A stretch of 14,443 bases of DNA from Dendronephthya gigantea (lineage: Eukaryota): the NCBI RefSeq assembly GCF_004324835.1, contig NW_021163311.1, forward strand, positions 138,208 through 152,650. Reading direction: 5' to 3'. Each line of letters begins with the position of its first letter. Within the stretch, counting starts at the first letter, position 1. The translations under genes were made by a program, and so were the position numbers. A model generated the notes under the pieces. The model made no database searches. It had not been told where the DNA came from and was given only the letters and a program-made list of their open reading frames with translations. This document shows, piece by piece, positions 1 to 14,443 of this stretch.

Positions 1-248
1 GGCGTGCTCTTTTCGGTGTCTCTTAGTCAAATACTTGTCTAGGGCGCGCGCATTAGTTAGAACTTAATTAAATGAAACCGTTTAATTAATAGCGCGAGCA
101 AACTAATCACGACTAACATGATATTTAAGTGACGCGCAAACGTGTATTCAAGTAATTGCACTGATGAAGGTCCGGGTTAACGGACCGAAAGCTTTGCAGT
201 ATTTAATACTTACGTGGTCCTGTACCTAACAAGTTATTATAATTAATA

Positions 249-478
249 AACTAACTTTATTTATACTGGATAGCTCTATCAGTTCTAAACTGTTCTTCCT
301 AGAGGTCAGTAAGGATCATCTCTTATTTGATCCAGTGTTACTACAGGAGGAAACCTGAACTAAACTAACTTTATTTATGCTGGATAGCTCTATCAGTTCT
401 AAACTGTTCTTCCTAGGGTCTAGTAAGGATCATCTCTTATTGATCCAGTGTTACTACAGGAGGAACCTAAACTATTTA
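249..478 (+). repeat. 114-bp satellite family, cluster 1 (about 2 units), in eIF2gamma intron downstream of exon 12
   Basis: Unit ctaactttatttatactggatagctctatcagttctaaactgttcttcctagaggtccagtaaggatcatctcttattgatccagtgttactacaggaggaaacctaaactaaa; period 114 measured between successive ctaactt. Confidence 0.9.
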
Positions 479-519
479 TCCAGAAACATTTAACATCACA
501 TATTGTATGTTTACTCTAC

Positions 520-633
520 CTTGGCAGCTTTTTTGTCACCCTCTGTTCGAACACCCAGCAACCTCCTCAACAAGAAATAACTGATTTCCAGTTCTGTGTA
601 GATTTCTGGCAACGCATCAGCTGCTCCCAAAAC
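520..633 (-). CDS. EIF2S3: eIF2 gamma exon 12: [38 protein letters not shown]; gene continues beyond window start
   Basis: Acceptor ttattttctttggtaag, donor GTAGAG followed by in-frame TAA; matches human [38 protein letters not shown]; about 85 C-terminal residues of domain III are not found in 1-519. Confidence 0.8.
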
Positions 634-714
634 CTTACCAAAGAAAATAAAATATTTTGTCAAAAGGAATTGAAAGCTGTAAATAATGAAACCTAAATGA
701 AATTCTGTACTTAC

Positions 715-770
715 ATGGCCAACCATTCTGTCAGCTCTGCAGAGAGTTGGGTCAATTTTCGTTCCAACAC
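715..770 (-). CDS. EIF2S3: eIF2 gamma exon 11: (G)[18 protein letters not shown]
   Basis: Acceptor ataaaccag, consensus donor GTAAGT; matches human [19 protein letters not shown]; phase 1 in, 0 out. Confidence 0.85.
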
Positions 771-1080
771 CTGGTTTATAATGAAGATAAATGATTATGA
801 AATGCTGCTTTTTACATGTTTTAAATGCAATGGAAATTTGATCAGATATCCCCCAATGCTCGAGTTGTCTGACACAAAAGGTCTACATGTGTCTTGGGTA
901 AAGTTTGACAGATCTTTCTGCAAAGAGTTGGGTCAATTTTCGTTCCAACAACTAGCTTAAAATGAAGATAAATGGAATATGAAATGCAGTTTTTCACATG
1001 GTTTAAATGGAATGAAAAGTTTGATGAAATATCCCTGATACAAAAGACATGTTTCTTGGGTAAAGTTTGATGGATATTCT
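738..1080. repeat. Tandem duplication (about 180-bp segment, 1.9 copies) spanning start of exon 11 and most of the upstream intron
   Basis: Segment 738-918 realigns with 919-1080 (shared strings agagttgggtcaattttcgttccaaca, aatgaagataaatg, cttgggtaaagtttga). Confidence 0.75.
921..953 (-). pseudogene. Degenerate duplicated copy of the 5' part of eIF2gamma exon 11 ([12 protein letters not shown]) inside the exon10-exon11 intron
   Basis: gcaaagagttgggtcaattttcgttccaaca is repeated from 738-768; the acceptor is changed from ccag|GT to ctag|TT and there is no downstream donor or matching continuation. Confidence 0.6.
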
Positions 1081-1083
1081 TAC

Positions 1084-1228
1084 CAATTAGTCCACCAGGT
1101 ACGGCGTACTGAAGATCATTTTGTTCGGCGAACAACGAAACAATCACAGAACAGATTGGTTCCCAACGCAGTTTTCCTTTCTCATCTTTGGAAACAATGC
1201 CTGGACGTACTTCAATCTCTTGACCAAC
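1084..1228 (-). CDS. EIF2S3: eIF2 gamma exon 10: [48 protein letters not shown](G)
   Basis: Acceptor catttttag, donor GTAAGA; matches human [49 protein letters not shown]. Confidence 0.9.
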
Positions 1229-1463
1229 CTAAAATGTTGAATTAGAAATGAATGAAAAGTATAGACCTGCTTCAAATCAGACCTATTGCATCCTTTAAAG
1301 TTCTGGTAAGAGTAATATTTAGTAGAGCTTTGTAGGTGGAGCTATCAATTGTACGCATTTCCACAACAATGTAAACTTGGAGTAGCTGGGAAGATCTCAA
1401 AGAAGCTGGTTAATTCGACTTGTTTGTTATGGAATGGGGACAGCAAAAAGTGATCAACCATAC

Positions 1464-1558
1464 CTTTAAGACACCTTGGAGAATGCTTCCTCCAGCAACA
1501 CCTCCTTTAAGGTCTTGTACTTCGCATCCAGGCTTATTCACGTCAAAAGAACGGATCA
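1464..1558 (-). CDS. EIF2S3: eIF2 gamma exon 9: (V)[31 protein letters not shown]
   Basis: Acceptor tgatttcag, donor GTATGG; matches human [31 protein letters not shown]. Confidence 0.9.
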
Positions 1559-1698
1559 CTGAAATCAAGCAAGTATTTCAAGGTTTAAATTGTGAATAAT
1601 TCTTCAACCAAAGCAAGATACAGTTTCATTACACCATTCATTCAACTGCAAATGATTCTACAGTATTTGGTTATAGTCATGTTGGTCAGTCATCTCAC

Positions 1699-1833
1699 CA
1701 ATGAGCCTTGGTTGTGATGTGAAGTCTCGTCTTGGGATGGGTATTTTCTTGCAAATATATTCACAGATGACTTCAATGTTGTATTTCAACTGCGCCGAGA
1801 TTGGAACAACTGGAGCTCCTTCAGCAACTGTAC
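1699..1833 (-). CDS. EIF2S3: eIF2 gamma exon 8: (G)[44 protein letters not shown](V)
   Basis: Acceptor ccaaag, donor GTGAGA; matches human [45 protein letters not shown]. Confidence 0.9.
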
Positions 1834-1865
1834 CTTTGGTAAGGATAACACACAAAATTATATTT

Positions 1866-2078
1866 TGTTTCAAACTGTTCTTCTAGAGGTTTAGTGAGGA
1901 TAATCTCTTATTGATCCAGTGTTACTACAGGAGAAAACCTAAACTAAACTAACTTTATTTATACTGGATAACTCTATCAGTTCTAAACTGTTCTTCCTAG
2001 AGGTCCAGTAAGGATCATCTCTTATTGATCCAGTGTTACTGCAGGAGGAAACCTAAACAAACTAACTTTATTTATAAA
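1866..2078 (+). repeat. 114-bp satellite family, cluster 2 (about 1.9 units) filling eIF2gamma intron 7
   Basis: Same unit; intron is 1834-2098, so only 32 bp and 20 bp of unique sequence remain at acceptor and donor sides. Confidence 0.9.
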
Positions 2079-2098
2079 TGTAGGACAAAAGCAAATAC

Positions 2099-2257
2099 CT
2101 TCAACAAATTTCAGAATTTCTTTATACTGGTCCTTTGCTTGACTTTCTCGTACAAGATCAATTTTGTTTTGCAAGATGATAATATGTTCAAGTTTCATGA
2201 TCTCGATTGCTGCCAAATGTTCTGATGTCTGAGGTTGGGGGCACGATTCATTGCCAG
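2099..2257 (-). CDS. EIF2S3: eIF2 gamma exon 7: (A)[52 protein letters not shown](G); G4 NKID
   Basis: Acceptor ttattccag, donor GTATTT; 159 nt; matches human [53 protein letters not shown]. Confidence 0.9.
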
Positions 2258-2302
2258 CTGGAATAAAGATTGAAGAATACAGTTATGTACATGCCATAAA
2301 AC

Positions 2303-3597
2303 TGTCACTTGTCAACTCTCATGCAACTCTTGTTCTGGTTTGATCAAGCAATGATAGTTGATGAAACTCTCATGTAAACTCTCACTTGTCAACTCTCATG
2401 CAACTCTTGTTCTCGTTTGATCAAGCAATGATAGTTGATGAAACTCTCATGTAAACTCTCGCTTGTCAACTCTCATGCAACTCTTTTCTCGTTTGATCAA
2501 GCAATGATAGTTGATGAAACTCCCATGTAAACTCTCGCTTGTCAACTCTCATGCAAGTCTTGTTCTTATTTGATCAAGCAATGATAGTTGATGAAACTCT
2601 CATATAAACTCTCGCTTGTCAACTCTCATGCAACTCTTGTTCTCGTTTGATCAAGCAATGATACTTGATGAAACTCTCATGTAAACTCTCGCTTGTCAAC
2701 TCTCATGCAACTCTTGTTCTCGTTTGATCAAGCAATGATAGTTGATGAAACTCCATGTAAACTCTCGCTTGTCAACTCTCATGCAACTCTTGTTCTCGTT
2801 TGATCAAGCAATGATAGTTGATGAAACTCTCATGTAAACTCTCGCTTGTCAACTCTCATACAACTCTTGTTCTCGTTTGATCAAGCAATGATAGTTGATG
2901 AAACTCCCATGTAAACTCTCGCTTGTCAACTCTCATGCAACTCTTGTTCTCGTTTGATCAAGCAATGATAGTTGATGAAACTCCCATGTAAACTCTCGCT
3001 TGTCAACTCTCATGCAACTCTTGTTCTCGTTTGATCAAGCAATGATAGTTGATGAAACTCCCATGTAAACTCTCGCTTGTCAACTCTCATGCAACTCTTG
3101 TTCTCGTTTGATCAAGCAATGATAGTTGATGAAACTCTCATGTAAACTCTCACTTGTCAACTCTCATGCAACTCTTGTTCTCGTTTGATCAAGCAATGAT
3201 AGTTGATGAAACTCCCATGTAAACTCTCGCTTGTCAACTCTCATGCAACTCTTGTTCTCGTTTGATCAAGCAATGATAGTTGATGAAACTCTCATGTAAA
3301 CTCTCACTTGTCAACTCTCATGCAACTCTTGTTCTCGTTTGATCAAGCAATGATAGTTGATGAAACTCCCATGTAAACTCTCGCTTGTCAACTCTCATGC
3401 AACTCTTGTTCTCGTTTGATCAAGCAATGATAGTTGATGAAACTCTCATGTAAACTCTCGCTTGTCAACTCTCATGCAACTCTTGTTCTCGTTTGATCAA
3501 GCAATAATAGTTGATGAAACTCTCATGTAAACTCTCACTTATCAACTCTCATGCAACTCTTGTTCTCGTTTGATCAAGCAATGATAGTTGATGAAAC
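2303..3597. repeat. 77-bp satellite array, about 17 units, occupying nearly all of eIF2gamma intron 6 (2258-3639)
   Basis: Unit tgatcaagcaatgatagttgatgaaactctcatgtaaactctcgcttgtcaactctcatgcaactcttgttctcgtt; period 76-77 measured at 2341, 2418, 2494, 2571. Confidence 0.95.
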
Positions 3598-3639
3598 ATT
3601 TAACCCTCCCATTTTAACACATTGGAATGGAAATCTCAC

Positions 3640-3734
3640 CAATTAGCAACATTGCGGCGTCCATAACGGCTGCTCCGTTCAACATGGTTGCCATAAGAAT
3701 GTCGTGACCTGGGCAATCCACGAAAGAAACATGT
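3640..3734 (-). CDS. EIF2S3: eIF2 gamma exon 6: (R)[31 protein letters not shown](A); switch II DCPGH
   Basis: Acceptor tttattttgtag, donor GTGAGA; matches human [33 protein letters not shown]. Confidence 0.9.
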
Positions 3735-3840
3735 CTACAAAATAAACAATCATTTCTCTATGAATAGATTTTAGAAAGTGTTCTATCAAGATTTACAACG
3801 CACAAAAATTCATGGTTTGTAAGAGTTTATGTACACAAAC

Positions 3841-3962
3841 CTCACTAACTGCGATTTACCCTGGCAACCTGGTCTTTCACATGGTATGATGTCTTCGCGA
3901 GCGCTTCCTGCTGATCGATAACAGCTGGGCCTCTGACAACTGGGGTTGCTGCATTTGTAGAT
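3841..3962 (-). CDS. EIF2S3: eIF2 gamma exon 5: [40 protein letters not shown](R), Cys-rich zinc-ribbon segment
   Basis: Acceptor tttcttag; only donor giving phase compatibility with next exon is GTTTGT after ...GTGAG (122 nt, phase 2); aligns to human IYKLDDPSCPRPECYRS...GNFKLVR and Drosophila-type CxxxxC...CxxxxC. Confidence 0.7.
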
Positions 3963-4652
3963 CTAAGAAATATTTTTCTTGAAATATGGGGTAGATACTG
4001 TAGGCATTCTATTTTCTGCAATGAACTACATATATTCTTTGAAATATGCTACAGCAATGGGTAGGTAAGGAAAATTATCCAGAGTTTCTGATTTCTTTTG
4101 TCTGTCAGTGAAGAAATATTAAAATTGTATGGCTAATTCCAAGGCTAATTGTCGGTGGAGTAAATAAACTTTTGGGTAAAAATAAATAAGAAATGTTCGG
4201 AATAGAATTATCTTGTGTTAATCAAGGGCAAATCTAAACAAAAATCAGTCTAGTTGAGAGGCCTTGGGTTTGTTGCAAATGCACTAGACTTAAATATTAA
4301 GCTTAGTGGCTCTTGTTTTAGTTGATAGGTTCTTCTAATATTTTAGATCCATACATTCAAGACGAAATGTCAAGTCTATAACTATCAATATATGTAGTGA
4401 TCATTGTACAGTACGTGATTAATTAAAGGTCTGTTCACACAATACAAATTTATCAGATCCAATTCACTTCTGATGGATTTTTTATAATCTGTTGACTTGC
4501 AAAGTATACGGGCAGCAAATCAACTGAAGCCAATGCAGACTGTTTTATCAATAACAAACTATATTCCATACATCAGAAGTGAGTTGGACCCGACAAAGTT
4601 GTACAGTCTGAACAGGCCTTAATTTGTTTAAGTATTTATATAACCATAGTAC

Positions 4653-4718
4653 CTTTGCATTAGCATAGCCAAGCTTGATTGTGATATTTCGTTCAAGTTC
4701 GTTTTTAAATCGGACAGT
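4653..4718 (-). CDS. EIF2S3: eIF2 gamma exon 4: [22 protein letters not shown]
   Basis: Acceptor ttttccag, donor GTACTA; 22/22 identical to human eIF2gamma; phase 0/0. Confidence 0.9.
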
Positions 4719-5107
4719 CTGGAAAATAAACAAGCATATAGCAGGTTGTCGCAAAATTTGATGACAACATAAAATGCTGTTTATAATGTCTGAGATTTAT
4801 ATCTTTCAGAAGTCGCAGTTTTGACGGAAGATGAACTTTGCTACCAAGTTATTATGATAGCTCTCTATTCTAACTCAGGCAAAATGCCATGATAAAACTT
4901 GCTATCAAAGCTGTTTTCTACTTCAACCATATTGTAGCATAACGTAGCGTATTTCTTTGTTTCCGAAGTATTCGACCAGAACTAATGACTTTAAAACAAT
5001 GAGATATCCGAGGTTTTGCTACAATACAGTTGAAGTGGAAGACAATGTAAAACAACGCAAGCTTTGCAATGTCTGAGATTTCTTTCGAACAATCTTATAC
5101 ACAATAC

Positions 5108-5132
5108 CTGAACACCAGATAAAGCTTTTACA

Positions 5133-5169
<37 letters not shown>
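5108..5169 (-). CDS. EIF2S3: eIF2 gamma exon 3: (G)[20 protein letters not shown], G1/P-loop GHVAHGKST
   Basis: Acceptor ctag, donor GTATTG; near-identical to human [20 protein letters not shown]. Confidence 0.9.
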
Positions 5170-5172
<3 letters not shown>

Positions 5173-5349
5173 GAAATTAATGAAATTTACATTATTGAAA
5201 TATATTATTTCCTGCAATTGCATAAGCCTTCAGAGGCAAGATTACATCTTAAACCTGTTCATTGCAAATCCATGAAGACGTACATGGTGTAGAGAGTTGA
5301 AACTAAGTAATCATTTTAACTTTGTCATCATTGGTAGAGCAATACTAAC

Positions 5350-5413
5350 CAATATTTATAGTTGCTTGACGGCTGATTACTTCTGGTGTTAGAGGATTTA
5401 GTTCCTCGATTTT
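5350..5413 (-). CDS. EIF2S3: eIF2 gamma exon 2: KIEELNPLTPEVISRQATINI(G)
   Basis: Acceptor tttatag, donor GTTAGT; peptide matches human KLTPLSHEVISRQATINIG; ends phase 1. Confidence 0.85.
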
Positions 5414-5450
5414 CTATAAAATTTAAAAGACATAACCTTTTCAGCTCAGG

Positions 5451-5610
5451 CATTAGCTTGCAATGCACCCAGATGTGGCCTACTTTAGTATTTTACTCTG
5501 TCTAATGTCAGATGATTTTACTCATCAGTGGAAGAGTACTGTCAGTTAATAAGTTAACAAAACTATCTGTCAGTGTCTCTTGTTAACCCATTAGCTTGCA
5601 ATGCACCCAG
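5451..5610 (+). repeat. 138-bp repeat family, copy A (about 1.15 units) in eIF2gamma intron 1
   Basis: Unit gttaacccattagcttgcaatgcacccagatgtg...actcatcagtggaagagtactgtcagttaataagttaacaaaactatctgtcagtgtctctt. Confidence 0.85.
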
Positions 5611-5926
5611 CAACTGATCTGGTTAACTTGCACACGAATCTTTGCACAAATATTTTACCAAAAACAGCCTGAGATTGCCTTAACTTCTATTTAAATATCT
5701 TACAAATAGTTTAGTTTACAAAGAAGAATCAACCATTCCACAATAATAAGAATTCAAAGCATTATTAGATCTCGAAATAAGACTCATTCCTGAGTCAGAT
5801 CATGCCGTAGAAACCACATAAAAAGCGATAATTTTTGCAGTATAAACTCACTTCATATCTACAAAGGTAAAACTATACATAGGGACCAAGATCTTTGTAG
5901 GACGGGGAAAGGATTGGAATAAAATG

Positions 5927-5980
5927 AATATGCTTACCAATTTTGATAAATCCTGCTTTGATAAGCGAGGCTGGCCTACC
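5927..5980 (-). CDS. EIF2S3: eIF2 gamma exon 1 (start codon at 5978-5980, minus strand): MSTEVGQPRLSKQDLSKL
   Basis: Reverse complement reads ATGAGCACCGAG...AAATTG followed by donor GTAAGC; matches N-terminus of eIF2gamma (human ...GQPHLSRQDLTTL); phase 0. Confidence 0.8.
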
Positions 5981-6119
5981 TCGGTGCTCATGATTGCATC
6001 AACAAGGTTTTGTTGATGAAATAAAAATGAAAATTTTTCTTGCGTAAAAAAGCAAAAAATGAGCGAAATTCTGCTTCGAGCTGATGCAATACACGAGTGA
6101 CGGTCAGTGACCATTGATC

Positions 6120-6478
6120 TCTGTAACTGGAGTGATCACGAGAGATGCACTGAGGGATAAACAACACTGGAGTGATAAAAGAGCACCCACTGAGAGACAA
6201 GTGTAACTGGAGTGATCACAGAAGATACACTGAGAGATAAGTATAACTGGAGTGATCACAGAAGACGCACTGAGAGATAAACATACTGGAGTGATAACAA
6301 AAGACGCCCTGAGAGATAAGCACAACTGGAGTGACTACAGAAGACGCACTGAGAGATAAGTATAACTGGAGTGACTACAGCCAGACGCACTGAGAGATAA
6401 TTATAACTGGAGTGATAAAGAAGACACACTGAGAGATAAAGCATTACTGGAGTGATCAAGTGTAAGCATTACTGAAAA
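6120..6478. repeat. 40-bp minisatellite (about 9 units), 140 bp upstream of the eIF2gamma start codon
   Basis: Unit actggagtgatcacagaagacgcactgagagataagtata; actgg recurs at 6126, 6166, 6206, 6246. Confidence 0.9.
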
Positions 6479-7053
6479 GATACATTACCCACATCTTAAC
6501 GGCTATCTAAGGGGAAGATGCACTACGGCCCCCAGACCATGATGTATGTGCACCTAACCGTTACGTCTCAGTGAGAAACAGAGTATGCATTGCCACAAGC
6601 CTAGCGCGTCATAGACGAATCAGCTACAATGACAAGCCTTGAGAGCGAAGATAAATTTAACGTATTTAAGCTTTCCATTGTGACTCACCAAAAAACTTTC
6701 ATTTTTCCACACGGAATAGTTTTAATGTACACTAATAAGTATATCTACATAAAATCATGGTGCAACTAATTAAAGAGATCTATACATTTACTGAGGACGG
6801 TGATCTTCAATACAAGATGTTGAACTTAAAAGTGTACATATAAGTGCAAAAATAATCAAATTTTATCTTACAACAAACTAATATTTTCATCGCAAGGTTA
6901 AAATCAAAAGTGTGCAGTCTGTGAGGTATATTTTTTCAGTCAATAAAACTATACGAAATTATGTCACGGTTAGGCTAGAATAAACACGGCTAATATCAAG
7001 TCTATAATGAATTAAGACGAGAAGTTGAATATTTTGAAGACGCATTCTTATGG

Positions 7054-7251
7054 TTAAGCAATCAGCACTTCTTTGTCGTCAAAGGCCAGTTTTTCAGGCA
7101 ACGGCTCAGCTTTCATCCACCAAAATTCCTCGTTGCCCTTGCTGATTTCATAAGCTTTCTTGCTCTTGCGACAGCAACACATAGCACAGCACATCATGGA
7201 TGCCAAGACGACAAGGAGCCAAGCCGACAAGAATTGCAACTCGCGCGCCAA
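7054..7251 (-). CDS. Orphan coding exon / small ORF encoding a TM helix plus palmitoylation-like Cys cluster and basic tail (LARELQFLSAWLLVVLASMMCCAMCCCRKSKKAYEISKGNEEFWWMKAEPLPEKLAFDDKEVLIA*)
   Basis: 66-codon open frame ending TAA at 7054-7056. It begins with TTG, not ATG, so it is not a complete gene. A ttgttccag acceptor lies at 7252-7260. I found no upstream ATG exon in 7260-7440. Confidence 0.25.
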   Translation of the reverse strand: MARELQFLSAWLLVVLASMMCCAMCCCRKSKKAYEISKGNEEFWWMKAEPLPEKLAFDDKEVLIA

Positions 7252-7297
7252 ACTGGAACAAAGGCTTTTGCCGTGGTGATGTTTCTAGATAATGTAG

Positions 7298-7366
7298 ATA
7301 TTTATTACATATATTTTTACATATTATATTTATTACATATTAAATTTATTACATATTATATTTAAG
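7298..7366. repeat. AT-rich microsatellite, about 16-bp unit (atttattacatattat)
   Basis: tttattacatat recurs 4 times. Confidence 0.8.
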
Positions 7367-7455
7367 GGTAGATATTTACTACAACCTGAGGCGGTTCGAG
7401 GTTTAAATAACAAAGAGGAATTTCATTTTAAACTAATCGGTGACATTTTTGAGGG

Positions 7456-7578
7456 AAAGCCAATCAGAATGCGTACATTTTAATTACTTCATGTAAAATG
7501 GTACATATTGTACTTTTTATCAAAATTTATGCATTCTGATTGGCTTACTGAAAATGTAAACAAACTTGCTGATTGGCT
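7456..7578. promoter_or_regulatory. Cluster of three CCAAT/ATTGG boxes, two forming a perfect 16-bp inverted repeat (aagccaatcagaatgc ... gcattctgattggctt)
   Basis: CCAAT at 7459-7463; ATTGG at 7537-7541 and 7572-7576; arms 7456-7471 and 7530-7545 are exact reverse complements. Confidence 0.45.
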
Positions 7579-7810
7579 AAAACGAAATTCTAAATAAATC
7601 GATTGAAATCGTCTGAAAAACCACGAAAAAAATCGATTTTTTAAAGTTTTTTTTTAAGTCCTGGCAAAATATTGCTGTAAGAATAAACTTCACGCATACG
7701 AATTCAAAAGTTTACTCTAGAAAGCAATCGTATTTTGGTATAATACTAATCCTAATATTCACAAAAAGCATTTTCTTAAAAATAAACCGTACAAATTCTC
7801 CGCTATTAAA

Positions 7811-8001
7811 CATGAGCCCGGTTACCGAGATTTAAAGAAGCGTTAAATTGACTTTGAGTTTTTGAAATGAGTAAATAACATGATCCTGGTAGTCGTGAAG
7901 TCATTCTAACAATAGCATGCAATGTTTCTGTTTCAAAAGACTTTTCTCAATACTTAAAATTCCGTTTTACGCTTCGTTAAATCTCCGTAACCTGGCTCAT
8001 G
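7811..8001. mobile_element. Foldback / MITE-like element with about 36-bp imperfect inverted arms
   Basis: catgagcccggttaccgagatttaaagaagcgttaa (7811-7846) against ttacgcttcgttaaatctccgtaacctggctcatg (7967-8001), about 85 percent complementary. Confidence 0.5.
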
Positions 8002-8041
8002 CGAAGAACGTTTAAAATAAGAATTTGTTTACTTTCTCAGG

Positions 8042-8420
8042 CTTAGGGCGTGTTTATATGATCCCGTCTAGCCGGGACGGGATGTTTTCATCCCGCTTAG
8101 CCGGGAAACTCGCCTACGCGGATGGCGTGTTTATATGGAGTTCATTTTGTGGTGCAGGTTCCTTCGACGGCATGTTTTATTGTAGAAAACGAGTATGCCA
8201 ATATATACACATGCTCCTAATGTATGTTAATCGCGAATCATCTCGGCCAAGCGGGGATGGAGTGTTTATATGGCAATTTCTCGTCCTGTCTAAGCGGGAT
8301 CCCGGCAAGAAGTGCCGAAGAAAAGTGGTCATATAAACACTAATTAGCGTTTGTACTACAAGCGGGATCTCGGAAACTGTCCCGTCCCGGCTAGACGGGA
8401 TCATATAAACAGGCCCTAAG
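8042..8420. mobile_element. MITE (379 bp) with 41-bp terminal inverted repeats and subterminal gtgtttatatg / cccgcttagccggga motifs
   Basis: Left end cttagggcgtgtttatatgatcccgtctagccgggacggga against right end tcccgtcccggctagacgggatcatataaacaggccctaag (1 mismatch); no unambiguous TSD. Confidence 0.8.
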
Positions 8421-8546
8421 TTGAGCTACCGTTGAATCAAGGACATATGCTCCACTTTGCTAAAAAGCATCTTCGATAGTTACTAATACTACGCTATTTT
8501 GTTTAAATGTGACTGAGTTTTGAACTTTACGACAGTGGTATGAATT

Positions 8547-8650
8547 TTATCCACACATTTTATACAAAACTTTTGAAAGCTTTACATGATGACCATATCC
8601 TTTCTCGTCTGGCAGAGATGGATCCAAAAATCTTTTCGGCTTTTTGTCAT
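8547..8650 (-). CDS. Candidate terminal exon of signal-peptide gene: (N)DKKPKRFLDPSLPDEKGYGHHVKLSKVLYKMCG*
   Basis: Only phase-compatible acceptor (cttctag) downstream of exon 4; TAA at 8547-8549; weak support. Confidence 0.3.
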
Positions 8651-8690
8651 CTAGAAGTTTCAAATAGTTCGGATATTGTTACCAAATTTA

Positions 8691-9250
8691 GCTCCATCAG
8701 TTCTAAACTGTTCTTCCTAGAGGTCCAGTAAGGATCATCTCTTATTGATCCAGTGTTACTACAGGAGGAAACCTAAACTAAACTAACTTTATTTATACTG
8801 GATAGCTCTATAGTTCTAAACTGTTCTTTCTAGAGATCCAGTAAGGATCATCTCTTATTGACCCAGTGTTGCTACAGGAGGAAACCTAAACTAAACTAAC
8901 TTTATTTATACTGGATAGCTCTATCAGTTCTAAACTGTTCTTCCTAGAGGTCCAGGAGGGATCATCTCTTATTGATCCAGTGTTACTACAGGAGGAAACC
9001 TAAACTAAACTAACTTTATTTATACTGGATAGCTCTATCAGTTCTAAACTGTTCTTCCTAGAGGTCCAGTAAGGATCATCTCTTATTGATCCAGTGTTAC
9101 TACAGGAGGAAACCTAAACTAAACTAACTTTATTTATACTGGATAACTCTATCAGTTCTGAACTGTTCCTCCTAGAGGTCCAGTAAGGATCATCTCTTAT
9201 TGATCCAGTGTTACTACAGGAGGAAACCTAAACTATATTTATATTGGATG
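8691..9250 (+). repeat. 114-bp satellite family, cluster 3 (about 4.9 units) in last intron of the signal-peptide gene
   Basis: Five tandem units with minor variants (113-114 bp). Confidence 0.9.
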
Positions 9251-9270
9251 AACAAGATACAATAACATAC

Positions 9271-9385
9271 TTTTTCCACAGTATCTGGACAACTCAGCTT
9301 TTTTAATGTTTGATTCCTCGAACTTAACCGCAGCAATTGTTCGTCTGAATTCTTTGCCATTCACATCCATATGAATTGTCAGCAC
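9271..9385 (-). CDS. Signal-peptide gene exon 4: VLTIHMDVNGKEFRRTIAAVKFEESNIKKAELSRYCGK
   Basis: Acceptor ctactcag, donor GTATGT; open frame, phase 0 in / 1 out, consistent with exon 3. Confidence 0.6.
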
Positions 9386-9464
9386 CTGAGTAGATTAGAT
9401 TGATTTTTAAAGCTATTAAAGTGTTTAATATCCTTATGCATTCAACAGGACTCTTGATTCTTAA

Positions 9465-9885
9465 GCCCTGGTCAAACGAGAATGATAGTTGATGAGAGTT
9501 GAGAAGCGAGAGTTTGCACGAGAGTTTTCCAAACTCTCGATGCGCCGGTCAAACGAGAATGAGAGTTGAGAACGAGAGTTGATTACGGCGCGCATTAATT
9601 TCGTCCTTACTCCACTTCGTTTTGCTTTTTTTGTTTCTGCCCGTTGTTTTCAGAAGATTTCTTTTTTTTTTCAAAAAAATTGCAAACCGCTAGCTGTTTT
9701 GCAACTCTCATCAACTCTCATGACCGATCAAACGCGCCCAAACTCTCATCAACTCTCATCAAAATTTGAACCAGTTCAAAGTCAATGAGAGTTGATGAGA
9801 GTGCACGAGAGTGTATGAGAGTTCGCGGTCAAACGCAAGCGAGAGTTGCAACTCTCATCAACTCTCATTCTCGTTTGACCAGGGC
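9465..9885. mobile_element. MITE (421 bp) with about 40-bp TIR GCCCTGGTCAAACGAGAATGA.AGTTGATGAGAGTTG, flanked by TTAA on both sides (9461-9464 and 9886-9889); lies in intron 3 of signal-peptide gene
   Basis: Left cTTAAgccctggtcaaacgagaatgatagttgatgagagttg; right caactctcatcaactctcattctcgtttgaccagggcTTAAa; internal ctctcatcaactctcat subrepeats; TTAA duplication is piggyBac-like. Confidence 0.8.
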
Positions 9886-9911
9886 TTAAAGGTTTCATCC
9901 ATAAAAATTAC

Positions 9912-10057
9912 CTGAACATCGACTTGTTCAACTCGCTTTTCATTAATGAATTGCACTTGTTCTTCGATCAAATATTGATGTCCCGATTCCAGCTCCTTTC
10001 TCATCACCATTACGTGAATTATGACAGGAAGAATGCGAACATCTTTGGCAGAGTAAA
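9912..10057 (-). CDS. Signal-peptide gene exon 3: (V)YSAKDVRILPVIIHVMVMRKELESGHQYLIEEQVQFINEKRVEQVDVQ
   Basis: Acceptor tttcacag, donor GTAATT; phase 1 in / 0 out. Confidence 0.6.
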
Positions 10058-10276
10058 CTGTGAAATGAATACACAACAATTAGCCCAGAACTTATCCAAA
10101 TCTTCTCTGTCAAAAGAATTTAGGCTGTATGCACATGAAGGTAAATCAGTTATGATTTTTGGCACTTCACTCGAGGTAGGTAAATTCTAATGGTTCTTAG
10201 GGTGTTAATTTCGAGTGGAATTATACACACTTCAAATTCAAGCCAGGAACAGTTGATGGAAAATGAGTCAACTATC

Positions 10277-10352
10277 GGTCCTCCGGCAGAAATCGAACCT
10301 ATGCTTTTGCGATGCCGGTGCAATGCTCTTGCCACTGAGCTACAGAGGTAGC
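10277..10352 (-). ncRNA. tRNA-like Pol III element (degenerate tRNA or SINE head) with A box TAGCTCAGTGG and B box GGTTCGATT
   Basis: Minus strand acctctgtaGCTCagtggcaaGAGCattgcaccggcatcgcaaaagcataGGTTCGATTtctgccggaggacc; resembles tRNA-Ala but acceptor and T stems do not pair. Confidence 0.45.
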
Positions 10353-10741
10353 TGACAAGAGCAAGCGTGGTTAGTGTGCATATGATGGTAATCATCTGTG
10401 TGCACATGAGCGTCGTTTTCGAACATTCTCAAAATCGTTTTCATCCAGATTATTGCTTTGACACTTTGTCAACATGATCCAAGGGAAAATATGCTGAATA
10501 TGTTAAATTAGCTTCAAATTGACTGTGTTTGAAACAGTTTGAAATGAAAACGAAAATGTAAATGCGTGCACATGCATAGCCTTAGAATGAAAAAGCTGAA
10601 CCTGACTGCACCATTAGTGGAAGGTGTAAAGTCTGATTCAAAAGCTATGCTGGAAACTTAGTTTCAAAATATCACTGCTGTAGAAAACATTCAAAGTGAA
10701 GAATATATTTATAATAGCAAATAAATTTAGGTTGTTCGTAC

Positions 10742-10841
10742 CAATCTCAGCAGTGAGGTCGTACTTCGTAAGAACATCTAGTTCTGTGAGTTTCCCATTA
10801 ATTCTGACACTGTCTTCCTGGATTGTAATGTTCAATTTCAC
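10742..10841 (-). CDS. Signal-peptide gene exon 2: VKLNITIQEDSVRINGKLTELDVLTKYDLTAEI(V)
   Basis: Acceptor aattctcag, donor GTACGA; phase 0 in / 1 out. Confidence 0.6.
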
Positions 10842-10896
10842 CTGAGAATTAATACAACAGCATTGTGAGCAATAAATTATTTATTAAATGTTAAAG

Positions 10897-11140
10897 TAGG
10901 TCACATCTGGGTGCATTGCAAGCTAATGGGTTAACAAGAGACACTGACAGATAGTTTTGTTAACTTATTAACTGACAGTACTCTTCCACTGATGAGTAAA
11001 ATCATCTGGCATTAGACAGAGTAAAATACTAAAGTAGATCACATCTGGGTGCATTGCAAGCTAATGGTTATCACAGATAGTTTTGTTTACTTGGTAATGA
11101 CAATGATCAAGTGGTGAGTAAAATCATCTGGCTGATGGAA
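10897..11140 (-). repeat. 138-bp repeat family, copy B (reverse orientation, about 1.7 units) in intron 1 of the signal-peptide gene
   Basis: Reverse complement of the unit: aggtcacatctgggtgcattgcaagctaatgggttaacaagagacactgacag... Confidence 0.85.
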
Positions 11141-12035
11141 CTTATAAAATAAATAAACGTTTATAAAAGTACATTTAGAGACGCCTACTATTGCAAAGTC
11201 ATTGCTAAATTCAGCTGAGGCAATCTTAAAGACACAGCTAGCAACTTTGAGGAATTTTTCCCGTTAACAAGAGGCAAAATTGTGCTTTGTCATGTTTTTG
11301 TGGGGAGGAATTTCATCAACAACACGCAATAATAGTTATGTAATAACTTGCTTTCTATAACGTTATATAAAAATATAGATTAAGAAAACTTCCGACCGCA
11401 AATTTCCCACTTAAAACGACTATCTGAAGACGTGCAGGTGTTTTCAAAAAGGGTATTAAAACAAGACTTGTACAATATGAATAATGTTCAGATATTGACA
11501 CATGCTGGGAATATTTCGTCGCTTTTATTTTGCGATTTTATGAACAACGATCTTAGTTGATAAAACCAAGTTTCGTTTCGATTAAAAGCAGGAAGATTTT
11601 GAAGCGATGTTTTGAAGCTTCGATCGCAGTTTTGTTCAGATCAATCGAAGCAATTTTTGCGTTTTAAAAGGAAAAAGATTAGAGAAAGTTTTGGCAGCTA
11701 AAGGCGCCATAGACAAGGACATGTCACAACTTATTTCCTTCTTTCCCAAATTGGATTCCCGGTTACAAAAGAAAACAAAACAAAGTACCAACGTTTCCTC
11801 GAAGAAAATACACTGCAATTCAACTGCCTTGGCTGCAGATTTTCGTTTTGATTCAAAACGAAACAATCTGAACTTTGTGTGAAAGCCGTGTCGCAGTTAA
11901 ATTCAAAGTATTTTAAGCTCTTTCTATGCCGAATATAAACGCCGCATTTCTATGTTTACAAATACAAGACTCTATCATCCATTACTGGGCTACTTTTAAC
12001 TAGTTTTCTCTTCGAATTCATGCACAAATACTTAC

Positions 12036-12209
12036 AATAACTTCGGTTTCTCGTCTGCCGTTTGCGGAGTCTTCCTCCTCGATGATTTTCACAGAGATAG
12101 AGAGCTTCTCTTTTGAATGTTTTGTGCCAGATTTGAGGTCGTTTTCGCCGGCAAAAACTGCCTGGAATATCGCCAAAAACAAGACGAAATGGCCAAGCAC
12201 TTCAAACAT
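12036..12209 (-). CDS. Signal-peptide gene exon 1: MFEVLGHFVLFLAIFQAVFA|GENDLKSGTKHSKEKLSISVKIIEEEDSANGRRETEVI (predicted cleavable signal peptide)
   Basis: ATG at 12207-12209 (minus), hydrophobic h-region then VFA-G, consensus donor GTAAGT at 12030-12035; faces GC-box promoter. Confidence 0.55.
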
Positions 12210-12417
12210 GGTTTATTTGCTCAAAAAACAGATATAAAAGCGATAATATTGAACAGGAGAAGCACAGCGCGAATGCGGATTGCAATATGTAAACAGCTTG
12301 GAAAAGCTGTATAATATTTACATATTAACTCGTTGCAAGGGTGATAACTATTGTTATTAATACTATCGGTTAATAATTAATGACCATATATAGAGCCAAG
12401 ATTCAACGTATTATACA

Positions 12418-12660
12418 TATGCGGATAATCCCTTAGATAATCCGGTAAAGTTAATCCGGTAGAATTAATCAGTAGCAGTAATCAGTGAGCTCACTGGCAG
12501 TAATATCCAGATTCAACGAATGTGATCCTAAACCCTAGAGAATTAGGTTTAAAATAGATTAAGGATTAGACTAACTCGATTAAAGATTAGATTAGATTCG
12601 GTCAATGGTTAGAACTTAGAATGAAAGCTTGCATTGTAGAATATGGATATAGGATTATCT
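12418..12660. promoter_or_regulatory. Cluster of TAATCC / GGATTA (K50 homeodomain-type) motifs upstream of signal-peptide gene
   Basis: gataatccc, gataatccgg, gttaatccgg, ggattagac, aggattatc plus several TAATCA / GATTAG. Confidence 0.25.
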
Positions 12661-12739
12661 GATTTAATTTCGTTGAGATCCAGATATCCTATGTCTATGT
12701 TAATAATATATACAATGCAAGCCTTATCTAGATATGGTA

Positions 12740-13056
12740 GCCCACCCCATAGGGAACACCAGCTACATGATCAGTGATGGTACCACTACACGTTAACGAT
12801 ACCCCCCGCCCTCCTCATAGCCCACAGACGTCACTCGAGTTTTTTAAATTTCAATGAAGTAATATTACCCTCCTATATTGACCGCCAACCCACGCCACAA
12901 GGCCAGAGGGCCCCGCCCCTCCCCCTATCGCGTGCGACCCCCTCTGGCAAGCAGTTCAAGTATGCCTAAAGTACTTGACCTTTGTACGTTGGAGCTCTCT
13001 TTATATCTCATTTCCATATTTCATTGAAATTTGAATAAATATTCAATACAAATAAA
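12740..13056. promoter_or_regulatory. Bidirectional GC-rich promoter between divergent signal-peptide gene and ferredoxin gene (GC boxes ccccgcccc at 12911-12919 and ccccccgccctcc at 12803-12815, CACCC box at 12743-12749, TATA-like ctttatatct at 12999-13008)
   Basis: Only GC-rich island in window; lies between two divergent ATGs 847 bp apart. Confidence 0.55.
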
Positions 13057-13223
13057 ATGGCTCATCTTCGAAGACTCGCATCGCTTTCCACGAGAAGATC
13101 TTTGAGGAAATCCTTGTCAAGTTACTTGTATTCGTCTTCGACAAAACTTCAAAACAACGTCGCTTTATGTGGTACCACTTATCGTCATGTTAGTTCGAGT
13201 GGAGCAAAATTACAGCCGGACAC
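13057..13223 (+). CDS. FDX1: Ferredoxin exon 1: MAHLRRLASLSTRRSLRKSLSSYLYSSSTKLQNNVALCGTTYRHVSSSGAKLQPD(T), Arg/Ser-rich mitochondrial presequence
   Basis: ATG 13057; donor AC|GTAAGT (phase 2); presequence-like composition. Confidence 0.65.
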
Positions 13224-13410
13224 GTAAGTCGATGAAAATGTATATTTAATTATGTATATATTTCACGTTTTAGTGTTTACTCGAAGTCATATGGCGATTG
13301 AGTGATTAATTAAAACGAATTCCCGTTTTTATGTAATTCTTCAATGTTCACTTGGCTATATTTTGCTAAAAAAAACGACACCAACAATAATTTTACTCAT
13401 GGGAAGAGTT

Positions 13411-13720
13411 GTTAACCCATTAGCTTGCAATGCACCCAGATGTGACCTATTTAAGTATTTTACTCTGTCTAATGTCAGATGATTTTACTCATCAGTGGAA
13501 GAATACTGTCAGTTAATAAGTTAACAAAACTATCTGTCAGTGTCTCTTGTTAACCCATTAGCTTGCAATGCACCCAGATGTGACCTATTTAAGTATTTTA
13601 CTCTGTCTAATGTCAGATGATTTTACTCATCAGTGGAAGAGTACTGTCAGTTAATAAGTTAACAAAACTATCTGTCAGTGTCTCTTGTTAACCCATTAGC
13701 TTGCAATGCACCCAGATGTG
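13411..13720 (+). repeat. 138-bp repeat family, copy C (2.25 tandem units) in ferredoxin intron 1
   Basis: gttaaccc recurs at 13411, 13549, 13687 (period 138). Confidence 0.9.
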
Positions 13721-13829
13721 TTTTTTTAGTTTTCAAATAATTTAGGAGGATATTGCCTCCTTTTGACTGGCCAACCAGTGACTGGCACCGGATTTCACGG
13801 CTTCAAAGGTTTGTTTGTTTCTTCTCCAG

Positions 13830-13936
13830 AGCATCAATCACATTTCACGATCGAGATGGCGACAAGAAAACAGTTTCAGCCAAATATGGAGATTCACTTC
13901 TTGATGTTGCAAAGAATAATGATATTGATTTGGAAG
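13830..13936 (+). CDS. FDX1: Ferredoxin exon 2: (T)ASITFHDRDGDKKTVSAKYGDSLLDVAKNNDIDLE(G)
   Basis: Acceptor ttcttctccag, donor G|GTAAGA; matches adrenodoxin [36 protein letters not shown]. Confidence 0.85.
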
Positions 13937-14021
13937 GTAAGAATGACTACACTGCTCTCTTTTAGCCATGAGTTTATTAACACGTTTTGAATATCTTCTC
14001 TTCATCAAATTTCACATCGAG

Positions 14022-14157
14022 GTGCTTGTGAAGGAACTCTGAGCTGTTCAACTTGTCATCTTATATTTGATCCGGACGAATTTGCCAAGTTGGATCTACC
14101 TGAACCAGATGATGAAGAACTAGATATGCTTGATCTGGCCTATGGTTTGACACCAAC
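14022..14157 (+). CDS. FDX1: Ferredoxin exon 3: (G)[44 protein letters not shown](T); [2Fe-2S] Cys ligands CxxxxxCxxC
   Basis: Acceptor catcgag, donor AC|GTAAGA; near-identical to human FDX1 [50 protein letters not shown]; remaining exons off-window. Confidence 0.9.
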
Positions 14158-14159
14158 GT

Positions 14160-14443
14160 AAGAGATGATCCTTACTGGACCTCTAGGAAGAACAGTTTAG
14201 AACTGATAGAACTATCCAGTATAAATAAAGTTAGTTTAGTTTAGGTTTCCTCCTGTAGTAACATTGGATCAATAAGAGATGATCCTTACTGGAACTCTAG
14301 GAAGAACAGTTAAGAACTGATAGAGTTATCCAGTATAAATAAAGTTAGTTTAGTTTAGTTTCCTCCTGTAGTAACACTGGATCAATAAGAGAAGATCCTT
14401 ACTGGACCTCTAGGAAGAACAGTTTAGAATGATAAGAGCTATC
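14160..14443 (-). repeat. 114-bp satellite family, cluster 4 (reverse-complement orientation, 2.5 units or more, truncated by window end) starting 2 bp after ferredoxin exon 3 donor
   Basis: Plus strand reads agagatgatccttactggacctctaggaagaacagtttagaactgatag..., the reverse complement of the unit. Confidence 0.9.

What the first reader, a model, noticed from the sequence alone, without database searches (positions are those of the whole stretch)
249..14443. The 114-bp satellite occurs only inside introns, always in the same orientation relative to host transcription, and always stops 0-41 bp short of a 5' splice site
Four clusters sit in introns of three different genes, at 249-478, 1866-2078, 8691-9250 and 14160-14443. 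In each case the transcribed strand carries the reverse-complement unit. That is 4 of 4, although the genes lie on both strands. Unique flank left between repeat and donor is 41, 20, 20 and 2 bp. Unique flank left at acceptors is 32-39 bp. This fits insertion into ancestrally short introns, with selection preserving only the splice-critical flanks. The less parsimonious alternative is an introner-like element that generates introns. The fixed orientation suggests a strand-specific constraint or preference, for example avoiding a cryptic splice site in the sense orientation.
Basis: partly seen in the sequence, partly recalled or inferred. Interest (0 to 1): 0.6.

Follow-up and report, generated by a model that had tools for sequence, protein, structure and literature searches.

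The report
Ancient intron-resident satellite repeat in octocorals

Summary
The window is from Dendronephthya gigantea (octocoral). The four 114-bp arrays are real and lie at the stated coordinates. They sit in eIF2-gamma introns 7 and 12, intron 4 of a GINM1-like gene, and intron 3 of a mitochondrial ferredoxin gene.

All four intron positions are ancestral, being shared with Nematostella, Pocillopora, Xenia or Paramuricea. The repeat therefore did not create the introns, and the introner model is rejected.

- "Only in introns": P about 0.5.
- Same orientation: P = 0.125.
- Near donors: this follows from the short host introns.

Paramuricea clavata breaks all three rules. It has one array outside any coding intron, one in the opposite orientation, and one 168 nt from its donor.

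Unexpectedly, P. clavata carries the same repeat in the same four introns in the same orientation (P about 0.001). The monomer consensus is identical at 114 of 114 positions, although fourfold sites differ by 52% and unique intron DNA no longer aligns. A closer relative's orthologous array has decayed at roughly the neutral rate.

Best reading: an ancient, probably mobile tandem-repeat family whose intron-lodged arrays are repeatedly renewed from a sequence-constrained pool. Selection on splicing preserves only the flanks.

The parts
247..478 (+). 114-bp repeat array c1, about 2 units. It lies in eIF2-gamma intron 12; the gene is on the minus strand.
   Evidence: blastn and nhmmer. The donor of exon 12 is at 519. 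Paramuricea intron 12 holds the same repeat.
520..633 (-). eIF2-gamma exon 12 (114 nt). Its donor GCCAAG|gtagag lies 41-45 nt from array c1.
   Evidence: Spliced model. The exon has the same length in Nematostella and Paramuricea.
1866..2078 (+). 114-bp repeat array c2, about 1.9 units. It fills eIF2-gamma intron 7 (1834-2098, 265 nt) and leaves 52 nt of unique sequence.
1699..1833 (-). eIF2-gamma exon 8 (135 nt). It carries the acceptor of the intron that holds c2.
2099..2257 (-). eIF2-gamma exon 7 (159 nt). Its donor TTGAAG|gtattt lies 20 nt from c2.
8689..9250 (+). 114-bp repeat array c3, 4.8 units plus a shortened terminal unit. It lies in intron 4 (8651-9270, 620 nt) of the GINM1-like gene B, which is on the minus strand.
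   Evidence: Orthologous arrays occur in scaffold L005 and in Paramuricea.
9271..9385 (-). Gene B exon 4. Its donor is GAAAAA|gtatgt.
   Evidence: The model matches the NCBI protein P0242.
8586..8650 (-). Gene B exon 5. Its acceptor cttctag|AT lies 38 nt from c3.
14022..14157 (+). Ferredoxin (FDX2/adrenodoxin-like) exon 3 (136 nt). Its donor is ACCAAC|gtaagag.
   Evidence: The exon has the same length and phase in Xenia, Paramuricea and Pocillopora.
14159..14443 (-). 114-bp repeat array c4, at least 2.5 units and cut by the window end. It starts at the T of the donor GT of ferredoxin intron 3.
   Evidence: Paramuricea intron 3 holds 6.9 copies of the same unit.

Best explanation
The four clusters are short arrays of one dispersed 114-bp tandem-repeat family of octocorals. 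The family is satellite-like and probably carried by, or itself, a non-autonomous mobile element with preferred ends. The arrays sit inside four pre-existing spliceosomal introns that were originally about 50-70 nt long. These introns belong to three neighbouring housekeeping genes of Dendronephthya gigantea.

The repeat did not make the introns. Purifying selection on splicing removes any array that damages the 5' splice site or the branch point, polypyrimidine tract and 3' splice site. Arrays can therefore grow until only those flanks are left. In ferredoxin intron 3 the unit's own aTAAGAG merges with the donor.

These introns were already occupied before Dendronephthya and Paramuricea split. 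Since then the interiors of the arrays have been renewed again and again. Renewal comes from unequal exchange within arrays, plus gene conversion or re-integration from a pool of copies whose sequence is constrained. As a result the sites are old, the units look young (about 3% from consensus), and the consensus is frozen.

Shown: the repeat is real, the introns are ancestral, the same introns are occupied in P. clavata, the consensus is identical, and a relative's array has decayed at about the neutral rate.

Inferred: the renewal mechanism, the mobility of the element, and the nature of the constraint.
For: Identity of the organism and genes:
- The ferredoxin and gene B products are 100% identical to D. 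gigantea proteins.

The introns are ancestral:
- eIF2-gamma exon lengths 122/95/159/135/95/145/56/114 equal those of Nematostella and Paramuricea.
- Ferredoxin exons 107/136 and the phase-2 intron 3 are shared with Xenia (64-nt intron, no repeat), Paramuricea and Pocillopora.

The same introns are occupied in P. clavata:
- P. clavata has the 114-bp repeat in eIF2-gamma introns 7 and 12, gene B intron 4 and ferredoxin intron 3, all in the same orientation.
- Finding all 4 among the 5 occupied of 20 comparable introns has P about 0.001.

The consensus is frozen while neutral DNA has diverged:
- The unit consensus is identical at 114 of 114 positions.
- Pairwise identity is 93.8% within arrays, 93.2% between arrays of one species and 92.9% between species.
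- Fourfold sites differ at 81 of 157 positions in eIF2-gamma (K about 0.87).
- Only exons and repeats align between the two species.

Renewal rather than passive persistence:
- Scaffold L005 is from a closer relative, with 75.8% identity over 1.5 kb of unique DNA.
- L005 has the repeat in the orthologous gene B intron 4, and the same 8-mer TTGTTCAT abuts the repeat in both species (P about 0.014).
- The L005 units are 11.6% from consensus with mostly private changes, which is about neutral decay. The D. gigantea units at that site are 0-4.4% from consensus.
- Edge units are more diverged than interior units (median identity 96.1 vs 97.4%, P = 0.005).
- Arrays carry private variants.

Preferred ends and local precedent:
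- 14 of 20 array ends fall in one 34-nt stretch of the unit (scan-corrected P about 0.008).
- A 77-bp satellite that fills eIF2-gamma intron 6 derives from the termini of a TTAA-flanked MITE in the same window.
- Tandem repeats make up 7.24% of this genome (PMC6447388).
Against: - No terminal inverted repeats, target-site duplications or Helitron ends were found, so mobility is inferred only from the preferred end phases.
- Apart from the L005 junction, the unique flanks and the repeat phases at the junctions differ between D. gigantea and P. clavata. Orthology of each array therefore rests on intron-level co-occurrence and not on shared junctions.
- Orthologous arrays are no more alike than non-orthologous ones. 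This fits renewal, but it fits independent insertion equally well.
- The source of the constraint that keeps all 114 positions unchanged is unknown. No known RNA family matches, and predicted folding is unremarkable.
- Only about 45 kb from three species was available. No genome-wide census was possible.
Confidence: 0.55

Rival explanations
1. Independent, recent, highly site-selective insertion. An active element invaded each lineage separately and repeatedly chose the same few permissive introns and the same orientation. The arrays in the two species would then not be orthologous.
For: - Units are only about 3% from consensus in both species.
- Junction phases and flank lengths differ between D. 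gigantea and P. clavata at all four introns.
- Orthologous arrays are not more similar than non-orthologous ones.
- P. clavata has two extra arrays, so insertion or loss continued after the split.
Against: - The host introns without the repeat are tiny targets of about 50-100 nt. The co-occurrence has P about 0.001 even when every intron is counted equally, and all four also share orientation.
- No target motif or target-site duplication is visible.
- The L005 array shares a junction with D. gigantea c3 and has decayed by roughly the species divergence. At least that site was therefore occupied before the units now there arose.
- Degenerate edge units (78-93% identity) suggest older occupancy.
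Confidence: 0.15
2. Host-functional element. The 114-nt unit is kept in these introns by selection on the host, as a cis-regulatory or protein-binding DNA module or as an intron-derived RNA. This would explain both the frozen sequence and the conserved positions and orientation.
For: - The consensus is identical across K4 of about 0.87, so the repeat is better conserved than eIF2-gamma coding DNA (83% nucleotide identity).
- The same four introns and the same strand are used in two families.
- Variation is uneven along the unit. Positions 56-80 and 95-114 are nearly invariant.
Against: - The orthologous array in L005 has decayed at about the neutral rate.
- Xenia has the ferredoxin intron without the repeat.
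- Copy number, phase and flanks are not conserved.
- P. clavata has the repeat in the opposite orientation and outside coding introns.
- No Rfam family matches, and fold z-scores are only -0.8 and -1.1.
- The uneven variation is partly caused by array-private variants having been copied.
Confidence: 0.12
3. Horizontal transfer. The identical consensus reflects a recent spread of one element among octocoral lineages and not long-term constraint.
For: - There is not one fixed difference between the two species' consensus sequences, and between-species identity equals within-species identity.
- Horizontal transfer of transposable elements is common in aquatic animals. This rests on my own knowledge and on the topic of bioRxiv 10.1101/2024.12.18.629015, which appeared in the listing; I did not read that paper.
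Against: - Transfer alone cannot place the repeat in the same four small introns in the same orientation.
- The L005 array shows that the same consensus already existed about one D. gigantea-L005 divergence ago.
- The two species live in different oceans (own knowledge).
Confidence: 0.07
4. Introner. The repeat is an intron-generating element that created these introns.
For: - Near-identical sequence fills most of several introns in unrelated genes.
- In cluster 4 the unit supplies all of the donor except the G.
- In the P. clavata ferredoxin intron only 10 and 17 nt are not repeat.
Against: - All four intron positions exist in taxa that lack the repeat: Nematostella, Pocillopora and Xenia.
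- Unique flanks of 20-45 nt carry the real splice signals in three of the four arrays.
Confidence: 0.01

Closest known systems
Dispersed euchromatic satellite DNA and tandem repeats carried by transposable elements. Examples are the Helitron/Helentron- and MITE-associated short arrays of the oyster Crassostrea gigas and other bivalves, the euchromatic satellites of Tribolium, and Drosophila 1.688 (reviewed in PMC10048060; PMC4675708).
   Same: - Short head-to-tail arrays (2-8 units) of a unit about 100-170 bp long.
- Scattered through gene-rich DNA and abundant in the genome.
- Array ends fall at preferred phases of the unit.
- The same window holds a MITE-derived 77-bp satellite.
   Different: - No flanking transposon body, terminal inverted repeats, target-site duplications or Helitron termini were found here.
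- The consensus has not changed across saturated neutral divergence.
- The same small introns are occupied in two families.
'Frozen' or ancient satellites. Examples are PRAT in Palorus beetles, FA-SAT, and the sturgeon HindIII/PstI families. They are cited as references 155-157 in PMC10048060; I did not read the original papers.
   Same: The monomer consensus is unchanged between long-separated species, and there are no species-diagnostic variants.
   Different: - Those satellites are mostly long heterochromatic arrays.
- Here the arrays are a few units long, lie inside introns of housekeeping genes, and share positions between species.
Introners and introner-like elements (PMC9860276; PMC4457414).
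   Same: Many near-identical sequences occupy introns of unrelated genes. One copy overlaps the 5' splice site.
   Different: The introns pre-date the repeat. The splice signals lie mainly in unique flanks. The element is a variable-length tandem array and not a unit-length insertion.
Hammerhead-ribozyme satellites and metazoan retrozymes. These are tandem repeats that are transcribed into self-cleaving and circular RNAs, and they have been reported in cnidarians among other animals (own knowledge).
   Same: Short tandem units, strong sequence constraint over the whole unit, and occurrence in marine invertebrates.
   Different: No hammerhead or other ribozyme family was detected at E up to 1. 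The CUGAUGA and GAAA core is absent, and the predicted structure is not unusually stable.

Membership tests
Introner / introner-like element | The intron position is lineage-specific, that is, absent from relatives that lack the element. | tested here: not met
   eIF2-gamma introns 7 and 12 are shared with Nematostella. Ferredoxin intron 3 is shared with Xenia (no repeat) and Pocillopora. For gene B intron 4 only Paramuricea and L005 could be examined, and both also carry the repeat.
Introner / introner-like element | The element spans essentially the whole intron and supplies or recruits the splice sites. | tested here: not met
   Unique flanks of 20-45 nt on the donor side and 32-38 nt on the acceptor side remain in three of the four arrays. 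Only cluster 4 overlaps the donor.
Introner / introner-like element | Many near-identical copies in unrelated genes. | tested here: met
   Four arrays in three genes, 93-100% identical to the consensus.
Satellite DNA / dispersed tandem-repeat family | Head-to-tail monomers of fixed length at several loci. | tested here: met
   Period 114, 93-95% matches, four loci here, six in P. clavata and one in L005.
Satellite DNA / dispersed tandem-repeat family | Concerted evolution, meaning that units are more alike within a species than between species. | tested here: not met
   Identity is 93.2% between arrays within a species and 92.9% between species. The consensus is identical at 114 of 114 positions. 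Only array-private variants exist.
Satellite DNA / dispersed tandem-repeat family | Long arrays or high genomic abundance. | not testable with these tools
   The D. gigantea genome could not be retrieved. The genome paper reports 7.24% tandem repeats overall.
Tandem-repeat-bearing MITE / Helitron / Helentron | Defined termini shared by copies: terminal inverted repeats, or 5'-TC with a CTRR-3' end and a hairpin. | tested here: not met
   No shared non-repeat termini, terminal inverted repeats or Helitron ends appear at 20 junctions read by eye. The ends do cluster in one 34-nt stretch of the unit (P about 0.008).
Tandem-repeat-bearing MITE / Helitron / Helentron | Target-site duplication or a fixed target motif. 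| tested here: inconclusive
   No duplication is seen. The flanks are AT-rich, and there are too few junctions to define a motif.
Ribozyme satellite / retrozyme | A self-cleaving ribozyme motif in each unit. | tested here: not met
   No Rfam family matches any array on either strand at E up to 1.
Intron-hosted snoRNA or miRNA cluster | A match to a known family or a stable conserved fold, in the sense orientation in host introns. | tested here: not met
   No Rfam match. Minimum free energy z-scores are -1.1 and -0.8. Covariation cannot be assessed because the units barely vary.
'Frozen' ancient satellite | The same monomer consensus in species whose neutral DNA has diverged strongly. | tested here: met
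   0 of 114 consensus differences, against 52% difference at fourfold sites and unalignable introns.

The most novel reading that the evidence does not exclude
The 114-nt unit is under direct selection over its whole length. On this reading it is one of two things:
- A new kind of sequence-constrained mobile element that re-integrates into remnants of its own arrays. It would 'home' to the same introns for as long as two octocoral families have been separate.
- A tandemly iterated functional intronic module (DNA-binding or RNA) of housekeeping genes.

Either way, the age of the site and the age of the sequence are decoupled in a way that ordinary satellite or transposon models do not predict.
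Probability: 0.2. Interest if true: 0.8.

Novelty: new variant of a known kind. Interest (0 to 1): 0.6.

Why it matters
- It gives a small, concrete system for a hard question about repeats. Three adjacent conserved genes, four short introns and at least three species show a repeat whose positions are older than its sequence and whose consensus has not moved while neutral DNA saturated.
- That combination makes the competing ideas directly testable with public octocoral genomes. The ideas are constraint on the pool of copies, inter-locus conversion, homing of circles into old arrays, and host function.
- It explains part of how intron size grows in octocorals: arrays inflate 50-70 nt introns to 0.3-0.8 kb.
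- It warns that 'similar introns in many genes' need not mean introners.
- It may explain a local annotation and assembly fault. The ferredoxin model on this contig stops in the array. I infer that the contig ends in the array, but I could not check this.

Tried and rejected
Retrieval attempts that failed:
- D. gigantea contigs, including the second copy of this locus on the 375,850-bp contig, could not be fetched. Five look-ups returned 'not on record'. Four were D. gigantea proteins and one was an Acropora ferredoxin.
- Two scans of JGI metagenomes for the unit gave nothing and then one chance 22-mer.

Tests on the unit that came back negative:
- Rfam at E up to 1 found no family in the arrays.
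- RNA folding of either strand was unremarkable.
- I looked by eye for box C/D motifs, a hammerhead core, Helitron TC/CTRR ends, terminal inverted repeats and target-site duplications at 20 junctions. None was convincing.

- A splice-site weight matrix does not favour it. The matrix is rough, built from only 36 sites.

Literature:
- Full-text searches for the unit's sequence and for octocoral satellites in introns found no prior description.
- The introner survey (PMC9860276) does not mention cnidarians in its main text.

Ideas considered and rejected:
- Neutral concerted evolution as the cause of the frozen consensus. With pairwise unit diversity of about 7%, family-wide fixation should take far less time than the species split, so about half the positions should have changed. 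None did.
- Cross-contamination of the two assemblies. The arrays are embedded in species-specific exons and flanks.

Full report
**What is in the window.**
- Tandem Repeats Finder reports 114-bp arrays at 8689-9235 (4.8 copies, 95% matches) and 14159-14443 (2.5 copies).
- blastn with the consensus adds 247-474 and 1869-2076, and finds nothing else above noise.
- An nhmmer profile built from 32 units also finds no further copy.
- The first three arrays carry the 'forward' unit on the + strand. The fourth carries it on the - strand.

**Genes and organism.** I built spliced models by hand and checked every junction for GT-AG and reading frame.
- Gene A, on the minus strand, is eIF2-gamma. Pfam finds GTP_EFTU and domain 2. 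Twelve exons lie in the window, and the next exon lies beyond position 1.
- Gene B, on the minus strand, has six exons between 12209 and 7054. Its 277-aa product carries the GINM1_N domain.
- Gene C, on the plus strand, is a mitochondrial 2Fe-2S ferredoxin. Three exons lie in the window.
- The ferredoxin and gene B products are 100% identical to Dendronephthya gigantea proteins on a 152,650-bp contig.
- A second copy of the locus exists on a 375,850-bp contig. It is probably the other haplotype of this highly heterozygous draft (PMC6447388).
- The genome paper reports that tandem repeats make up 7.24% of the genome.

**Check of the observation.**
- All four arrays lie in introns:

| Array | Intron | Coordinates |
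|---|---|---|
| c1 | A-i12 | donor at 519, other end outside the window |
| c2 | A-i7 | 1834-2098, 265 nt |
| c3 | B-i4 | 8651-9270, 620 nt |
| c4 | C-i3 | donor GT at 14158-14159, other end outside the window |

- In all four the transcript carries the reverse-complement unit.
- Donor flanks are 41-45, 20-22, 20-35 and 1 nt. Acceptor flanks are 32-35 and 38 nt.
- The facts are therefore right, but they carry little statistical weight.
  - Introns are 84% of the non-exonic window, so 4 of 4 in introns has P about 0.5.
  - 4 of 4 in one orientation has P = 0.125.
  - For c2 and c3 the intron without the repeat is 52-58 nt, so any insert is close to a splice site.
  - An unrelated 77-bp satellite (2299-3597) fills intron A-i6 and leaves 41 and 42 nt.

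**The introns are ancestral.**
- Nematostella eIF2-gamma has exons of 122/95/159/135/95/145/56/114/173 nt, the same lengths as here. Paramuricea clavata has them too. Introns 7 and 12 therefore pre-date the anthozoan radiation.
- Ferredoxin exons are 167/107/136 here. They are 170/107/136/94 in Xenia, 173/107/136/94 in Paramuricea and 164/107/136/94 in the stony coral Pocillopora, with intron 3 in phase 2 at the same codon.
- Xenia's intron 3 is 64 nt and has no repeat.
- The introner model is therefore rejected.

**The unexpected result.**
- The ferredoxin intron 3 of P. clavata (L004 3218-4039) holds 6.9 copies of the same 114-bp unit. They are 94-99% identical to the D. gigantea consensus and in the same orientation. 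Only 10 and 17 nt of non-repeat flank remain.
- A 19.9-kb P. clavata contig (L007) carries the gene B orthologue next to eIF2-gamma.
- On L007 the repeat lies in four places that match or extend the D. gigantea set:
  - Gene B intron 4, eIF2-gamma intron 7 and eIF2-gamma intron 12, in the same orientation as in D. gigantea.
  - eIF2-gamma intron 3, in the opposite orientation, 14-19 nt from the donor.
  - Between the gene B stop codon and the eIF2-gamma start codon.
- All four D. gigantea arrays therefore have a counterpart in the same intron. The hypergeometric P is about 0.001 for 4 of 4 among the 5 occupied of 20 comparable introns.
- The two extra P. clavata arrays break 'only in introns' and 'one orientation'.
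- The gene B array sits 168 nt from its donor and 34 nt from its acceptor, which breaks 'always next to the donor'.

**How far apart are the species?**
- Both belong to Malacalcyonacea (PMC11959691).
- Fourfold-degenerate sites differ at 81 of 157 positions in eIF2-gamma and 17 of 32 in ferredoxin (K about 0.9).
- blastn aligns only exons (70-91% identity) and repeats between the loci. No unique intron DNA aligns.
- Yet the consensus of 10 D. gigantea units equals the consensus of 22 P. clavata units at every one of 114 positions.
- Pairwise identity is 93.8% within arrays, 93.2% between arrays of one species and 92.9% between species. Orthologous arrays are not more alike than non-orthologous ones.
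- Units are 2.7% (D. gigantea) and 3.8% (P. clavata) from the consensus.
- Another repeat family shared by the two species, the 138-bp element, is only 73-84% identical between them.

**A calibrating relative.**
- A Tara metagenome scaffold (L005) comes from an unidentified octocoral. It is 75.8% identical to D. gigantea over 1.5 kb of intergenic and intronic DNA.
- L005 is syntenic with the window (ferredoxin exon 1, then gene B) and has the repeat in gene B intron 4.
- The same 8-mer TTGTTCAT abuts the repeat in both species (P about 0.014 by shuffling). D. gigantea differs by a deletion of about 35 nt in the first unit.
- The L005 units are 11.6% from the consensus and their changes are mostly private. 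That is about the per-lineage share of the 24% divergence. This array has therefore decayed neutrally from a consensus that already had today's sequence.
- The D. gigantea units at the same site are 95.6-100% identical to the consensus, so they must have been renewed.
- Across all arrays, edge units are more diverged than interior units (P = 0.005).
- Arrays carry private variants. Both points fit turnover in place, with the edges escaping.

**Why neutral drift does not explain the frozen consensus (inference).**
- In a family homogenised at random, the consensus changes at the mutation rate.
- The time to fix a variant is of the order of the pairwise diversity divided by the mutation rate. 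Here that is about 0.07, against about 0.43 substitutions per site per lineage since the split.
- About half the positions should therefore differ between the two consensus sequences. None does.
- Either the sequences that seed or convert the arrays are under constraint over their whole length, or the element was exchanged horizontally.
- Horizontal transfer alone cannot explain occupancy of the same four small introns.

**Nature of the element.**
- Array ends are not random in phase. 14 of 20 fall in the AT-rich stretch CCTAAACTAAACTAACTTTATTTATACTGGA (scan-corrected P about 0.008).
- Several arrays both start and end in AACTAACTTTATTTATA. This suggests a discrete unit of insertion or recombination.
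- I found no terminal inverted repeats, target-site duplications or Helitron ends. No Rfam family matches and there is no unusual fold.
- The window offers a precedent. The 77-bp satellite is 78-88% identical to the termini of a TTAA-flanked element with 41-nt inverted ends at 9461-9889.

**Orientation.**
- Counting events and not species gives four shared arrays, all one way, plus two arrays specific to P. clavata, one each way. That is 5 to 1, with a two-sided P of about 0.2.
With a matrix trained on 36 local introns, the observed orientation has the stronger cryptic donor (5.4 bits; real donors average 8.5, minimum 4.2) and the stronger cryptic acceptor (6.3 bits).
- The observed orientation also places AATAAA followed by a GU-rich run in every unit. 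This can be read directly from the sequence.

**Verdict.**
- The repeat is an ancient, intron-lodged, probably mobile tandem-repeat family.
The universal 'rules' do not.
- The interesting part is the shared occupancy of four introns together with an unchanged consensus across saturated divergence. I attribute this to renewal from a constrained pool, at moderate confidence.

Noticed in passing
window 2299-3597 and 9461-9889: A 77-bp satellite (16.9 copies, 97% matches) fills eIF2-gamma intron 6 and leaves 41 and 42 nt flanks. Its unit is 78-88% identical to the subterminal parts of a 429-bp element in gene B intron 3. That element has 41-nt inverted ends that are 98% complementary, is flanked by TTAA, and has CCC...GGG-type tips, so it looks like a piggyBac-type MITE.
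   Followed up: partly
window 13409-13720, 5451-5609, 10886-11100; L007 4197-4292, 9654-9770, 11887-11955; L004 2634-2725 and others; L005 2193-2439: A 138-bp repeat family lies in the first introns of all three genes here, with 2.3 tandem copies in ferredoxin intron 1. It also lies in the first introns of the Paramuricea and L005 orthologues. Identity between species is 73-93%. Its orientation relative to the host gene is mixed.
   Followed up: partly
window about 905-960 versus 715-770: The first part of eIF2-gamma exon 11 ([11 protein letters not shown]) and some upstream intron are duplicated inside intron 10. The copy keeps an acceptor-like AG but diverges after about 36 nt. It is either a pseudo-exon or an unused alternative exon.
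   Followed up: no
window 10278-10349 (-): A tRNA-like sequence lies in gene B intron 2, in the sense orientation. Rfam tRNA scores 36.1 bits (gathering 29), and ARAGORN calls it Ala with anticodon GGC. It has no G3:U70 pair, so it is probably a tRNA-derived repeat or a pseudogene.
   Followed up: no
window 14022-14160; proteins P0121 and P0241: The NCBI ferredoxin model on this contig (XP_028417271.1, 137 aa) ends ...GLTPT. It reads from exon 3 straight into the repeat (ACG TAA) and lacks the exon with the fourth cluster cysteine. The copy on the other contig gives the full 167 aa. The window, and probably the contig, ends inside the array.
   Followed up: partly
window 8042-8420 and 4412-4634: Two more hairpin or MITE-like elements lie in introns. 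One has 48-nt inverted ends (92% complementary) in gene B intron 5. The other is an 82-nt inverted repeat in eIF2-gamma intron 4, which Rfam matches weakly to a plant miRNA precursor (41 bits, gathering 105). That match is a structural look-alike only.
   Followed up: no
window 6124-6456: A 40-bp tandem repeat (8.3 copies, 79% matches) lies in the 1.06-kb spacer between the eIF2-gamma start codon and the gene B stop codon. In Paramuricea the corresponding spacer holds a 114-bp array instead.
   Followed up: no
window 4719-5107; L007 10035-10846; L001: Octocoral eIF2-gamma has an extra intron that splits the 128-nt exon of Nematostella into 62 and 66 nt. In Paramuricea this intron holds the only opposite-orientation 114-bp array. 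In D. gigantea it holds none. I did not determine whether this intron was gained in octocorals or lost in Nematostella.
   Followed up: no
P0242 versus window 8586-8650 / 7284: The database gene B protein has GYGHHHK, whereas my splice of this window gives GYGHHK, one histidine fewer. This may be an allelic CAT difference between the two contigs or a different junction choice.
   Followed up: no

Follow-up and report, generated by a model that had tools for sequence, protein, structure and literature searches.

Tandem duplication of an intron 10/exon 11 boundary in the eIF2gamma gene of Dendronephthya gigantea

Tandem duplications that lie inside genes and interact with splice sites are a described class of event, treated in passages of a review (PMC3443670) and of a further article (PMC4974935), both of which cite Gao & Lynch 2009. 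The duplication analyzed here, in the translation initiation factor gene eIF2gamma of Dendronephthya gigantea, is a new instance of this known type, in which a tandem duplication within a gene crosses a splice site and is taken up by the intron. Like the intragenic tandem duplications that carry a splice site, it is short, head-to-tail and confined to one gene; its copies are adjacent and collinear, and the duplicated unit includes an intron–exon boundary. In both cases the spliceosome is offered a choice, one option of which leaves the mRNA unchanged and the extra copy intronic, the outcome that the sequence predicts for this locus. Unlike the tandem duplications that create introns, this one appears to have lengthened an existing intron, from roughly 130–150 nt to 313 nt, without adding a new one.

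The closest functional analogue that we found is intron 7 of human F7, which contains a 37-bp minisatellite whose first unit spans the exon 7/intron 7 boundary, and in which the pseudo-donors are functional in principle and normally silent (PMC1557585). Both loci hold copies of a splice site together with exon sequence within an intron. In F7, however, the 5′ splice site is repeated in 6–9 identical copies and the repeat is polymorphic, whereas here a 3′ splice site was duplicated once and the copies have diverged by 12%. The same topology as at our locus, with the 3′ part of an intron and the 5′ part of the next exon in tandem, is found in a pathogenic BRCA1 duplication that comprises 395 bp of intron 9 and 1617 bp of exon 10; the cDNA keeps the duplicated parts and is frameshifted (PMC11839443). 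Duplications of this kind are therefore not automatically harmless. In BRCA1 the duplicated exon part is retained together with the intron piece, whereas a productive eIF2gamma mRNA must skip the upstream copy, which has evidently been tolerated for a long time. Mutually exclusive exons share with this locus the local duplication of exon sequence along with its acceptor; unlike them, the present duplication copied 35 of the 56 nt of the exon and no consensus donor, and its reading frame is broken by a stop codon at 844–842.

The window, that is, the whole stretch of DNA that was analyzed, comprises 14,443 nt of contig NW_021163311.1. Its minus strand carries the 5′ three-quarters of the eIF2gamma (EIF2S3) gene in 12 coding exons, numbered from the ATG exon. 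The gene model was built by hand on the reverse complement and checked by script for GT–AG introns and an open frame. The exons are listed below in window coordinates; a slash within a motif marks the splice boundary.

5991–5938, minus strand: exon 1 (gene model)
5413–5350, minus strand: exon 2 (gene model)
5169–5108, minus strand: exon 3 (gene model)
4718–4653, minus strand: exon 4 (gene model)
3962–3841, minus strand: exon 5 (gene model)
3734–3640, minus strand: exon 6 (gene model)
2257–2099, minus strand: exon 7 (gene model)
1833–1699, minus strand: exon 8 (gene model)
1558–1464, minus strand: exon 9 (gene model)
1228–1084, minus strand: exon 10, ending in ...AVPGGLI plus the first base of a Gly codon (...CTAATTG) and followed by the donor G/GTAAGA
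770–715, minus strand: exon 11, 56 nt, followed by the donor CAT/GTAAGT (gene model and protein alignment)
633–520, minus strand: exon 12 (gene model and protein alignment)

All 11 introns were GT–AG, with lengths of 81–1382 nt, and beyond exon 12 the gene continues outside the window, past its left end. The exons encode 389 residues of eIF2gamma, of which residues 4–389 (386 residues) aligned without gaps to human EIF2S3 (E 9e-215); the corresponding value for yeast eIF2gamma was 6e-190. Pfam detected a GTP_EFTU domain at residues 36–239 (E 1.5e-25) and GTP_EFTU_D2 (domain II) at residues 271–353 (E 6.7e-10). The eIF2gamma homologues found all possessed domain III (eIF2_C, PF09173), and the window ends before that part of the gene. 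Exon 11 corresponds to residues 334–352, at the end of domain II. The best protein matches, at 93% identity, were intronless transcript contigs (ENA ERZ1738539; Logan ERR150034xx), whose identity over the CDS was only 80–83%, followed by proteins of anthozoans (86–87%) and of a scorpion and amphioxus (85–86%); the protein search with eIF2gamma did not find a protein of the same species. The last codon of exon 11 (715–717, minus strand) encodes His, as in the relative P0002, where human and the anthozoans have Gln in the segment ADRMVG[Q/H]VLG. Another protein, P0001 (an EukProt Trinity transcript from a different organism), is an eIF2gamma in which a stretch of about 143 residues (PISAQMKY...TLCRADR) occurs twice as an internal direct repeat, inflating its bit score. 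The ends of this repeat do not match the exon boundaries of the present gene model, and it is therefore probably an assembly artefact.

Intron 10 (1083–771, minus strand, 313 nt, phase 1) and the start of exon 11 contain two abutting copies of one unit, arranged head-to-tail on the same strand and collinear with each other. The features of this region are as follows.

1078–917, minus strand: copy B, upstream in the gene, 162 nt, from intron position +6 to the end of the pseudo-exon
952–953, minus strand: upstream pseudo-acceptor AG in the context cattttaagctAG/TTGTTGG, with the pyrimidine tract tttatcttcatt kept
951–917, minus strand: pseudo-exon fragment, a 35-nt copy of the exon 11 start (TTGTTGGAACGAAAATTGACCCAACTCTTTGCAGA)
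916–736, minus strand: copy A, downstream in the gene, 181 nt, in which the remaining intron and the functional acceptor lead into the first 35 nt of the real exon 11
771–772, minus strand: functional acceptor AG, ataaaccAG/GTGTTGG, of which CAG/GTGTTGG is common to three anthozoan orthologues

In each copy a branch/pyrimidine region precedes an acceptor AG, after which comes the 35-nt start of exon 11; no 5′ splice site lies within the unit. In the order of the gene, the donor GTAAGA is followed in copy B by the intron body, tttatcttcattttaagctAG and then TTGTTGGAACGAAAATTGACCCAACTCTTTGCAGA; copy A continues with its own intron body, tttatcttcattataaaccAG and GTGTTGGAACGAAAATTGACCCAACTCTCTGCAGA, after which come GCTGACAGAATGGTTGGCCAT and the donor GTAAGT. 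The pseudo-exon differs from the real exon 11 at 2 of 35 positions, namely G to T at +1 and CTC/CTT at a Leu codon. The exonic 26-mer GTTGGAACGAAAATTGACCCAACTCT occurred exactly twice (743–768 and 924–949, minus strand), with 0 occurrences expected in 200 shuffles. An exact 26-mer search of JGI metagenome contigs gave no match. Only the downstream copy runs on into ADRMVGH, the GTAAGT donor and a frame that aligns to human EIF2S3 and to the transcripts of relatives.

A repeat search resolved the similarity between the copies into three ungapped blocks in a single order: 736–793/917–974 (91% identity), 793–839/975–1021 (83%) and 885–916/1047–1078 (88%), at offsets of 181, 182 and 162, respectively. 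MAFFT alignment of copies A and B gave 160 aligned positions with 19 mismatches (141/160 identical, 88.1%) and 23 gap columns in 4 indels, and the intron body of copy A contains additional stretches of 4 nt and 17 nt relative to copy B. Self-blastn matched the two copies with E = 3e-37 and detected no further copies of the 181-nt unit in the window. The pair is missing from the TRF output (minimum score 30), probably because there are fewer than two copies and these differ by a 17-nt indel. Folding of the intron 10 RNA revealed no unusual structure (z = +0.56), an Rfam search found no family in the intron 10 region, and the plus-strand ORFs were not credible and were dismissed as antisense noise.

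The original prediction, made from the letters and their open reading frames, had described tandem copies of a segment of about 180 bp across the acceptor of exon 11 of eIF2gamma. The two abutting copies are confirmed, and with them a true tandem duplication that crosses the boundary of intron 10 and exon 11. Non-collinearity of the two segments, which had been named as grounds for rejecting the claim, was checked and not found, the three blocks lying in one order. The label also holds, the exon being the 11th coding exon of the gene model, as do the readings of the functional copy (ccag/GT ... ADRMVGH/GTAAGT) and of the upstream copy (ctag/TT, diverging after CR). The coordinates needed adjustment: the repeat had been placed at 738–1080 and measures 736–1078, and the pseudo-exon, given as 921–953, lies 2 nt away at 951–917 (35 nt; 951–919 for 33 nt). 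We do not claim that the pseudo-exon is an in-frame 33-nt cassette in which GAAAGA (921–916) represents a mutated GTAAGA donor; the alignment at this breakpoint is ambiguous, with 4 of 8 positions matching beyond 917.

The orthologous loci of Nematostella vectensis, Desmophyllum pertusum and Exaiptasia diaphana, which are distant relatives with about 87% protein identity, were compared with this region. All three share the structure of exons 9–12, including a phase-1 intron between LIG and VGT, which measures 463 nt in Nematostella, 209 nt in Desmophyllum and 84 nt in Exaiptasia. No second copy of exon 11 and no pseudo-exon was present at these three loci, each of which has exon 11 once. The comparison indicates that intron 10 itself is ancient and that the duplication is a case of intron lengthening, not of intron gain. 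Gain of the intron through a duplicated exon segment containing AGGT (the Rogers model) was rejected on the same grounds, the phase-1 intron being already present in the three anthozoan orthologues.

The K2P distance between copies A and B was 0.13. With 12% of the aligned sites different and four indels in addition, the duplication is not recent, contrary to what had been proposed. The pseudo-exon carries 2 mismatches in 35 nt, compared with 2.4 expected under a model with an unchanging real exon and a copy drifting at half the divergence of the intron (17/125). Divergence of the exonic and intronic parts between the copies did not differ significantly (Fisher P = 0.25). The divergence of the pseudo-exon fits neutral drift and gives no sign of constraint.

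Drawing on the observed duplication and its limits, the gene model, the absence from the three orthologues and the neutral-like divergence, we consider it highly probable that an old tandem duplication over the junction of intron 10 and exon 11, which the three anthozoans examined lack, left an extra copy that now persists as a drifting intronic relic. The ancestral intron 10 would have been about half as long as the present one. A local tandem duplication of approximately 165–180 nt, beginning near intron position +6 and ending at base 35 of exon 11, would have produced the arrangement donor – (intron + 35 nt of exon 11) – (intron + exon 11). Splicing from the donor at 1083 to the acceptor at 772–771 would excise the entire extra copy, leave the mRNA unchanged and restore the protein sequence ...PGGLIG/exon 11/VLGAAD..., as in human eIF2gamma and in the transcripts of relatives. 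Such an event would be tolerable in an essential gene because the duplicated block has a full 3′ splice region and no 5′ splice site. From then on the extra copy would have evolved as ordinary intron sequence, acquiring the substitutions and indels that now distinguish it from its twin.

Protein conservation points to the downstream acceptor (772–771) as the one in use. The upstream acceptor had been thought to be neutralized at the splice site; however, its AG is intact, and TAG acceptors serve 5 of the 11 introns of this gene (before exons 2, 3, 5, 6 and 10), AAG serves 2 of 11, and exon 9 has T at +1. In a leave-one-out analysis with a PWM, a tiny and crude one trained on the gene's own 11 acceptors, the pseudo-acceptor scored 9.3 and the real exon 11 acceptor 5.9, with the authentic sites spanning −3.3 to 11.1. 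Branch-like motifs (TTCAT/TTTAT) and a pyrimidine stretch are kept in both copies, and use of the pseudo-acceptor would define a 130-nt intron, inside the range of intron lengths of the gene. Three of the 19 mismatches between the copies fall at −5, −3 and +1 of the acceptor, a concentration with a nominal P of 0.025 that is matched by a second cluster of equal size at 909–914. Since the three orthologues read CAG/GTGTTGG and an invariant Gly codon has the +1 G as its second base, it was the pseudo-copy that acquired a T at +1. The G at +1 and the C at −3 thus appear to be ancestral, and the T at −3 also probably arose in the pseudo-copy. The two changes, C to T at −3 and G to T at +1, lead away from the CAG/G consensus, yet they leave a normal-looking TAG acceptor. 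The site was weakened at most; the term "weakened" is defensible, and the site is not visibly disabled.

Use of the upstream acceptor would add 181 nt to the mRNA and bring in a TGA stop codon at 844–842 (minus strand) after 36 codons. The same stop would end translation if intron 10 were retained, and it lies 127 nt before the exon 11 donor. As the original prediction held, the upstream copy has no usable donor: after the pseudo-exon there are the poor GT sites TCT/GTCAAA, CAT/GTAGAC, TTT/GTGTCA and TGT/GTCAGA, and the only decent one, CAT/GTAAAA at 815, would leave an intron of 44 nt. The replacement of Gly by Val that had been foreseen on use of the pseudo-exon is likewise borne out by the codon G/TT, whereas the proposed truncation of the G domain is not. 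The G domain occupies residues 36–239 and exon 11 encodes residues 334–352; judging from the predicted protein, the product would lack domain III entirely and about one strand from the end of domain II. The upstream copy cannot encode the conserved protein. In mammals, the exon-junction rule for transcript decay is established. With a stop codon 127 nt before the exon 11 donor, a transcript spliced to the upstream acceptor would, by this rule, be a decay substrate in silico. The upstream acceptor is thus presumably mostly silent, or gives only a decay-prone by-product. Some use of it may occur, judging from its competent-looking TAG, pyrimidine tract, PWM score and 130-nt intron.

These same properties are compatible with a regulatory role. 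According to this alternative, the upstream acceptor is a functional "poison" 3′ splice site to which part of the pre-mRNA is spliced at 951, with NMD tuning the output of eIF2gamma. An intact acceptor with a score on a par with those of the gene's authentic sites, the pyrimidine tract and branch-like motifs that copy B has kept, and the predicted position of the stop codon 127 nt upstream of the next exon junction would all suit such a role. Against it, the pseudo-exon has diverged as neutral sequence would, both changes at consensus positions weaken the site and neither strengthens it, and the absence of the element from the three orthologues means that it is not a conserved regulatory feature. 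We regard this alternative as quite unlikely. That the upstream TAG acceptor is used appreciably, perhaps in a regulated manner, so that the lineage acquired by duplication a degraded eIF2gamma variant tuning its dosage, seems to us very unlikely. Alternatively, the two copies could be mutually exclusive or alternative-first-part versions of exon 11 that arose by tandem exon duplication and yield two isoforms, in keeping with the near identity of the first 11 codons and the AG before each copy. However, the upstream copy lacks the last 21 nt of exon 11 as well as a donor, its frame closes after 36 codons with a tail unmatched in any of the eIF2gamma sequences compared, the GT sites in frame (TCT/GTCAAA and TGT/GTCAGA) are poor, and joining either of them to the real exon would repeat 10 residues within a conserved beta-barrel. 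We give the two-isoform explanation hardly any credence.

The remaining alternatives concern the origin of the second copy. The locus is represented by a single assembly window, in a region full of tandem arrays that are hard to assemble, and the duplication might thus reflect collapsed or expanded haplotypes, a mis-joined read or a segregating copy-number polymorphism. Artefactual copies would be near-identical, however, whereas these differ by 19 substitutions and four indels, one of 17 nt. Such divergence implies long independent evolution of both copies on one chromosome, which makes a young polymorphism unlikely and an old one possible; taken together, an artefact or polymorphism is quite unlikely. 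Delivery of the extra copy by a mobile element with a captured exon fragment, which the MITE-like and satellite-like repeats of the window might bring to mind, appears extremely unlikely: the copies abut in register, the unit corresponds exactly to the local intron and exon start, no terminal inverted repeats were detected (0 inverted pairs within 400–1500), and the window contains no more copies.

As an old duplication absorbed into intron 10, the locus has little import beyond annotation; it offers a clean natural example of a tolerated 3′ splice site duplication in an essential gene. Gene predictors and spliced aligners could be misled into calling a truncated eIF2gamma by the near-perfect exon start and the intact TAG acceptor of the upstream copy. 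Given RNA-seq data, the locus would also serve as a modest natural test of how splicing chooses between two almost identical 3′ splice regions that lie 181 nt from each other. If the upstream acceptor did act as a poison site, a simple tandem duplication would have given this lineage an unproductive splice variant through which the dosage of eIF2gamma, an essential initiation factor, is tuned.

Other local tandem arrays, with units of 40–138 nt, crowd the window and suggest that this stretch of the genome readily undergoes such duplications. Units of 40–180 nt have evidently been duplicated in tandem often here, and the intron 10 duplication is notable only for straddling an exon boundary. A 77-nt satellite (16.9 copies, 97% alike, 2299–3597) makes up most of intron 6 (1382 nt), and a diverged inverted piece of it lies at 9469–9515. 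Arrays of a 114-nt unit (94–99% alike) are located in intron 12 (247–474), in intron 7 (1872–2076) and upstream of the gene (8689–9235 and 14159–14443); the last of these is inverted, and the unit represents a dispersed satellite-like or mobile repeat family. A 138-nt unit (96–100% alike) is found in intron 1 (5451–5610) and upstream of the gene (10891–11130 and 13409–13720), with one copy inverted. Just 5′ of the ATG exon, in what is likely the 5′ UTR or promoter region, a 40-nt minisatellite (6124–6456) comprises about 8 copies that are 79–87% alike. Farther upstream, a MITE-like element at 8042–8420 has 48-nt terminal inverted repeats (8042–8089 and 8373–8420) that are 92% complementary and 283 nt apart. 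A tRNA-like sequence at 10277–10349 on the minus strand was called tRNA-Ala(GGC) by ARAGORN, and its Rfam score of 36 bits exceeds the gathering score of 29; a genuine tRNA gene, a pseudogene and the leading part of a tRNA-derived repeat are all conceivable identities.

Follow-up and report, generated by a model that had tools for sequence, protein, structure and literature searches.

An ancestral eIF2-gamma intron of the octocoral Dendronephthya gigantea occupied by a dispersed 114-bp repeat

Genes and Repeats at the Locus

The stretch of DNA analyzed here (the window) comprises 14,443 nucleotides of the Dendronephthya gigantea genome (contig NW_021163311.1, positions 138,208 to 152,650) and holds parts of an eIF2-gamma (EIF2S3) gene, a GINM1-like gene, and a ferredoxin (FDX)-like gene. 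On the minus strand, the first 12 eIF2-gamma exons, rebuilt by hand, join into an uninterrupted frame of 389 codons, the product of which is 100% identical to D. gigantea XP_028415264.1; all 11 introns between these exons display GT-AG boundaries. The numbering of intron 7, the subject of this analysis, is valid provided that the gene begins with the ATG exon at 5991. Intron 7 splits the Gly codon of KFVE-G/TVAEG, with the junctions GAAG/GTATTT and CCAAAG/GTACAG, and is flanked by the exons listed with the repeat arrays of the window in Table 1. The other introns of the gene range from 81 to 1382 bp.

Table 1. Intron 7 of eIF2-gamma, its parts and flanking exons, and tandem arrays in the window (positions counted from the first nucleotide of the window)
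Feature	Position	Strand	Details
eIF2-gamma (EIF2S3) intron 7	1834..2098	-	265 bp, phase 1, GT-AG; gene model; position and phase common to 7 orthologues
Intron 7, donor-side unique end	2077..2098	-	22 nt, GTATTTGCTTTTGTCCTACATT; not alignable to the Paramuricea clavata donor flank
Intron 7, 114-bp repeat	1869..2076	-	208 bp, 1.8 units; TRF, repeat finder, local alignment to consensus
Intron 7, acceptor-side unique end	1834..1868	-	35 nt, ...TTATCCTTACCAAAG
eIF2-gamma exon 7	2099..2257	-	...AGNESCPQ...KEILKFVE-G; gene model
eIF2-gamma exon 8	1699..1833	-	(G)...QPRLI; gene model
Second 114-bp array	247..474	-	2.0 units; eIF2-gamma intron 12, 45 nt from the donor at 519
Third 114-bp array	8689..9249	-	4.9 units; fills the GINM1-like gene intron 9271..8653; unique ends of 22 nt and 36 nt
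Fourth 114-bp array	14159..14443	+	At least 2.5 units (reaches the window end); directly after the donor GT of FDX-like intron 3
77-bp satellite	2299..3597		16.9 units; fills eIF2-gamma intron 6 (1382-bp intron, 1299 bp satellite, ~40 nt unique at each end)

The first-pass annotation of this DNA had described intron 7 as almost entirely satellite, with 213 bp of repeat between unique ends of 20 and 32 bp, and the measured lengths (208, 22, and 35) agree with it to within 5 bp. The array enters at unit phase 5 and leaves at phase 102, in the orientation that seven of the eight intronic arrays display (transcript sense TCCAGTATAAATAAAG...GATAGAGCTA). Its match to the other copies in the window is not due to chance, given 94% identity over ~200 nt. 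Both splice sites of intron 7 lie outside the repeat, in the two remaining unique ends.

Age of Intron 7

The genomic loci of seven eIF2-gamma orthologues, in which the junction was located by exact peptide matching with GT-AG boundaries, establish the age of the intron position. The Gly codon of FVxG/T(V/I)AEG is interrupted by a phase-1 intron in all seven, which comprise a sponge, an amphioxus, a hydrozoan, a jellyfish, two hexacorals, and an octocoral. The intron measures 137 bp in Amphimedon queenslandica, 648 bp in Branchiostoma lanceolatum, 215 bp in Hydractinia symbiolongicarpus, 1008 and 2135 bp in Rhopilema esculentum, 579 bp in Nematostella vectensis, 594 bp in Desmophyllum pertusum, and 348 bp in Paramuricea clavata, where 265 bp consist of the 114-bp repeat (2.3 units in the same orientation as in D. 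gigantea). The two values for R. esculentum stem from a block of eIF2-gamma (approximately residues 67–358) that occurs twice in the annotated gene range (L005, 11202-16951 vs 20323-24681), with 2135 bp at the intron 7 position in one copy and 1008 bp in the other; either the assembly has duplicated the block, or part of the gene is truly doubled.

Intron 7 thus dates back at least to the common ancestor of the animals compared, and it is an ordinary ancestral spliceosomal intron that has been colonized by repeats. The earlier suggestion that the element might have created the intron is refuted by the phase-1 intron in the same codon of all seven orthologues, and its counterpart, insertion of the repeat into a pre-existing intron, proved right, since position and phase are shared from sponge to chordates. 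The corollary that this earlier intron was only about 50 bp long finds no support in the repeat-free relatives, whose introns span 137–2135 bp at this position. A long, nonrepetitive intron in close relatives had been named as the mark of an ordinary ancestral intron; P. clavata does possess the intron, but most of it (265 of 348 bp) is the same 114-bp repeat. The 57 bp of nonrepeat sequence in D. gigantea are the two ends bearing the splice signals, and the original length of the intron at the arrival of the repeat is not inferable from what remains. Most likely, the rest of the ancestral intron was deleted or overwritten.

Other Arrays and Repeat-Filled Introns in the Window

Tandem Repeats Finder (TRF) reports head-to-tail units with a period of 114 and 93–95% matches in the window, where arrays occupy introns of three unrelated genes: eIF2-gamma, the GINM1-like gene, and the FDX-like gene (Table 1). 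The array in the GINM1-like gene makes up 561 of the 619 bp of its intron (9271..8653). For the FDX-like gene, the position of intron 3 is ancestral as well, as Desmophyllum displays a phase-2 intron in the same Thr codon (agacac/GTAAGT).

The FDX-like protein predicted by NCBI (P0132, 137 aa) ends in ...GLTPT at the donor of this intron (window 14157-14164), where read-through of the donor gives ACG TAA; the model therefore lacks the exon bearing the SRLGCQ motif, in which the fourth cysteine of the cluster resides. That exon is located downstream, outside the window. An Actinostola FDX-like model (P0137) ends at the same place. The model end could be an annotation artifact or a real premature termination in the AATAAA-bearing repeat. 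For annotators, the practical point is that the NCBI model stops exactly at the start of a repeat-bearing intron.

Intron 6 of eIF2-gamma is filled in a like manner by a different, 77-bp satellite. Over 57 nt, its unit matches with 88% identity the ~45-nt terminal inverted repeat (TTAAGCCCTGGTCAAACGAGAATGA...) of an element resembling a MITE (miniature inverted-repeat element) at 9461-9890 in a GINM1-like intron, and it is clearly derived from such a terminus. The 77-bp satellite was not found in the P. clavata locus. A 138-bp MITE-like repeat is present in both orientations at 5451-5610 (eIF2-gamma intron 1), 10886-11067 (GINM1-like intron), and 13409-13720 (FDX-like intron 1), and P. clavata possesses copies of it, 76–84% similar, in eIF2-gamma introns 1 and 6. 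Such divergence would befit an old repeat, in contrast to that of the 114-bp family. An additional element of ~380 bp with perfect-looking terminal inverted repeats of ~40 nt (GGCTTAGGGCGTGTTTATATGATCCCGTCTAGCCGGGACGGG ...) at 8040-8420, in the last GINM1-like intron, is probably another MITE.

Several further features of the window were recorded. Within eIF2-gamma intron 10, a tandem duplication of ~181 bp (736-852 vs 917-1035) copies the 5′ part of exon 11 together with upstream intron sequence at 88% identity over 117 nt; the upstream copy, which lacks a matching donor, looks like a pseudo-exon, and the exon 11 region of P. clavata is single copy. Upstream of eIF2-gamma, 130–460 bp from its start codon (5991) and presumably in the promoter, lies a 40-bp tandem repeat (6124-6456; 8.3 copies, 79% matches). 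Some 850 bp separate the starts of the GINM1-like gene (12210, minus strand) and the FDX-like gene (13057, plus strand), which are arranged head to head, and the interval 12211-13056, with a C-rich stretch at 12770-12950, is likely a bidirectional promoter region.

Among noncoding RNA candidates, a tRNA-Ala with anticodon GGC occupies 10277-10349 on the minus strand of a GINM1-like intron (ARAGORN; Rfam, 36 bits); nuclear tRNA-Ala genes of eukaryotes do not usually have this anticodon, and the copy may for that reason be a pseudogene or repeat-derived. Intron 2 of eIF2-gamma contains a match to the C/D-box snoRNA snoR122 (5167-5238, minus strand; 29.6 bits, gathering score 36, E = 0.24), which is probably due to chance because it falls below threshold and overlaps the exon 3 boundary by 3 nt. 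Rfam also retrieved weak microRNA-like matches on inverted repeats.

Shared Arrays in Other Octocorals

The arrays were compared across species at one syntenic locus and on one extra contig. In both D. gigantea and P. clavata, GINM1 is located upstream of eIF2-gamma. Five arrays of the 114-bp repeat were located on the 19.9-kb P. clavata contig: in GINM1 intron 4, in the GINM1/eIF2-gamma intergenic spacer, and in eIF2-gamma introns 3 (the only antisense one), 7, and 12. The comparable arrays of D. gigantea all lie in array-bearing P. clavata introns and in the same orientation (three of three: eIF2-gamma introns 7 and 12 and GINM1 intron 4). With 18 introns and spacers taken as targets of equal weight, the chance of such sharing is approximately C(5,3)/C(18,3) = 0.012, a value that would be lower were the targets weighted by their small unique intron length. 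Other arrays are lineage-specific, namely, those in P. clavata intron 3 and intergenic DNA and that in D. gigantea FDX intron 3. Sense orientation prevails among the intronic arrays (7/8), a bias that dissolves if the shared arrays are orthologous, as the independent count is then 4 to 1 and not significant. Most intronic arrays begin 2–58 nt from the donor, the exception being P. clavata GINM1 intron 4 (~170 nt).

The resemblance of the arrays stands against a background of deep neutral divergence. At 4-fold-degenerate sites of eIF2-gamma, 81 of 157 positions (52%) differ between D. gigantea and P. clavata, corresponding to a Jukes-Cantor distance of 0.87, and eight of ten repeat-free orthologous intron pairs score like shuffled sequences (z about 0); introns 1 and 5 retain short matches of 73–74% (z = 5.9 and 4.6). 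Intron 7, by comparison, aligns with z = 124 and 94% identity over 204 nt. The consensus of 10 D. gigantea units is identical to that of 16 P. clavata units at 114 of 114 positions, and single units are as similar between species (identity 0.889) as within them (0.885–0.90). A third octocoral assembly (GCA_949826985.1) displays five arrays in 20 kb with the same consensus (114/114), bringing the census to 14 arrays in 54 kb from three assemblies.

The boundaries of the shared arrays differ. In intron 7, the array enters at phase 5 and leaves at 102 in D. gigantea, as against 81 and 4 in P. clavata, and both unit numbers and junction phases differ between the two species in all three shared introns. 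A shared insertion junction was not demonstrable for intron 7, as the unique flanks of the two species are unalignable, and on these comparisons the arrays are candidate rather than proven orthologues.

Properties of the 114-bp Repeat Family

The family is evidently abundant in octocoral genomes. Used as a query, the translated unit retrieved ~1001 clusters of spurious ORFs from contigs of ENA and JGI. Tandem repeats, at 7.24%, constitute the largest repeat class of the D. gigantea genome (PMC6447388), and the 114-bp family seems to account for a major share of the tandem repeats in octocoral genomes. In the literature we found no description of a 114-bp octocoral repeat or of introners in Cnidaria.

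Attempts to assign the unit to a coding repeat, a structured RNA, a carrier transposon, or a viral or microbial source were negative. Its length is divisible by 3, yet each of the six frames contains at least one stop per unit, which speaks against a coding repeat. Rfam gave no match on the repeat at permissive thresholds (E ≤ 1). Nor did a structured RNA emerge, as single units folded on both strands and in two registers were no better than shuffles (z −0.1 to −0.8); by eye, only a weak 5-bp hairpin is visible. Around nine arrays, a search for the ends of a carrier transposon found no shared nonrepeat flanks, terminal inverted repeats, or target-site duplications. The 50-nt flanks of these arrays resemble one another no more than shuffled sequences do, apart from the exonic portion of the two intron 7 flanks, and no flanking direct repeat longer than 3–5 nt was found. 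Helitron-like TC...CTRR ends fit one array only, loosely and by eye. No parent element of the unit was found in 54 kb of octocoral DNA, and an exact 25-nt core was absent from a viral collection and from JGI metagenome contigs, while translated ORFs from JGI/ENA contigs exist.

Array boundaries are nonrandom. Arrays enter the unit at phases 5, 22, 113, and 58 and leave it at phases 102, 24, and 0; five of nine arrays start at phase 0–6, within TCCAGTATAAATAAAG, and three of eight end at phase 22–24. These figures hint that breakage or nicking favors a site in the AT-rich segment, and they may point to a mobile unit with preferred ends and hence to repeated insertion. Private variants are common to neighboring units of one array, and local amplification or homogenization consequently takes place. 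Counted as independent events, substitutions place the units ~2.7% per site from the consensus. An apparently invariant core at positions 22–66 disappeared under the same counting (binomial p = 0.47). In a 6-bin test, variability in the first half of the unit is ~2.3-fold lower than in the second (chi-square p = 1e-4), which is weak evidence of constraint. The sense-strand consensus also holds an AATAAA, an acceptor-like tract (TTTCCTCCTGTAG), and a donor-like GTTAGT, the same hexamer as the real donor of eIF2-gamma intron 2; in successive units, 86 nt separate the acceptor-like from the donor-like site. The most fitting description of the family is that of a dispersed, satellite-like repeat of octocorals, abundant and unusually well conserved.

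Origin and Maintenance of the Arrays

An ancestral intron occupied by the repeat is shown directly. For its filling, the explanation that we consider probable, with good confidence, is an array that predates the species split and has been maintained by turnover. An array or its seed would have been present in eIF2-gamma introns 7 and 12 and in GINM1 intron 4 before Dendronephthya and Paramuricea separated. Turnover, comprising unequal exchange within arrays together with gene conversion or (homology-guided) re-insertion, would then have held the arrays near the family consensus. As arrays expand, unconstrained intron DNA may be deleted until only the ends needed for splicing remain.

Two rival origins have to be weighed against it. 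An introner-like event, in which the 114-bp element entered coding sequence and created intron 7 with splice sites drawn from the element or from a target-site duplication, would account for an intron that is nearly all repeat and for a family found in introns of three unrelated window genes. It founders on the orthologues, all seven of which have an intron in the identical codon and phase. The AAG/GTA at both exon-intron junctions is readable as a target-site duplication, but the orthologues share the AAG/GT...AG/G junction, which reflects conserved coding sequence plus splice consensus, and no target-site duplications were found at the arrays. Similarly, the repeat in the FDX-like gene starts right after the donor GT, but that intron is also ancestral; the splice sites of intron 7 reside in unique flanks, and the entry phases of the arrays vary (5, 22, 113, 58). 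We give an introner-like origin practically no credence.

The main rival to ancient residence is recent, independent, targeted insertion. Here, an active nonautonomous element (copied, e.g., by a rolling-circle mechanism or re-integrated from eccDNA), the master of which is conserved or horizontally transferred, would in each lineage of octocorals land repeatedly in the same short intron segments near the donor, and the intron 7 arrays of the two species would not be orthologous. Units only ~2.7% from the consensus are also the expected look of young insertions, and an identical consensus in three assemblies, lineage-specific arrays (P. clavata intron 3 and intergenic; D. gigantea FDX intron 3), and junction phases and unit numbers that differ in each of the three shared introns fit the same picture. 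Clustered starts (phase 0–6) and ends (phase 22–24) would correspond to a preferred nick or termination site, and most intronic arrays lie only 2–58 nt from a donor. The sharing of intron and orientation by three of three comparable arrays, however, would demand very strong targeting, yet the arrays have no common flank motif, terminal inverted repeats, target-site duplications, or conserved nonrepeat ends. The unit is devoid of coding capacity with no autonomous partner seen, and no vector was found, the 25-nt core having no exact match in the viral collection. On balance, targeted insertion strikes us as distinctly unlikely.

Ancient residence with turnover, the preferred reading, does not by itself settle why the consensus is unchanged. 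Turnover alone is insufficient for an identical consensus, as a neutral multicopy family should drift between species. Because neither residence nor insertion explains an unchanged consensus across saturated divergence, constraint or horizontal transfer must be added to either. Judged from the sequence comparisons, the family consensus appears constrained. A stronger proposal is that the 114-bp unit is functional and under purifying selection across octocoral families, possibly as a cis-acting DNA or pre-mRNA element in view of its AATAAA and its donor-like and acceptor-like motifs, with arrays retained donor-proximally in introns of housekeeping genes since before the Dendronephthya/Paramuricea split; on present sequence data, this would be an unlikely reading.

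Relation to Known Systems

Introner elements and introner-like elements occur in Micromonas, Aureococcus, fungi, and dinoflagellates. What the octocoral arrays have in common with them is a near-identical sequence that accounts for most of the length of several introns, in genes unrelated to one another, and that favors one orientation relative to transcription. In contrast to introners, which are unit-length elements with fixed ends, the 114-bp repeat forms arrays of variable length and variable entry phase in ancestral introns, with the splice sites outside the repeat.

Long-conserved satellites, such as the BIV160-type of bivalves, have monomers that remain almost unchanged between lineages deeply diverged at neutral sites. 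The 114-bp monomer behaves likewise, with the difference that BIV160-type satellites are described mainly as long heterochromatic arrays or library members, whereas the conservation seen here concerns tiny intronic arrays at syntenic positions and spans three octocoral assemblies. Reviews give a general treatment of long-conserved satellite DNAs (PMC5615363, PMC8122249).

Tribolium castaneum possesses dispersed, euchromatic, satellite-like short arrays (PMC4675708), and those of Crassostrea gigas are carried by Helentron-derived nonautonomous elements (PMC7492417). These and the octocoral arrays belong to one pattern, in which 2–8 units of a noncoding monomer of ~100–170 bp are scattered through gene-rich DNA, often in introns, and variants are homogenized within an array. 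Unlike the Crassostrea Helentron arrays, they show no carrier-element ends, and unlike both the beetle and oyster arrays, they occur in the same introns of two species with saturated neutral sites and have an identical consensus. The Tribolium and oyster arrays, together with the long-conserved satellites of marine invertebrates, are the closest described phenomena. MITE-derived satellites offer a further comparison: the 77-bp satellite of intron 6 shows this process at work in the D. gigantea genome; for the 114-bp unit, no parent was found in 54 kb of octocoral DNA.

A tempting lead is thereby closed, in that intron 7 does not exemplify the gain of an animal intron from a transposable element; the intron is ancient, and only its filler DNA has been replaced. 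The 114-bp family offers a compact test case for the upkeep of a dispersed euchromatic satellite, whether by concerted evolution, homology-seeded re-insertion, or selection.

Follow-up and report, generated by a model that had tools for sequence, protein, structure and literature searches.

How does a satellite come to occupy nearly all of an intron in a gene as essential as that for eIF2-gamma, and what does it owe to a transposon that lies close by? Both questions are raised by the window analysed here (a stretch of 14,443 nucleotides of Dendronephthya gigantea DNA, taken at its full length), in which a tandem array of 77-bp monomers sits in such an intron and a 421-bp MITE is found 6 kb away. 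There is ample documentation, from frogs, flies, bivalves and plants, of satellites that arose out of transposons, and as a rule such cases reveal only part of the stages. The original prediction was that this satellite arose by tandem amplification of the terminus of that very MITE. Tandem amplification of a MITE terminus is upheld by homology over the full unit and by intermediates in other assemblies, and we put at about 80% the probability that the satellite is the multiplied terminal unit of a TTAA MITE, whose array-bearing composites spread and whose ends decayed, leaving an end-less array in the intron. The neighbouring MITE, as will be seen, is another matter.

The array is real, although it begins 4 bp before position 2303, where it had been predicted to start. 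It is the sole array reported in the window by Tandem Repeats Finder (TRF), which counts 16.9 copies at a period of 77 and finds 97% matches and 0 indels, and the monomer pattern has 14 exact matches in the window versus 0 expected. Divergence within the array is highest in the edge monomers, and between 3067 and 3451 two variant monomers alternate, forming a partial higher-order repeat of 154 bp. As for orientation, the minus strand of the array corresponds to the plus strand of the MITE and to the sense strand of eIF2-gamma. A search of the array and the MITE against Rfam returned no structured RNA match, and a structured RNA gene was rejected on that ground as the identity of either.

The gene that hosts the array is recognised by its protein matches, among which the best named ones are from anthozoans (88%), with several deuterostomes reaching 87% and matches in two transcript assemblies reaching 95%. 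On the minus strand, a gtgag donor comes after the exon ...VMDAAMLLI, whose end is at 3640, and the next exon starts at 2257, preceded by a ...ttattccag acceptor. The satellite had been said to fill this intron entirely, which is close to the truth, since it accounts for 1299 of the 1382 bp (94%), but the remainder consists of non-repeat flanks of 41 and 42 bp that hold the acceptor and the donor. In Nematostella, eIF2-gamma has an intron of ~480 bp at the identical position (between LLI and AGNES), so the intron is old and was not made by the repeat. The idea that these elements are introners, which created the introns they occupy, draws on the fact that repeats fill 94-97% of two introns and the MITE ~81% of a third, and is almost certainly wrong in view of that shared intron position and of splice sites that lie within the non-repeat flanks.

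The MITE, for its part, had been correctly delimited. Its arms (9461-9501 and 9849-9889, 41 nt each) are 98% complementary and consist, on each side, of a 37-bp TIR and a TTAA, the two TIRs (GCCCTGGTCAAACGAGAATGA[T/G]AGTTGATGAGAGTTG) being identical at 36 of 37 positions. The element is small and has no coding capacity (the longest ORF fully inside it, of 69 aa, is repeat-derived), and multiple related copies of it are present in other assemblies, which together with the TIRs makes it a MITE. GAGAGTT / AACTCTC motifs are densely packed in it, in either orientation. To judge from sequence, the element may have been mobile, and the paired TTAA is a putative target-site duplication. Two copies of the terminus (9465-9492 and 9542-9569) form a direct repeat, 77 bp apart and 89% identical, and the MITE thus already holds ~1.5 repeat units, which are a ready substrate for expansion. 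Its right arm is not built of monomers, yet has the same 37-bp TIR at its end; a foldback element was considered and rejected, since the tandem repeats are on one arm only. The MITE itself lies in an intron of a membrane-protein gene, for which no Pfam family was found, and without the MITE and one TTAA this intron would measure ~101 bp.

Comparison of the satellite with the MITE leaves little doubt that they are homologous. The monomer had been predicted to match the terminal ~60 bp of the MITE at about 85%, and the identity is indeed 84%, both in the alignment given as an example (53/63) and in the pairwise alignment of the full 77-bp monomer with the terminal unit of the MITE (62/74; 79% in the multiple alignment). 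The extent was underestimated, since homology spans the whole 77 bp and beyond, the alignment exceeding one monomer, running into the second unit and taking in 115 bp of the MITE. GAGAGTT / AACTCTC motifs abound in both sequences, and two CTCTCAT-rich sequences might resemble each other by chance or low complexity, but this can be dismissed with near certainty, because (i) the local alignment scores 102, whereas 1000 shuffles of the monomer that preserve its dinucleotides reach at most 38 (mean 20.4, sd 3.4), shuffles of the MITE made in the same way at most 30 (mean 19.6) and any other 421-bp stretch of the window no more than 23, (ii) 81% identity (30/37) remains in the example alignment outside ACTCTC-type motifs, so that the match is not a low-complexity effect, and (iii) the same 77-bp period recurs, along with a family of intermediates. 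Neither shuffle-level identity nor a similarity confined to the motif describes these data, and the original prediction stands on both counts. It went astray over the segment 'aatgatagttgatga', listed as a further shared block, which is the second arm of a palindrome within each monomer and no homology block of its own. In the consensus monomer of related arrays, this palindrome has a 14-bp stem (ATGAGAGTTGAGAA...TTCTCAACTCTCAT), and in the subfamily of the window array it is reduced to a weaker hairpin.

What turns homology into a history is a set of related loci in other assemblies (Table 1). These were found with a chimeric protein query, in which every stop-to-stop peptide encoded by satellite and MITE was joined, and which led to seven long spurious ORFs, periodic at 77 residues (three 77-bp units), on as many contigs, numbered L006 to L012. 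Four of the contigs are from ERZ25073802 (ENA), one is from ERZ25073769 and two, L010 and L012, are from the JGI metagenomes 3300042715 and 3300042726. Their hosts are probably the same as that of the window, or closely related to it, because the 114-bp repeat of the window is also present on several of them. All seven carry arrays that belong to this family, the periods being 77, 87/88, 164/174 or 241 bp, and the higher-order periods are 154 bp in the window, 174 bp in L006 and 241 bp in L009. Nearly every monomer in L006, L008, L009, L010, L011 and L012 opens with G[C/T]CC[C/T]GGTCAAACG, and a copy of the MITE terminus (G[C/T]CC[C/T]GGTCAAACGAGAAC) stands at the monomer start in most arrays. 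Since these monomers each open with a full terminus of the MITE, what is repeated is the 77 bp at the end of the transposon.

Table 1. Features of the window (positions within it) and array-bearing loci on the related contigs.
Feature	Position	Strand	Basis
Satellite array, 16.9 x 77 bp, 'GATCAA' subfamily	2299..3597	-	TRF, monomer table, pattern search
eIF2-gamma host intron, 1382 bp, between ...AAMLLI and AGNESCPQ...	2258..3639	-	Sequence, translations, protein matches
MITE, 421 bp, no long ORF, internal hairpin	9465..9885	+	Sequence, ORF list, inverted-repeat analysis
Left TIR of the MITE, GCCCTGGTCAAACGAGAATGATAGTTGATGAGAGTTG	9465..9501	+	Inverted repeat, 98% complementary
Right TIR of the MITE, 36/37 identical to left TIR	9849..9885	-	Inverted-repeat analysis
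TTAA at left end, putative target-site duplication	9461..9464	.	Sequence
TTAA at right end, putative target-site duplication	9886..9889	.	Sequence
77-bp unit at the MITE terminus, with full-length homology to the satellite monomer	9465..9541	+	Pairwise and multiple alignment
Partial second unit, holding terminus copy GCGCCGGTCAAACGAGAATGAGAGTTGA at a distance of exactly 77 bp downstream	9542..9583	+	Direct repeat, spacing 77, 89% identity
Intron of membrane-protein gene, 526 bp	9386..9911	-	GT..AG boundaries and reading frames, inferred from ORFs
L006 composite: TAAA, then GCCCCGG..., 37 units of 88 bp, ...GTTTGACCAGGGC, then TTAA	10018-13323		
L010 composite: TTAA, then GCCCCTTGTCAAACG..., 11.6 units, then unique right arm with decayed TIR			
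L012 composite: TTAA, then GCCTTTG..., ~10 units, then right arm			
L009 composite, degenerate ends: 36 units			
L008 composite, degenerate ends: 72 units, 5.5 kb, MITE internal hairpin kept			
L007 end-less array: 26 units, 97% of 2080-bp NF-YC intron			
L011 end-less array: ~8 units			

These loci show the element and the array in varying combinations. Homologous ends or right arms are found in L006, L008, L009, L010 and L012, and an element fragment in L007; the right arm of L012 is 85% identical to that of the window MITE over 125 bp. In L006, L009, L010 and L012 a single arm bears the array, and the other is unique sequence. TTAA directly abuts five of the six well-preserved termini (both of those in the window and three of four in L006, L010 and L012). 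A check proposed at the outset, whether other copies of the satellite are flanked by the TIRs of the MITE, can be answered in the affirmative, as the other assemblies contain TIR/TTAA elements with ~10-37 units. In all, the units inside elements number ~1.5, 10, 12, 36, 37 and 72 (the longest array seen is the 5.5 kb of L008), and those in end-less arrays ~8 (L011), ~17 (window) and ~26 (L007). Homology between monomer and element, a variable number of units and arrays without element ends are among the traits of a transposon-derived satellite; classical satellites are, in addition, abundant in the genome, form long arrays and cluster on chromosomes.

The family is clearly abundant in public assemblies, with translated copies as a proxy. 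When 1.84 billion representative proteins were scanned with HMMER, using one spurious ORF as the query, translations of the repeat made up 475 protein clusters at E <= 1e-3, a number that falls to 293 with E <= 1e-10 and to 94 with E <= 1e-30. The GGTCAA type accounts for 101 of 156 repeat-derived ORF sequences, and the GATCAA type for 27. One public ORF, P0131, starts with an exon-like N-terminal stretch and continues into the same repeat. The monomer pattern, which does match the window and the related loci, had no match in a metagenome contig collection (evidently one without the JGI samples that hold L010 and L012), and literature searches with the sample accessions and with k-mers of the TIR and the monomer found no papers.

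To which superfamily the element belongs is a separate issue. TTAA is the target of piggyBac, whose termini read CC[C/T]T (PMC2872659), and of Kolobok / T2-MITE, whose termini read RR/AGGRR (PMC6004289). The MITE has the TTAA that is expected of either, but its terminus, GCCCTGG (L006, L010 and L012 likewise start with GCC), fits neither rule exactly: CC[C/T]T does not come directly after the TTAA, CCCT being offset by one base, and the terminal RR (AGGRR) is replaced by GC... Neither the window nor ~104 kb of related loci yielded a transposase-like ORF that would point to an autonomous partner, and the element may be of either piggyBac or Kolobok affinity.

How the various forms are related can be judged from the terminus, which exists in two states that differ by a 1-bp insertion. 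All arrays have GAGAACAAGAGTTGCATGAG in common, whereas true outer TIRs have GAGAATGAGAGTTGATGAG (at either end of the window MITE, and in the units furthest out in L009 and L010, that of L010 being truncated), as does the internal copy in the MITE, or a decayed form of it (both ends of L012). The exception is the array-side terminus of L006, which is array-like. Because GAGAACAAGAGTTGCATGAG is common to the arrays and absent from true TIRs, all arrays would descend from one common array-bearing ancestor and not from an independent expansion at each site. In an alignment of consensus monomers, the window array is 96% identical to that of L007, 82-87% to the other arrays and 79% to the unit of the neighbouring MITE. 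The claim that this MITE was the source of the array fails on this comparison (96% with the L007 array versus 79-84% with the MITE), and the element 6 kb away is a cousin of the window array rather than its parent.

The same two states bear on the direction of the process. The satellite might have come first, a transposase having recognised two inverted monomers of a pre-existing 77-bp satellite as ends and so produced a MITE. Each monomer does contain a complete terminus-like sequence, the data give no root for the direction as there is no outgroup, and for miDNA4 it has been proposed that a MITE captured repeats already in existence (PMC12628747, section 4). We nevertheless find it improbable that the satellite preceded the element, since (i) the right arm of the latter carries the same 37-bp TIR although no monomers are found in it, (ii) the best-preserved terminus sequence in arrays occurs inside TIR-flanked elements, and (iii) true TIRs, at both ends and across loci, are in the GAGAATGAGAGTTGATGAG state and arrays in the other, a split that fits arrays derived from one array-bearing element and not TIRs drawn from arrays. 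That the MITE came first and the satellite second we infer strongly, short of proof.

More debatable is how the window array reached eIF2-gamma. It forms a subfamily with the L007 array, and in both the terminus GCCCTGGTC has become, by decay, GCTTGATC, which is probably no longer recognised by the transposase. No TIR is recognisable at either edge of the window array, and its only nearby TTAA (3600-3603) is 2 bp off the upstream edge, so that its arrival as part of a MITE is putative. No TIR was found at the edges of the L007 and L011 arrays either; a TTAA lies directly at the L011 edge and another overlaps the downstream edge of L007. These tetranucleotides at the edges of all three arrays may be faint hints of old transposon target sites, faint because TTAA is common in AT-rich DNA. 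An array of the same family could instead have entered the intron without any transposase, through extrachromosomal circular satellite DNA or templated break repair. Such an entry would agree with three arrays whose edges all have no TIR, with flanks too short to leave room for a right arm of 150-300 bp, and with the fact that both intronic end-less arrays are in one subfamily, nearly identical to each other and with a decayed terminus, which should resist mobilisation by a transposase. It is a possibility to be taken seriously, albeit a doubtful one, since the TTAA near or at the array edges weigh slightly against it and composites with decayed ends (L008 and L009) indicate that loss of ends does happen. 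A bolder proposal is that the 'GATCAA' subfamily is a self-spreading satellite without TIRs, which prefers highly expressed housekeeping genes, settles in their short introns in the sense orientation and could travel by way of transcription-associated breaks or circular DNA intermediates. On this proposal, the ~70 or more putative transposase-binding motifs that each such intron contains might also titrate transposase. The eIF2-gamma and NF-YC arrays both fit this pattern of short housekeeping-gene introns and sense orientation, but two cases give it no statistical weight, and we regard the proposal as very improbable.

The origin that we favour, multiplication of a MITE terminus followed by decay of the ends, could have proceeded as follows. 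(i) The 77-bp satellite is, as the data show, the tandemly multiplied terminal unit of a TTAA-inserting non-autonomous DNA transposon, whose first 77 bp, with the terminus GCCCTGGTCAAACG..., a short palindrome and several copies of GAGAGTT, are present as a direct repeat at one end. (ii) Adjacent copies would then have undergone unequal exchange or replication slippage, their number drifting upwards, as the higher-order repeats suggest. (iii) As long as its TIRs were intact, the composite may still have transposed and seeded arrays at new TTAA sites, which is what the TIR/TTAA flanks point to. (iv) Decay or loss of the ends would have left an immobile satellite array, a step that is seen as a graded series and not as a time course. 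(v) The eIF2-gamma array would be such an end-less array, of a derived subfamily (with GCTTGATC in place of GCCCTGGTC), probably homogenised in place, to judge from its 97% identity and 154-bp higher-order repeat. (vi) It would occupy an old intron, originally of ~83 bp, whose splice sites were left untouched.

Similar systems have been described, and the graded series agrees with the route from MITE to satellite published in PMC12628747 (section 4, Fig. 2d). In Xenopus, according to the accounts of Xmix (a T2-MITE of the Kolobok type) and Xstir that PMC6004289 and PMC12628747 give of Hikosaka & Kawahara 2004, a TTAA MITE likewise exists in three forms, namely the MITE, a composite of MITE plus array, and pure arrays. 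The Xstir unit, however, is internal MITE sequence, whereas here it is the terminal 77 bp including the terminus; the AGGRR of T2/Kolobok is absent here, where the end is GCCCTGG, and the host is apparently a cnidarian-like invertebrate rather than a frog. The miDNA4 of Xenopus, as portrayed by Scalvenzi & Pollet (PMC12628747, Fig. 2d), has from one to many monomers per MITE, and its ends mutate to give a classical satellite; the corresponding series here runs from the window MITE through L010/L012, L006 and L009/L008 to the window array and L007. That same account makes miDNA4 a Tc1/mariner element with a TA target and a repeat thought to have been captured, unlike the present element, which has a TTAA target and has multiplied its own terminus. 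In Drosophila virilis, the tandem repeats in the terminal region of Tetris, a non-autonomous DNA transposon, have given rise to the kb-size satellite arrays of TIR-220, but they are present in both long TIRs of a foldback element and the arrays are in beta-heterochromatin, as opposed to one arm and gene introns here (PMC4079207). Finally, the CMITE of Acropora, compared by its description only, has corals as hosts, the best named eIF2-gamma matches of the window being anthozoan as well, is piggyBac-related, uses TTAA sites and forms intronic tandem arrays, but in these whole elements of ~100 bp with CCCT termini are in tandem, and not one end of a 421-bp element (PMC2872659). What is distinctive here is that the unit is a terminal segment that includes the terminus, that only one arm has expanded and that two end-less arrays nearly fill introns of housekeeping genes.

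The window array is most likely neutral, selfish DNA and implies no cellular function. For those who use sequence databases, one consequence is that hundreds of spurious 'proteins' are translations of this 77-bp repeat family and that gene models may continue from real exons into an array. As far as mechanism is concerned, the family is a clean example of a known process that opens no new question, in which a whole series (a MITE with 1.5 units, mobile-looking composites that have TIRs and TTAA, others whose ends have decayed, and end-less arrays) is seen in only a few contigs. If the host is a cnidarian, as its eIF2-gamma matches suggest, an early-branching animal lineage would join those in which satellites have originated from transposons.

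The 77-bp satellite shares the window with a second, unrelated tandem repeat of 114 bp, which occurs there at least four times, in both orientations and in introns of all three genes. It is also found in related contigs from other public assemblies, one of which (L010) has it as the insertion site of a composite MITE, that is, a MITE with one arm expanded into an array. In L007, a contig carrying a 26-unit array of the satellite family in an NF-YC intron, the 114-bp array is immediately followed, just upstream of an NF-YC exon, by a 28-bp fragment that is probably the remnant of another copy of the window MITE.

Coordinates of additional repeats and tRNA-like sequences in the window and related contigs
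Feature	Location	Strand	Remarks
114-bp repeat	window 8689-9235	+	
114-bp repeat	window 14159-14443	inverted	
114-bp repeat	window 213-465, 1867-2050		partial copies
114-bp repeat	L006 3784-4498; L007 14281-15446; L010 ~2600-2725		related contigs; flank in L010
MITE fragment, 28 bp	L007 15462-15489		identical to window 9745-9772 (internal hairpin region of the window MITE)
138-bp unit	window 13409-13720	+	2.3 tandem copies, 99% identity; intron of ferredoxin gene
138-bp unit, second tandem pair	window 10886-11067	-	within membrane-protein gene
40/80/159-bp tandem repeat	window 6124-6458		~80% identity
Tandem duplication, ~181 bp	window 736-1021		83-91% identity
tRNA-like sequence	window 10277-10349	-	intron of membrane-protein gene
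37-bp unit array	L008 824-5679		131 copies
105-bp unit array	L007 16732-18202		14 copies; called as 473-residue ORF

The 138-bp unit, which contains GTTAACCCATTAGC..., begins with TTAACCC, a start reminiscent of array-forming MITEs of the piggyBac type such as the CMITEs of corals. The 40/80/159-bp repeat is upstream of the eIF2-gamma coding sequence, ~130 bp from its first exon (MSTEVGQPRLSKQDLSKL, ~5945-5998), likely in the promoter region. In the same gene, the ~181-bp duplication has copied an intron end together with the first 11 codons of an exon, thus creating a second acceptor site and a pseudo-exon, both probably unused. The tRNA-like sequence in the membrane-protein gene, scored as a tRNA at 36 bits by Rfam and called tRNA-Ala (anticodon GGC) by ARAGORN, may be a tRNA gene or, alternatively, a SINE of tRNA origin; stretches resembling it were seen in L008 (~12860-12930), the contig with the 37-bp array, and in ORFs of L011, another of the related contigs.

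Hundreds of spurious 'proteins' in public collections (among them P0121-P0276, our handles for public protein sequences and ORFs), with 475 cluster representatives, are translations of the 77-bp satellite family, and some of them are gene calls that pass directly from a genuine NF-YC exon into the intronic array (P0122, the ORF at L007 10001-12247). With its long arrays of 37-bp and 105-bp units on related contigs, the host genome appears to be rich in short-unit satellites inside gene-bearing regions.

Follow-up and report, generated by a model that had tools for sequence, protein, structure and literature searches.

A satellite-like 138-bp repeat related to the coral MITE CMITE in first introns of three neighbouring genes of Dendronephthya gigantea

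CMITE is a piggyBac-type MITE described from Acropora millepora and A. palmata, with TTAA target-site duplications, CC[C/T]T ends and an internal region that is better conserved than the TIRs (Wang, Zhang, Meyer & Matz, 2010, PLoS One 5:e10700; PMC2872659). This conserved region of about 75 bp is shared across families, the elements are of homogeneous size at about 100 bp, and they occur in tandem arrays with conserved inter-element sequence, one copy lying in an intron; the original study found none outside Acropora (PMC2872659). Insertions of piggyBac favour highly expressed genes, along with the regions immediately up- and downstream of the TSS, a preference for the TSS that was measured with insect piggyBac in mouse cells (Yoshida et al., 2017; PMC5333637). 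Satellite-like repeats dispersed in short arrays near or within genes are known from Tribolium castaneum as TCAST-like elements (PMC3411249), and Crassostrea gigas has satellite-like repeats borne by Helentrons (PMC7492417); these families also make long heterochromatic or Helentron-internal arrays (PMC3411249, PMC7492417).

The sequence analysed here, referred to as the window, is a stretch of 14,443 nt from the octocoral Dendronephthya gigantea with three neighbouring genes. It contains a 138-bp unit that, judged by its sequence, is related to CMITE but has decayed and been copied in tandem.

Arrays and genes of the window

The 138-bp unit forms three short arrays, one each in the first coding intron of the genes for eIF2-gamma, LOC114541665 (gene 2) and ferredoxin (Table 1), where "first" means first within the coding region, which introns in the 5' UTR may precede. 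All six exons of the LOC114541665 model agree with NCBI XP_028417269.1, and the ferredoxin has a Fer2 domain match in Pfam. Tandem Repeats Finder gives a period of 138, 2.3 copies and 99% matches at 13409-13720, repeat comparison within the window links 5451-5610, 10886-11067 and 13417-13720 at 95-98% identity, and the array limits were refined via alignment to the 138-bp unit. The first-pass annotation had reported one copy of the repeat per gene, each in intron 1, and none elsewhere in the 14.4 kb; alignment, gene models and an nhmmer profile of the family, which found no further copies elsewhere in the window, agree on this. Its mixed orientations are likewise borne out, arrays A and C lying on the plus strand and B on the minus strand, so that relative to the host genes A is antisense and B and C are sense. 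Its limits for array A stand, whereas those for B (10897-11140) and C (13411-13720) were off by about 10-20 nt and become 10886-11132 and 13390-13720.

With a head-to-tail unit of defined length the arrays have the make-up of a satellite, and at 1.16-2.4 units they are very short for satellite DNA. Full units are 96-99% identical among the three arrays, which lie 0.3-1.3 kb downstream of the start codon; some 45 nt separate the end of array B from the 3' splice site of its intron. The 847-bp divergent region at 12210-13056 is presumably a bidirectional promoter.

Tandem repeats occupy about a quarter of the window, with some repeat in several introns, and 7.24% of the D. gigantea genome (PMC6447388). 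A second MITE in the window, TTAA-flanked and located at 9461-9889, has likewise given rise to a 77-bp tandem array.

Table 1. Genes, first introns and repeat arrays, in window coordinates.
Feature	Position	Strand	Remarks
eIF2-gamma coding exon 1	5938-5990	-	MSTEVGQPRLSKQDLSKL
eIF2-gamma intron 1	5414-5937	-	
eIF2-gamma exon 2	starts 5413	-	
Array A	5451-5610	+	1.16 units (unit positions 1-138, then 1-22); eIF2-gamma intron 1, antisense to gene
Gene 2 (LOC114541665) coding exon 1	12036-12209	-	signal peptide encoded
Gene 2 intron 1	10842-12035	-	
Gene 2 exon 2	10841-10742	-	
Array B	10886-11132	-	gene 2 intron 1, sense; three parts
Array B, degenerate partial unit	11132-11068	-	
Array B, full unit	11067-10930	-	
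Array B, terminal partial unit	10929-10886	-	
Intergenic region, gene 2/ferredoxin	12210-13056		divergent, 847 bp; arrays B and C on either side, inverted pair
Mitochondrial ferredoxin (adrenodoxin/FDX2-like) coding exon 1	13057-13223	+	
Ferredoxin intron 1	13224-13829	+	exon 2 from 13830
Array C	13390-13720	+	ferredoxin intron 1, sense
Array C, deleted partial unit	13390-13417	+	
Array C, full units	13418-13555 and 13556-13693	+	1 base apart
Array C, final piece	up to 13720	+	about 27-28 nt of a further unit
Conserved CMITE internal core in array C unit	13457-13502	+	ATTTTACTCTGTCTAATGTCAGATGATTTTACTCATCAGTGGAAGA; two direct sub-repeats of about 23 nt; includes 5-bp hairpin

Anatomy of the unit and its relation to CMITE

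Each unit consists of a TTAA-CCC CMITE 5' end, the internal core, a decayed 3' inverted repeat in which AAAGGG before TTAA has become ATAAG, and the short spacer AAAACTATCT. The conserved internal region of CMITE is present: the published 60-nt internal consensus (PMC2872659) matches the D. gigantea unit at 37/42 bases, the unit of L001, a 3.6-kb metagenome scaffold from a related soft coral, at 45/51, and the units of L003-L006, which comprise a metagenome contig and the mis-binned "bacterial MAG" CBDDTI01, at 48-55 of 55-59. Four of the five differences between the D. gigantea core and the consensus are CpG decay. The homology extends over the whole unit, spacer and TTAACCC junction included, which aligns with the TTAA-flanked, TIR-bearing units of about 113 bp in L003-L006, and two insertions of about 12 nt each account for the growth from such a CMITE-plus-spacer unit to 138 bp. 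The spacer is common to the tandem dimers of L005 and L006, in keeping with the conserved sequence between CMITEs in tandem arrays (PMC2872659).

The TIRs with a CC[C/T]T motif, which are found in L003-L006, are missing from the D. gigantea unit, where the 5' end reads TTAA followed by CCCATTAGC, the 3' end reads ...TAATAAG before TTAA, and the two ends are complementary at only about 9-11 of 14-17 positions. TTAA is retained at the unit junctions inside the arrays, and none of the six outer array boundaries is TTAA. At 138 bp the unit also departs from the homogeneous size of about 100 bp. The imperfect hairpin that had been noted in the unit does exist but is trivial, with a 5-bp stem and -2.1 kcal/mol, and against shuffled sequence the unit as a whole has no folding advantage (z = +0.2 to +0.5), whereas an intact CMITE, the L006 unit, forms a long hairpin (z = -7.7). 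The D. gigantea units have decayed TIRs and have lost the hairpin.

Age, conservation and placement of the arrays

The L001 scaffold, which provides the orthology data for arrays B and C, is colinear with D. gigantea over an interval that starts in ferredoxin exon 1 and reaches gene 2 intron 4. It covers array B together with unique sequence on either side, and this array has the same three-part structure, intron position and orientation in both species; at the position of array C the scaffold stops 34 nt into a unit of the same orientation. Since B and C lie at orthologous positions in the same orientation, their insertions predate the species split, and the comparison shows that the common ancestor of D. 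gigantea and the related soft coral already had both arrays, with the same architecture. L001 and L002 both end inside repeats.

The full unit of array B (10930-11067) is identical to L001 2274-2407 at 128/134 positions, or 95.5%, a value to be read with the caveat that repeat stretches of L001 may reflect a family consensus and that short-read polishing of the D. gigantea assembly could homogenise copies. It is the most conserved 134-nt window of the 4.4-kb orthologous alignment; for the same species pair unique non-coding DNA is 70.0% identical (n = 2087) and coding exons are 81.9% identical (n = 700), the binomial P value for the full unit being 8e-14 when the non-coding rate is the reference and 2e-6 when the exon rate is. 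The partial units adjoining the full unit are 74-76% identical, near the rate of unique non-coding DNA, and the non-core parts of the full unit are about 92% conserved too. On this alignment two or more of the three copies are old, with unusually high conservation, and, barring an assembly artefact, an identity of 95.5% calls either for selection or for exchange of sequence with family members that are themselves conserved.

First introns, less the arrays, account for 14.1% of non-coding bases in the window, which gives a chance of 0.0028 that all three arrays fall in first introns and of 4e-4 that one falls in each, although these probabilities are only nominal because the pattern was noticed post hoc, n is 3 and the arrays are possibly non-independent. 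Three cases cannot demonstrate a real first-intron preference; the pattern is most plausibly a biased choice of insertion site helped by luck in a small sample, with no demonstrated rule, and it fits the bias of piggyBac towards the TSS. The two explanations first offered for it, an insertion preference for promoter-proximal open chromatin and a retained regulatory role, both have indirect support, the former from the piggyBac-type MITE origin of the unit combined with the TSS preference of piggyBac (PMC5333637), the latter from the orthologous positions of B and C and from the full unit being the most conserved stretch.

The most credible alternative to a history driven by the element family, though itself doubtful, is that one full CMITE-derived unit per first intron is held under host purifying selection as an exapted regulatory element, for instance an intronic enhancer, an insulator or a docking site for a DNA-binding protein, possibly of piggyBac origin, that acts on the adjacent promoters. 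The full unit, at 95.5% against 82% for exons, surpasses every other stretch of the locus, and its conservation has a sharp boundary, since the adjoining partial units decay at about the non-coding rate. Arrays B and C have kept position, orientation and architecture across species on the flanks of a divergent promoter, all three copies lie a short way (0.3-1.3 kb) past the start codon, and the core is built of two direct sub-repeats, as a protein-binding site might be. Orthologous position together with conservation above the unique non-coding baseline is seen for one species pair and one full unit. However, this conservation is neither specific to the element nor independent of exchange among copies. 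An unrelated 114-bp repeat family, at 84% overall and 90% in its best window, also lies above the exon level, so that excess conservation is not peculiar to the 138-bp unit. Arrays A and C have a derived T (in ATGTCAG) at a site that is C in array B, in the orthologues of B and C on L001 and in the majority of the CMITE copies compared, a distribution indicative of sequence exchange among the copies and not of constraint acting on each independently. Changes from the Acropora consensus, being mostly CpG decay, look mutational, and array A is antisense to its gene where B and C are sense. The narrower proposal that soft corals co-opted a single CMITE-derived unit as an intronic element close to promoters, under purifying selection stronger than that on the neighbouring coding exons and perhaps bound by a DNA-binding protein of piggyBac or other origin, and that it now marks first introns of housekeeping genes, is unlikely.

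Slightly less likely again is that the unit is a neutral dispersed tandem repeat, junk in a repeat-rich genome, whose placement in three of three first introns is coincidence and whose excess identity arises from assembly or polishing. The tandem-repeat content of the window (about a quarter) and of the genome (7.24%) would suit such a view, as would the similar, weaker conservation excess of the 114-bp family and the ends of L001 and L002 within repeats, which indicate that the assemblers struggled. It sits poorly with the copy-specific differences that each assembly retains, numbering 3-5 among loci and 5-9 across species, with partial units that were not homogenised in the same arrays, with the unique flanks of array B in L001 and with the nominal chance of 0.003 for the intron placement.

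That the unit or its hairpin is a structured RNA, such as an intron-borne miRNA or snoRNA, is very improbable: intact MITEs such as the L006 unit do fold as long hairpins, and the 5-bp hairpin lies within the conserved core, but the D. gigantea unit folds like its shuffles and has no Rfam match even at E <= 1, array A is antisense to its host gene, and the hairpin arms lack consistent covariation among CMITE copies. Least probable of all, B and C could mark, in inverted orientation, the two ends of a larger mobile or duplicated segment carrying the divergent promoter and both first exons, as their inverted arrangement 2.3 kb apart at 95-98% identity and their common form, starting mid-unit (B at about unit position 57) and ending at about 28-44, might suggest, but the two have no similarity outside the arrays, the enclosed exons are integral to two conserved genes, a third copy, array A, falls outside any such segment and the arrangement is stable in the related species.

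Proposed history and relation to known systems

The explanation that we favour, with a probability of roughly 0.55, is that the 138-bp repeat is a satellite-like, immobilised CMITE derivative that was inserted near promoters and has been conserved via family-level exchange, its first-intron pattern being a product of bias and luck. CMITE copies or mini-arrays would have been inserted near active promoters by a piggyBac-like transposase and, because piggyBac favours TSS flanks and the genes are compact, would have fallen in first introns. The arrays would then have been lengthened or shortened through slippage or unequal exchange and would have lost their inverted repeats, and with them the capacity to be excised, while full units probably stayed nearly unchanged by exchanging sequence with conserved copies of the family at other genomic sites. 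As unbiased gene conversion alone is unable to slow divergence, such exchange is the most likely cause, with constraint acting on the element family as a whole, of the kind noted before for the core of CMITE (PMC2872659); a host function of these particular copies is less likely. Because no array is bounded by TTAA duplications or intact TIRs, transposase insertion of the present arrays is something we infer rather than see, and constraint for the sake of mobility does not easily explain about 92% conservation of non-core sequence in a unit whose TIRs have decayed.

The range of CMITE, so far reported only from Acropora (Hexacorallia), is extended to Octocorallia, which implies that the oddly conserved family core is very old or is moving between lineages. 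The material also documents a clear route by which a mobile MITE turns first into a spacer-bearing tandem dimer and then into a satellite-like unit that is immobile, and the step from MITE to array has a second, unrelated example in the same window. Orthologous arrays that are better conserved than exons offer a concrete, testable case for asking whether the CMITE core serves the element or the host, and, should the first-intron bias hold across the genome, the elements would lend themselves naturally as markers of how piggyBac-type transposons choose their targets in cnidarians. To our knowledge no insertion data exist for coral piggyBac-like elements.

The D. gigantea arrays resemble CMITE in the same core, better conserved than the ends, in the TTAA-CCC 5' junction, in tandem arrangement with a conserved spacer and in intronic location, but differ in unit length (138 bp against about 100 bp), decayed TIRs, the absence of a hairpin and of outer TTAA duplications and, relative to the CMITEs of Acropora, in their octocoral host and in the presence of arrays at orthologous sites in two species. 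The L003-L006 units are alike over the whole-length alignment, including AAAACTATCT, and occur as tandem dimers that repeat every 113 bp or so; unlike the D. gigantea unit they have perfect TIRs of 16-22 bp, the inner part of which covaries between copies, and TTAA at both ends. The TCAST-like and C. gigas repeats are of unrelated sequence and transposon vehicle, yet they too form euchromatic arrays of one to few monomers, many of them intronic; some are linked to transposons, and a role in gene regulation has been proposed for them. Arrays A, B and C bear no insertion signature, and the parallel with piggyBac lies in site preference: in compact genes, a preference for TSS flanks would put MITE copies in first introns.

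Genes and repeats of the window

The window is eukaryotic sequence with a G+C content of 36.9%. The protein of gene 2, the signal-peptide gene LOC114541665, has 100% identity across 197 aa with the NCBI entry 'uncharacterized protein LOC114541665 [Dendronephthya gigantea]' (P0001, XP_028417269.1), which occupies six exons when placed on the minus strand of the window and identifies the source as this octocoral. Gene 2 and ferredoxin are divergently arranged, with their start codons 847 bp apart, and exons 1-3 of eIF2-gamma are short, at about 18-25 aa. A second D. gigantea protein resembling that of gene 2, P0006 (LOC114538315), is encoded on another scaffold of 375 kb. It is identical to the window copy in exons 1-5, and the last exon contains two frameshift-like differing stretches over which P0006 is similar to orthologues from other species. 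The pattern suggests that P0006 is a haplotig or a recently duplicated copy, and that gene 2 of the window has indels, whether genuine or introduced in assembly. About 181 bp are tandemly duplicated across part of an eIF2-gamma exon (11 residues encoded), which leaves this gene with a second copy of the exon fragment, or a pseudo-exon, in the adjoining intron.

A 138-bp period is detected by Tandem Repeats Finder at 13409-13720 (2.3 copies, 99% matches), and a repeat search joins three places in the window at 95-98% identity. The limits of these three short arrays, A, B and C, were set by aligning the window sequence to the 138-bp unit. The first-pass annotation had reported one copy of the repeat per gene, always in the first intron, in mixed orientations and with no copies elsewhere in 14.4 kb; all of this is confirmed, the last point by an nhmmer profile run over the window, with 'first' counted within the coding region. 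In unit coordinates the ends of the arrays fall within about 22 nt (A at position 22, C and B at about 28-44) and their starts differ; a Helitron-like or 5'-truncated origin was considered for this pattern and set aside at n=3. Older relic units were sought in the flanks of the arrays, where alignments score no better than shuffles. No ORF within the repeat is longer than 28 aa, repeat-encoded peptides joined end to end matched nothing in a protein search, and a scan of viral contigs for the core was likewise without a match.

Features of the window, with coordinates, strand and structure
Feature	Coordinates	Strand	Remarks
Array A	5451-5610	+	1.16 units; eIF2-gamma intron 1 (5414-5937); antisense to gene
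Array B	10886-11132	-	degenerate partial, full and terminal partial unit; gene 2 intron 1 (10842-12035); sense
Array C	13390-13720	+	deleted partial unit, two full units and 28 nt; ferredoxin intron 1 (13224-13829); sense
eIF2-gamma	start codon 5990; exon 1 5990-5938; exon 2 from 5413	-	continues past the window's left edge
Gene 2, last exon	7057-7286	-	
Ferredoxin, mitochondrial-type 2Fe-2S	exons 1/2/3 13057-13223, 13830-13936, 14022-14157	+	Pfam Fer2
Duplication of ~181 bp	736-793/917-974, 793-839/975-1021, 885-916/1047-1078		eIF2-gamma; 83-91% identity
40-bp tandem array	6124-6458		8.3 copies, 79% matches; 130-470 bp upstream of eIF2-gamma start codon, presumed promoter region
77-bp satellite	2299-3597		16.9 copies, 97% matches; eIF2-gamma intron
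114-bp unit family	167-476, 1865-2076, 8689-9235, 14159-14443		mixed orientation
MITE-like element	9461-9889		gene 2 intron 3; 41-bp terminal inverted repeats, 98% complementary; TTAA-flanked
Inverted-repeat element	8041-8420		about 380 bp; near-perfect ~40-bp terminal repeats (CTTAGGGCGTGTTTATATGATCCCGTCTAGCCGGGACGGGA...)
Smaller inverted-repeat elements	4412-4634, 7811-8001		62-82-nt arms, 73-77% complementarity
tRNA-Ala-like sequence	10277-10349	-	anticodon GGC (ARAGORN; Rfam tRNA, 36 bits)

Several other repeats occupy the window, and the three inverted-repeat elements are all intronic or intergenic. The 77-bp satellite shares ~80% identity with the subterminal part of the MITE-like element and is the window's second, unrelated case of a MITE-derived tandem array. 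Of the 114-bp family, at least three arrays occupy introns other than the first in the three genes, and the start of the ferredoxin copy coincides exactly with the splice donor of exon 3 (14158/14159).

Orthologous arrays and conservation of the full unit

A protein search with gene 2 matched an ORF (P0005) on L001, a 3.6-kb Tara metagenome scaffold whose sequence runs colinear with that of the window, starting at ferredoxin exon 1, crossing the divergent promoter and reaching gene 2 intron 4. Its exon 1 and exon 3 products share about 85% identity with their D. gigantea counterparts, and this scaffold is therefore assigned to a related soft coral. Array B is matched there in site, orientation and three-part structure, and L001 breaks off at its left end 34 nt into a unit that follows orthologous intron sequence and has the position and orientation of array C; a second contig with the P0005 ORF (L002, from the Logan assembly of a sequencing run) also ends inside the repeat. 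The occurrence of B and C at orthologous sites indicates that at least these two arrays are older than the split of the two species. The 429-bp MITE of gene 2 intron 3 is absent from L001, as is a stretch of ~460 bp in intron 2 that contains the tRNA-Ala-like sequence, probably a tRNA-derived insertion or pseudogene found only in the D. gigantea lineage. L001 also has the orthologue (3253-3594) of the 114-bp array in gene 2 intron 4, at 84-90% identity and above the exons.

Identities between D. gigantea and L001, counted per segment of a MAFFT alignment, are 70.0% for unique non-coding DNA (n=2087) and 81.9% for coding exons (n=700). The full unit of array B reaches 95.5% (128/134), with the caveat that repeat stretches of a metagenome scaffold may mirror the family consensus; it includes a 60-nt run with zero differences, ranks first among all 134-nt windows of the alignment, and has a binomial P of 8e-14 if the non-coding rate is taken as reference and of 2e-6 if the exon rate is. 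The partial units that flank it are 74-76% identical. The D. gigantea full units of the three arrays are separated by only 1-5 differences even though at least two of the loci predate the split, a similarity to which short-read polishing could have contributed by drawing the copies together. Unbiased gene conversion spreads mutations among copies and leaves their average divergence unreduced, so that the conservation needs one of three causes: purifying selection, exchange with constant family members, or artefact. The core of CMITE, the piggyBac-type coral MITE, is itself evidently held constant across corals.

The most likely cause, with a probability of about 0.55, is that family-level constraint together with exchange between copies would keep the full units alike. 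Judged from these alignments, we prefer such a generic cause to one in which A, B and C themselves have a function, for two reasons. The unrelated 114-bp array, orthologous too, also lies above the exons (84% overall, 90.3% in its best window). In addition, A and C carry a derived T (ATGTCAG) at a site that is C in B, in the two L001 orthologues and in the majority of compared CMITE copies, a sign that sequence was exchanged or copied from locus to locus once the species had separated. What stands out in these results is how old the arrays are and how well they are conserved at orthologous first-intron sites. The main rival to family-level constraint is that these copies serve a regulatory role in the host; given the 114-bp array and the derived T, we regard this as rather unlikely. 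Coincidence combined with artefact, through a consensus-like repeat in the scaffold or through polishing, ranks after it and is similarly improbable, pure artefact being disfavoured by the copy-specific differences and decayed partial units kept in both assemblies.

Placement in first introns

First introns, with the arrays subtracted, make up 14.1% of the non-coding bases of the window, which gives a nominal P of 0.0028 for three of three arrays in first introns; for one array per first intron the nominal P is 4e-4, both values being post hoc, based on three events and dependent on assumed independence, which three cases within 8 kb may not have. An insertion preference, the first suggestion of the first-pass annotation, is plausible by analogy since the unit stems from a piggyBac-type element: insertions of piggyBac are enriched in highly expressed genes, with maxima immediately up- and downstream of transcription start sites (PMC5333637), and the genes here are so compact that the downstream side would coincide with the first intron. 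No TTAA, as an insertion signature, is present at the ends of A, B or C. In contrast, the 114-bp family has four arrays in the window and none in a first intron. Tandem repeats account for 7.24% of the D. gigantea assembly (PMC6447388) and for about a quarter of the window, where several introns contain some repeat. With no insertion signature, possibly dependent cases and a repeat-rich window, the first-intron pattern is suggestive and unproven.

The unit as a CMITE derivative

Conserved stretches of the 138-bp unit, used as exact patterns against public collections, matched one metagenome contig (L003) and three contigs (L004-L006) from a MAG listed as bacterial. On these contigs the matched stretch is the interior of a ~95-bp element with perfect 16-22-bp terminal inverted repeats starting CCCTTT and TTAA at both sides, frequently found as a tandem dimer with AAAACTATCTCCC between the copies. 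The D. gigantea unit can be aligned to these units over its full length, spacer and TTAACCC junction included, and its surplus in size is explained by two ~12-nt insertions and a decayed 3' repeat.

The three MAG contigs (CBDDTI010000659.1, CBDDTI010000591.1 and CBDDTI010000654.1, respectively) are labelled 'bacterium' in GTDB and carry coral-type CMITEs. An exon on L006 is by eye like the N-terminal part of animal TBC1D20, with no Pfam match; it is common to four further loci (L007-L010) at 80-83%, with no CMITE there, and related ORFs sit on megabase-scale contigs of other assemblies. Animal DNA, probably cnidarian, seems to have been mis-binned into this MAG. In one CMITE copy on L004 (2717-2866) a core sub-repeat of ~25 nt (CCAGACGATTTTACTCTGTCTAA), usually present twice, occurs three to four times, so the CMITE core can expand by internal tandem duplication.

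The imperfect hairpin noted in the first-pass annotation is present as a 5-bp stem at -2.1 kcal/mol, but the whole unit folds no better than shuffles (z = +0.2 to +0.5); intact CMITE forms a strong hairpin (z = -7.7). A hairpin or structured element is rejected on these scores. Nor is a known RNA family indicated, Rfam at gathering threshold finding only the tRNA in the window and array B having no match at E <= 1.

Elements named CMITE were described in Acropora by Wang et al. 2010 (PMC2872659) as elements of about 100 bp with TTAA target duplications, CC[C/T]T ends and a 75-bp internal region conserved above the inverted repeats; they are connected with piggyBac-like transposons, and in their tandem arrays both the elements and the intervening sequence are alike (PMC2872659). 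The published 60-nt internal consensus (PMC2872659) is matched by the D. gigantea unit at 37/42 positions, by the unit of the related octocoral (L001) at 45/51 and by the L003-L006 elements at 48-55 of 55-59 bases, and four of the five D. gigantea mismatches are CpG-to-TpG or CpG-to-CpA changes. The consensus match, whole-length alignment and lost hairpin identify the 138-bp repeat as an immobilised CMITE derivative, without the features for piggyBac-type excision and surviving as a small tandem repeat. The elements of L003-L006 are of just the type published as CMITE from Acropora (PMC2872659), and the 138-bp element is a new octocoral member of this already known family, immobilised and tandemly repeated.

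Follow-up and report, generated by a model that had tools for sequence, protein, structure and literature searches.

The third intron of LOC114541665, a gene of the octocoral Dendronephthya gigantea, consists for the most part of one compact segment bounded by inverted repeats, and a 77-bp satellite lies within the same window (the whole stretch of DNA analysed, 14,443 nt). This raises the questions of what the segment is, whether it was inserted into the intron, by what kind of enzyme it may have been moved, and whether the satellite descends from it. Taken together, the evidence makes it very likely that 9465-9885 is a non-autonomous cut-and-paste MITE that inserts at TTAA and duplicates it, that its insertion here is lineage-specific, and that the end module of its family has been amplified to satellites.

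The setting of the element is well defined. A four-exon model of the host gene, drawn from its splice sites, matches the NCBI protein P0001 (277 aa) at 100% identity and 100% query coverage. On the minus strand, exon 3 ((V)YSAKDV...VEQVDVQ, 9912-10057) and exon 4 (VLTIHMDV...SRYCGK, 9271-9385) enclose intron 3 (9386-9911; 526 nt, GT...AG, phase 0), with the GT at 9911-9910, the AG at 9387-9386 and the frame continuing as ...EQVDVQ-VLTIHMDV.... The element takes up 421 of the 526 nt (80%), lying 26 nt from the donor (22 nt leaving out the TTAA) and, TTAAs counted, 79 nt from the acceptor; both splice sites and the NCBI match thus agree with the earlier note, which had placed it 26 bp from a donor and given it 80 percent of intron 3 (9386-9911) of a signal-peptide gene. 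The folding energy predicted for the intron 3 RNA is -196.6 kcal/mol against a shuffled mean of -125 (z = -12.4), with the TIRs paired, and in the pre-mRNA the TIRs would pair, the element would loop out and the intron would be spliced as usual. Given that the annotated protein and three orthologues, 63-70% identical, read straight across the exon 3-4 junction, splicing of intron 3 is presumably normal. Pfam matched nothing on the host-gene exons, and exact-protein look-ups of P0001 and of the ORF running from exon 3 through the intron into the TIR returned no record. Intron 2 of the same gene holds, on the gene's strand, a tRNA-Ala with anticodon GGC (ARAGORN; 10277-10349, minus strand) that scores 36.1 bits with the Rfam tRNA model against a 29-bit threshold and could be either a functional tRNA gene or a tRNA-derived repeat. 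Two further genes of the window were recognised by eye from ORF translations: about 1000-5200 (minus strand) we take to be an eIF2-gamma-like gene, and 13057-14000 (plus strand) presumably encodes a mitochondrial ferredoxin of the adrenodoxin type.

The element itself is 421 bp long, is bounded by TIRs and is flanked by TTAA at 9461-9464 and 9886-9889, the two copies of the inferred 4-bp target-site duplication (TSD), as had been described from the sequence beforehand. A repeat search of the window returned inverted-repeat arms at 9461-9501 and 9849-9889 (41 nt, 98% complementarity, TTAAs included). Leaving out the TTAAs, the left TIR (GCCCTGGTCAAACGAGAATGATAGTTGATGAGAGTTG, 9465-9501, plus strand) and the right TIR (9849-9885, minus strand) are 37 nt long and match at 36/37 positions, the similarity ending at nt 38, and the 40-bp TIRs first proposed are shortened to that extent. 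The left TIR and the subterminal region that follows it form a 77-bp left-end module (9465-9541, plus strand), delimited by a 77-bp direct-repeat spacing and homologous to satellites of 77-88 bp. A partial second module (9542-9582, plus strand) opens with an inner TIR-like site, GCGCCGGTCAAACGAGAATGAGAGTTGA, at 89% to the terminus, and the module is therefore already present 1.5 times within the element. The window contains the 21-nt terminus 3 times, against 0.00 occurrences expected over 200 shuffles, and the third copy is internal, in direct orientation, at 9542, which is exactly 77 bp from the left end. A spacer with T/A runs (9583-9700, plus strand) is specific to this copy, being unmatched elsewhere among the compared loci, and separates the modules from the internal right half (9701-9848, plus strand), in which arrays of the motifs CAACTCTCAT / ATGAGAGT(T/G) are set in opposite orientations around the palindrome TTTGAAC-CA-GTTCAAA (9765-9780), and in which an inner GGTCAAACG site is also found. 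The internal 10-bp subrepeats CAACTCTCAT / ATGAGAGTTG are present as the earlier note had it, and the heptamer GAGAGTT/AACTCTC occurs 15 times in the 421-bp element, 42 times in the 77-bp satellite and 2 times in the other 12.7 kb.

The element has no coding capacity, its longest ORF being 72 aa. Six-frame protein queries with the element matched no genuine protein family, the sequences returned being translated satellite arrays and one further copy, Rfam matched no RNA family over it, and an exact-protein look-up of its 69-aa ORF gave no record. It combines small size, TIRs, a flanking TSD and lack of coding capacity with a filled and an empty site, as a MITE does. Such an element would be mobilised in trans by a TTAA-targeting transposase recognising the 37-nt TIRs, and the same putative enzyme would also bind the many GAGAGTTG / GGTCAAACG motifs of which the element largely consists.

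The empty site is provided by P0005, an ORF on a Tara scaffold (L008) and a Logan contig (L009) that spans the junction of exons 3 and 4 by reading through a short intron. Over >3 kb, L008 and the window are colinear, with 76-83% identity, and this colinearity identifies L008/L009 as the orthologous locus of a related octocoral. Intron 3 is there about 92 bp long and free of the element. The window's intron without the element and one TTAA is 101 nt long and aligns to the L008 intron with no extra gaps, TTCA standing in place of TTAA. The sequence comparison, which is one between species and not within a species, shows that the element was inserted after the D. gigantea lineage had split from the related octocoral with the empty intron. 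The earlier note had suggested looking for an empty site in other individuals or species, and one is thus at hand; given that it reads TTCA, it proves the absence of the element and not the exact target sequence.

The 14.4-kb window holds one TIR-bounded copy; three further independent insertion sites come from other assemblies and metagenomes. A degenerate core pattern search recovered elements 70-75% identical over their whole length on three Ga0126336 metagenome contigs from one sample, which share the same flanks and were therefore counted as one insertion site. Their ends read TTAA-GCCGGGCC...CCCCGGC-TTAA (the hyphen here and below marking the element boundary), in the layout TTAA-GCCGGGCCAAACGAG...TTGGCCCCGGC-TTAA, and an inner TIR-like site lies about 90 bp in from the left end; they carry only about 1.3 modules and no array. 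Other loci, among them L010, L011 and L015, were recovered from other assemblies with six-frame "protein" baits. L010 reads TAAA-GCCCCGG... at one end and ...CCAGGGC-TTAA at the other, both ends of L011 have decayed, and L015 keeps the left end TTAA-GATCTGG... and has lost the right. On one of the Ga0126336 contigs, L001 (888-1630), two related elements stand in direct tandem with a single shared TTAA (TTAA-E1-TTAA-E2-TTAA), an arrangement that fits either a second insertion into the flanking TTAA of the first element or unequal exchange, and the paralogous or allelic contig L002 carries a single, longer element at the same site. Among the candidates that were set aside, metagenome matches L003-L006 are chance matches, and a scan of bacterial and archaeal genomes with the 18-nt terminus gave noise (18 matches against about 17 expected, none extending beyond 18-22 nt); a scan of viral contigs with the shared core gave 0 matches.

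When the ends are aligned from outside to inside (alignment A1), TTAA-G is found at 6/7 intact ends from four independent sites, the exception being the TAAA of L010; in the window, TTAA covers 0.8% of positions, and 31.5% of the bases are T. The earlier note had named other copies with different ends or a different TSD as the finding that would speak against its boundaries, and the copies compared here show neither. The best-supported reading of these sequences is a 4-bp TTAA duplication, which is favoured because the TA and 3-bp readings are improbable at independent ends and because TTAA-G is symmetric. Beyond the ends, the right half and its palindrome are conserved among the window, L015, L011, L002 and L001 (alignment A2), and given that this half is not part of the satellite, its conservation indicates a genuine element family and not a rearranged piece of satellite.

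The satellite of the window lies at 2299-3597 in the region of the eIF2-gamma-like gene, with 16.9 copies of a 77-bp unit at 97% internal identity. It reads in the orientation of the element's left module on the minus strand and is 'naked', without element termini; a remnant of the right half, sought beside the array, is absent. Its reverse complement aligns to 9468-9582, that is, to the left TIR, the subterminal region and the start of the second module, which identifies the satellite unit as the left-end module and not as the internal CAACTCTCAT subrepeats. The earlier note had the satellite amplify an internal subrepeat motif; the GAGAGTT heptamer is shared by both, and the unit is the 77-bp left-end module and not the ctctcatcaactctcat subrepeats. 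By its sequence the window satellite belongs to the family of the left-end module. Its identity reaches 96% with the L012 unit and 87-90% with the L011 unit, against only 79-82% with the element's own 77-bp module, and it probably derives from a sister subfamily and not from the copy at 9465-9885; the suggestion that this very element was the progenitor of the satellite is hence given up, while the homology at the level of the family stands.

In other copies the left-end module has been amplified from the element terminus to between 4 and 37 units, with periods of 77, 87 and 88 bp. The arrays comprise 37 units of 88 bp at L010, about 2.8 kb of 77/87-bp units at L011, 26 units of 77 bp at L012, 6 and 10 units of 87 bp at L013 (L014 being the same locus in another sample) and about 4 units at L015. 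Those of L010, L011 and L015 begin at an element terminus, and in L011 and L015 the conserved right half is preserved as well, which indicates that arrays grow inside elements. The remaining 4/7 arrays (the window satellite, L012 and L013/L014) have neither element termini nor a right-half remnant, and their edges fall in arbitrary phase; the direction from MITE to satellite is therefore shown for some arrays and is presumed for that of the window. Unequal exchange between the terminal and the inner TIR-like sites, or replication slippage between them, would produce the arrays, and the naked ones would have lost their ends or been dispersed by other means.

Several side observations concern these arrays. 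The 77-bp array of L012 (10205-12250) starts about 10 bp past the splice donor of an exon of a histone-fold gene (...aacgacag-gtgagggcatg-TAACGAGAAC..., hyphens setting off the exon end and the array start), and together with the window element it places family members in the immediate vicinity of the splice donors of two unrelated genes. The arrays are open in one frame and have entered a public protein collection as 'proteins' of 750-1100 aa that match Pfam faintly, P0006-P0010 (L010 10001-13327, L011 9408-12551, L012 10001-12247, L013 9525-12416 and L014 10001-12754). In one of them, P0008, the array is fused to an exon that does encode a histone fold (NC2/DR1-like). These array-derived 'proteins' are annotation artefacts.

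Other repeats share the window with the element. A second dispersed tandem-repeat family, with a 114-bp unit and 93-96% internal identity, is found at 8689-9235 (plus strand) and, inverted, at 14159-14443, with fragments at about 247-474 and 1868-2074; it recurs at L008 3280-3594, L010 3784-4498 and L012 14281-15446, and it lies in intron 4 of the host gene both in D. gigantea and at the orthologous L008 locus. Given that the inverted copy lies 5 kb off at the window's end, two inverted arrays bracket the host gene. A 138-bp tandem repeat at 13409-13720 (2.3 copies, 99%) contains TTAACCCATTAGCTTGCAATGCACC, and a core of about 48 nt, CTATCTGTCAGTGTCTCTTGTTAACCCATTAGC...CCCAG, is identical at three loci (13409-13720; 5563-5610, plus strand; 10910-10954, minus strand). 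This repeat (TTAACCCATTAGC...) was considered as a canonical piggyBac MITE and rejected, since the block shared between loci crosses the TTAA and so gives no ground for taking TTAA-CCC as its terminus. About 8 copies of a 40/80-bp tandem repeat, at 79-83%, follow the last exon of the host gene on its downstream side, at 6124-6456.

To which superfamily the element belongs is a more delicate matter. The earlier note had called it 'piggyBac-like', a label that rests on TTAA, which Kolobok shares, and the CC[C/T]T of piggyBac is not at its terminus. A transposase ORF, sought in about 130 kb of related loci, and an autonomous element, sought with six-frame baits, were not found, and for this reason the mobilising enzyme and the superfamily can only be approached indirectly. 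A piggyBac-superfamily MITE, mobilised by a piggyBac-like transposase cutting at TTAA, is a serious if tentative candidate. TTAA stands on both sides of the window element and at the other copies, CCCT lies one base inward from the end of the D. gigantea-type copies, and piggyBac-like transposons as well as array-forming TTAA MITEs are documented in stony corals (PMC2872659). Nevertheless, piggyBac TIRs are 12-19 bp long and begin with CC[C/T]T, a motif reported to be necessary for transposition (PMC2872659), whereas the TIRs here are 37 nt and a G intervenes between the TTAA and the motif. The ends within the family are G-CCCT in the window and L010, G-CCGG in L002 (GCCGGG) and G-ATCT in L015 (GATCTGG), the motif being missing in the Ga0126336 and L015 relatives. 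A dense subterminal repeat architecture is not known as the layout of piggyBac elements, which likewise counts against this assignment. Finally, the same TTAA target is used by Kolobok (PMC9587614), and no transposase was linked to the element.

Assignment to Kolobok, which would make the element a MITE like the Xenopus T2-MITE Xmix with its amplified internal tandem repeat Xstir, is rather unlikely. Kolobok is TTAA-specific and present in cnidarians (PMC9587614), and Xmix/Xstir offers the precedent of a TTAA MITE with an internal segment that has turned into a family of tandem repeats (PMC6004289). However, Kolobok termini are of the form 5'-RR...YY-3' (PMC9587614), with AG in Xenopus (PMC6004289), whereas the window, L010 and L002 have GC...GC and only the decayed L015 starts with GA; in addition, no THAP/DDE transposase was found. 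Given that the family has the TTAA duplication of both superfamilies, at 6/7 intact ends and four independent sites, and the terminus of neither, it is provisionally filed under neither piggyBac nor Kolobok on the sequence of its ends.

The GC...GC termini, the long TIRs and the dense subterminal sites raise the further possibility that the family represents a TTAA-targeting lineage distinct from both canonical piggyBac and canonical Kolobok, and, given that the arrays are strings of complete TIR-bearing end modules, that the transposase might mobilise segments of the arrays as such. This combined proposal is speculative and has little probability; if true, mobilisation of arrays would account for the presence of one and the same 77-bp satellite (96% identical) near splice sites in the introns of unrelated genes.

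It could also be argued that the direction was the reverse, or that nothing moved at all: the satellite would be older and the 'MITE' an inverted arrangement of its monomers or an element assembled from them de novo. A TIR-like site is present in every satellite monomer, this small sample holds more naked than TIR-bounded arrays, and for corals it has been proposed that TTAA elements can be assembled de novo (CMITE-IN, PMC2872659). This is nevertheless improbable, given the precise boundaries, the empty orthologous site, the TTAA flanks recurring at independent sites and the conservation of the non-satellite right half. Furthermore, the relatives that have diverged furthest (Ga0126336, 70-75%) retain the whole architecture while having only about 1.3 modules and no array, and the period varies by locus (77, 87, 88 bp), as is expected of repeated secondary expansions. 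The least credible alternative is that the true duplication is shorter, being either TA with element ends A-GCCC...GGGC-T (Tc1/mariner, Stowaway-like) or TTA/TAA (PIF/Harbinger, Tourist-like), with the full TTAA partly element sequence or coincidence: the window's single copy with TTAA on both sides fits all three registers, and the empty site has no power on TSD length because removing TTAA, TA or TTA/TAA yields an identical sequence, but the positions outside a TA are T/A in 6/6 intact TTAA ends (the outer base being T in 6/6, chance about 0.001), the fourth base outside a 3-bp duplication matches TTAA in 3/3 ends (chance about 0.03, a small sample), and a 3-bp duplication needs asymmetric termini whereas both ends read TTAA-G symmetrically, as a palindromic 4-bp duplication predicts.

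The preferred reading therefore remains that of a MITE which duplicates TTAA on insertion and whose family seeds satellites. It leaves the current understanding of transposons and of splicing unchallenged. What it adds is an octocoral example of the route from MITE to satellite, in which the amplified unit includes the putative transposase-binding terminus, and a case in which a TTAA duplication by itself is insufficient for the label piggyBac. The element is usable as a presence/absence marker for nephtheid soft corals, and the arrays of its family are a source of long spurious "proteins" (P0006-P0010) in public collections.

The seeding of satellites by a MITE has precedents in frogs, stony corals and other animals. 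The tandem-repeat MITEs and MITE-derived satellites of bivalves and Drosophila (for example pearl, DTC84, SGM/PERI) follow the same general principle, a MITE with a few internal repeats seeding long satellite arrays; their superfamilies, TSDs and hosts differ from those of the D. gigantea element. The CMITEs of Acropora, which are of piggyBac type, are likewise TTAA-flanked intronic MITEs of a cnidarian with a conserved internal region and tandem arrays, and their past mobility is likewise shown by pairs of filled and empty sites (PMC2872659). Compared by description, however, CMITEs are about 100 bp long with 13-14-bp TIRs starting CCCTTT/CCCC and are arrayed as whole elements (PMC2872659), whereas the D. 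gigantea element is 421 bp long, its 37-nt TIRs start with GCCC, and the arrays of its family consist of the 77-bp end module only. Xmix/Xstir of Xenopus, a T2-MITE assigned to Kolobok, is alike in being a TTAA-specific MITE: an internal segment of it has been amplified in tandem, and the resulting repeat family is carried genome-wide by the element (PMC6004289, with the papers by Hikosaka & Kawahara cited there). There is no sequence similarity between Xmix and the D. gigantea element, and the hosts are a frog and an octocoral. Xmix ends in AGGRR, with the RR signature of Kolobok, and its amplified unit is a purely internal segment, whereas the element described here ends in GCCC and the unit amplified in its family includes the TIR.
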